Shown: in pieces, positions 1-32,000 of the stretch
Position numbering within the stretch: the first letter of the stretch is position 1
Layout of the letters: every line of letters starts with the position of its first letter
Assembly: GCF_900079115.1 (NCBI RefSeq)
Contig: NZ_LT549890.1
Coordinates: 1,050,001 to 1,082,000, forward strand
DNA from: Saccharolobus solfataricus
Lineage (GTDB): Archaea; Thermoproteota; Thermoprotei_A; Sulfolobales; Sulfolobaceae
Length of the DNA stretch: 32,000 nucleotides
Reading direction: 5' to 3'
Translations under genes and position numbers: made by a program
Notes under the pieces: model-generated
What the model was told of the DNA's origin: nothing
Databases searched by the model: none
What the model saw: the letters and a program-made list of their open reading frames with translations, nothing else

Positions 1-897
1 CGTTTCCCAAAAGAAAAGAAACCTCATAAATACTACTCCCTTGTCTATACGCAAAGCGGTTGGAAAATACTTCACGTTAGAGAAATAAGAAAAGGCAAGA
101 AGAATAAGAAGAAACTAATAACGCTTAAACTATCAAATCTTGGTACGTTCAAGGTAATAGTTCACCGAGACTTTCCCCTTGACAAAGTAAAGAGGGTAGT
201 AGTGAAGCTAACAAGATCTGAGAGGATTTACATCACTTTCGTAGTTGATCACGAATTCCCCAAGTTACCTAACACGGGTAAGGTAGTGGCGATAGATGTT
301 GGTGTAGAAAAGTTGTTAATAACGTCGGATGGTGAGTATTTTCCTAATTTGAGACCTTACGAGAAAGCGTTATGGAAAGTGAAGCATATACACAGAGAAC
401 TTTCAAGGAAGAAGTTCCTCTCTAATAATTGGTTTAAGGCTAAGGTTAAGCTTGCTAGGGCTTATGAGCATTTGAAGAATCTAAGAACGGATCTTTACAT
501 GAAGTTGGGCAAGTGGTTTGCTGAGCATTATGACGTTGTGGTGATGGAAGGTATTCACGCTAAACAGCTTGTGGGTAAGTCCTTGAGGTCTCTGAGGAGG
601 AGATTGAGTGATGTGGGATTTGGTGAGTTGAGGGGTGTGCTGAAGTATCAGCTGGAAAAATACGGTAAGAAACTCATCCTAGTTAATCCTGCATACACTT
701 CCAAAACTTGTGCTAGGTGCGGGTATGTGAAAAATGACTTGTCTCTATCTGATCGTGTTTTCGTTTGTCCCAACTGTGGTTGGATTGCAGATCGTGACTA
801 TAATGCTTCTCTTAACATCTTACGTGGATCGGGGTCGGAGCGACCCTTAGTGTGGAGCTCCGCCCTCTACCAGTACTCTGGCAAGGTGGGGCTGTGA
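1..897 (+). CDS. tnpB: IS200/IS605-family OrfB (TnpB-type RNA-guided nuclease), 5' end cut by window edge
   Basis: Frame 1 is open from base 1 ([24 protein letters not shown]...), so the M at 202 is internal. RuvC-like motifs [18 protein letters not shown] and [11 protein letters not shown]. Zinc finger CARC...CPNC. Confidence 0.9.
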
Positions 898-934
898 AGC
901 AGGAAGCTCCCTCATTTATGAGGGGGTAGCTCAC
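829..934 (+). ncRNA. Candidate TnpB omega-RNA (right-end RNA) scaffold
   Basis: GC-rich structured segment overlapping the tnpB 3' end and the right end. About 90 percent identical to a tnpB-less copy at 23104-23204. Its position matches where TnpB guide RNAs are encoded. No expression data. Confidence 0.4.
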
Positions 935-1472
935 AGGCGATGAGGAATAAACGGATATATGTTAAGCTAATAGACCAGATTTGAACATAAATATCAATTA
1001 CTGTTTACAATATCGATAAAGTTATCATAGAATAGATAGGAAGTTTTAATGATATTTTTGAGGTTTTGACGGTTTTAAGTCATAACTGTTAGCCCTAAGA
1101 GTATGGATAACAGTTTCTTTAATTTGAAACTTAGTTTAAAATTCCCTAACACCACTTTCGTCAAATGCCTTAATTATGTAATAAAAATTTTTGAAAAGTG
1201 GGTTTAAAAATCACGACATCCTTTATGTCAACTACTGAATCGTATGTTAAATTGAAAATCAATTAATACTTTAAATGATTTATACTGAATAACGAATTGT
1301 TGTCTAAACTCAGTCCTAAAATACAAAGAATATATCGCATGAATGTTTAGGAATTTGAGAGGCGAACTTAAAAGTCAAGGAAGTAAATGATCGAAAGCTT
1401 TTCATCTAAGGTGTCTAAGAAAACTGCTTCATGATGCAACTTTAATTTGTTGCTCAACAATATAAGTGTGCT

Positions 1473-2765
1473 ATGAGATATGATGTAATAATTATTGGTG
1501 CTGGCCATAATGGTTTAGTTTCCTCAATATATTTAGCTCAGAAAGGCCTTAAGGTATTAGTTATCGAGGCCAGGGATAGACCCGGAGGAATGGCTGACAC
1601 TGCAGAATATAAGGGGGTTAAATACAGTAGAGCATCTTATGTATTAGGACTATTTCCTAAAAGAATCCAAGAGGAATTAGGGATAGTTTTTCCCACGATT
1701 GACTCAGATATTGCAGATGTTTTTGTCACGGAAGAGGGAAAGGTTGTGAATATATGGAGAAATAAAGAGAAGAGACTCGAGGAACTTAAGCGCCTAGGTC
1801 AATACAAATACCCTAAAATGGAGGAGCTACTGTTCAAGATTAAGGAGAAGATTGAACAAGAGATGCAATACGTTATCAAACCACCGTCATTTGAGGATTT
1901 CAAGAAAGCAGTAGAAGGAACTGAACTTGAAATATTTACTCAACCATCCAGAAAGTTTCTAAATGAATACTTAGATGAGGAATTCCAGCCCTATTTCTCA
2001 TATGGATTTATGTATGATTTGCCAGCGTACGTTGTAGCATATTATTTTAGTCTAGATTGGAAGATAGTGAAAGGAGGAATGGGAAAAGTAGGAGAAATGT
2101 TAATGAGTAGAGCTAGACAATTAGGCGTAGATTTCCTATTCAATACAAAGATAAGTGAGATAGTTATCAAAGATAATGTGGCTACTGGTGTGAGAACTGA
2201 CAATGATAAAATTGTTGAGAGTAAAATAGTGATCAATGCAGCAAGCCCGGTTCTACTGAACAAATTAACCAACGGACTGCTTAAAGTTCACCATCCAGAG
2301 TTTAGACCAAGATGGAAGAGGGATACTTTAGTGCTAAGGGAATTACCAAATCTACCAGATTATATGAGAAGCCATTTAGATACGTTATTTACGTTACCTA
2401 TAGGCGAAGTTACTATTCCTTCTGCTGTTGATAATAGCCTAGGAGGTCATGTGATGACAATAATGGGTAGTTATGAAGAGGCTAAAGAGTTCTTCCCAGA
2501 TTTGGAAAAGAAGGTGATATATATTGATAGACTAGATGCATATAAGCTCGAGAGAGAATATAATGCCCCCTACGGCGATATGAATCATATGCCAATGTAC
2601 ACAGAATACTTATTCGATGGCAGACCGGTTAAAGGTTGGGGATACGCTACTCCAATTAAGAACCTCTATATAACAGGCTCAGGGACTTACCCAGGAGGAC
2701 AAGTTACTGGAGTACCGGGTAGAAATGCTGCAATGAAGATTATGACTGATTTGGGTATTGAATAA
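1473..2765 (+). CDS. FAD/NAD(P)-binding oxidoreductase (phytoene-desaturase-like family)
   Basis: N-terminal dinucleotide fold DVIIIGAGHNGL...VLVIEARDRPGG. 430 aa, clean ORF. C-terminal GSGTYPGGQVTG is typical of the amine-oxidase/desaturase fold. Confidence 0.8.
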   Translation: MRYDVIIIGAGHNGLVSSIYLAQKGLKVLVIEARDRPGGMADTAEYKGVKYSRASYVLGLFPKRIQEELGIVFPTIDSDIADVFVTEEGKVVNIWRNKEKRLEELKRLGQYKYPKMEELLFKIKEKIEQEMQYVIKPPSFEDFKKAVEGTELEIFTQPSRKFLNEYLDEEFQPYFSYGFMYDLPAYVVAYYFSLDWKIVKGGMGKVGEMLMSRARQLGVDFLFNTKISEIVIKDNVATGVRTDNDKIVESKIVINAASPVLLNKLTNGLLKVHHPEFRPRWKRDTLVLRELPNLPDYMRSHLDTLFTLPIGEVTIPSAVDNSLGGHVMTIMGSYEEAKEFFPDLEKKVIYIDRLDAYKLEREYNAPYGDMNHMPMYTEYLFDGRPVKGWGYATPIKNLYITGSGTYPGGQVTGVPGRNAAMKIMTDLGIE

Positions 2766-3171
2766 TGCAATTAACTATAAGATCACTCGAATAGAAGTCT
2801 AGAGGATTTTCCTAGAAATATTGAAGAAGTATAATGTAGAGATATTAATAAATGTAATGAGTTGGTCTAAAAGTTTTAGATATCCTACTTTAGTACGATG
2901 AACTTCAATAGAACTTTGAAAGAAAATGGAATAGAATATTTACGGAAGGAAGAGTTAGGAGATTACAAGAGAATCGGAAAAATTTTCCTTATTTTTTACT
3001 TTTCGGTTGCAGTCTGCTGGGAGACACCATAAGGGTTGGAAGAGGAGAAAAAGTAGAAATGCTGGTCCGTGTCGTTGGGCTTGTACGAGTTTCATAACCT
3101 TGTAATTGAGGGTTAACTTCATCATGACTGCGCATGAAATGAAGATATATTGCAAACGGAAGAAAGGTATA

Positions 3172-3984
3172 TCAACTAATTTTTAATATTCTTTTAGCAT
3201 TATCTCTCATTATCTTCTCGTTTTTTAAAACGTTGTATACTTGGTAAGCGTACTCTGCTAGATCTTGCCCCTTGAATGCTGGGAAATCACTTCCGTAAAT
3301 TACTTTATCGGATATCTCATGTATTCTAGGTAGGACTTTCAATATATTCTTAGGGGGTATAGATGAGATTTCCAAGAAAATATTTTGTGTAAAACGTGCC
3401 ATGTGGAATGCCGTATTATACCATAATGGCCTCCCTGCATGTGCCAAGATTATCCTAAGCTTAGGAAAATCCTTTGCAATATCATCAGCGTAAATTGGAT
3501 CAGCGTATTTGTTTCTACTCCCCACTCCTATACTGGTTCCAGTGTGAATTAGGATTGGTAAACCGTGATCTTCAGCAAATTCATAAATGTAAAGTAGTTG
3601 CTTTAATCCTCCTTCCTCTTCCCTATAGGCATTAGGTTTGAATGTGTGATGTACAGGGTGTAACTTAATTCCTATGATGCCTAATGAATATTGTCTTTCT
3701 AACTCTCTTTTAACATCGCATTTTAGTGGGTTTACCTCTCCCCACTGCATATAAAGGTCTGGGTTTCTCTTCCTTTCCTCGTAATCAATGTAAAATCCAT
3801 CGTAACAATCTTCACTATGACATGGATGTGAGGGAACAAGGAGGATTTTTTCAATTTCTACATTATCGTTCTTTAAAGTCATCCTTGTTCCTTCAACATT
3901 TTCTAGGAATTCCTTACAATGTTCTGGGATCTTTCTAGCATATATGTGATAGTGAACATGAGCATCAATGACTTTTATCATCAA
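3172..3984 (-). CDS. Metal-dependent amidohydrolase-fold (TIM barrel) hydrolase
   Basis: N-terminal IDAHVHYH metal-binding motif, with internal HPVHH, ILIHTG and LAHAG histidines. Starts 25 nt downstream of the CHAD gene on the same strand. Confidence 0.8.
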   Translation of the reverse strand: MMIKVIDAHVHYHIYARKIPEHCKEFLENVEGTRMTLKNDNVEIEKILLVPSHPCHSEDCYDGFYIDYEERKRNPDLYMQWGEVNPLKCDVKRELERQYSLGIIGIKLHPVHHTFKPNAYREEEGGLKQLLYIYEFAEDHGLPILIHTGTSIGVGSRNKYADPIYADDIAKDFPKLRIILAHAGRPLWYNTAFHMARFTQNIFLEISSIPPKNILKVLPRIHEISDKVIYGSDFPAFKGQDLAEYAYQVYNVLKNEKIMRDNAKRILKIS

Positions 3985-4009
3985 GATTAGGTATGTTTCT
4001 TTTCTATTA

Positions 4010-4645
4010 TTAATACCTATCTTCGATTTTGAAATGATGAAACTCTTCCTGAGACGCTATTATCTTTAGTATTACCCTCTTAGCCTCTTCCTTATATTGA
4101 ATTATATTTATATCTGGAGGAGTTAGTCCTCTACATCTCATCTTTAGTATTTCATCTCTTATATCTCCCATTTTCTTAGCTAGAGCCTTAATTTCAGTGT
4201 TGTCATAACCTAGAGCCTCAACTAAGTTTCTAGTCACCCTTATGTTCTTCCTTAATTCGTGGAAGTCTGTAATATCTTGTATTTGATGCAAAGAGGAGAG
4301 AATTCTATTATATATAGTAAGTCTGACCCCGTATATCTTATCATTTACGAAACAAACTTGAAGTTCTCTAACATCCTTTAGCGCCCTAATAGCCAGCTTA
4401 GTTCTCTCTCCATTAGCTATTTCACAAATATCCATATCTCTGACCTTTCCTAATCTTTTAATTGCCTCTTTTGCTAAGAATAGGCATTCCACGTTTTCAT
4501 ATACTGGATGGATAGCGTATAGCACATCGAAATACTTTCTCACAGCCACTCTCATATCGTGAATTTCCTCAACGCCAATACCGTTTATTTGGATAGCCTT
4601 TTTGAGCTGTAGGTTAAGGTAATCCTTAACTTGTGATATTGTCAA
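4010..4645 (-). CDS. CHAD-domain protein (polyphosphate-associated)
   Basis: Two copies of the CHAD His/Arg helix motif, EEIHDMRVAVRKYFDVL and FHELRKNIRVTRNL. Overlaps the upstream kinase-like gene by 20 nt. Confidence 0.7.
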   Translation of the reverse strand: MTISQVKDYLNLQLKKAIQINGIGVEEIHDMRVAVRKYFDVLYAIHPVYENVECLFLAKEAIKRLGKVRDMDICEIANGERTKLAIRALKDVRELQVCFVNDKIYGVRLTIYNRILSSLHQIQDITDFHELRKNIRVTRNLVEALGYDNTEIKALAKKMGDIRDEILKMRCRGLTPPDINIIQYKEEAKRVILKIIASQEEFHHFKIEDRY

Positions 4646-5252
4646 TTCTTCTCACTATCTCCTTCTGTACCTCATCAAATTCCTTGTCAGTGTATATTAT
4701 GTTTTCTCTAGAGGAAATTGACATTAAAGCTTCTTGAAACCTATTAATATAATCTATGTAGGCCTCAAATGTGTCCTCCTTGATGCATATATCTATTCCG
4801 GTTTCTAATGGATCCAGATAACCCCTTTTCTTTATTATCCTTCTTACTATTTCATCTGGTGTTGATATCAGTGGTAAAGAGATTGAAGGTTTAGGAAGCA
4901 TTGAGAGGACGTCATCTATCCATTCCTTCTCTAAACCTCTGGTTAATCCCCAAGAAGTTAATGTTAATGTGTAACCATCAGCTAAGGCTATAAATCCAGA
5001 ATCTATTGATGGTTTAACATAATTCTCAATTTGGTCAGCCAAGTCTGTGACATAAGCTAAAAACAATGTTCTCCTTTCAAATATTATATTCCTCTTGACT
5101 TGTGCTATTCTATCTCCTATTAATTTAGACATCTGTAACCCAAATGTAACTACTCCATATCCTTCTTTCTCCAAATACTTTTTAGTAGCCTCTAGATGAG
5201 ATGTTTTCCCAGAACCTTCAATTCCCTCAAAGGCTATTATCAATATATTCAC
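4626..5252 (-). CDS. Thymidylate-kinase-like P-loop protein, paralogue B (degenerate DRY motif)
   Basis: P-loop [12 protein letters not shown]. The Tmk DRY motif is replaced by DGY ([10 protein letters not shown]). Overlaps paralogue A by 26 nt. Confidence 0.8.
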
Positions 5253-5868
5253 CTAAAATTTTTCTTATATCAATCTGAACGTCCTTTAATGGTCTATTTC
5301 CGTCTATTGTTATGAAGTTGCTTTCCTCTTTAGCTATTTTATCGTAAATCTCTACAATTCTACTCTGATATTTTAAGAAGCCCTCTTCTAAAGGTATCTC
5401 ACCCAGTATATCAATTCCAGCCTCTTGTGGTTTTATTTTTCTCTTAGCTTTCCTAATTCTCTCCAAAGCAATTTCTGGAGTAACCCTTATGTAAAAGGTA
5501 AAGTTAGGCTTTATTGCGAAGGAGTATAGTCTCTTCACCCAATCAAAGTCCACGTTCCTAACAACATCTCTGGCGTAAGCAGTATATACGTATCGATCGC
5601 ATATTACAACGAATCCGCTCTTGAGCATTGGTAAAATATATCTTTCATATCTGTCTGAGAAATCAGTGGCGTGAATAAGACTAAAGGTTATTGATGTAAG
5701 CATATTCTTCTTTTTTGCCTCCTTTATTATATCGTGGATCCATTCAGATGAGTTCCATTCAGTTAGGTAAACGTCTCTTCTCATTTCAATCCAATCTTTT
5801 AGTAATACAGCTTGACTGGACTTTCCAGAACCATCAATACCTTCAAAAGCTATTAATAAGCCTCTCAT
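5227..5868 (-). CDS. Thymidylate-kinase-like P-loop protein, paralogue A
   Basis: P-loop [15 protein letters not shown] is retained ([12 protein letters not shown]). Basic lid [16 protein letters not shown] start/stop overlap with ppx at 5865-5868. Confidence 0.85.
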
Positions 5869-7118
5869 ACTCTTACACCGACAACGTACTTGTCTATACT
5901 ATTCTTTACTATATTTCCGAAACTTAATAACTCTTTTTTTGTAATATCGTCCTTTAAAAGTTTCACATGTTTTTTCTTAACTTTCCCACTAGCAGCCTCA
6001 CAAATCAAACCAATTAACAATACCTCATCTAGAGTAAAACCAGGTAAAACTGATTCCTTGATAAATCTATAGCAAGCCCTAAATGGGTTGAAATACCCTA
6101 CCATTTTAAAGATTAACGATAAGAGAGCAGAGGAAGCGACATAGAAGGAGTACTTACTATCAACCTCGCTCATTACCTCTTTAAAAATTCCGAAAGGAGG
6201 ATCAATTGCATTAGAATATGATATTTCTTCCAACCAATTCATCTTATCCAATTTCTTACCTTCAGTTAATACTCCCTCTCTCATACCGAAAAGGGAGACA
6301 ATCATGTCGCTCCCATTGAGATATTTTATAAGTTCATCAACAATTACTGAAGCTGAATGTATAGTTAAAGCCCTTTCCTTACTTATCCCAGGGAGGGATT
6401 TCCTACTCTCATCATCTAGTGAAGGTAAAAGGGAGGCATATTTACTAATTTGTTTCGAAGATAGTAAATAACCGTGTACTGACTTTGTCGGAAAAGAAGA
6501 TAGCTTGAGATCGAGCTTAGCTAGTGCCCTAACGTTCCCTCCTGAGCCAACCATGATATTAGCTTTCTTAATATTTATAGTTGAGAGCTCATCGGATACT
6601 TTTTTTCTAATTTCCCTTTCTGGAAGGCTAACTAATTTCAATGCTCCAATTGGCAATTGATGCACTCTAATTATATTACCCGAGGTAACTTCGGCTATTT
6701 CCAATGATCCCCCACCTAATTCGAAAAATATTCCGTCAGGAATTGGGAGCGTGTTTAACATACCCAAAGCGGCATAACTCCCTTCTTCCTCTCCGGAAAT
6801 TACTCTAACTTCATTTTCTATTATTTTGCTTAGCCTTAGCCTAACCTCGTTACCGTTAGACGCATATCGAAATGCGCTAGTAGCAACTATTTTGACTTCA
6901 TCTACGTTTATGCCATTTAATATTCTTTTAAAAATAGTAAAAGTCCTTTCTGCTTTTTCGACTTTTTCCTCTGGAATAGTATCTCCTTCCTTTAATCCTT
7001 CTCCTATTCTAACGAATGATTTAGAAGAACCAAGCGCTCTGAACGTTCCGTTACGAAAAACTTGGTAAACTACCATTCGAAACGAATTATAGCCACAATC
7101 TATAACTGCCGATATCAT
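5865..7118 (-). CDS. ppx: Exopolyphosphatase, Ppx/GppA family
   Basis: N-terminal actin-like ATPase motif [15 protein letters not shown], second phosphate motif [10 protein letters not shown], 417 aa. Confidence 0.9.
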
Positions 7119-7604
7119 CTAAATCAGCTTAAGAACTTTCTGGCTGAGTAGGATTTTCAGGGTCCCTCTTCCTTCCTTCAGATCATAATCTAAAACTGCA
7201 ACCCCACCTTTCTTAATCTCAACGTTAGCTCCACTTATCGTCTTTACGAAACTGGATAAATATGGTTCATGACCAACTACGAGAATTGTTGAGTTATCAA
7301 CGAAATCCTTAAGTTTTTCCAAAAATAGAGAAGGTTCCTTATCTGGAGTCAAATCATCGAAAGTTTCAACTTTTTTCTCACTATTGTCATCGAAGAGTTC
7401 CTCTAATATAACTTCGGCAGATTGATAGGCTCTCAAGTACGGACTGGAAACTATTCTATCTACGTTAAATCCTAATTCCTCCAAGAAATTAGCCACTCTT
7501 CTCATCTGTTTCACTCCTTTTTTTACTAGTTTTCTGTCCTTATCCTCTTTACCATCAACTTGTGGTTCAGCGTCCCCATGCCTCACCAAGATTAAAGTTA
7601 TCAT
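7119..7604 (-). CDS. SixA-type histidine phosphatase
   Basis: RHG motif LILVRHGDAE and second catalytic His in LVVGHEPYLS. 161 aa. Its stop codon abuts the ppx start codon with no gap. Confidence 0.8.
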   Translation of the reverse strand: MITLILVRHGDAEPQVDGKEDKDRKLVKKGVKQMRRVANFLEELGFNVDRIVSSPYLRAYQSAEVILEELFDDNSEKKVETFDDLTPDKEPSLFLEKLKDFVDNSTILVVGHEPYLSSFVKTISGANVEIKKGGVAVLDYDLKEGRGTLKILLSQKVLKLI

Positions 7605-7625
7605 ATCTATAATACCGTTTCAGAA

Positions 7626-7633
7626 TATTTAAA
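7626..7633 (-). promoter_or_regulatory. Candidate TATA box for the sixA-ppx-tmk-tmk-CHAD operon
   Basis: On the minus strand TTTAAATA lies about 22-29 nt upstream of the ATG at 7604. This is the spacing typical of leaderless Sulfolobales transcripts. Confidence 0.35.
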
Positions 7634-8181
7634 CATTTTTATAGCATAGTCATATAATTGTACAGTTGTTTTAAAAATTTAATAGTTCTTTCCGTATGCG
7701 CAGTTATAACAATTTCTACGTTAGAGTTAAATGAAAGGTCCTGCACTATTAATGATAAGAAACTGATTCACTAGTTAAGTTATCATATTATTATTAAAGC
7801 GAACCGTTTCTTCTTATCAAAATCAGAAGAATTTCTTGATAGCAACAATATTATTCAAGGGGCTCTTGCAAAGATTTAAATAAATAAGGAGGGAAATAGT
7901 TAAGTAAAAGCTAACGTTAGGAAGCAATAAGGTAGACGGAGAGCTATTAGAGGGTGGAGGAAGTTCAGACTGTTTTATTGATCTGTTGGACATTTTTTCA
8001 CACTGAACTATTATTATCTTCCTTTCAATAATCTCAAGTGTACAATTTAGGTTTGCAATGTCTCTTGAATATTTGTGGAAATTCAGCAAATCAATAAAGC
8101 GTGTTCGAGTAAAATGTTAAAAACTTTAGTCTTCATGAAGATATTTAACTGTAGTATCACCAGTTACTGGTGTAGGTACAG

Positions 8182-8772
8182 TTGATATTTGATCTTCATC
8201 CAAAGGAAACCATTGAGGAACTTGTAGGTAGAGAGAAGGAGGTTGAGCATTGTATTTCGCAGATTCTTTCTAAAAACTGGATAATAATTGGCGGTCAAAG
8301 AGAGATTGGAAAAACTTCATTAATGAAAGTTGTTATAAACGAGATAAAGAAAAGGGAGCAAATAGCCGGTATTTATATCAATTTAAGAGGAGTAAGAAGT
8401 TTAAATTCGCTTCTTACTATTTTAGTTTCAGAAATTAATAAGGAGAAAATCTCATGGAGGTTTAAAGTTAATATTAACTTTCTAATAACTTCAGCGGGAA
8501 TTGAAATAAGAGGAGGTAGCAAAAGAAGGGTAGTAAATAGTTTAATAGAACTCCTAAACTCGTCAGATGAGATAGTAATCGCATTCGATGAGGTACAAGA
8601 GTTGTCCTTTGCGTCTAAGCAGTTTTTGGACATCTTGGGAAACGTTTACGCAACTAATCCCAAAGTTCACATGATATTTTCCGGTTCTTATGTGGGTCTT
8701 GTTAAAGCTTTATTATCACCTCCGTCAGACTCTCCGCTACATGGAAGACCACCTACTGAGATTAGACTGTAA
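8182..8772 (+). pseudogene. Archaeal ATPase (Arch_ATPase/DUF234 type), N-terminal fragment
   Basis: GREKEVEHC...IIGGQREIGKTSL Walker A and IAFDEVQEL Walker B. The reading frame ends at ...PPTEIRL, where a roughly 290-bp insertion begins. Confidence 0.8.
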
Positions 8773-9060
8773 CACATTTGCATAACTTTTAAATACTTTT
8801 AATCATTTCACAATATGATCTTTATTATGATTATGTTTATATATTATTTCCTCTACATTATAAATTGATGAACTCCATACTGATGACGGGCTATGCTCAC
8901 GAGGTATTGGGGCGACAAATACGGATGGGAGGGTAGTGGTGTTTCCCTCGACTAGCCCCAATGAGTTGAGGGTGAGTGTGTATGAGCCCTCAAGAGGGGT
9001 GCCCGTGGCGGAATTAGAAGTGGTTAAAAGTAAGCAGAAGTTACGCCACGGGTAAACACT
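8769..9060 (+). mobile_element. 289-292 bp non-coding insertion: AT-rich half with a TATA-like box, then a GC-rich structured half
   Basis: Removing it joins ...GAG ATT AGA CT|A AAG CCA TTT... = EIRL|KPFD, restoring the ATPase frame. ACT is present at both junctions (8766-8768 and 9058-9060). Perfect 9-bp stem 9002-9010/9044-9052 close to the right end. No terminal inverted repeats. Confidence 0.55.
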
Positions 9061-9061
9061 A

Positions 9062-9168
9062 AAGCCATTTGATAGGGAAAAGTCAATTTACTTTTTAGAG
9101 AAAGGAATGCAAGAGCTAGGGATTAAATTCAATAGGCATGACGAGGTTATTGAAAAATTAGATGGTAT
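9062..9168 (+). pseudogene. Archaeal ATPase, middle fragment
   Basis: Translates KPFDREKSIYFLEKGMQELGIKFNRHDEVIEKLDGI, the expected continuation after ...TEIRL. Cut by the next insertion after ATGGTAT. Confidence 0.6.
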
Positions 9169-9242
9169 AGCATTTATCGGAAAATCCTGGCAGTTCAAGA
9201 GGCCCATAAAAACTTTTTAAAATTAGAACCTTTAATTTTGGT

Positions 9243-9719
9243 ATGACCAAAGAATTGACGAGGGAGGAGTACTATAAGGCATTGGAAAAGGCAGTTAACG
9301 AGGTCATACTATCCATGACTGGAACGAGGAAGGACGTTGCCAAGAGGCTCGTCCTGGGGGCGGTTGTGGGAAGAAATGCTACCGAGATAGCTCAGGAGGC
9401 CGAGATGGACTACGAGACCGTGCTGAATAACTTGGACAAGGCAGCTCAAGCCAAACTAATCGAGGTCGTGAAGAAGTTAGTCGGGGATCATCCTGTCCTT
9501 CTCATAGTGGACGACACCCACGACCACAAGCTCTACGCTAGGGCCATGCCGGTCTCCAGAAACGGGGCGCAGATCTTCTACTGTAGGGCGCACAAGAGGT
9601 TCGAACCCGCGATCCAACTCCTTGTGATTGGCGTCAAGGATCTGGTGAACAACCAGATCTACGTTAGTGCTTTCAGAAAGTTTATAGCTTTAGGCAAAGG
9701 ATATATCACTAGATCATAG
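9243..9719 (+). pseudogene. DDE transposase of the host IS, N-terminal fragment
   Basis: MTKELTREEY...LLIVDDTHDHK (first catalytic D). Genuine sequence ends at about 9662 (..NNQIY); the ORF tail reads into the MITE. Confidence 0.75.
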
Positions 9720-9747
9720 TCTAAGAACTTTTCCAAAATACTAGTGA
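9660..9747 (+). mobile_element. ISC1048-derived MITE, copy X (75-bp core 9667-9741 between TA dinucleotides)
   Basis: Both ends closely match the termini of the ISC1048-like element. GTGCTTTCAGAAAGTTTATAG matches GTGTTTCCGAAAAGTTTATAG, and reverse-complement GTATTTTGGAAAAGTTCTTAGACT matches GTATTTCCGGAAAGTTCTTAGACT. Host transposase fragments on the two sides share a frame and lie 87 nt apart. Confidence 0.65.
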
Positions 9748-9749
9748 TC

Positions 9750-9869
9750 CACATAATTGCCTACATACCCCGAAAGGTGGAAGAGGAGCTCAAGCGTAGG
9801 GGTGAGGAGGTGAAGTTCAAGACCAAGATAGATGCCCTCTTGGAGTTTCTCTCCTTATATAAAACATAT
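9750..9869 (+). pseudogene. DDE transposase of the host IS, middle fragment
   Basis: HIIAYIPRKVEEELKRRGEEVKFKTKIDALLEFLS..., same frame and GC-rich composition as the N-terminal fragment. Confidence 0.5.
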
Positions 9870-10013
9870 TAGTCAGATCTGCGTATTACAGATCTGACTG
9901 GGGTTGAGGCCGTTGCTCTCCTTGGGCTTAGAGCTCGAGAGGGAGCTTGGCCTCCTCCAATTCGGACCGGAAGTTGGGCTTGAAGCCCGAATAAAACATA
10001 AGGGTGAGTATAC

Positions 10014-10607
10014 ATGGAGGCCCCAGTCGCCGGAATAGATGTTTCAAAAGATAAATTAGTAGTGTACTTCCAAGGTAAATACTATGAATTTCAAAATAAT
10101 AAGCAAGGTTTTGAAGGAGTAAAGCAAGTCTTGCCAAAGGGTTGCAAAGTTGCTATAGAAAGTACTGGAATTTACCACATCAACTTGGCTAAGTACTTGG
10201 GTAAGGAGTACGACGTGAGGATTATTAATCCCCTCGTACTCAAGAAGTTCAAGGACATTAGGGGTAAGAAGAGTGATAAGAATGACGCTAAAAAGCTCGC
10301 TGAACTAGTTATAAGTATGGGCAGTGAGTTTACAACGAGTGAGGCTAAGGAGTCAACAAGCCAATGGGATTTTATTACAAGGAGCATTGTTAGGGTTAAG
10401 AATAGGCTAAGGAGGGATTTAATACTTCTAGGCTATAAGGACAGTTTGTCCAAGAAGAACTTGAATGAGGTATTGAGGGGGGAGGATAATATAGTATTAT
10501 CTGAGGTTAGGTTCCTCTTGGACGAGTTGGAGAGGCTTAAGGTTAGGAAGAGGGAGATTGAGGAAGAGCTTGAGGATCTTGTTCCTAAGGATAGTTTGAT
10601 CTTCACT
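10014..10607 (+). pseudogene. IS110-family transposase, N-terminal (DEDD) fragment
   Basis: VAGIDVSKDKL, VAIESTGIYH, INPLVLKKF and KSDKNDAKKLAEL motifs. The ORF-track tail 10608-10646 reads into the ISC1048-like element. Confidence 0.8.
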
Positions 10608-10608
10608 A

Positions 10609-11655
10609 GTATTTCCGGAAAGTTCTTAGACTTCAATTTTATCTAATCCTAGGTATGTTATTGCATTAAGATTAAATCTATACTTATTTTCTTCAAAGAA
10701 CTGTTTAATACAGTTTTTAACGTCTTCTATCGTATAGAATATTTTATTGCTCATGTAGTTCTTGAGGGACTTGAAGACCGCCTCAGCCATATTAAGCTCA
10801 GGCGAGTAAGGAGGAGTAAACACGGGATGAATACCCTTCCTGCGACAAACCTCAAGCGTACCCTTAGTCTTGTGAGGAGAGTAATTATCCATGACCATGT
10901 AAACCCTACCACTACCCACACGCCTCTTAAAGTACCTCAAGAAATACTTAACGGATTCAGAGTTAGGCCTTTTAGCAAGAGAAACCACTACTTCGCCGGT
11001 CCAAGCGTTTATAGCTAGAATAACATAGATTGAGGAAAAACCTATATTGACGCGCATTACGGGCTTACTGCCAACCTTAGCTAGAACCTTCTTAATTGAC
11101 GTGCTAATTACTGTCCTACACTCGTCTAGAAAGAACAGTGCCTTTCTTTCCAATTTCTTTATTTTTTTTTTAAAATCTTCCCACTTGTCCTTTTCTGCTT
11201 GGATGTTGGTGGGTCTGGGTTTTACTAGGTTGTATCCTAGTTCGTGGACTAGTTCGTATAGTCTGGATTTCTTGTATTCTATTCCTTGTTCTTGTAGTGC
11301 TATCTTGAGTGTTTTCATTGTCCAATATTCTTGTTGTATTCCGTATTTTTGGGGCTTATCTTCCAGAATTTGTTTTATCTTTTCCTCTTCTACTTTTCTG
11401 GGTCTTCCTGATCTGGGCTTGTCCTTTAGTCCATCAAGACCTTCTTTCTTGTACTTGCCAATCCACAATTTTATCGTGGAATAGCCCTTGTTAAGCATTT
11501 TCGAAACTTCTTTCTCCGATTTACCATCAACTACGTGCAGCTTCACTGCAAGAATCCTCTCCTTAATTCTCGCGTTCTTCTCTTCCTTATAAGCTTGAAC
11601 CAAATCTTGCATAGTTCAATCTGGTAATACTAATCTATAAACTTTTCGGAAACAC
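10609..11655 (-). mobile_element. ISC1048-like IS630/Tc1-mariner-family element
   Basis: 1047 bp between TA dinucleotides (10607-10608 and 11656-11657). Terminal inverted repeats GTATTTCCGGAAAGTT and (reverse complement) GTGTTTCCGAAAAGTT. Intact transposase inside. Confidence 0.75.
10626..11612 (-). CDS. IS630-family DDE transposase (intact)
   Basis: N-terminal HTH (GYSTIKLWIGKYKKEG, RSGRPRK). DDE triad context FFLDEC, MVMDNYSPHKT and YSPELNMAE. 328 aa. Confidence 0.9.
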   Translation of the reverse strand: MQDLVQAYKEEKNARIKERILAVKLHVVDGKSEKEVSKMLNKGYSTIKLWIGKYKKEGLDGLKDKPRSGRPRKVEEEKIKQILEDKPQKYGIQQEYWTMKTLKIALQEQGIEYKKSRLYELVHELGYNLVKPRPTNIQAEKDKWEDFKKKIKKLERKALFFLDECRTVISTSIKKVLAKVGSKPVMRVNIGFSSIYVILAINAWTGEVVVSLAKRPNSESVKYFLRYFKRRVGSGRVYMVMDNYSPHKTKGTLEVCRRKGIHPVFTPPYSPELNMAEAVFKSLKNYMSNKIFYTIEDVKNCIKQFFEENKYRFNLNAITYLGLDKIEV

Positions 11656-11660
11656 TAACG

Positions 11661-12017
11661 ATTCCGGGTATTGGCAGAACGCTGGGTTGTATAATTTTAG
11701 CAAGAGTTGGTGATGTTAAGCGTTTTGGTAACAAGAAGAGGTTTGTCGCTTATTGTGGTCTCGATCCTCTTGTTGAATCCAGTGGGAAGAGTGTTGTATC
11801 GAGAGGCATATCTAGGAGGGGTGATGCTGTTTTGAGGAGGGCTTTCTATCTTGCAGCTTTAACTGCTATCAAGGTTAATCCTATTATCAAGCGTTTTTAT
11901 GAGGAGCACAAGGAGAATTTGAAGGGTAAGAAGTTGATTATTGCTTGTGCCAGGAAGCTTGCTGTTATTACTTGGGCTGTGCTGTATTATAATAAGCCCT
12001 TTGATGCTAGCGAGTAA
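11661..12017 (+). pseudogene. IS110-family transposase, C-terminal fragment
   Basis: IPGIGRTLGCIILARVGDVKRF...YCGLDPLVESSGKS...RGISRRGDAVLRRAFYLAA. Same frame modulo 3 as the N-terminal fragment. Confidence 0.8.
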
Positions 12018-12063
12018 AGCAGGTGACATCACTTGAATAAGTAGTGTGTACTATGCTCGATTT

Positions 12064-12151
12064 TCACTAGTATTTTGGAAAAGTTCTTAGACTATGATCT
12101 AGTGGTATATCCTCTGCCTAAAGCTATAAACTTTCTGAAAGCACTAACGTA
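12064..12151 (-). mobile_element. ISC1048-derived MITE, copy X' (inverted relative to X; core 12070-12144)
   Basis: Its reverse complement is 86/88 identical to 9660-9747, including 5 and 4 nt beyond the flanking TA dinucleotides. Confidence 0.65.
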
Positions 12152-13205
12152 CTTTGTTGATTTGTTCAATTTGTCTCATTAAAACGATATTGTATAACAC
12201 TAATTTTTCAGTAATTAATATTTATTTCAACGTTCCTCTCAAGCTTACACCCTAATGCCCGGAGCCCTACCGACTACAGAATTCGCCAAGTGAACCATCC
12301 ACGCGTAAGCCCAGAACTTGAGCTTAGCCTCAACTACTTGTCCAGCAAAACTTGTTGCCCTAACCGATTCCCCAAAAGTACGCTTCACCGCAGAGAACAA
12401 GGACTCGACCCTCCACCTAACGCCATAACCCTTCTCCTCCCTCCAACGATCATAACCCAACTTCCTAAACTCCCGCACAGCCTTACGTCTAGCAAGATGG
12501 CCCCTTTTAGTAGAAGCGTTCTTCTTGGGAGGAACTACAACCTCAACTCCGGTCTTGTAAACCTCATTGGCGTCATATGTCTTATCTCCATAAAACTTCT
12601 TGACCTTCTTTCCCTTATCTTGAAGATCCTTAACTGTTTTTACAGCGCTTTCAACCTCGTTGCTAGTGACCTCAGCGTTTATCACGTTGAATTCGTTATT
12701 GTCCATTACTATCTCGATCTTGAGGAATTTTGAATCCCTAGTCTTACCCCACTTGGCAACAATGTATTGTCCTCCCGTGTTTGTGCTAATGCCTGTAGCG
12801 TCTGCAATTACTTCAAGTTCGTCACTTGCCTCGGGGAAGGTTATTTTCATGTTCCTCACTCTCTTCCATATTGTTGAGTAATCGAGGCTTGTGGGGATGA
12901 TCTTCAATTGTTCTAAGGCTCTTAATACTCCTTCTATTGCTCTGTAAGGTAGGAAGATGTGGAGGAAGGCTAGGAATTCGTCGAACTCCTTCGGAGCTTT
13001 ATACTTTGTCCTAGCGTTCCTGTTCTCCTCTGCTAATAAGTCCCACCAATGTTCGAATACGTAGAAGGGGAACATCAACTTATATCTAGTAATGACGTTC
13101 TCGTCGTACTTGCTCCAGTCCCTCTTGTACTTACTCTTTCCCATAGGTAATACTTAAACGAATAATTTATAAACTTTTTGTACAATTCTGAAGCAATCCA
13201 CAAAG
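12152..13205 (-). mobile_element. ISC1058-like IS5-family element
   Basis: About 1054 bp. Imperfect terminal inverted repeats CTTTGTTGATTTGTTCAATTTGT and (reverse complement) CTTTGTGGATTGCTTCAGAATTGT. Intact transposase. No target duplication visible. Confidence 0.65.
12245..13144 (-). CDS. IS5-family DDE transposase (intact)
   Basis: VIADATGIS, FYGDKTYDA and RWRVESLFSAVKRTFG motifs, 299 aa. Confidence 0.85.
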   Translation of the reverse strand: MGKSKYKRDWSKYDENVITRYKLMFPFYVFEHWWDLLAEENRNARTKYKAPKEFDEFLAFLHIFLPYRAIEGVLRALEQLKIIPTSLDYSTIWKRVRNMKITFPEASDELEVIADATGISTNTGGQYIVAKWGKTRDSKFLKIEIVMDNNEFNVINAEVTSNEVESAVKTVKDLQDKGKKVKKFYGDKTYDANEVYKTGVEVVVPPKKNASTKRGHLARRKAVREFRKLGYDRWREEKGYGVRWRVESLFSAVKRTFGESVRATSFAGQVVEAKLKFWAYAWMVHLANSVVGRAPGIRV

Positions 13206-13772
13206 CAATTTTCACGGAAAGGTTTTTATACCGGAAGCTCCCTCTCAAGTTTGAATGTAAAAGCTAGGGTCTTCGACTCATGGTACGTGAACTCGAGGAC
13301 TCTCCAATGGAATACTGTGGGGGAACTCAAGTCCAGCGCGCGAGTCGTCGAGGGTGGCAGATCCGTGCCCGTTAGCGAGTTCCCCCAAGGGGAGTACCTG
13401 GTAGAGTACTTGGGTACTCCCATAAAGTTACTTGTTATAGATGATTATAAGGGTTACGGGAGGAGGTATTTCTTCTCCACCGACCTTAACGACACGGCTG
13501 AAGATATCATAACGACCTGGGAGAACCGTTGGGACATAGAGGTCTTGATCAGGGAGCTCAAGGCCTTGGGACTCGAGGGTGGGTCCTTCTTGACCTGGGT
13601 TAGGAACTCAGGCTTCGTGGCCTTGAAGGCTCTCTCCCTCCTCGTTGTTCAATACTTCAAGTACTCCACGGGTCTGATGCTCGGGGCCAAAAGGTTGGCC
13701 AGATTGATAAAAAGTATTTACCGTGAGGCGGGTGGGATCAAAAAACTGTTCAAGAGGAGGAGAAAACCGTAA
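13173..13772 (+). pseudogene. DDE transposase of the host IS, C-terminal fragment
   Basis: ARVFDSWY (second D) and WENRWDIEVLIRELK (E/K motif). The frame is open from 13173 and has no ATG; the ORF track starts at TTG 13251. Confidence 0.75.
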
Positions 13773-13779
13773 AGTGCTA

Positions 13780-14141
13780 ATGGTATTGTTGGATGGTTGA
13801 CGCTCTTCGGTAATTTCTACGCTGTGAGAAAATTAGATTTTGAAATTGCATTACGTGAGACTATTGGAGAGGGCAAGAAAATAATGCTGGAGGAATTTAA
13901 TCATTTCCTTTCAAATAAGGAAAATAAACAGTTATACTGTAATATAATGAACGTGCTTAAACTAGCTAGTAAGTGGAAAGATATTAAAAATGGTGTCGAG
14001 ATCAGAATGGGCAAAGTAGATGATAAAGTTTTCAGTAACGCGTTACAAAATTTAGTTAACTTTAACTTCGTTTCAAAAGTCGATGATGAGTATAAGATTG
14101 TTGATCTGATGTTAAAGGAAATAGATTTCAATAAGTGTTAA
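13780..14141 (+). pseudogene. Archaeal ATPase, C-terminal (DUF234 winged-helix) fragment
   Basis: (G)IVGWLTLFGNFYAVRKLDFEIALRETIGEGKKIMLEEF... follows the ATGGTAT repeat directly. The ORF track lists 13797-14141. Confidence 0.7.
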
Positions 14142-14157
14142 AAAAAGACAAGGAAAA

Positions 14158-15060
14158 TTACTTCTTAATTAGTCTTTTAATTTCCTCCCACATCTCGTCA
14201 ATCTCCTCTTGTATGCCCTTTATTTGTTCTTCAGTGAGCTGTTTAAATCTTCCTTGTAATTTTAAATACTCCGCTACTGGTTTCCTATTCTTCTTCTCAA
14301 CTAACGTCTTACTCACACTAGTTAGTTTAAATTCACCATTTTCTATTTCAAAGAGTGGCCAAACTCCAGTCTCAACTGCAAGTTTTGCAATATCGATAGT
14401 TAATTTAGAATCGAAACGCCAACCAGGTGGACATGGGGACAATAAGTGTATATATCTAAATCCTCGAATCTGTTTAGCTTTCCTCATCTTAGCTTCATAA
14501 TCATATATGTAAGCAATTGACGCAGTGGCAACATATGGTACTTTATGTTCTGCAATGATGAATGGTAAAGGCTTTTTAACCTCTCTCTTACCTTCAGGAG
14601 TTGTAGTAGTCCAAGCCCCCTTAGGAGTTAAGCCTGAACGCTGAATTCCAGTATTCATATAAGCTTCGTTATCATAGCATATGTAAAGGATATCCTCATT
14701 TCTCTCAGCAGCACCACTAACTGCGGCAAATCCTATATCACCAGTAGAACCATCACCAGCCCAAACAGCCACTATTGCGTCATTATCTCCCCTCATTCTT
14801 AGGGATCTAACAATCCCAGAACCTATTGCAGCAGCTGCTCCAAAGGCACTGTGAACTACTGGTACAGTTGAAGGCATCCCATTAGTATCTCCCATTATTA
14901 TCGTAGTACATGAAGCTGGAACTACTAGCACTGTCTTATTCCCTAAAACTTCTAGGGCTACGTCTAACTCTTTAGGTATTGGACAGCCTGGACAAGCAGC
15001 ATTTCCTCTGTAGAATTTAGGCATTCTCTTCGGTGTTACTTGACTACTCAAAACAGCCAC
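14158..15060 (-). CDS. 2-oxoacid:ferredoxin oxidoreductase, beta subunit (TPP-binding; POR/VOR type)
   Basis: CPGCP near the N terminus and TPP motif [12 protein letters not shown]...[10 protein letters not shown]. Overlaps the alpha gene by 13 nt. Confidence 0.85.
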
Positions 15061-16205
15061 CTCTCTTCTTCTAAATTATCGTTAATTAGGTCTTCAATTA
15101 CCTTTTGGAAATGACGTGGTCTGACGTCCTTCCCACCAATACCCGCTACTACACTATAAACTGGTACTCTATACCCATAAAGTGCAGCCTTTATCTCATT
15201 CACTAAGATGCCACCATAACCATATGAGTAAGCTCTATCGAAAACCACTACACCTTTCATTGACCTTAAATACTCCTCAACTTTCTCCTTTGGAAATGGT
15301 CTAAACACTCTGATTTTAAGCAACCCAGTCTTAACTCCACTATCCCTTAATCTATCAACCGCAGCTTTACCGTCACCACTCCAAGCACCCATGGTAACGA
15401 AAACGTATTTAGCATCTTCACATTTATAACACTCAACTAAACCATGCTGCTTCCTACCACTTATTCTTTCGTACTCACCCATTATTTCTTCAATAACTCC
15501 TTTTGCTCTCTCCATGGCTTTCATAGCCTCGTATCTATACTTGATATATTCCTCTGGAGTAGCAATTGGTCCAATAGCAATAGGGTCGGAAAAGTCAATT
15601 AGATTAAATTGCCTAGGCGGTAAAAAATTATCTACCTCATTATCCTCCAATACCTCAATTCTTTCCATTGTATGAGTTAATATGAAGCCGTCAAATCCCA
15701 TCATGACTGGTAAGATTACCCTCTCATCTTCTGAAATTCTAAAAGCTTGTATTGTCATATCGTAAGCTTCTTGCACGTTTTCTGCCATTATTTGAATCCA
15801 TATGGCGTCTCTTTTACTTACGAAATCTTGATGATCATCCCAAATACTCCATGGCTCAGCTATAGCTCTAGTTGCAACTGCAGCAACAATAGGAACTCTT
15901 TGACCTCCGGCCCAATATATCATTTCAGTCATGTATAGAAGTCCTTGAGAAGAAGTAGCAGTGAAAACTCTAGCACCAGCTAATGCTGCACCATAAATTG
16001 AAGCTAATGCTGAATGTTCGCTTTCAACCTTTATTAACTCAGCCTTTAATTCCTCCGAAGAAATATACTCAGAAAGTTTCTCCAACATTGTAGTTTGAGG
16101 AGTTATTGGGAATACTGCTAAAACTTTGGGTTTAGCTTGCTTAACAGCATAAGCAACTGCGTGATTACCGACTAAAGCTAGAACTTTCCTCTTTAAAACT
16201 TGCAT
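15048..16205 (-). CDS. 2-oxoacid:ferredoxin oxidoreductase, alpha subunit
   Basis: GNHAVAYAV...FPITPQT N-terminal signature, 385 aa, operon position. Confidence 0.85.
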
Positions 16206-16208
16206 TAT

Positions 16209-16475
16209 TTATTTCACCTCCCTAACCATATCTATAGCCTTAGGTGGGCAAACTTGTGCACAAACGCCACAACCTTTGCAGTAATCATAATCAATTTGAG
16301 GATATAGGTTCTCTAGGAGATCAATGGTATTTTCCAGACAATAAAGTACGCAAAGTCTGCATTTAGTACATTTATCGTAACTAATCACTGGTTTCTCTAC
16401 TCTCCATAATCCGGTTTTTCCAGCTGAACCTATCTTTGGCCTTGCAACTGGAACTCCTATTGGAACTTTAATCAA
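16209..16475 (-). CDS. 2-oxoacid:ferredoxin oxidoreductase, delta subunit (2x[4Fe-4S] ferredoxin)
   Basis: [11 protein letters not shown] and [12 protein letters not shown] cluster motifs, 88 aa. Confidence 0.85.
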
Positions 16476-17040
16476 CCCTTTTCACCTCCTTATATCCTAT
16501 TTCAACTGCCTCTGCATTCAGTTCACCGATTTTTCCGGGAAATTCCTCCTTTACAGCCTCTTCCAATGAGTGTAAGGAAGGTTGGCCCAAGATTCTTGCT
16601 AAAGCCCCTATCATTGCTGTATTAACAATAGCCCATCCAGCTACTATTAGTCCTAATTCTTTAGCAATATTGGTAGCGTCAACTACATACTCATTCTTCC
16701 AAATTCTTTTAGGTGTATTTGTGTTCAATAGCAAGAACCCGTTTTCCTTAAGACCCTCCGTAACGTTAATTAGTTGGATCATTGATACATCAAATATTGC
16801 TACACCATCTGGATTGTAAACCTCTCTATGTAAGAGTATTGGCTTATCTGATAGTCTCACAAATGAAACAACTGGTGCTCCCCTCCTTTCTCCGCCGAAA
16901 AAGGGAATAGATTGGGCGTATTTGTCCTCTAAAACCATCGCCTTCGTCATAAGTTCTCCAGCGGTAACTATCCCTTGCCCACCTCTTCCTCTTAAAGCTA
17001 ATTCAATAAGAGTCATTTTGTCACAATTATAATATTCCAA
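16468..17040 (-). CDS. 2-oxoacid:ferredoxin oxidoreductase, gamma subunit
   Basis: [14 protein letters not shown] signature. Overlaps the delta gene by 8 nt. The true start may be the internal Met at 17016. Confidence 0.85.
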
Positions 17041-17193
17041 TTCATAGGAAAAAAAGTTGTCCCAAAAAGAAATATAATAAAGATATTTAACAGCGTTTAG
17101 TCAGATAATTTTTATATTCTGATTAAAATATGATATTATGATAGTATGAAATACGCGGAAAGATTTAATTAGTTAGTTTACGTAATAACTTTC

Positions 17194-19260
17194 ATGATAC
17201 AAGAGCATTTACCTCTTATAACTGGCAAAGGTAGTTATATAGATGATATTAATCCGAAGAATGTAGTTTACCTTCACATAATTAGATCTCCAATAGCTAG
17301 GGGTATAATAAAGAGTATATCCAAACCGGAAAGCGCACTCTTATCGTTAACATGGGAAGATGTGAAATTATACATGCCAGTGAGGCTATTTCCAGACCTA
17401 GCTAAAACTGCACAAGTTGCTAAAATGCCAGTATTGGCTGATGGTAGGGTCAACTTCGTAGGTCAACCAATTTTAGCATTTGTGGTTGAAGATAGGTACA
17501 GGACTGAGGACGTTGCAGAGGAAGTTTTAATTGATTATGACGAATTAAAGCCAGTAGTTGATCCTGAGGAATCCTTAAATGCGGATCCCATTCATCCAGG
17601 TTTAAAAAGTAACATCTCCATAGATCAACTTTTAGAAGGGGGAAACTTATCATTAAAAAATAAGGCTGAGGTTGTTGTAAGTAGGAAACTTAAGCAACAA
17701 AGGGTAGTTTCAAATCCAATGGAACCAAAAGGTTTCATCTGTTGGTGGGATAATGATATACTAAACGTTTACGTTTCCACACAAGCACCGTTTGGAGTAA
17801 AGAATGATCTAAGGGAAATTTTAGGTATTTCTCCAGAAAAGATAAGAGTTTATTCCGCGCCTAACGTAGGAGGAGGATTTGGGAATAAGAGTGGGGGATA
17901 CCCAGAATATGTCCTAGCAGCGATAGCTTCCTTGAAGCTTGGTAGGCCAGTTAAATGGATAGAAACTAGAAGTGAAATGCTAGTCAATACTCAATCCTTA
18001 GGTAGAGGGGAGGTATCAGATATGAGACTTTATGCTACCAAGGACGGTGAGATTTTAGGAATAGAAGGCACTATAATAGCAAATATAGGTGCTTTCGATT
18101 ACGGAATAGGCTTCATTGCTCCTTTATTTATTGCGAGACTATCTAATGGTCCCTATAAGATGAAATTCGCATCGATAAGAGCAATGGGAGTATTTACTAA
18201 CACTCCTCCAATGGGATTTTATAGGGGTGCTGGTAGACCAGAGGCTGCTTTAATTCATGAGACTTTGGTTGAGGATTTGGCTGAGGAGTTGGGTGTGGAT
18301 TCTGTTGAGATTAGGAGGAGGAATTTGATTGGTGATAATGGTTATGTTACTCCTTTGGGTGTTAGGATTGATCCTGCTGGTTATAATGAGGTGTTGAATG
18401 AGGCTGAGAAGTATTATAGGAAGGCTAAGGAGGTTTATAAGGACAAGGGAGTTTCAATAGTTACGTTCGCCGAGATAGTCAGAACTTCGCCAGGTGAAGG
18501 TGCTAGAGTTAAGATAGAAAACGGTAAAGTACATTTTTACTTGGGAATAGGTCCACATGGTCAAGCTTATGGTAGCACATTCAAGAGACTGGCATCTGAA
18601 GTACTAGGTATAAGTGAAGATAAAATAGAGATAACTACTGGTAGTTCTGAGATAGTTAAAGAGGGAATAGGTAGTTTCGGTTCTAGGGCAGGCACTATAG
18701 GAGGTTCTGCCGTGATAGCTGCTGCAACTGAATTACTCAAGAAGTTGAATACTAATTCTTTAAATGAGAGTGAACTAGTTAAGTATGAAGGTGTTGAGGC
18801 TGAAGTGTTCTATAAAGCTGATGATATCTTTGCCCCAGGAGCTCACGTAGCTGTAATTGATGTAGATAAGGAGACTGGATTTATTAGAGTTTTGGAGTAT
18901 TACGCTGTTGATGATGTTGGTAGAGCTATGAATAAGGAAGAGATAGAGGGACAAATAATTGGAAGTGTCCTACAAGGGGCATCACAAGTTATAATTGAAG
19001 CTATGAGATATGATGAGAGGGGAATCCCATTATGTTCCTCAATTGCAGATTGTGGAGTTCCAACAGCTTTGGAAGCTCCTTTAAAGGTAAAAACTGAGTA
19101 TATAGAGTATCCCTCTCAGCTTTTGTCCAGAAGTAGAGGTGTAGGAGAGGCCGGCACGACCGGCGCTTTACCAGCTGTTTTCATAGCAGTGGAAAAGGTT
19201 ACTAAAAAGAAGTTTGATAGAACCCCCGTAGATCCTTGGATATTAGTTTCCTCTACATAA
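17194..19260 (+). CDS. Molybdopterin hydroxylase large subunit (xanthine dehydrogenase/aldehyde oxidase family, non-form-I)
   Basis: GKGSYIDDI...IIRSPIARG N terminus, GGGFGNK, active-site loop GFYRGAGRPEA, GVGEAGTTGA near the C terminus. 688 aa. No adjacent small or medium subunit genes. Confidence 0.85.
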   Translation: MIQEHLPLITGKGSYIDDINPKNVVYLHIIRSPIARGIIKSISKPESALLSLTWEDVKLYMPVRLFPDLAKTAQVAKMPVLADGRVNFVGQPILAFVVEDRYRTEDVAEEVLIDYDELKPVVDPEESLNADPIHPGLKSNISIDQLLEGGNLSLKNKAEVVVSRKLKQQRVVSNPMEPKGFICWWDNDILNVYVSTQAPFGVKNDLREILGISPEKIRVYSAPNVGGGFGNKSGGYPEYVLAAIASLKLGRPVKWIETRSEMLVNTQSLGRGEVSDMRLYATKDGEILGIEGTIIANIGAFDYGIGFIAPLFIARLSNGPYKMKFASIRAMGVFTNTPPMGFYRGAGRPEAALIHETLVEDLAEELGVDSVEIRRRNLIGDNGYVTPLGVRIDPAGYNEVLNEAEKYYRKAKEVYKDKGVSIVTFAEIVRTSPGEGARVKIENGKVHFYLGIGPHGQAYGSTFKRLASEVLGISEDKIEITTGSSEIVKEGIGSFGSRAGTIGGSAVIAAATELLKKLNTNSLNESELVKYEGVEAEVFYKADDIFAPGAHVAVIDVDKETGFIRVLEYYAVDDVGRAMNKEEIEGQIIGSVLQGASQVIIEAMRYDERGIPLCSSIADCGVPTALEAPLKVKTEYIEYPSQLLSRSRGVGEAGTTGALPAVFIAVEKVTKKKFDRTPVDPWILVSST

Positions 19261-19904
19261 TAAGGTGTACGATTATAGATCAATAAATGGAAAAAGAGAT
19301 TTATAGCCTTTAGCGATATATAACTGAGGTTTTCAAAATTATATACTGTCGTTATCATAATATTCTAATATGATCAGAAAGAGAAAGGACTTTTTCCCTA
19401 TTTTATAAAGCCGTAGGTGCTGCTTAGTTTATCAGTTTAATGTTTTTACACCAAATCACTATTATTTTTCCTATTGATTAATATCAGATATATGATTTCT
19501 ATTTGTGAAAATTTAACAAATCTATAAAACACGTGCTATTCAAGTCAACTGTAAATTGTAATATCTTATATGAAAATAATGGTAATGGTTCTTTCTCTTA
19601 GTACCTTTAGTATAATGTTCGCTCACGCTAGTCCCCTATTAGTCTTTGAAATATGAAATCAATTATTACAAATACTTCTACAGAAACAAATTGAAATCGT
19701 GAAGGAGACGTAAATCGCCCAGAGGCACATAGAAGCAAGCTTAATATCTAGAAATTAATATAAACTTTACTTAAAATTCTCTAGTTAGTAGATAACACTT
19801 GGCCGTGCACTTTTATGATCCTATCGCTAATAAACCAATATAACTATTTGATCAAGTTTATATTAGTGAAATTCAGCACCGGTCTCATAGTTTTCCTACT
19901 CGTG

Positions 19905-20237
19905 TTAATTTTTAGGTAATAATCTTGGATTAGACTCAATTATCTTTACTAAGTTATCTAAAGTTTTTAACTTCTCATCGACTTCCTCCTCTTTCTCTTC
20001 AAGTTGTTTATGTAAATCGGTAAGTTCTTTTTGCACTTCTTCAAGCTTTTTCTTGCACTTTTCTTCAATTTCCTTAAGTTCATCATTACACTTATCAAAG
20101 TTATCGAGATATTTTATGGTAGCGTAAATGATCGAGGCTACAGCTATTCTCTCATCTTCCGTTAATTGTTCTCCGTGCACAAACTTATCTAATGCAATAG
20201 AAAGTTGTTTTATCCATTCTTCAAGCATAATAATCAT
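19905..20237 (-). CDS. Hypothetical coiled-coil protein
   Basis: 110-aa ORF with heptad-like, E/K-rich C-terminal half (KEIEEKCKKKLEEVQKELTDLHKQLEEKEEEVDEKLK). No recognisable domain. Confidence 0.5.
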   Translation of the reverse strand: MIIMLEEWIKQLSIALDKFVHGEQLTEDERIAVASIIYATIKYLDNFDKCNDELKEIEEKCKKKLEEVQKELTDLHKQLEEKEEEVDEKLKTLDNLVKIIESNPRLLPKN

Positions 20238-20306
20238 ACTAGTAGAGGATTTATATTTGTTTTTCGTTTTCGTAATTTCGACCCTAATTTCCCTTCTGTA
20301 CCGCGT

Positions 20307-20771
20307 ATGAGAAAGTTTAAATTAGTATGCGAGAAGAACATTAAATTGATGCCTTCGTTCGGCATTATGACAGATATTGTAACTGAAGAACTTAAGGAAG
20401 AGCTAAGGAAAAAGTTAGGAAGGGAAATTCCTAGTGTTACTGTGGAGTTTGTTAACTACCTCCCTCCTCAAGTATTGGCATATGTAAGGGCTAACGATTA
20501 CACAATATACGTCAACTATGAACAGTATATGAGAGCTAAGAGAATGGGATACGAATACGATTATTTGTACGTTATACTACTACACGAATACTTACATATT
20601 ATCGGGATTGCTGATGAAAGAGAGGTAAGGAGGATAGATTTAGAAATGGTAAAGGACAAGTTTGGTGAAAATAGTACAGCATATAAAATAGCCTTAAATC
20701 TAGCAGACCCTAGGGATATACATTTAAATGAATCTCAAAGATTAGGCGGAAAGCCAAATACCTTTATGTAA
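20307..20771 (+). CDS. Hypothetical protein with HExxH motif (putative small zinc metallopeptidase)
   Basis: VILLHEYLHIIG contains HEYLH. The ORF-track start 20205 overlaps the divergent gene, so I prefer ATG 20307. ATG 20349 and 20367 are also possible, since TTTAAATT at 20314-20321 could be a TATA box. Confidence 0.55.
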   Translation: MRKFKLVCEKNIKLMPSFGIMTDIVTEELKEELRKKLGREIPSVTVEFVNYLPPQVLAYVRANDYTIYVNYEQYMRAKRMGYEYDYLYVILLHEYLHIIGIADEREVRRIDLEMVKDKFGENSTAYKIALNLADPRDIHLNESQRLGGKPNTFM

Positions 20772-20844
20772 TACAAAAATATTTATTTTCTTGGTTTTAC
20801 ATTTTAGTTAAGAGTAGTTAGGTATCTGAATTAGAAGGGAAATG

Positions 20845-20852
20845 TTTATATA
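20845..20852 (+). promoter_or_regulatory. Candidate TATA box for the 20874 gene
   Basis: TTTATATA is centred about 26 nt upstream of the GTG start at 20874. Confidence 0.35.
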
Positions 20853-20873
20853 GAAAAGAAATAAGATACTCTT

Positions 20874-21293
20874 GTGCAGGATAAAATAGAAATTTATGGC
20901 GAAGAATACGATGAGAAACTTTCTGTAATATTAGCCGATCCCAATTTTTTAATTACAAATCTGCTTGGGGCGTCAAATGTTGATATTAAAGAAGGCGACT
21001 TTACTGCAGAAGTTCCTTTATCAGCACTACTTGGTAAGGCTACAATAGTAATATATGGCAAAGTCTTCAGATCCCTAAACTCTATAACTTATGTGATTAA
21101 CGTTGCCGGATATGGTCCAGATAAGGGTGGGAAAATAAGAGTCCAGTTAGAAAAAGGTAAGATAATTATTGATGTAGAATTTAATATTCCATTAGGGTTT
21201 TTAAATGCAAGACTTATTAAATCGAGAATAGCCGATTTCAAAAACAAGGCAAATGAGTTGATAAGACTAGAAAGGATAAAGAGAAAAATTTAA
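20874..21293 (+). CDS. Hypothetical protein (139 aa)
   Basis: Clean ORF with a GTG start at leaderless spacing from a TATA box. Alternating beta-like pattern and a C-terminal helix. Any SRPBCC/CoxG-like assignment is only a guess. Confidence 0.55.
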   Translation: MQDKIEIYGEEYDEKLSVILADPNFLITNLLGASNVDIKEGDFTAEVPLSALLGKATIVIYGKVFRSLNSITYVINVAGYGPDKGGKIRVQLEKGKIIIDVEFNIPLGFLNARLIKSRIADFKNKANELIRLERIKRKI

Positions 21294-21406
21294 CTTTAGT
21301 ATAAAATACTTTCAAAACTCATCGAGCTGATTTGAACACTATATAGCCATAAAGGGATCTATCTACCATAAAAATCCTTTTATTAATTAACGTTTAATTA
21401 TTTATT

Positions 21407-22765
21407 ATGGACTTCTCCGAATTGAGAGATATTGAGCAAAAGGTAGAGGAGAGAGAGGATTTTTCTGGAGATAAAGTAAGACCATTAGTCGTGTTTTTCC
21501 CTAAGGATGAGGATGAGGTTATTAGAATTGTTAAGTTTGCTAAGAAAAACAAAGTACCCATAATACCCTGGGGTCAAGGAACGAGTTTAACTGGAGCAGT
21601 CTCATGTGATAAAAACTGTATACTTGTTGACCTATCAAAAATGAATAAAATTTTAGAGATAAACGATGTTGACTGGTATGTAAGAGTCCAACCGGGAATT
21701 AAATTAATAGACCTTTTCGAGGAATTGGAGAAAAAGGGCTTTATGTTACCTCCAGATCCAGCAAGCTTCTTCCTATGTTCAGTCGGCGGGGCAGTTGCTG
21801 AATCCTCAGGAGGGATGAGGGGAGTAAGACATGGCTCGTTTAGAGAATGGGTATTATCATTACGTGTTGTATTACCAGATGGGGAAGTAATTAAGGTTGG
21901 AGAACCACTAAGGAAGAATAGGGCCGGATATGATTTAGTCCATTTGTTTGTGGGAAGTGAGGGAACTTTAGGAATAATAACGGAAATCTGGTTAAGAATA
22001 ATCCCAATTTCCAAGAGGAAGATGGTTATGATAGCTGCAATGCTAAAAGATTTCGAATCTGCAGGGGAAGTGATATTAGGTTTAAGGAAGAACAAGATCT
22101 TGCCAGAGTTATCAGAATATGTTGATGCTGATGTAGTCAAGGCGTTGAATAAGCACTTTAGCGCTAACCTAAAGGAAACGGAGGGAGGAATGCTATTAAT
22201 TTCAATAGAGGAAGATAGTGTTAATGATGTATTGAAAGTTCTTGAGGGGAGGGCAGTTGATATTAAAATTGCAGAAGGTGAAGAGGCACAGAAATTGTAC
22301 TCATTAAGATCACAAGCTGCGATTGCAGTGAAAGCAGAGGCAGGAAACGTATTTTACGCTGAAGACATAGTTGTACCAGTTTCTAAATTGCCCGAGGCTA
22401 TAAGAAGACTTGGAGAAATAGGCGAGAAGTACAATACTAAATTCTACGTAATATCACATATAGGTGATGGTAACCTTCATCCAAATATAATAATTGAGGA
22501 AAAAGAAGTAAGGGAAAAGGCATTTGAAGAAATAGCTAGAATGGCAATAGAGTTAGGTGGTTCTGTTAGCGGTGAGCATGGTATTGGTGTGCAGAAGGCA
22601 AAGTTAATGGCTGAGCAAATAGTTAAACACAATGGTATTAGGGTATTAGACTTAATGTATCAGATAAAGAAGTTAATTGATCCAGACGACATAATGAATC
22701 CAAATAAGTATGTAGAGTTAGCCTATAAGTACATATCCTCTCCTACAAATTCTATACTAGATTAA
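21407..22765 (+). CDS. FAD-linked oxidase (GlcD / D-lactate dehydrogenase family)
   Basis: PCMH-type FAD-binding region [14 protein letters not shown]...[11 protein letters not shown] and C-terminal [10 protein letters not shown]. 452 aa. Confidence 0.85.
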
Positions 22766-22879
22766 TAGGATTTACTAACTTAAAGTTAGGTCCTTTTAAT
22801 TCTTACTATAAAATTTACCCTCCTAATATTTAATGTAACATTTTCTCTTCTCAAAATTGTAACATCTAAACACTTTATC

Positions 22880-23204
22880 TTAACGGGGGTTAAGGGATCT
22901 TCCGCCCCCTTCCTCAAGGGGATGGATAGCCCCCTTATATAAAAGTTTTTTAACTAATCTAATCATATATTTCTTACATGATAGTTACCAATGGAGTAAG
23001 CGTCACCGAGACGCCTTGGTTAAAGCGAGGGTCAATGAGGTACGCCTCTGCTCCAGACAGTAGCCCCAAAGGCGGTAACAGTGTCATGGTTAATGAGTTT
23101 CGTTCGGGGTCGGAACGACCCTTAGTGTGGAGCTCTGCCCTCTACCGCTGGCAAGGTGGGGGTATGAGGCAGGAAGCCTTGTCCGTTAGGGCAGGGCAGT
23201 TCAC
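22880..23204 (+). mobile_element. tnpB-less IS200/IS605-derived element (MITE-like); left boundary uncertain
   Basis: GC-rich hairpins (for example CCCCTT-CCTC-AAGGGG at 22906-22921), a TATA-like TTATATAAAA (22935-22944), then a structured GC-rich segment. That segment ends in the same right-end sequence, with terminal TCAC, as the element at 1-934. Confidence 0.45.
23104..23204 (+). ncRNA. Orphan copy of the TnpB right-end / omega-RNA-like scaffold
   Basis: CGGGGTCGGAACGACCCTTAGTGTGGAGCTCTGCCCTCTACC...GGCAAGGTGGGG...GCAGGAAGC... aligns with 829-934. Similarity stops after TCAC in both copies. The 22978-23214 ORF is a by-product of this similarity. Confidence 0.4.
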
Positions 23205-23447
23205 TCTGGCATAGCTAGTGGAGACTACTTTCCCATTTTCAAATACCTAAACCAGTAAACACTAATTCCATCTCGTCTACAACATAAATGCTACTAGGTG
23301 ATTTAGTATCAACCTACGCCAATGCTATTATTGGACGCACTTTATATGACTGTATATTACTTTTTAAATGTTAATAATTTAAGTTTTTACTAAATATAAT
23401 GAAGATTTTATTAACCCCGATACGAAAAGTAAATTGGTGAGTAAAAA

Positions 23448-23681
23448 GTGAGTAGTCTTAAGATATATAAGGAATTGGATTTGACTAGTTCTTCGTGTGC
23501 TGGGCCTATTGGTGAGTTGTCCAGTGTTATTGATGAGTTGAGGGATGGCGAGGCTGTTAAGGTCATTTTGGGTGATGAGGCCACTAAGAAGGACATTACT
23601 TTGTGGAGTAAGAAGAAGGGCTTGAAAATAGTACAAGAGTCGCAAGAGGGAAGCAAGTACGTATTATTAATAAGCAAATAA
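23448..23681 (+). CDS. TusA/SirA-like sulfurtransferase
   Basis: 77 aa. LDLTSSSCAGPIGEL corresponds to the TusA active-site Cys loop, with CAGP in place of CPxP. The two-layer alpha/beta pattern continues with EAVKVILGDEATKKDI. Confidence 0.65.
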   Translation: MSSLKIYKELDLTSSSCAGPIGELSSVIDELRDGEAVKVILGDEATKKDITLWSKKKGLKIVQESQEGSKYVLLISK

Positions 23682-23685
23682 GGAA

Positions 23686-24729
23686 TTAGGTTACTTTTCT
23701 TTTTTCTCTCCTATTTTTATTCAAAAGGAGTGTATTAGGTGAAGTTAACATATGGACGTATTTTAGGGCAATTTTTATGCTCTTTATGTCTGGTGTAAAT
23801 GAAGGTTTATCCATTAATGGGTTAATCCAGATGATAGAGTTACACCTTTGTTTTATAATTTTCAACTCTCTTTCTAATAACTCTAATTCACCTAAATCCC
23901 ATCCATCGCTAAATATTACAACACTACATTTCCTGAATAGTAATTCGCCATAGTTTTTCCTTAGATTATATAAGGCTTCTCCTATTCTCGTTCCACTTCC
24001 ATAAGATACTAGGGAGATTATTTTTTTCACATCAATCTCGTCTATTCTGCTTACTTGGAAAAATTTTGTAACTCTTCTCATATCAGTACTAAAGTAGAAT
24101 ATTTCAGCTCTATTAGTAACTCTTCTAGTAAAGAACGAGAGTAATAGTATTTCCTTAATATAGTCCTTCATTGAACCTGATATATCGCATAATAATACCA
24201 TGTATGATTTATTTATTTTCCTCCTATGTTTAATAAGATATGGCGATTCTAATGAGTATTTTATTTCATCCCTTATTGTCATTCTTACATCTATTTCCCC
24301 GTTATCATTAACTTTGAATCTATGTCCCTCATAATTTAGTGTAATTTCCTTGAGCCTCTTTGCTATTTTACTCCATTTTATCATGTCACTATTTTCTATA
24401 TTGAATAAAATTGTCTTAATTTTAGATTCAGCTGGACTATACATGTAAAGTTCATTGGTTAAATATGGCCTATCAGTTACTTTACCCAGAACTGAATATT
24501 TATTTTCAATTTCTTGTCTTTCATCTAGTCTATCTTTATCTATTGCAAAATCTTTTATCATTGTTGCCTTTAGTACTGCCTTAATGGTCTCAAAATCTCT
24601 GTCTTTTATTAATTTTAGTGAATTTATCGTGTCTATAGTCTCATCTACTCCAACATTCCTACCTAATTGTCTGATAATATTAGCTATCTTTATTATTTTC
24701 TTTTCTTCTTCCATTTTTAATTCCCTCAA
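23686..24729 (-). CDS. coxE: VWA-domain protein, CoxE-like
   Basis: MIDAS motif LLCDISGSM...GSGTRIG...FSDGWD. Immediately downstream of the MoxR ATPase. The 50-nt overlap shrinks if the Met at 24714 is the start. Confidence 0.75.
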   Translation of the reverse strand: MRELKMEEEKKIIKIANIIRQLGRNVGVDETIDTINSLKLIKDRDFETIKAVLKATMIKDFAIDKDRLDERQEIENKYSVLGKVTDRPYLTNELYMYSPAESKIKTILFNIENSDMIKWSKIAKRLKEITLNYEGHRFKVNDNGEIDVRMTIRDEIKYSLESPYLIKHRRKINKSYMVLLCDISGSMKDYIKEILLLSFFTRRVTNRAEIFYFSTDMRRVTKFFQVSRIDEIDVKKIISLVSYGSGTRIGEALYNLRKNYGELLFRKCSVVIFSDGWDLGELELLERELKIIKQRCNSIIWINPLMDKPSFTPDIKSIKIALKYVHMLTSPNTLLLNKNRREKRKVT

Positions 24730-25555
24730 AATGCCTTATATCATCCTCATCCTTAAGCAAAACATTTACCACTAAACTCTTTATATCCTCCTCGGATTCC
24801 GCACCTAGTAAGTTTATCGCATTAACTAGATCTATAGTCTCAGCTATTCCGGGTTTATGTAATATTTCTTCATCTTGTCTAACACTATTCACTATTTTAA
24901 TGACCTTTCTAGCTTTCTCCACGTCTATTTCTCTAACTTTTCTTCTTACTATTTCTAACTCCTTTTCCTCATCTGGATAATTCAAGTATAGGTAAAGGCA
25001 TCTTCTTTTAAGTGCGTCTGAAAGGTCTCTAGTCTTATTAGACGTTATGAACACAAATGGTTTATCTTTAGCTTTTATGGTTCCCAACTCTGGAATAGTT
25101 ACTTGAAATTCCCCTAGAAATTCTAGTAAAAATCCCTCGAATTCAGGATCAGCTCTATCAATTTCATCAATTAATAAAACCACTCTCTTATCACTTTTTA
25201 TAGCTTTCAATAATGGTCTCTCAATTAGAAATTCCTCACTATATATTCTTTTCTTAACTTCATTCTCATCCACTTGCTGCATCATTTTAATTTCTAATAA
25301 CTGTTTTGGATAATTCCACTCATAAAGGGCATGAGTGTAATCTAGACCTTCATAACATTGCAGTCTTATTAAGTCTAAGTCCAGCACTTTAGCTATAACC
25401 TTAGCTAGTTCCGTTTTTCCACAACCTGGCGGTCCTTCTACAAGCAAAGGCTTTTCTAACTTCAAAGCAAGGAATACCGCTATAGCTGACTTTCTATCAA
25501 TTATATAGTCCTTTTCGGCAAGCAATCTAATTAATTCATCTACACTGTTAAGCAT
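24680..25555 (-). CDS. coxD: MoxR-family AAA+ ATPase, CoxD-like
   Basis: Walker A GPPGCGKTELAK, Walker B VLLIDEIDRADPE, 291 aa, follows coxL. Confidence 0.8.
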   Translation of the reverse strand: MLNSVDELIRLLAEKDYIIDRKSAIAVFLALKLEKPLLVEGPPGCGKTELAKVIAKVLDLDLIRLQCYEGLDYTHALYEWNYPKQLLEIKMMQQVDENEVKKRIYSEEFLIERPLLKAIKSDKRVVLLIDEIDRADPEFEGFLLEFLGEFQVTIPELGTIKAKDKPFVFITSNKTRDLSDALKRRCLYLYLNYPDEEKELEIVRRKVREIDVEKARKVIKIVNSVRQDEEILHKPGIAETIDLVNAINLLGAESEEDIKSLVVNVLLKDEDDIRHFEGIKNGRRKENNKDS

Positions 25556-25628
25556 AATTTATAACACCTATAGAAATAAATTGAATAGAGTACAGAAAAA
25601 CGTTTTATTAATTGATATCTTCCTATTA

Positions 25629-27986
25629 TTACTCATCAGACGCTACTCCTTTCTCCTTGAGAACCTTCCAAACTTTCCACGGCCATATGGGCATGTCAAT
25701 ATGTTTAACTCCTAAATCCCATAAGGCGTCAACTACTGCATTCACAAATGCCGCTGGGGATCCTACAGTAGCTGACTCTCCTACTCCTTTAGCACCTAAA
25801 GGATGATGTGGTGATGGTGTCACAGTCTTATCTAATTCCCATTTAGGTGTTTCAACCGCAGTAGGTATTAGGTATTCGGCGAAGCTTCCTCCATAAATGT
25901 TTCCATTCTCGTCATAACGTATTTCCTCCATGAAAGCTGTACCAAAACCCATTGTTAGTGCTCCCATTATTTGCCCATCCACAATCACTGGGTTTATTAT
26001 ATTACCACAGTCGTCAACAGCCACAAATCTCCTTACCTTAACTTGTCCAGTTCCCTTATCTATATCCACTACACAGATATAAGCTCCAAATGGGAATGTC
26101 ATATTTGGAGGGTTATAATACGTTACTGCTTCAAGTCCTGCTTCAACGTTAGGTGGTGGGTTAGTATACGCAGCAAGTGCAACATCTTGGATAGTTTTAT
26201 ATTTGTCTGGATAGCCTTTAACGTAAAACTTGCCCTTTTCAAATACTATATCCTCTTCTCTGGCTTCAAGTAAATGAGCTGCTATTTTTTTAGCCTTATC
26301 TAAAATCTTTCTAGAAGCTACAGCGGCAGCAGCACCTGCTGTAGGTGTACTACGACTTGCGTAGGTACCTAAACCATATGGACAAGTATCTGTATCACCC
26401 TCTTCTACTATTATGTCCTCTACTGGGATGCCTAATATTTCAGAGATTATTTGGGCATATGTCGTCTCATGCCCTTGACCTTGTGCTCGTGTTCCAAATC
26501 TAGCTATGACTTTTCCAGTTGGATGTATCCTAATTTCAGCACTATCGAACATTTTAATACCGACTATATCAAACAGATCAGCTGGACCAGCCCCTACTAT
26601 TTCCACAAAAGTGCTAATTCCTATGCCCATAAGTTCTCCCTTCTTTCTCTTCTCCTCTTGCTCCTTTCTTAACTCGTAATATCCTATCTTTTCCATTGCT
26701 TTCTTTAACGCTGAAGCGTAGTTTCCACTATCATAAGTCCAACCAAGTGCGGATCTATATGGAAACTTCTCTGGAGGGATGAAGTTCTTTAGTCTTAATT
26801 CTGCAGGATCCATATGTAATTCGTGTGCTAAAATATCAACTAATCTCTCTATTGTGTAAGAGGCTTCTGTTACTCTGAATGAACACCTATATGCTATACC
26901 ACCAGCTGGCTTGTTAGTATAAGCTCCAGTAACCTCAACATACGCAGCCTTTATATCATAAGCACCAGTACAAATACTAAATAACCCTGCTGGGAATTTG
27001 CTTGGATTTGCATCACCATAAAACGCTCCATGGTCACTTATCACTTTAATTCTAAGTCCCAAGATAGTACCATCCTTCTTAGCGGCCAATTCACCATGGA
27101 TGTGGAAGTCCCTTGCGAATGCTGTGCTTCTCATATCTTCTGATCTAGTGTTTATCCATTTAACTGGTCTTCCTAATTTTACTGATGCGTAGGCTGAAAC
27201 TACATATCCGGGATAGACATATACTTTGCCACCAAATCCTCCTCCTATATCTGGTGACACTATCCTTATCTTGTTTTCAGGAATTTTAGTTACCATTGAG
27301 AACACCGTCCTAACGACGTGAGGAGCTTGAGTAGTCATCCATAGGGTTAACTTTCCAGAAACTGGGTCATAATGCGCTATTGACCCCACTGGCTCCATAT
27401 AGGCCACATGTAGACGCTGATAATAGAAGTCTTGGCTCACTACAATATCCGCTTCTTTAAATATTTTTTCAGTAACCTCTTTATTGCCAGCTTCCCATCT
27501 AAATACTAGATTAGATTTCTTATCTGGCCTAACAATAGGAGAATTGGGCTCTAACGCTTTTTTAGGATCGATTACTGGTTCTAACGGCTCATATTCTATT
27601 TCTACTTGATTTGCAGCATCCATCGCTGCATACTTATCCTCAGCTATTATGGCCACTACTTCTTGCCCTTGAAACACTACTTTATCGGTTGGCAAAACCA
27701 TCATTTTATCTCCCATTAACGTTGGGATCCAAGCTAGTCCAGCTTTATCTAGCTCTTCTCCAGTAATTATATCAATAACTCCCGGTATAGACTTAGCTTT
27801 CTCGACACTAATTTTCTTTATTTTTGCATGAGCGTACGGACTTCTTACGAAAACTAGATATGCCATATTAGGTAGTTTTATATCGTCAACGTAAGTTCCC
27901 TTACCCATTAAAAATCTAACATCCTCTTTACGCCTTATCTTATGTCCCATACCGTGAACTCCAATTGGCGGTAAGGTTTCTTCCAT
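25629..27986 (-). CDS. coxL: Aerobic-type CO dehydrogenase large subunit (molybdopterin), form-I active-site loop
   Basis: 785 aa. GGGFGGK. Loop GGIAYRCSFRVTEASY contains the AYXCSFR signature. C-terminal GAKGVGESATVGSPAA. Confidence 0.85.
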   Translation of the reverse strand: MEETLPPIGVHGMGHKIRRKEDVRFLMGKGTYVDDIKLPNMAYLVFVRSPYAHAKIKKISVEKAKSIPGVIDIITGEELDKAGLAWIPTLMGDKMMVLPTDKVVFQGQEVVAIIAEDKYAAMDAANQVEIEYEPLEPVIDPKKALEPNSPIVRPDKKSNLVFRWEAGNKEVTEKIFKEADIVVSQDFYYQRLHVAYMEPVGSIAHYDPVSGKLTLWMTTQAPHVVRTVFSMVTKIPENKIRIVSPDIGGGFGGKVYVYPGYVVSAYASVKLGRPVKWINTRSEDMRSTAFARDFHIHGELAAKKDGTILGLRIKVISDHGAFYGDANPSKFPAGLFSICTGAYDIKAAYVEVTGAYTNKPAGGIAYRCSFRVTEASYTIERLVDILAHELHMDPAELRLKNFIPPEKFPYRSALGWTYDSGNYASALKKAMEKIGYYELRKEQEEKRKKGELMGIGISTFVEIVGAGPADLFDIVGIKMFDSAEIRIHPTGKVIARFGTRAQGQGHETTYAQIISEILGIPVEDIIVEEGDTDTCPYGLGTYASRSTPTAGAAAAVASRKILDKAKKIAAHLLEAREEDIVFEKGKFYVKGYPDKYKTIQDVALAAYTNPPPNVEAGLEAVTYYNPPNMTFPFGAYICVVDIDKGTGQVKVRRFVAVDDCGNIINPVIVDGQIMGALTMGFGTAFMEEIRYDENGNIYGGSFAEYLIPTAVETPKWELDKTVTPSPHHPLGAKGVGESATVGSPAAFVNAVVDALWDLGVKHIDMPIWPWKVWKVLKEKGVASDE

Positions 27987-27987
27987 C

Positions 27988-28479
27988 CTAACTCATCTCC
28001 CTCATTTTCTCAGAAGCATATTTTATGGCTTCAACAATATTCTGATATCCAGTACATCTGCATAAATTTCCAGAGATACCCCATCTTATCTCTTCCTCCG
28101 TTGGATTTGGATTCCTTTTAAGTAATTGATACGCGGCCATTATCATTCCAGGAGTACAATAACCGCATTGCAACCCATGCTTAACCCAAAATCCTTCTTG
28201 TATTGGGTGTAATTTACCATCTCTAGCTAAACCCTCTATAGTTAGCACTTCCTTTCCATTAGCTTGAACTGCAAATATAGTACACGATTTTGCTGCTTTA
28301 CCATTAAGAATTACCGTACAAGCGCCGCAGTTTGTTGTATCGCATCCTACATGAGTTCCGGTTAGTCCTGCAACCTCCCTAATAAAATGTACTAATAATA
28401 ATCTTGGCTCTATATCGGCCTCATAAGGCTTTCCATTAATCGTTATTCTCACGTGAACCTTCTGAGCCACTTTAAGCAC
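27988..28479 (-). CDS. coxS: CO dehydrogenase / molybdopterin hydroxylase small subunit, 2x[2Fe-2S]
   Basis: [12 protein letters not shown]...C and CGYCTPGM...CRCTGY motifs, 163 aa. Confidence 0.9.
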
Positions 28480-29350
28480 CTCCCAATACTCTTCTCAAGC
28501 TATGTCTAATTGCCCTTATTGTTAACACTCCAGCCATTGCCTTCTTATAATCTCCAGGGGGACCAAAAGGTTCTTCCACTGGCGTAATCTCTTCAGTAAC
28601 TATTTTTCCAACCTCTTTAATTAGGTTATCATTTATTTTATTCCCCCTCAACAAATTCTCAGCCCTAGTTACCTTTACTGGATTATTTGCGGCTCCTCCT
28701 ATTGCAATCCCAGCATCTTTGACAGTACCATCGTAGTCTAGGGATAAGTTAACTGCAGTGGAAACTATTGCGAAATCTCCAACTCTTCTCTCTAATTTTA
28801 TATAATGACCCCCATTTCTAGGTTGAGGAATTGGAATTCTTACCTCAGTCAAAATTTCATCCGGTCTTAGAGCAGTTTGGAAGGGTCCTAAAAAGAAATC
28901 TTTAGCCTTAATAATCCTACTTCCCGAGAGGCTGGTAGCAACAAATTCAGCGTTATATGCTAGCATTACTGCAGGTAAATTATTTCCGGGATGATTGTAG
29001 CATACATTTCCTCCAACTGTCCCCCAATTCCTAACTATTGGATCAGCTAAATGCTTAATAGCTTCATGAAGTAATGGATACTTAGACTTTATTAAATCTG
29101 AATATTCCAAATCAGAATACCTAGTGAGAGCGCCTATTTTTAAATATCCATCAGATTCAATAATATATGAGAGATTAGGTATATTATTAAGGTCAATTAC
29201 GTACTTAGGAGAGACTATTCTTAATTTCATTGCAATTATCAGACTTTGTCCGCCAGCTAGTACCTTAGCATCTTCGCTATACTTAGAAAGGAACTCTAAT
29301 GCTTCATTAAGAGTGCTCGGAGAAAAATAATCAAATGGTGCAGGATACAC
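28472..29350 (-). CDS. coxM: CO dehydrogenase / molybdopterin hydroxylase medium subunit (FAD-binding)
   Basis: [11 protein letters not shown] motif, TVGGNVC, 292 aa. Overlaps coxS by 8 nt. Confidence 0.9.
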
Positions 29351-29419
29351 TTACCTCACTATGTATCGATTCGTTATATTAGTATAAAAAGGTAATTATG
29401 TCTAATAATACATATTCCA

Positions 29420-30307
29420 TTATTTGACATATATTTGAGGATTACCATCAAATTTATCCTTACAATATTTACTACAGAAATAGTATACTTTACTCCCAAA
29501 AGTTGAATAGTAAGGAACTGACGTAGAGATACTCATCCCACAAACTGGATCAGTAGCCTCATTAGTTTTCTCTTTAACATTCCTTGTATTTGTTTCTCTA
29601 ATATTTGAAATTTTAACTACCTCAGCTAAAACACTTAACGCTATTTCTTCAGGCAATGTAGCGTTTATATCTATCCCCGCAGGAACTTTAATCCTAGAAA
29701 GAGAGTCATCTTTGTAGCCCTTATTACGTAAATATGAAAGTAAATCCTCTCCCCTTCTCTTTCCTGCTATGACTCCAATATACTTTATCCCAGTGTTTAG
29801 AAGAGCTTCTGCAAATTCGTGATCCTTTTCGCCCATTGTAGCTACTATAGCAAAGGTATTTCTGGTTATTTTTACATTTCCTATCTCATTTGTACTATCT
29901 AACTTTATTATGATAAAGCCAAGCATCTCTCCTAATTTCTGAACGTAATGCGTTATAGGGTTATTTCCTACTAAAATAAGCCTTTTCTTAGATAGTAAGG
30001 GCTCTATATATACATGAACAATTCCTCCATGGCAAGTATTTAAGCTTAAATATTTAATTTGACCGTTTTCTATGGCTTCTAACGAATATCTTATTATATC
30101 ATCCCTAGTACAAAATCCCCCTATCCATCCCTCAAAGTTTCCATCACTCTTAACAATTATTTTATTTCCGGGCTTTAAAGAGCTTGGTCCTTCAGTGCTA
30201 ATTACTTCAACAATAGCGAATTCTTCATCATTTTCAATTAATTCCCTAACTCTATTTATAAACTCATAAGAATGGCCAAAGTAGCTAATCTTCTCTTCAT
30301 ACATCAT
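29420..30307 (-). CDS. XdhC/CoxF-family Moco maturation protein fused to a C-terminal YHS/TRASH metal-binding domain
   Basis: XdhC-like N-terminal region (FAIVEVISTEGPSSLKPG) and Rossmann-like LILVGNNPITHY. The last roughly 45 aa, DPVCGMSISTSVPYYSTFGSKVYYFCSKYCKDKF, give C-x21-C-x3-C. Confidence 0.75.
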   Translation of the reverse strand: MMYEEKISYFGHSYEFINRVRELIENDEEFAIVEVISTEGPSSLKPGNKIIVKSDGNFEGWIGGFCTRDDIIRYSLEAIENGQIKYLSLNTCHGGIVHVYIEPLLSKKRLILVGNNPITHYVQKLGEMLGFIIIKLDSTNEIGNVKITRNTFAIVATMGEKDHEFAEALLNTGIKYIGVIAGKRRGEDLLSYLRNKGYKDDSLSRIKVPAGIDINATLPEEIALSVLAEVVKISNIRETNTRNVKEKTNEATDPVCGMSISTSVPYYSTFGSKVYYFCSKYCKDKFDGNPQIYVK

Positions 30308-30385
30308 TACAAATTAATATGAAAATGAGACTATTTAAACTTAATCTCACTATATTTGAAAAACACTAAAGAGAGTTTTAATATT

Positions 30386-31207
30386 TTAGCTAGTCATAGT
30401 CAAGTATACTCCCAATAGCGTTATTGCAGAACCAATAATTTGCAATGGTGTAGGGATCTCTCTAAAGAACGCATAAGACAATACGTAAGCCATTATCGGA
30501 ACTAACAATGAACCAGATCCAGCCTTAACACTTCCCAAATGCTTAACCGCATTAAACCAGAAATAGAATCCTCCAACTTGCGAAATCAACCCTAAAGCTA
30601 ATAGCAATCCAATATTCATTACGTTAACCACGAAATGATATCCAATTGGTGTTAAGAGTAATAGGATTGGCAGTGACGTTATTCCCATGAATCCGTTTAA
30701 CTTCACTAAGTCTTCCTTAACTAAATTTCTCTTGTAATATACTGTACCAATAGCCCATACTAAACCTCCTACTAGACCAAACAAAAGCCCTAAATCAAAT
30801 GATAGGAAAGCCGATGCTGTAACTCCTATTACACCTAAAATTATTCCAATAATTCCTTTCGCCTTAACTTTGGTTCCTAAGATCGTCTCTATAATAAGGA
30901 TAAATAGTGGCTGAGTATATATCATAACTGCTACTAAACCGGGATTAGAGGAAAAATAGACGCCTAAGTTTAAAAACGTTAACAATCCCACAAAATTAAA
31001 CAAACCGTTAATAAATTGTTTCAAACCAACTGAAAGACCTCTGCCTAGTATAATGAAAAACACACTAGCTATTGCCACTCTAACAACGCTCACTATCATA
31101 GGCGACGAGTAGTACGTAATGAGTTTAGTTAAAGGATACGAAAGGCCCCAAACTATTGCCACTGGAATCATCCATTTTACAAATAGATATGAGGTACTGG
31201 ATGACAT
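30386..31207 (-). CDS. EamA/DMT-family membrane transporter
   Basis: 273 aa, about 9-10 hydrophobic helices in two similar halves, typical drug/metabolite transporter layout. Confidence 0.7.
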   Translation of the reverse strand: MSSSTSYLFVKWMIPVAIVWGLSYPLTKLITYYSSPMIVSVVRVAIASVFFIILGRGLSVGLKQFINGLFNFVGLLTFLNLGVYFSSNPGLVAVMIYTQPLFILIIETILGTKVKAKGIIGIILGVIGVTASAFLSFDLGLLFGLVGGLVWAIGTVYYKRNLVKEDLVKLNGFMGITSLPILLLLTPIGYHFVVNVMNIGLLLALGLISQVGGFYFWFNAVKHLGSVKAGSGSLLVPIMAYVLSYAFFREIPTPLQIIGSAITLLGVYLTMTS

Positions 31208-31282
31208 AGTGTAAGATTACATGAGTAAGTAAAAAAGTTTACTGTTAACTATTGAACAACTTTATGAAAGCTATAAGAAAAA

Positions 31283-32000
<718 letters not shown>

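Follow-up and report, generated by a model that had tools for sequence, protein, structure and literature searches.

The five minus-strand genes at positions 4010-7604 of the window (the whole 32-kb stretch of Saccharolobus solfataricus DNA that was analysed) are the S. solfataricus copy of the known sixA-ppx-cPPK3-rPPK3-CHAD polyphosphate (polyP) operon. We have high confidence in the overall reading, which is that of a polyP operon combining a two-subunit reversible kinase with accessory genes. The finding has already been published for the operon of a sister species by Hofmann et al. (bioRxiv 2024, 10.1101/2024.08.28.610084; J Biol Chem 2026, PMC12995831), whose work founds the family PPK3; the reading of the pair of thymidylate kinase-like (Tmk-like) proteins in this operon as a heteromeric polyP kinase is consequently not new.

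Crenarchaeota contain polyP granules yet have neither PPK1 nor PPK2, and for a long time their polyP kinase escaped identification; the PPK3 study has filled this gap (bioRxiv 2024, J Biol Chem 2026). In that study, Saci_2019 and Saci_2020 of S. acidocaldarius together form a heteromeric, reversible polyphosphate kinase, where Saci_2019 (cPPK3) alone produces polyP from ATP with no primer required, and Saci_2020 (rPPK3) is inactive and boosts the activity about 10-fold, most strongly when the molar ratio is 1:1; the complex is alpha2beta2 (PMC12995831). The first-pass annotation of the S. solfataricus genes had mentioned a report of a Tmk-like polyP kinase next to ppx in S. acidocaldarius; the report exists and is this one. 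The two Tmk-like proteins of S. solfataricus, here referred to as A and B, still appear in public databases as thymidylate kinases, and their "dTMP kinase" labels should be replaced by cPPK3 and rPPK3, respectively.

Organization of the locus

In the direction of transcription, from 7604 to 4010, the block consists of a SixA-like ORF (7119-7604, ATG to TAG, 161 aa), a Ppx/GppA ORF (5865-7118, ATG to TGA, 417 aa), Tmk-like A (5227-5868, ATG to TGA, 213 aa), Tmk-like B (4626-5252, GTG to TAA, 208 aa) and a CHAD ORF (4010-4645, TTG to TAA, 211 aa), all on the minus strand. The ORF calls leave 0 intergenic bases in the block, the junctions being, in the same order, a gap of 0 nt and overlaps of 4, 26 and 20 nt. 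The packing, coordinates and junction sizes given in the first-pass annotation were reproduced, and a sequence check located all of the motifs that it quoted. Tmk-like B could instead begin at 5243, on a TTG that lies three codons further downstream and is the start in the 205-aa database entries; its overlap with A would then be 17 nt rather than 26. Over the operon, the DNA matches the S. solfataricus genomes CP033235, CP160827 and CP033241 with 100% identity, and its proteins are AAK41439-AAK41443 of S. solfataricus strain P2. The CHAD protein has been named as SSO_1190 (PMC10892726), and the other four genes would be SSO1191-1194, as deduced from the consecutive accessions.

Reading of the sequence upstream of sixA locates a TATA-like box, TTTAAATA, at 7626..7633 on the minus strand, 29 to 22 nt upstream of the sixA ATG. 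Judged by the usual geometry of Sulfolobales promoters, this box is likely the promoter of the operon, producing a leaderless or short-leader mRNA. The overlaps together with the box suggest that the S. solfataricus operon is probably a single transcript, where one promoter upstream of sixA would drive all five genes, and the genes would probably be coupled in translation through start and stop codons that overlap or abut. For the saci_2017-2021 operon, transcriptome data confirm the operon (PMC12995831). An Amidohydro_2 gene (3172..3984, minus strand; PF04909, 93 bits) starts 25 nt downstream of CHAD. It adjoins CHAD only in S. solfataricus and is absent from this place in S. acidocaldarius; it may be co-transcribed as a sixth gene, peculiar to this species and outside the conserved operon. 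No RNA genes were found within the window by ARAGORN and Rfam, and the 32-kb window contains no third Tmk-like gene.

The catalytic and the degenerate subunit

The genes for A and B are adjacent on the same strand, with the c-type gene first and the r-type gene second, and both products belong to PF02223. Tmk-like A (AAK41441, database name "Probable thymidylate kinase 2") scores 100.6 bits with PF02223 and 110 bits with TIGR00041 (cut-off 83). It is 68% identical to Saci_2019 and only 29-33% identical to Saci_2020 (the range of both cross pairs), and its identity to STK_15430 (PDB 2plr/5h70) is 76% over the full length (phmmer E=3e-108). The 10-residue motif quoted for it in the first-pass annotation is at residue 8. 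DRY occurs twice, at residues 72 and 91, with the catalytic DRX being D91-R92-Y93. Tmk-like A carries K16, W38, N39, H66, F70, R73, D91-R92-Y93, R100, D101, R104 and K146, all of them invariant or nearly so among 118 cPPK3-like proteins; K16, R73, R92, R100, R104 and K146 in particular are kept in 116-118 of the 118 homologues. Tmk-like A has the P-loop Lys and the DRX Arg as well as a basic lid, and it has conserved basic residues such as would line the polyP cleft proposed for PPK3. Tmk-like A is the predicted catalytic subunit, cPPK3, of a family-3 polyphosphate kinase.

Tmk-like B (AAK41440, database name "Thymidylate kinase related protein") scores 48 bits with PF02223 (cut-off 27) and 46 bits with TIGR00041, which is below the cut-off of 83. 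It is 60% identical to Saci_2020 and 33% identical to Saci_2019, and matches the 2plr/5h70 structure with E=1.9e-22. The 10-residue motif quoted for B is at residue 8 and its DGY at 92. In D91-G92-Y93 the catalytic DRX Arg is replaced by Gly, as it is in 45 of 45 Sulfolobaceae-type rPPK3 proteins, and further r-type replacements are Q73, Y66, W100 and D146. The P-loop is an intact GSGKT, so that the description of B as "dead" refers to catalysis only and nucleotide binding may remain. Tmk-like B is the predicted non-catalytic, activating subunit rPPK3, and the idea put forward in the first-pass annotation, that A and B join in a heteromeric polyP kinase of which one subunit is catalytic and the other degenerate, is supported by their orthology to Saci_2019 and Saci_2020.

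Because 67 of 72 second subunits in the wider PPK3-like family retain the DRX Arg, its loss in the r subunit is lineage-specific. The r-type degeneracy indeed differs by lineage, the P-loop Lys being replaced by Arg in most and the DRX Arg by Gly in Sulfolobaceae. An origin of A and B by recent duplication of a housekeeping tmk was ruled out, as the two are ~30% identical and each belongs to its own deep conserved subfamily. Neither protein has a Pfam match to PPK2 (PF03976) at E<=0.01.

The database annotation might still be correct, in which case A, and perhaps B, would be dTMP kinases that merely adjoin ppx. Besides the labels themselves, this reading can draw on the PF02223 matches of both proteins, on the score of A above the TIGR00041 equivalog cut-off (110 vs 83 bits), and on the paper of Biswas et al. 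(2017), in which STK_15430 was called an "unusual thymidylate kinase", although in that study ADP formation alone was measured, according to 10.1101/2024.08.28.610084. Comparison with one canonical reference (Aquifex dTMPK; motif LLFEASR) indicates that the dTMP site is replaced in both proteins: the EP motif reads EW in A and LQ in B; where the reference has the stacking Phe, A has His and B has Tyr; and the Arg of FEASR is Phe in A and Leu in B. Tmk-like A is therefore above the equivalog cut-off yet without the canonical dTMP-site residues, a loss that PMC12995831 also states for PPK3, and B in addition is without the catalytic DRX Arg. In 31P-NMR and coupled assays, no dTDP was formed by Saci_2019 or Saci_2020, whereas Saci_0893, the true dTMP kinase of S. 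acidocaldarius, encoded elsewhere in the genome, was positive (PMC12995831). All PPK3 carriers are described there as having several dTMPK paralogues, and S. tokodaii as having two dTMPKs besides STK_15430 (10.1101/2024.08.28.610084). In S. solfataricus, the UniProt name "thymidylate kinase 2" for A implies another tmk in the genome. Finally, the tandem pair is conserved beside polyP genes. We consider the probability that the database annotation is correct to be close to negligible; the statement in the first-pass annotation that A and B are not two dTMP kinases is supported both by the lack of dTMP kinase activity in the orthologues and by the replaced dTMP-site residues.

The SixA-like, Ppx and CHAD proteins

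The product of 7119-7604 (AAK41443) scores 95.6 bits with TIGR00249 (cut-off 74.5) and matches PF00300 with E=7.9e-14. Its motifs are LVRHGDAE at residue 6 (R8-H9-G10) and VVGHEPY at 109, the latter supplying the second His. It is 59% identical to Saci_2017, and its relatives in the PDB include 3f2i (E=1.1e-15) and E. coli SixA 1ujb (E=1e-8). We classify it as a predicted SixA-type histidine phosphatase, the orthologue of Saci_2017.

The product of 5865-7118 (AAK41442) scores 134 bits with PF02541 and 220 bits with TIGR03706, the latter below the cut-off of 307. It contains GEEEGSY at residue 109 and ELGGGSLE at 133, it has Glu at the position of E. coli D141, which fits the crenarchaeal PPX pattern (PMC5859850), and it is 45% identical to Saci_2018, with matches to Ppx/GppA proteins in the PDB down to E=1.5e-32. 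It is the predicted exopolyphosphatase Ppx and orthologue of Saci_2018. According to papers that cite their work, Cardona et al. 2002 characterised a functional PPX from S. solfataricus.

The product of 4010-4645 is the short CHAD-domain polyP-binding protein SsCHAD (AAK41439 = Q97YW1), which is 36% identical to Saci_2021. The PF05235 score of 23.7 bits is just under the gathering threshold of 25.6. The protein contains HDMRVAVRK at residue 29 and FHELRKNIRVTR at 128, and H29, R32, R36 and R69 are found at exactly the published numbering of SsCHAD. SsCHAD binds polyP specifically with a KD of 45 nM, and the H29/R32/R36/R69 quadruple mutant loses binding (PMC6537752). The first-pass annotation had left the roles of the SixA-like protein and of CHAD open, in agreement with the authors' statement in PMC12995831, but for CHAD the binding of polyP had already been shown (PMC6537752). 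With its PPX and its CHAD protein both characterised and with polyP-minus strains at hand, S. solfataricus is well suited to work on the roles of SixA and CHAD and on the balance between synthesis and degradation.

Conservation of the gene neighbourhood

The five-gene order is identical in five of five Sulfolobaceae-like loci (S. acidocaldarius and four others), with similar overlaps, so that the arrangement is not due to chance; the gene linkage in relatives that the first-pass annotation had proposed to check is thus kept. Of 81 PPK3-like loci, 72 have a second Tmk-like gene following in tandem, 47 have ppx at a distance of at most 6 kb, and 28 have a SixA-like gene within the same distance. 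The SixA profile for this survey was built at E<=1e-8 (31 matches), an iterative profile at E<=1e-4 having been discarded after it drifted to 150-191 matches. An HMM constructed from the Sulfolobaceae r subunits did not recognise the second subunits of distant taxa, all of which scored higher on the c HMM, and these distant second subunits were classified by signature columns. Pairs of PPK3-like genes are present in at least 598 species genomes. This count and the lineage-specific degeneracy of the r subunit are our minor additions to the published work.

Proposed mechanism

We infer by analogy that the S. solfataricus pair behaves like the S. acidocaldarius pair. As a P-loop kinase with the thymidylate-kinase fold, cPPK3 (A) would bind ATP/ADP at the usual site, with a positively charged cleft in place of the dTMP pocket to take the end of the polyP chain, and would reversibly transfer the terminal phosphate between ATP and polyP. 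Its catalytically dead paralogue rPPK3 (B), in which the DRX arginine clamp is Gly, would form the dimeric core of an alpha2beta2 tetramer and raise the activity of A about tenfold, if the values for S. acidocaldarius apply. The ATP/ADP ratio would set the direction, with polyP being made only when the ratio is high and converted back to ATP when the energy charge falls. Ppx releases phosphate from polyP ends by hydrolysis, and the CHAD protein binds polyP.

According to PMC12995831, it holds for PPK3 that the enzyme prefers the reverse reaction (polyP + ADP to ATP) about 50-fold, that polyP synthesis occurs only at high ATP/ADP (as seen with an ATP-regenerating system), and that ADP inhibits synthesis completely. 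These properties favour a reading where A and B in vivo are essentially a one-way polyP:ADP phosphotransferase for ATP regeneration and a different enzyme makes the polyP of S. solfataricus. Against it stand the primer-free synthesis of polyP from ATP by Saci_2019, the absence of PPK1 and PPK2 from Crenarchaeota with no other candidate known, an equilibrium ATP/ADP ratio of 3-4 that respiring cells usually exceed by a wide margin, and the fact that no PPK3 deletion phenotype is reported in the sections consulted (PMC12995831). We regard a one-way enzyme as very unlikely and retain the reversible kinase. The label "synthesis/turnover" given to the operon in the first-pass annotation is accurate with respect to turnover, but synthesis alone fits less well; "turnover / energy buffer" is the better description because the reverse reaction is favoured and synthesis takes place only at high ATP/ADP.

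Two readings go further than the published work. Unlike PPK1, a P-loop polyP kinase should work without a phospho-histidine intermediate, so that the conserved target of SixA in polyP operons would not be the kinase itself; SixA may act on polyP-modified or phospho-His proteins, for instance, or on the ends of polyP chains. The r subunit would be a pseudo-kinase whose nucleotide site was disabled differently from lineage to lineage; since its GSGKT P-loop in S. solfataricus is intact, it could bind ATP or ADP and serve as an energy-charge sensor setting the direction of the enzyme. Both readings are speculative, and we assign them a low probability.

Comparison with known systems

The closest known system is the SaPPK3 operon saci_2017-2021, which has five genes on one strand in the same order as S. 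solfataricus, with junctions in the two operons of 0, 4, about 22-26 and about 11-20 nt, and in both species the subunit-specific residues are the same, among them DRY (c subunit) and DGY (r subunit). The two differ in that the r subunit of S. solfataricus has a canonical GSGKT P-loop whereas Saci_2020 has MSSGKT, in that S. solfataricus has the extra amidohydrolase gene after CHAD, and in that the S. solfataricus pair is known from sequence. STK_15430 of Sulfurisphaera tokodaii (PDB 2plr, 4nzy, 4rzx, 5h70) is a cPPK3 homologue with the thymidylate-kinase fold and bound ADP, but both its deposition and its publication describe a probable or unusual thymidylate kinase, and its structure is without the r partner. 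Canonical dTMP kinases (Aquifex aeolicus 2pbr/5xb2, Saci_0893) share with A the fold, the P-loop, the DRX and the lid; unlike PPK3, they have the EP motif, the stacking Phe and the Arg, and they are homodimers rather than c2r2 heterotetramers.

Two-domain class II PPK2 (P. aeruginosa PA3455) resembles PPK3 in that an inactive P-loop module oligomerises and activates the catalytic module, and in that the equilibrium lies toward polyP-dependent nucleotide phosphorylation. However, it belongs to another P-loop kinase family and its modules are fused in one chain; PPK2 phosphorylates AMP/GMP rather than ADP, with the ADP and polyP sites swapped. The bacterial ppk1-ppx clusters (with SixA and CHAD) are similar to the present operon in that ppx, sixA and CHAD accessory genes surround the kinase. 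PPK1 itself has an unrelated fold, in contrast to the P-loop kinase PPK3, and acts through a phospho-histidine intermediate. An in-situ swap of PPK1 for PPK3, or the reverse, has been suggested in PMC12995831.

Results

Five minus-strand open reading frames are found at exactly the positions assigned in the first-pass annotation. The motifs quoted there are all present in their translations, and family scans agree with its gene labels. In the direction of transcription they encode a SixA-like protein (7119-7604, ATG/TAG, 161 aa; TIGR00249, 95.6 bits against a cut-off of 74.5), Ppx (5865-7118, ATG/TGA, 417 aa; Ppx-GppA family, 134 bits), the thymidylate-kinase-like paralogues Tmk-like A (5227-5868, ATG/TGA, 213 aa; Thymidylate_kin, 100.6 bits) and Tmk-like B (4626-5252, GTG/TAA, 208 aa; Thymidylate_kin, 48.2 bits), and a CHAD protein (4010-4645, TTG/TAA, 211 aa), whose 23.7 bits fall slightly below the gathering score of 25.6. 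The four junctions from sixA to CHAD measure 0, -4, -26 and -20 nt, so that 3595 nt are occupied without any non-coding base. Upstream of the sixA ATG, between 29 and 22 nt away, there is a TATA-like box, TTTAAATA, which by the promoter geometry of Sulfolobales would fit one promoter and a leaderless transcript.

All five proteins have exact matches in S. solfataricus (AAK41439-AAK41443), and the full-length operon DNA shows zero mismatches against three S. solfataricus chromosomes. The S. solfataricus protein named "Probable thymidylate kinase 2" matches Tmk-like A at 100% identity. Tmk-like B may instead begin three codons further in, at the TTG that gives the 205-aa form found in databases; the overlap with A is kept either way. 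Several S. solfataricus records carry CHAD, A, Ppx and SixA under the consecutive accessions AKA74379-74382 and Tmk-like B, in the 205-aa form, under the out-of-series accession AKA75113, which suggests that another start was chosen for this overlapping gene or that it entered the annotation at a later stage; the oddity looks like annotation inconsistency and not biology.

Lorenzo-Orts et al. 2019 (PMC6537752) studied the CHAD protein (SSO_1190, Q97YW1) under the name "SsCHAD", and H29, R32, R36 and R69 are found in it at the published residue numbers. SsCHAD binds polyphosphate (polyP), the KD being 45 nM, but neither single-stranded DNA nor RNA, and its quadruple mutant no longer binds polyP (PMC6537752). 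A functional PPX from S. solfataricus is reported to have been characterised in 2002, and over-expression of ppx in this species is reported to give cells without polyP.

Twenty-five nucleotides past the CHAD stop codon, which is overlapped by a TATA-like TTAATAATA, begins a minus-strand Amidohydro_2 gene (3172-3984). This adjacency is specific to S. solfataricus; Metallosphaera javensis has a 66% homologue about 1.2 kb upstream of sixA, and in S. solfataricus CP033235 an ISC1217 insertion interrupts the gene at residue 252. Within the window, an insertion-sequence nest at 9243-13772, missing from the corresponding place in genome CP160827, consists of the N-terminal (9243-9719, Pfam positions 1-144) and C-terminal (13251-13772, Pfam positions 183-327) halves of an ISC1217 transposase, with an IS110-type gene (10014-10646) and minus-strand IS630-like DDE_3 (10626-11612) and IS4/5-like DDE_Tnp_1 (12245-13144) genes between them. 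The plus-strand TnpB-like reading frame at 202-897 (OrfB_IS605 and Cas12f1-like TNB domain) is probably truncated, since it encodes 231 aa against about 394 aa in the intact copies that other S. solfataricus genomes have close to the operon. Ordinary metabolic genes fill 14158-17040 (minus strand) and 17194-30307, including a 2-oxoacid:ferredoxin oxidoreductase set (POR gamma, POR_N/PFOR_II, TPP_enzyme_C), a CoxLMS-like molybdenum hydroxylase cluster (25629-29350) accompanied by a CoxE-like VWA protein, an AAA ATPase and an XdhC protein with a YHS domain, and a second large subunit at 17194-19260. The 32-kb window contains no tRNA genes or Rfam matches.

We aligned 118 proteins resembling cPPK3, the catalytic (c) subunit of family-3 polyphosphate kinase (PPK3), and 45 resembling its non-catalytic activating (r) subunit rPPK3, using the A. 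aeolicus dTMP kinase as the canonical reference. Fully or nearly fully conserved in the 118 c subunits are K16 of the P-loop, W38, N39, H66, F70, R73, D91-R92-Y93, R100, D101, R104 and K146, and Tmk-like A has the complete set. The r subunits carry G92 (45/45), Q73 (45/45), Y66, W100 or Y100, and D146, and Tmk-like B has all of these r-type residues. Relative to the reference, the canonical dTMP site is gone from both proteins: where the reference has the EP motif, A has EW and B has LQ, while His or Tyr stands in place of the stacking Phe and Phe or Leu in place of the Arg that follows. These signatures match the structural argument put forward by Hofmann et al. (PMC12995831), according to which the c subunit has a basic polyP cleft instead of a dTMP pocket and the r subunit has no arginine clamp. 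That A and B are both genuine dTMP kinases, as their family matches might suggest, is contradicted by the absent dTMP site as well as by assays on the orthologues, and we consider it very improbable. The older thymidylate-kinase claim for STK_15430, the cPPK3 homologue of Sulfurisphaera tokodaii, was, according to the preprint of Hofmann et al., based on ADP formation only.

Peptide patterns specific to cPPK3 were scanned over one genome per GTDB species, and PPK3-like relatives were confirmed in at least 598 species-representative genomes. Many of the matches listed are bacterial metagenome-assembled genomes (Verrucomicrobiota, Acidobacteriota, Planctomycetota, Desulfobacterota); Thermoplasmata, Nitrososphaeraceae and further groups are represented too. 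PPK3-like pairs thus seem, from these matches, far wider spread than the "few bacteria" of the abstract of Hofmann et al. (PMC12995831). Neighbourhoods were counted at 81 loci, namely the 80 best of the at least 598 and that of S. acidocaldarius. A second Tmk-like gene comes directly after the first at 72 of the 81, most commonly with a 4-nt overlap between the c and r genes; ppx lies within 6 kb at 47, SixA, Ppx and CHAD occur together at 17, and at 32 the pair has neither ppx nor sixA nor CHAD within 6 kb. The exact order sixA-ppx-c-r-CHAD is kept at all five Sulfolobaceae-like loci. By the tandem pair, the proximity of ppx and this gene order, the linkage to ppx and CHAD, whose loss in relatives the first-pass annotation had named as counting against a polyP kinase, is therefore retained.

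Among 72 second subunits from the scanned loci (labelled L010-L085), the Arg of the catalytic DRX motif is retained in 67, the P-loop Lys is replaced by Arg in 69, and Tyr66 and Asp146 are present in 72 and 68, respectively. The change of DRY to DGY is found only in r subunits of the Sulfolobaceae type, the majority of which also have the P-loop Arg; the P-loop Lys is found in those of the S. solfataricus/islandicus and S. acidocaldarius groups, and the r subunit encoded in the window has the P-loop GSGKT. Hofmann et al. (PMC12995831) explain r-subunit inactivity by loss of the DRX Arg, an explanation that is lineage-specific because the wider family largely retains this residue. Judged by these residues, the r subunit is degenerate by different routes in different lineages, and that of S. 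solfataricus may retain nucleotide binding.

Discussion

The S. acidocaldarius report to which the first-pass annotation alluded does exist (Hofmann et al., bioRxiv 2024, J Biol Chem 2026, PMC12995831). According to that work, the operon saci_2017-2021 encodes SixA, PPX, a pair of proteins annotated as dTMP kinases, and CHAD. Saci_2019 by itself makes polyP from ATP; Saci_2020 has no activity of its own but boosts Saci_2019 about 10-fold, with an optimum at 1:1, and the two form an alpha2beta2 tetramer. Neither is reported to form dTDP, the true dTMP kinase being Saci_0893, encoded elsewhere. The reaction of this SaPPK3 is described as reversible and about 50-fold faster in the ATP direction, and polyP synthesis as requiring a high ATP/ADP ratio. 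That the pair serves in vivo for ATP regeneration only, polyP being made by another enzyme, we regard as unlikely.

The observation is confirmed and its interpretation supported, and the finding is already known. The r-lineage degeneracy and the wider spread are incremental additions, perhaps already contained in the supplementary figures of PMC12995831. A practical use is the re-annotation of two "dTMP kinase" genes.

It is very probable that A is the catalytic and B the activating subunit: Tmk-like A would catalyse reversible ATP:polyP phosphotransfer, Tmk-like B would be a pseudo-kinase that activates it, Ppx would provide the hydrolytic route for polyP, and CHAD would bind the polymer. The S. 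acidocaldarius locus has the identical five-gene set with junctions of the same kind. The window proteins share 59% (SixA, Saci_2017), 45% (Ppx, Saci_2018), 68% (A, Saci_2019), 60% (B, Saci_2020) and 36% (CHAD, Saci_2021) identity with its products, and the cross pairs A/Saci_2020 and B/Saci_2019 just 29-33%. STK_15430, the source of the crystal structure (2plr/5h70) that serves as cPPK3 template in PMC12995831, shares 76% identity with A. The heteromeric polyP kinase of one catalytic and one degenerate subunit proposed from the sequence is thus supported by the orthologue assays, the identities of A and B to Saci_2019 and Saci_2020, and the subunit residues.

Follow-up and report, generated by a model that had tools for sequence, protein, structure and literature searches.

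A probable form I aerobic carbon monoxide dehydrogenase operon in Saccharolobus solfataricus

Introduction

Does Saccharolobus solfataricus encode a genuine Mo-Cu carbon monoxide dehydrogenase (CODH), complete with the genes that assemble its metal centre? The question is raised by a 32,000-nucleotide stretch of its DNA (hereafter the window), in which a sequence-only reading had noted a large subunit with the loop AYRCSFR, surrounded by genes resembling those of bacterial cox clusters. We followed up this reading by comparing the gene products with curated families, solved structures, a protein library and the corresponding loci of other genomes. With a probability of about 0.93, we conclude that these genes make up the form I aerobic CODH operon of S. 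solfataricus.

Results

Gene content and integrity of the cluster

Six genes of the minus strand, assigned with Pfam and NCBIfam, follow one another in the order XdhC-YHS, coxM, coxS, coxL, coxD and coxE (Table 1), with both coxM and coxS adjoining coxL. The packing is tight: coxS overlaps the end of coxM by 8 nt and its stop lies 1 nt from the ATG of coxL, a spacing that suggests translational coupling of these three genes, and coxE overlaps the end of coxD. Gene callers start coxE at ATG 24714, giving 342 aa, and CoxS counts 160 aa if their downstream start is correct, 163 aa otherwise. This arrangement had been said to mirror bacterial coxMSLDEF; the parallel holds for gene content and fails for the position of the coxF-like gene, which is found upstream of coxM and not after coxE.

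Table 1 Features of the cox cluster and of its surroundings in the window.
Feature	Position	Strand	Description
Second large-subunit gene	17194-19260	+	688 aa, loop GFYRGAGRPEA
DUF3211/STK_08120-like lipid-binding protein gene	20874-21293	+	2.4 kb from coxE, thermoacidophile-specific
TusA gene	23448-23681	+	convergent to coxE
coxE, VWA-domain protein	23686-24729	-	347 aa from TTG, Pfam VWA_CoxE 115.7 bits
coxD, MoxR-type AAA+ ATPase	24680-25555	-	291 aa, Pfam AAA_5/AAA
coxL, Mo-Cu catalytic large subunit	25629-27986	-	785 aa, TIGR02416, 1N5W_B, form I clade
Active-site loop AYRCSFR	26874-26894	-	residues 365-371, seven codons translated
coxS, small subunit, 2x[2Fe-2S]	27988-28479	-	163 aa, Pfam Fer2 and Fer2_2
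coxM, FAD-binding medium subunit	28472-29350	-	292 aa, Pfam FAD_binding_5 and CO_deh_flav_C
coxF-like XdhC-family maturation factor with C-terminal YHS/TRASH domain (XdhC-YHS)	29420-30307	-	295 aa, Pfam XdhC_CoxI, XdhC_C, YHS
Candidate archaeal TATA box, TTTAAATA	30332-30339	-	~29 nt ahead of the ATG of XdhC-YHS, read from sequence

Ahead of the first gene, the box TTTAAATA would fit the promoter of a leaderless archaeal transcript. A sigma-70 promoter and terminator scan of the window, which relies on a bacterial model not applicable to archaea, performed no better than on shuffles, and an Rfam search of the window gave no matches. Transposase genes and remnants of insertion sequences (IS) abound in the window. 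As for composition, the G+C content of the cox cluster (0.30-0.40) equals that of the rest of the window; it gives no signal of recent horizontal acquisition, and we set that idea aside.

The reading frame of coxL runs through 785 codons without interruption and ends in a stop. It contains GGIAYRCSFRVTEASY exactly as had been reported from the sequence, and the seven codons of the loop indeed read AYRCSFR. In the CoxL of Oligotropha carboxidovorans, the Cu ligand Cys388 sits in VAYRCSFR (Pelzmann 2014). Cys368 of the window protein aligns to it. The correspondence extends along the active site: Q220, R367, C368, S369, F370, R371 and E737 of the window CoxL match Q240, R387, C388, S389, F390, R391 and E763 of the O. 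carboxidovorans protein. We take Gln240, Arg387, Phe390 and Glu763 to be the relevant Mo-site residues in the O. carboxidovorans structure.

A form I CODH by descent might still be an inactive or decaying relic in an IS-rich region of this strain. All six open reading frames are intact and of full length against their orthologues, every catalytic residue checked is conserved, the G+C content equals that of the surrounding genome, and four independent sequencing runs as well as one complete chromosome carry an identical CoxL. In favour of a relic are the abundance of transposase genes and IS remnants in the window and an apparently split coxE in the draft genome of Acidianus copahuensis. On balance, an inactive or decaying operon is highly improbable.

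Family assignment of the large subunit

Against the NCBIfam equivalog TIGR02416 (aerobic CODH large subunit; curated cutoff 991.15 bits) CoxL scores 1173.9 bits, and under every other model it stays below the respective cutoff. Pfam recognizes Ald_Xan_dh_C, MoCoBD_1 and MoCoBD_2, all far over cutoff; the first together with the two Moco-binding domains makes up the large-subunit architecture of the xanthine-oxidase family (a/b hammerhead). In the PDB, the three best matches are Mo-Cu CODHs, from O. carboxidovorans (1N5W/1ZXI, 1019 bits), M. smegmatis (8UEM, 1003 bits) and H. pseudoflava (1FFU, 991 bits); the first match after them, quinoline 2-oxidoreductase, reaches only 473 bits. By these comparisons the AYRCSFR loop is no chance motif, as the whole protein scores high on both TIGR02416 and chain B of 1N5W.

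We then built a neighbour-joining (NJ) tree from 174 sequences. Besides the CoxL and the second large subunit of the window, it comprises the CoxL of O. carboxidovorans (residues 18-806, rebuilt from the alignment of the PDB search), 34 close homologues and a set of 137 full-length representatives. All 37 proteins with an xYRCSFR loop, including those of the window and of O. carboxidovorans, form a single clade in 100 of 100 bootstraps, in a tree that is a distance method with one characterised reference, the other two solved CODHs being linked by PDB scores only. A Cys occupies the loop position in 37/37 form I sequences and in 0/137 of the other representatives, which carry Gly (125), Ala (10) or Ser (2). 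The second large subunit of the window does have the loop GFYRGAGRPEA, as had been stated, and is 35% identical to CoxL.

When 1.84 billion proteins, grouped at 50% identity, were searched, a single full-length representative came near the window CoxL, with 1037 bits and 59% identity, and the second-ranking one reached 678 bits and 44% identity; given this drop, form I CoxL is essentially one tight cluster, with the window protein inside it. At 90% identity, the named members of the CoxL cluster are S. solfataricus, S. islandicus, S. shibatae, S. caldissimus and Acidianus brierleyi, in line with the Sulfolobales origin that had been proposed for the DNA, and their annotation is throughout 'aerobic carbon-monoxide dehydrogenase large subunit'.

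The two smaller subunits are less telling. The Cys motifs CDTTNCGAC...C and CGYC...CRC can be read in the translation of CoxS, and identities to form I clusters of Marsarchaeota, Thermoplasmatales and Armatimonadota are 66-75% for CoxS and 44-49% for CoxM, the CoxM values for Armatimonadota and Marsarchaeota lying at 46-49%. Both proteins match the subunits of PDB 4ZOH, a Sulfolobus non-CODH enzyme, marginally better than those of CODH: CoxS scores 263.6 bits there vs 239 bits for 1N5W_A, and CoxM 193.2 bits for 4ZOH_B vs 190 bits for 1N5W_C/1ZXI_C. CoxL alone is therefore diagnostic.

That the cluster encodes instead a CODH-like xanthine-oxidase-family hydroxylase for an organic substrate (an aldehyde or N-heterocycle, 'form II'-type) is scarcely credible even in a large family frequently mis-annotated as 'CO dehydrogenase', in a genome with several cutA paralogues (one of them the second large subunit of the window) and with CoxS and CoxM as near to 4ZOH as to CODH subunits: CoxL passes the CODH cutoff and misses those for glyceraldehyde dehydrogenase alpha (670 vs 790) and XdhA (417 vs 780), its Cys loop and fully supported clade set it apart from the non-form-I representatives, and the CODH-specific pair coxD/coxE lies in the same cluster.

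Maturation genes

The form I operon would also call on products that mature its metal centre, and genes of this kind, which the sequence-only reading had placed next to coxL, were recovered by Pfam: coxD, coxE and an XdhC-type coxF are all present and have orthologues among the accessory genes in other form I clusters. CoxD carries a Walker A motif, GPPGCGKT, and a Walker B motif, LLIDEIDR, and shares 53% identity with the ATPases that accompany the clusters of Thermoplasmatales and Armatimonadota. CoxE has a MIDAS-type motif, DISGS (DxSxS).

The XdhC-type protein ends in a YHS/TRASH tail, DPVCGMS...YYFCSKYCKDKF (also given as DPVCGM...FCSKYC), that the A. copahuensis, Thermoplasmatales AK and Armatimonadota orthologues retain. 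The fusion of XdhC and YHS is found in 8/8 form I clusters with readable neighbour genes, namely those of the window, A. copahuensis, S. islandicus, S. caldissimus, A. brierleyi, Thermoplasmatales AK, Armatimonadota and Calditenuis. The A. brierleyi orthologue of this gene has been named coxF (Leung et al. 2024, PMC11018855).

Conservation of the module in Sulfolobales

The six-gene module is kept in S. islandicus, S. caldissimus, A. brierleyi and A. copahuensis, where coxE appears split in the draft assembly, and its genomic context differs between Saccharolobus and Acidianus. In three Saccharolobus species a TusA gene points towards coxE in convergent orientation, and it is missing from both Acidianus loci; on account of that absence, TusA was dropped as a candidate part of the maturation system.

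The accessory proteins of S. solfataricus are roughly equally far from those of a congener and of another genus. Identities to S. islandicus are 62% for XdhC-YHS, 59% for CoxE and 77% for CoxD; to A. brierleyi they are 63%, 54% and 75%, respectively. TusA, unlike these proteins, is 88% identical between S. solfataricus and S. islandicus. Taken together, the two patterns hint that the module may have had its own history inside Sulfolobales.

Absence of coxG

The product of coxG is an SRPBCC quinone or membrane coupling protein. Pfam finds no COXG-family open reading frame in the cox cluster of the window or among its neighbours, and no coxG lies within 10 kb of cox in the loci of S. islandicus, S. 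caldissimus and A. brierleyi. The gene is common and not defining, being present in 24/30 clusters (Kropp 2025); the only genomes without any coxG homologue are those of S. islandicus and A. copahuensis, for which an alternative electron route has been suggested (Kropp et al. 2025). Without coxG, the Mo-Cu CODHs of Sulfolobales would need another route for electrons to the caldariellaquinone pool.

One gene of the window was considered for this role. The single-sequence AlphaFold model of the DUF3211 protein (pLDDT 75) has a helix-grip fold; a fold search with it returns its own family first (3W9K/2EJX, a fatty-acid-binding protein) and next COXG-family structures, for example 2NS9 ('Pfam COXG'). 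In precomputed annotation, a CoxG of Armatimonadota gives a weak cross-match to the DUF3211 Pfam model. On the other side, pairwise BLAST of the DUF3211 protein with a COXG-annotated protein of A. brierleyi gives no more than a marginal match (58 residues, E=0.006), and against Pfam COXG the window protein has no match even at E<=10. Nor does a DUF3211 gene occur within ~10 kb of cox in the loci of S. islandicus, S. caldissimus and A. brierleyi, or on the 10-kb cox contig of A. copahuensis; in A. brierleyi its neighbours encode a transporter and a glycosyltransferase. A search for homologues of a COXG-domain protein of A. brierleyi in Sulfolobales retrieved only its own 91% cluster, behind a word-index prefilter that makes the result uninformative for S. 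solfataricus. Lacking a COXG match and proximity to cox in other Sulfolobales, the DUF3211 protein was rejected as a cluster-linked substitute for CoxG and kept as a low-probability lead: going by its predicted fold, it is very unlikely to be the missing quinone shuttle of a CoxG-less CODH.

Discussion

Proposed mechanism

By homology, CoxL would bind the molybdopterin-cytosine-dinucleotide cofactor with a [CuSMoO2] centre, its Cu(I) held by Cys368 in the AYRCSFR loop. CO would be oxidized to CO2 at this centre, and the two electrons would reach the FAD in CoxM by way of the two [2Fe-2S] clusters in CoxS. From there they would presumably enter the respiratory quinone pool, the likely acceptor, and arrive at the terminal oxidases.

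The metal centre would be matured after folding, by the products of the flanking genes. In O. carboxidovorans, CoxD-dependent sulfuration of Mo comes first and copper insertion with CoxE and CoxF next (Pelzmann 2014). Transferring these roles from O. carboxidovorans genetics, we infer that CoxD, the AAA+ MoxR protein, would perform the first step, and that CoxE, with its VWA domain, and the XdhC-type CoxF-like protein would then deliver and insert copper. The YHS/TRASH tail of the latter is a plausible Cu(I)-binding module and could act as copper donor.

Relation to earlier work

The interpretation that started this analysis is correct but already published, and the feature is correctly annotated in public databases, RefSeq among them. 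Table S3 of Cordero et al. 2019 (ISME J) lists WP_009990994.1 of S. solfataricus as a form I CoxL of the clade 'Mixed 1'; over the ~400 residues compared, this entry and the window CoxL show a single difference, N60 vs S60. The operon of A. brierleyi, coxEDLSMF with the AYXCSFR motif, has been described as well (Leung et al. 2024, Nat Commun, PMC11018855). In the same study, CoxL of A. brierleyi, S. solfataricus and S. islandicus group together, beside Marsarchaeota and bacteria. Mapping the window gene to the cutA-1 to cutA-6 locus tags of S. solfataricus P2 (Salzano-type proteomics) singled out none of them.

That the enzyme genuinely oxidizes CO in S. solfataricus, as had been claimed, we infer from its close relatives. 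Whole cells of A. brierleyi consume CO to sub-atmospheric levels, and proteomics finds its CoxS, CoxM and CoxL up about four-fold in stationary phase (Leung et al. 2024, PMC11018855). Aerobic CO oxidation is also cited for Sulfolobus sp. ETSY (Sokolova 2017, as referred to in Leung 2024 and Cordero 2019).

Altogether, the locus confirms, at the probability given above, the presence of a complete form I CODH operon in a model thermoacidophilic archaeon, and adds nothing new to that picture. Because both S. solfataricus and S. islandicus lend themselves to genetic manipulation, the locus is a convenient place for testing the respiratory coupling of a CoxG-less Mo-CODH. It is equally convenient for asking if the YHS/TRASH tail donates the copper of the [CuSMoO2] site.

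Comparison with known systems

The nearest described system is coxEDLSMF of A. brierleyi, which has all six genes in identical order, the XdhC-YHS gene included. Identities to the window are 92% for CoxL, 90% for CoxS, 76% for CoxM and 75% for CoxD; the AYRCSFR loop is shared, and coxG is likewise missing. Divergence is much stronger in CoxE (54%) and XdhC-YHS (63%) than in CoxL. A. brierleyi belongs to another genus, its cluster has other flanking genes, and there is no TusA gene beside coxE as in Saccharolobus. The physiology and proteomics belong to A. brierleyi, whereas the S. solfataricus cluster is known here from its genes.

Further away stand the 'Mixed 1' clusters of thermophilic archaea and bacteria, namely Marsarchaeota, Thermoplasmatales AK, Calditenuis and Armatimonadota, with identities of 70-78% for CoxL and 66-75% for CoxS. 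The XdhC-YHS fusion recurs in those of Thermoplasmatales AK, Armatimonadota and Calditenuis. The clusters of Marsarchaeota and Armatimonadota have a COXG-family gene beside coxL or coxM, in contrast to those of Sulfolobales.

O. carboxidovorans, the structural reference, differs in several respects. Its coxF comes after coxE, whereas the XdhC-type gene of the window lies upstream of coxM and its product bears a YHS/TRASH domain, absent from the CoxF motifs listed in Pelzmann 2014. Unlike its counterpart, the window cluster is without coxG and coxBCHIK, is chromosomal, and belongs to an archaeal thermoacidophile. Nonetheless, the two CoxL proteins are 58% identical over 771 aligned residues and share the YRCSFR loop and the catalytic Gln and Glu, and both systems have coxM, coxS, a MoxR-type coxD, a VWA coxE and an XdhC-type coxF in common.

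Genes and sequences flanking the CO dehydrogenase cluster

Several features surround the six-gene form I Mo-Cu CO dehydrogenase (cox) cluster in the window. The gene for a TusA-family sulfur carrier converges on coxE, the two ends being separated by 4 nt. The same convergent layout occurs in S. islandicus (locus L014, 14220-14465) and S. caldissimus (locus L016, 14216-14524), with 87-88% identity between the S. solfataricus TusA protein and these counterparts; it was not found in the cox loci of A. brierleyi or Ca. Acidianus copahuensis. A connection between this carrier and sulfuration of the Mo-Cu centre would be hypothetical.

At the other end of the cluster, there is an EamA-family transporter gene, and another is found in the cox locus of Thermoplasmatales archaeon AK (L012), on a different side of the cox genes. 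The two EamA-family proteins are only 25% identical, and for this reason their shared proximity to cox may be a coincidence.

Located 2.4 kb from coxE, a DUF3211/STK_08120-like gene encodes a protein with a predicted helix-grip fold. The solved structures nearest to its model belong first to its own family (fatty-acid-binding protein) and then to the COXG family, that of CoxG. Among the other Sulfolobales loci examined, this gene showed no synteny with cox.

Features of the window and of one related locus
Feature	Location	Strand	Remarks
Transposase and IS-related ORFs, crowded: a TnpB-like ORF and several transposase-like ORFs	window 202-897, 9243-13772		Judged by sequence appearance
Orphan xanthine-oxidase-family large subunit	window 17194-19260	+	688 aa; loop FYRGAGR
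DUF3211/STK_08120-like protein	window 20874-21293	+	Pfam PF11485, 78 bits
G+C-rich stretch with strong predicted structure	window 22990-23215, especially 23104-23177	+	226 nt; MFE -90 kcal/mol
TusA-family sulfur carrier	window 23448-23681	+	Convergent with coxE
EamA-family transporter	window 30386-31207	-	Directly upstream of XdhC-YHS gene
EamA-family transporter	L012 10465-11358		Thermoplasmatales archaeon AK; directly downstream of coxL

The core of the G+C-rich stretch is 86% identical to positions 829-907 of the window, which comprise the 3' end of the TnpB-like ORF (202-897) and the sequence downstream of it. The stretch probably represents an orphaned right end of the IS200/IS605 type or what is left of a guide RNA. 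A search of the stretch against Rfam returned no match. In the crowded group of transposase-like ORFs, between 9 and 14 kb of the window, G+C content rises to 0.40-0.46.

Orphan large subunit and relatives of the cox proteins

No FAD or Fe-S subunit genes adjoin the orphan large subunit, which lies in divergent orientation next to a four-gene 2-oxoacid:ferredoxin oxidoreductase cluster (14158-17040, minus strand). Its top-scoring model, glyceraldehyde dehydrogenase alpha, gives 518 bits, below the cutoff of 790.

In Ca. Acidianus copahuensis (locus L001, 6847-7864), coxE apparently lies in two ORFs of 249 and 63 aa, the shorter carrying the conserved C-terminal part; the cause of the split is a frameshift or a misassembly of the draft genome.

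P0199, a 794-aa representative of a 50%-identity cluster from outside the window, forms the sister branch to all form-I CoxL (100/100 bootstraps). Its loop, LASRAVFRV, has the two-residue insertion in common with form-I CoxL and is devoid of the cysteine. P0199 may represent a side branch of form I that has no Cu. As regards published classifications, Table S3 of Cordero 2019 places proteins of Aeropyrum pernix and A. camini under form I 'Mixed 1' CoxL, and the loop in the sequences printed there for both reads AYRGAGR, the non-form-I motif.

Follow-up and report, generated by a model that had tools for sequence, protein, structure and literature searches.

Aerobic CO dehydrogenases (CODH) constitute the enzyme class that drives the consumption of atmospheric CO by soil and hot-spring microbes, and the question touched upon here is the route by which copper reaches their buried [CuSMoO2] centre. 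The sole existing model of Cu insertion was built from a single proteobacterial CoxF together with weak sequence motifs. In Oligotropha (Afipia) carboxidovorans OM5, mutants in coxE and coxF make a CODH that has sulfurated Mo and lacks Cu, and both the sulfuration and the Cu insertion take place on Moco that is already inside the folded apoenzyme (PMC4240915). Sulfurated Moco is known to be kept stable by XdhC proteins (review in PMC4240915), and in the classical XdhC system of the Rhodobacter capsulatus type, where the XdhC protein has no metal-binding tail, Moco is bound and sulfurated before its insertion into apo-xanthine dehydrogenase. Within the Sulfolobales, which have been inferred to have gained the enzyme from bacteria, Acidianus brierleyi oxidises CO, and its CoxS, CoxM and CoxL proteins are detected in the proteome (Leung et al. 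2024, PMC11018855). For TRASH domains, roles in archaeal Cu chaperones and sensors have been described (PMC3595675, PMC7830388); the regulator CopR shows lower Cu sensitivity when it is without its TRASH domain (PMC7830388), and the DPVCGM block is the target of CopM primers (PMC3595675).

The window analysed in this work is a stretch of 32,000 nucleotides of Saccharolobus solfataricus (contig NZ_LT549890.1, positions 1,050,001 to 1,082,000), and all positions given below are those of this stretch. The ORF at 29420..30307 on its minus strand, which starts with ATG, contains no internal stops and codes for 295 aa plus the stop, is assigned, based on the reading frame, its Pfam domains and its placement in trees, as a predicted CoxF-type maturation factor of the XdhC family with a C-terminal YHS/TRASH domain (coxF-YHS). 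It is followed on the same strand by coxM (28472..29350; the FAD-binding medium subunit, with Pfam FAD_binding_5 and CO_deh_flav_C), coxS (27988..28479; the [2Fe-2S] small subunit, with Pfam Fer2_2 and Fer2), coxL (25629..27986; the form I, i.e. Mo-Cu, large subunit, with AYRCSFR at residues 365-371 and a TIGR02416 score of 1173.9 bits against a cut-off of 991.15), a coxD-like gene (24680..25555; a MoxR/AAA+ ATPase, with Pfam AAA_5, AAA and AAA_3) and a coxE-like gene (23686..24729; a VWA protein, with Pfam VWA_CoxE at 115.7 bits), the last two of which are each present in a single copy in the genome. The order coxF-coxM-coxS-coxL-coxD-coxE, in which coxF-YHS comes first, agrees with a preliminary description of this DNA, where the gene was placed at the head of a cox cluster with an AYRCSFR enzyme downstream of it. 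Cox gene order varies widely among the loci that were compared. The genome encodes nine CoxL paralogues and the coxL in the window is the only one of form I. A TATA-like box, TTTAAATA (30332..30339, minus strand), as read from the sequence, has its centre about 28 nt before the ATG of coxF-YHS, and its position suggests that this is the leaderless first gene of the operon. At the other end of the cluster, a TusA-like ORF (23448-23681) converges on coxE.

The protein encoded by coxF-YHS is made up of an N-terminal XdhC_CoxI domain (residues 24-83, 30059..30238, minus strand; PF02625, 49.0 bits against a cut-off of 24.3), a Rossmann-like XdhC_C domain (residues 110-230, 29618..29980, minus strand; PF13478, 79.9 bits against 29.7), a predicted flexible linker (residues 231-251, 29555..29617, minus strand; AF2 pLDDT <50 at residues 239-247) and the YHS/TRASH module (residues 252-294, 29426..29554, minus strand; PF04945, 40.7 bits against 30.3, E 2.3e-10). 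All three Pfam domains being above their cut-offs, the fusion of an XdhC/CoxF-like body to a YHS/TRASH module that had been proposed from the sequence is borne out, and the C-terminal peptide that had been quoted for its C-x21-C-x3-C pattern is found as C256-x21-C278-x3-C282. The same three-domain architecture recurs in >100 protein clusters and, due to this, the fusion should not be interpreted as a product of chance or as an assembly artefact. The AF2 model of the whole protein (pLDDT 88.3) consists of two folded parts with the disordered linker between them. Its body resembles 2WE8, the structure of an Rv0376c homologue from M. smegmatis (Foldseek E 1.8e-16, TM 0.61 over 252 columns), and the XdhC fold also matches 3ON5 in the structure comparison. 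Between the EIALS motif and the first Cys of the YHS module, 74 sequences of the CoxF clade have a spacing of 23 to 95 residues, with a median of 33.5. Both of the Cys residues that the XdhC family carries in its N-terminal half, in GG-x-C and C-(x)-GG motifs, are present in the window protein, viz. C66 in a GG-x-C motif within XdhC_CoxI and C92 (codon 30032-30034) in a T-C-H-G-G motif just upstream of XdhC_C, and each is invariant in 83 of the 83 CoxF-clade sequences.

In the phylogenetic tree, the window protein, all of the fused proteins and the CoxF proteins of the Oligotropha type form one clade (UFboot 95 / SH-aLRT 84), whereas CoxI and a Cys-less paralogue group branch outside of it. 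The interior of this CoxF-like clade is unresolved and XdhC genes linked to form II enzymes are also among its members; hence the grouping should be interpreted as showing orthology to the subfamily and not strictly to form I CoxF. On the Oligotropha plasmid pHCG3, the sole match to the window protein is the XdhC-family gene that comes after coxE, which is coxF. The role of CoxF in Cu insertion is known from the Oligotropha mutants, and the window gene probably codes for the CoxF-type factor that matures a form I (Mo-Cu) CODH. A second XdhC of the genome (267 aa), whose gene has no hydroxylase beside it, was also placed within the CoxF clade by a quick tree, on a branch of 1.42; since both of the Cys residues corresponding to C66 and C92 are missing from it, this placement is regarded as unreliable.

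Among 401 Thermoproteota genomes, form I CoxL was found in 3, and the fusion is present in those 3 genomes only, in each case adjoining CoxL, whereas the XdhC proteins of the form II and QYRGAGR-type loci of this phylum are without YHS. One candidate exception, an XdhC next to a QYRGAGR hydroxylase (G160) with a match extending to residue 282 that had the appearance of a fused YHS, was rejected because the match had been read through a TGA and contains no YHS. The bacterial loci counted were selected by CoxL only; of these, 19/19 form I loci of Chloroflexota, 24/26 of Actinomycetota and 1/10 of Pseudomonadota carry the fusion, and it was never seen in XdhC genes by the AYRGAGR (form II) clusters of the same CoxL-chosen loci. 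Form II clusters likewise encode CoxD, CoxE and an XdhC. When 80 loci were chosen by similarity instead, 70 had the fusion and 59 of these 70 had the form I loop; the remaining 11 comprise ten short or cut contigs and one locus without cox genes. At L088, a locus with full flanks, the fusion is present and there are no cox genes within 10 kb. The fusion carriers include Natronorubrum bangense, Deinococcus sp. AJ005, Paraburkholderia aromaticivorans and the megaplasmid of Thermomicrobium roseum (L130). BLAST/HMM searches and inspection by eye also showed a YHS spacing of C-x26-C in one CoxF (L034) and a YHS with a long stop-free tail in another (L082). Of 251 genomes tallied, 49 lie above the cut-off; G671, G741, G773 and G892, which are flagged as unpublished, are part of this tally, and their sequences were not used. 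For the XdhC homologues on plasmids, the alignments mostly end before query residue 256.

Based on these results, the fusion tracks CoxL of the AY(R/A)CSFR type and the association is near-exclusive, which is the specific co-occurrence with AYXCSFR-type CoxL that the earlier proposal of a Cu-related fusion called for (3/3 form I genomes in Thermoproteota, with the XdhC of form II and other hydroxylase loci lacking YHS). However, it will be incorrect to regard the fusion as a compact archaeal solution, as was also proposed, since the fused form prevails among the CoxF proteins of several bacterial phyla, and a haloarchaeon has it as well; the bacterial form I loci carrying it rule out a fusion specific to archaea. 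Further, the CoxF of proteobacteria, including the only CoxF that has been studied experimentally, works without YHS, which indicates that the CoxF mechanism can operate without the module.

The YHS module has the signature DPVCGM...C-x3-C, with Cys256, Cys278 and Cys282 invariant in 32 aligned YHS modules. The Cys residues of TRASH domains are spaced as C-x(19-22)-C-x3-C, and the spacing in the window protein fits this pattern; the Arc_trans_TRASH profile gave a sub-threshold score of 16.7 bits. The isolated module is predicted to fold into four short strands and a helix (pLDDT 93.4). Its best structural matches are the C-terminal segment of the sMMO hydroxylase and the YHS-like repeats of AK9 (Z 5.0), followed by eL24 (Z 4.0-4.4), NosL (Z 3.5) and small Zn fingers, all at Z <=5.0 and below the level that excludes chance; the Foldseek comparison with solved structures gave zero matches at E 0.001 or better, and nothing significant was obtained in a sequence search of the isolated peptide against PDB chains (best E 0.16). 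In sequence, the module is 42% identical (E 7e-15) to a 56-aa cop-locus protein of the same genome, the gene for which sits between copA and a copR-like gene. Copper binding is not common to all modules of the YHS/TRASH fold; for the window module, the identity to the cop-locus protein and the literature suggest that it may bind Cu(I), or another heavy metal, by way of the Cys site.

A further indication comes from Rhodothermales. At 8/8 of their loci (L070, L172-L178; protein clusters P0122-P0144), the CoxF proteins of form I clusters carry, at the position of YHS, an HMA-type tail with the motif GMSCxHC, AMSCAHC or EMSCQHC (xMxCxxC type), and PF00403 was found at the CoxF tail position in about 22 protein clusters; in L070 the Pfam score for HMA is just below the cut-off (22.0 vs 24.8 bits). 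These CoxF-HMA proteins are similar to CoxF-YHS in having a CoxF body, a C-terminal Cys-based metal-binding module and the same position in a form I M-S-L-D-E-F cluster. However, the module is a ferredoxin-like HMA and YHS is of an unrelated fold, and the occurrence of two unrelated folds at the same position points to convergent recruitment. Due to the exclusive link to form I, the replacement by HMA in Rhodothermales and the 42% identity to the cop-locus chaperone, the best reading of the module is that CoxF-YHS probably uses it, as a tethered domain, to deliver copper for the Mo-Cu site of form I CODH.

A different explanation of the same module is that it is a structural docking domain of the zinc-ribbon type, which anchors CoxF to CoxE, CoxD, CoxL or the membrane and has no part in copper handling. 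The nearest solved folds are indeed of non-copper YHS/TRASH-like proteins (sMMO hydroxylase, eL24, YacG and FCS fingers, at Z <=5.0), and the Oligotropha CoxF, as noted earlier, functions without the module. Moreover, in the window genome an orphan coxM-coxS pair that is not of form I has in front of it a free YHS-like ORF of 48 aa with four Cys, and a free YHS-like ORF before coxM-coxS is also found in 3/5 related genera of Sulfolobaceae, two of which are without form I CoxL. The conservation of such a mini-gene by coxM-coxS genes that are not of form I fits with docking, and it also means that YHS in the vicinity of cox genes should not automatically be interpreted as indicating copper. However, docking leaves unexplained both the occurrence with form I only, though form II clusters have CoxD, CoxE and XdhC too, and the swap in Rhodothermales for HMA, which is a metal-carrier fold, and in its sequence the module is nearest to the chaperone type of the cop cluster. 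We consider this explanation unlikely.

HMA and YHS modules that are fused to enzymes or pumps are mostly transfer domains, and this counts against another possibility, viz. that YHS is not a donor of copper and acts instead as a sensor or buffer, which either gates CoxF by the availability of Cu or keeps adventitious metal away from the reactive Mo-SH intermediate and from the thiols of CoxF. In CopR-type regulators TRASH is a Cu-sensing module (PMC7830388, PMC3595675), a link to a Cu-containing class of enzyme would be equally expected for a sensor or buffer, and the sequence data do not distinguish it from a donor; taken together, such a role is improbable. [quoted passage not shown]

Returning to copper delivery, the XdhC-fold body, with C66 and C92 retained, would be tethered by the disordered linker of about 20 residues to a YHS/TRASH module of about 45 residues bearing a site of three Cys. 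The module would acquire Cu(I) either out of the cytoplasmic pool or by way of a chaperone and, as a swinging arm, pass it to the CoxF body, or straight to the sulfurated Mo of the folded CoxMSL apoenzyme, where the joint action of CoxD (AAA+) and CoxE (VWA), encoded downstream, would complete the [CuSMoO2] centre; this direction of the Cu transfer and these partners are the ones that we infer. A coupling of Cu delivery to the insertion of Moco, as had been suggested in the preliminary description, conflicts with the situation in Oligotropha, where Moco already sits in the folded apoenzyme (PMC4240915). The presence of a YHS tail of the copper-chaperone type on most CoxF outside Proteobacteria, along with the unrelated HMA at the same position, provides independent genomic support for CoxF as a copper donor. 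A broader reading, to which we give somewhat less than an even chance, is that a tethered Cu(I)-binding module on CoxF is the normal, and possibly ancestral, route of copper, the module being of the YHS kind in most phyla, with HMA taking its place in Rhodothermales; the tail would then feed Cu(I) to C66/C92, the XdhC fold would have been repurposed from the handling of Moco to the insertion of Cu, and the tail-less CoxF of proteobacteria, together with the phytate-based model, would be the exception. The copper question becomes testable by biochemistry, as the tail, a domain of about 45 residues with three Cys, offers a handle that is small, soluble, thermostable and open to mutation, and it may also aid the heterologous production of active Mo-Cu CODH, for which copper loading is limiting.

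In comparison with the systems described earlier, a CoxF with a tethered YHS tail is a widespread design across several phyla that is undescribed in the searchable literature; a search of papers outside subscription-only access for XdhC, CoxF or CODH with a YHS/TRASH tail found no relevant paper. The closest counterpart is the coxF of the form I operon coxEDLSMF of A. brierleyi (Leung et al. 2024, PMC11018855), an orthologue (P0009) that is 63% identical and has the same three Pfam domains, in an operon of the same layout; the terms copper, XdhC and YHS/TRASH tail do not occur in the main text of PMC11018855. The classical XdhC and 2WE8 share the fold and the Pfam families of the window CoxF body. 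The Oligotropha CoxF (pHCG3, 280 aa; Pelzmann et al. 2014, PMC4240915) likewise has the XdhC_CoxI plus XdhC_C body, is encoded together with coxD and coxE in a cox cluster of form I, and keeps both invariant Cys residues, C92 of the window protein being aligned with the Cys of its proposed Cu motif M107CPSHGTM. However, it is only about 24% identical to the window protein, has no YHS and ends 29 residues past the EIALS motif, and in its M-S-L-D-E-F order coxF comes after coxE, whereas coxF-YHS heads its operon. Of the two further motifs proposed for it, the phytase motif RHGxRx[PS] is present in 1/83 CoxF-clade sequences (that of Oligotropha only) and the integrin-binding RGD in 15/83, and the window protein has neither; RHGxRxP and RGD are thus proposals for one protein and not features that define the family. 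Lastly, CopM (= CopT) of the Sulfolobales cop cluster, as it is presented in PMC3595675 after Ettema et al., has in common with the window module the domain type and the signature DPVCGM...C-x3-C. However, CopM is described there as a free-standing protein of detoxification whose gene shares a transcript with that of CopA, the Cu-exporting ATPase, whereas the module in the window is tethered to an enzyme-maturation factor.

The coxF-YHS ORF, read from the sequence at window positions 29420-30307 (- strand), encodes a protein of 295 aa. That an XdhC-like body is followed here by a YHS/TRASH module, as the preliminary description proposed, is borne out by Pfam searches, in which three domains, viz. 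XdhC_CoxI (residues 24-83), XdhC_C (residues 110-230) and YHS (residues 252-294; 40.7 bits against a gathering score of 30.3), all exceeded their gathering scores, with the archaeal TRASH model matching the YHS stretch below threshold. The described cysteine signature C-x21-C-x3-C is likewise present in this ORF, as C256-x21-C278-x3-C282. In the AF2 model (pLDDT 88.3), a disordered linker (residues 239-247) joins a separately folded tail to an XdhC body, which matches 2WE8 (Foldseek E 1.8e-16). Within the body, C66 (in the GG-x-C motif) and C92 (in T-C-H-G-G) are both invariant in the CoxF clade (83/83 sequences), and their equivalents are absent from one XdhC paralogue group and from the genome's own second XdhC.

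Downstream of coxF-YHS, five genes follow on the same strand, viz. coxM, coxS, coxL, a coxD-like gene (MoxR-type AAA+) and coxE (VWA_CoxE). The CoxL is form I by the equivalog model TIGR02416 (1173.9 bits, cut-off 991) and has the loop AYRCSFR. With a TATA-like TTTAAATA about 28 nt upstream of the coxF-YHS ATG, and a GAGGT motif before coxM, the arrangement would fit coxF-YHS being the leaderless first gene of a single operon. The chromosome holding the window (Sulfolobaceae; complete, 3.03 Mb) contains nine CoxL-like genes, as against only three coxM/coxS pairs, and just the window's CoxL is form I; there are also one coxD, one coxE and three XdhC-like genes, of which only the window's has YHS and only the window's adjoins hydroxylase genes. 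Strong YHS matches elsewhere in this genome are a 56-aa protein whose gene is flanked by copA and a copR-like regulator, a YHS-Rdx protein, one subunit encoded in a diiron-monooxygenase-like cluster, and a free 48-aa ORF. The YHS-Rdx protein (180 aa; YHS with DPVCKM...C-x3-C plus an Rdx/SelW-like CxxC part; G000:C1:1082653-1083195, + strand) is encoded just past the window end, divergently from a pyridine-nucleotide-disulfide oxidoreductase gene (window 31283-31999, - strand). Both coxG (SRPBCC) and a second XdhC (coxI-like) are missing from the window operon (23686-30307), and the sole CoxG-like ORF seen lies beside an orphan coxM-coxS pair at ~2.279 Mb. A 77-aa TusA/SirA-like ORF (window 23448-23681, + strand) has SSCAGP where CPxP is usual; it lies on the strand opposite coxE, with its end 4 nt from the coxE stop, and might serve the mu-sulfido ligand as a sulfur carrier. 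Between this ORF and an FAD-linked oxidase gene is a GC-richer stretch (22786-23214) without a convincing ORF. Further away, a second Mo-hydroxylase large-subunit gene (window 17194-19260, + strand; 688 aa), which is not form I, has no adjoining medium or small subunit genes and has a 68% identical paralogue at ~2.73 Mb.

The distribution of the fusion was examined in three surveys, viz. an archaeal phylum sample, loci chosen by similarity and a CoxL-first sample. Among 401 Thermoproteota genomes, CoxL exceeded the form I cut-off in three (that of the window, that of a congener and G145), and in 3/3 an XdhC+YHS gene is located beside the form I CoxL. The CoxL tier at 750-850 bits is form II (AYRGAGR); in one example (genome G142) the order S-L-M-D-E is followed by a 299-aa XdhC without YHS, and the XdhC neighbours of QYRGAGR hydroxylases likewise lack this domain. 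In the second survey, of 80 loci picked by similarity from species-representative genomes, the fusion is present in 70, and 59 of these show AY(R/A)CSFR in the same locus; ten are short or cut contigs, most still with coxD and coxE, and one, L088, has full flanks and no cox genes (uncultured Actinomycetota; XdhC+YHS gene at L088:9914-10864, with 10 kb on each side free of cox genes). The third survey was designed against the bias of this one: form I CoxL genes were picked first and CoxF was sought afterwards. The fusion was then present in 19/19 Chloroflexota loci, including the Thermomicrobium roseum megaplasmid, in 24/26 from Actinomycetota (one real absence, one cut contig), and in 1/10 from Pseudomonadota, the other nine having, following coxE, a CoxF of the short-tailed Oligotropha type. 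In these CoxL-first loci, no YHS was found on XdhC paralogues beside AYRGAGR clusters, nor any free-standing YHS gene. The same pattern is seen in annotated Natronorubrum bangense, Deinococcus sp. AJ005 and Paraburkholderia aromaticivorans. One form I (AYACSFR) cluster, L143 (genome G896), has a CoxF which stops right after XdhC_C, without YHS. Based on these results, the fusion nearly always signals form I, the converse does not hold, and the CoxF-YHS design belongs to bacteria no less than to archaea. Thus, the proposed tie to AYXCSFR-type CoxL holds, as XdhC+YHS adjoins form I and never AYRGAGR or QYRGAGR in the loci examined; however, the Chloroflexota and Actinomycetota counts contradict its characterization as a compact archaeal solution.

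Within one subfamily, the tail follows the one enzyme class needing Cu, although form II clusters also have CoxD, CoxE and an XdhC. In Rhodothermales, an HMA-type tail (xMSCxHC) replaces YHS on form I CoxF in 8/8 loci. In one of these (L070:9917-10996) the tail reads GMSCSHC and covers the whole Pfam HMA profile at 22 bits, just below the 24.8 cut-off; the other seven (L172-L178), with the order M-S-L(AYRCSFR)-D-E-CoxF, have tails reading GMSCxHC, AMSCAHC or EMSCQHC. PF00403 is also precomputed at the same C-terminal place (PF02625+PF13478+PF00403) in ~22 protein clusters. If the tail served for docking alone, then two unrelated Cys-based metal-carrier folds at the same CoxF terminus would be hard to explain. 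Further, the 56-aa protein of this genome's cop locus shares 42% identity (E 7e-15) with the window YHS module, which has the DPVCGM block, the basis of CopM primer design (PMC3595675), and the response of CopR to Cu drops on TRASH deletion (PMC7830388). The linker is variable in length (23-95 residues, median 33.5) and predicted to be disordered, and a YHS tail on such a linker would suit a swinging carrier arm. The form I tracking, the HMA swap, the cop-locus identity and the linker together suggest a copper role for the tail. Modelled on its own, the module gives a confident fold (pLDDT 93.4), and the solved structures closest to it are sMMO hydroxylase segments, AK9 repeats, eL24 and small Zn fingers, with the Cu chaperone NosL ranking lower; these matches (all Z <= 5.0) are consistent with the YHS/TRASH fold class rather than decisive. 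The free 48-aa YHS-like ORF (G000:C1:2281321-2281467, - strand; L008:1495-1641), which has four Cys (CxxC...C-x3-C) and no DPVCGM, is located ~90 nt upstream of an orphan coxM-coxS pair (278 and 171 aa); MocA-like and CoxG-like genes adjoin this pair, which lacks a CoxL. The adjacency of ORF and pair is seen in 3/5 related genera (present in G110, G223 and G086; absent in G313 and G163), and form I CoxL is missing from G223 and G086. Hydroxylase genes without copper thus have YHS-type modules beside them as well.

The sole pHCG3 match of the window protein in the plasmid collection is an XdhC-family gene that immediately follows the VWA gene, i.e. coxF of Oligotropha (Afipia) carboxidovorans. 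In the careful tree (IQ-TREE, XdhC body only; a quick tree was also built), the window protein, other Sulfolobales and Nitrososphaerota fusions, all bacterial fusions and the Oligotropha-type CoxF group form one clade (support 95/84), with CoxI and the Cys-less XdhC paralogues outside it. A Cys-less second XdhC-like paralogue occurs in many bacterial form I clusters (16 rows in a separate clade, e.g. L012, L018, L021, L026, L034). Because XdhC genes after coxD-coxE in form II clusters also fall inside the CoxF clade, the safe statement from these sequences is that the window protein belongs to a CoxF-like subfamily. Oligotropha CoxF has an XdhC motif and an XdhC Rossmann domain; a Cu site, M107CPSHGTM, was suggested for it, as was a phytase motif in its C-terminal tail (Pelzmann et al. 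2014, PMC4240915). In our alignment the Cys of M107CPSHGTM falls on C92, and GWIGGGC on C66. The phytase motif is present in 1/83 CoxF-clade sequences (Oligotropha alone) and RGD in 15/83, so neither generalises across the clade. In Oligotropha coxE and coxF mutants, CODH is folded and its Mo sulfurated, with Cu missing (PMC4240915), which argues against the proposed coupling to Moco insertion. Hence, of the original interpretation, the core, a CoxF-type factor with a tail tracking form I, stands, and the archaeal restriction and the Moco-insertion link do not. No paper on the CoxF YHS tail was found in the literature open to searching. The CoxF orthologue of Acidianus brierleyi is 63% identical to the window protein and has the same three domains; its operon was named coxEDLSMF and CO oxidation was shown, in a paper whose main text is silent on copper, on XdhC and on the tail (Leung et al. 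2024, PMC11018855). The studied CoxF, that of Oligotropha, works without a tail, and the gene described here is of a known kind, coxF, in a variant so far undescribed.
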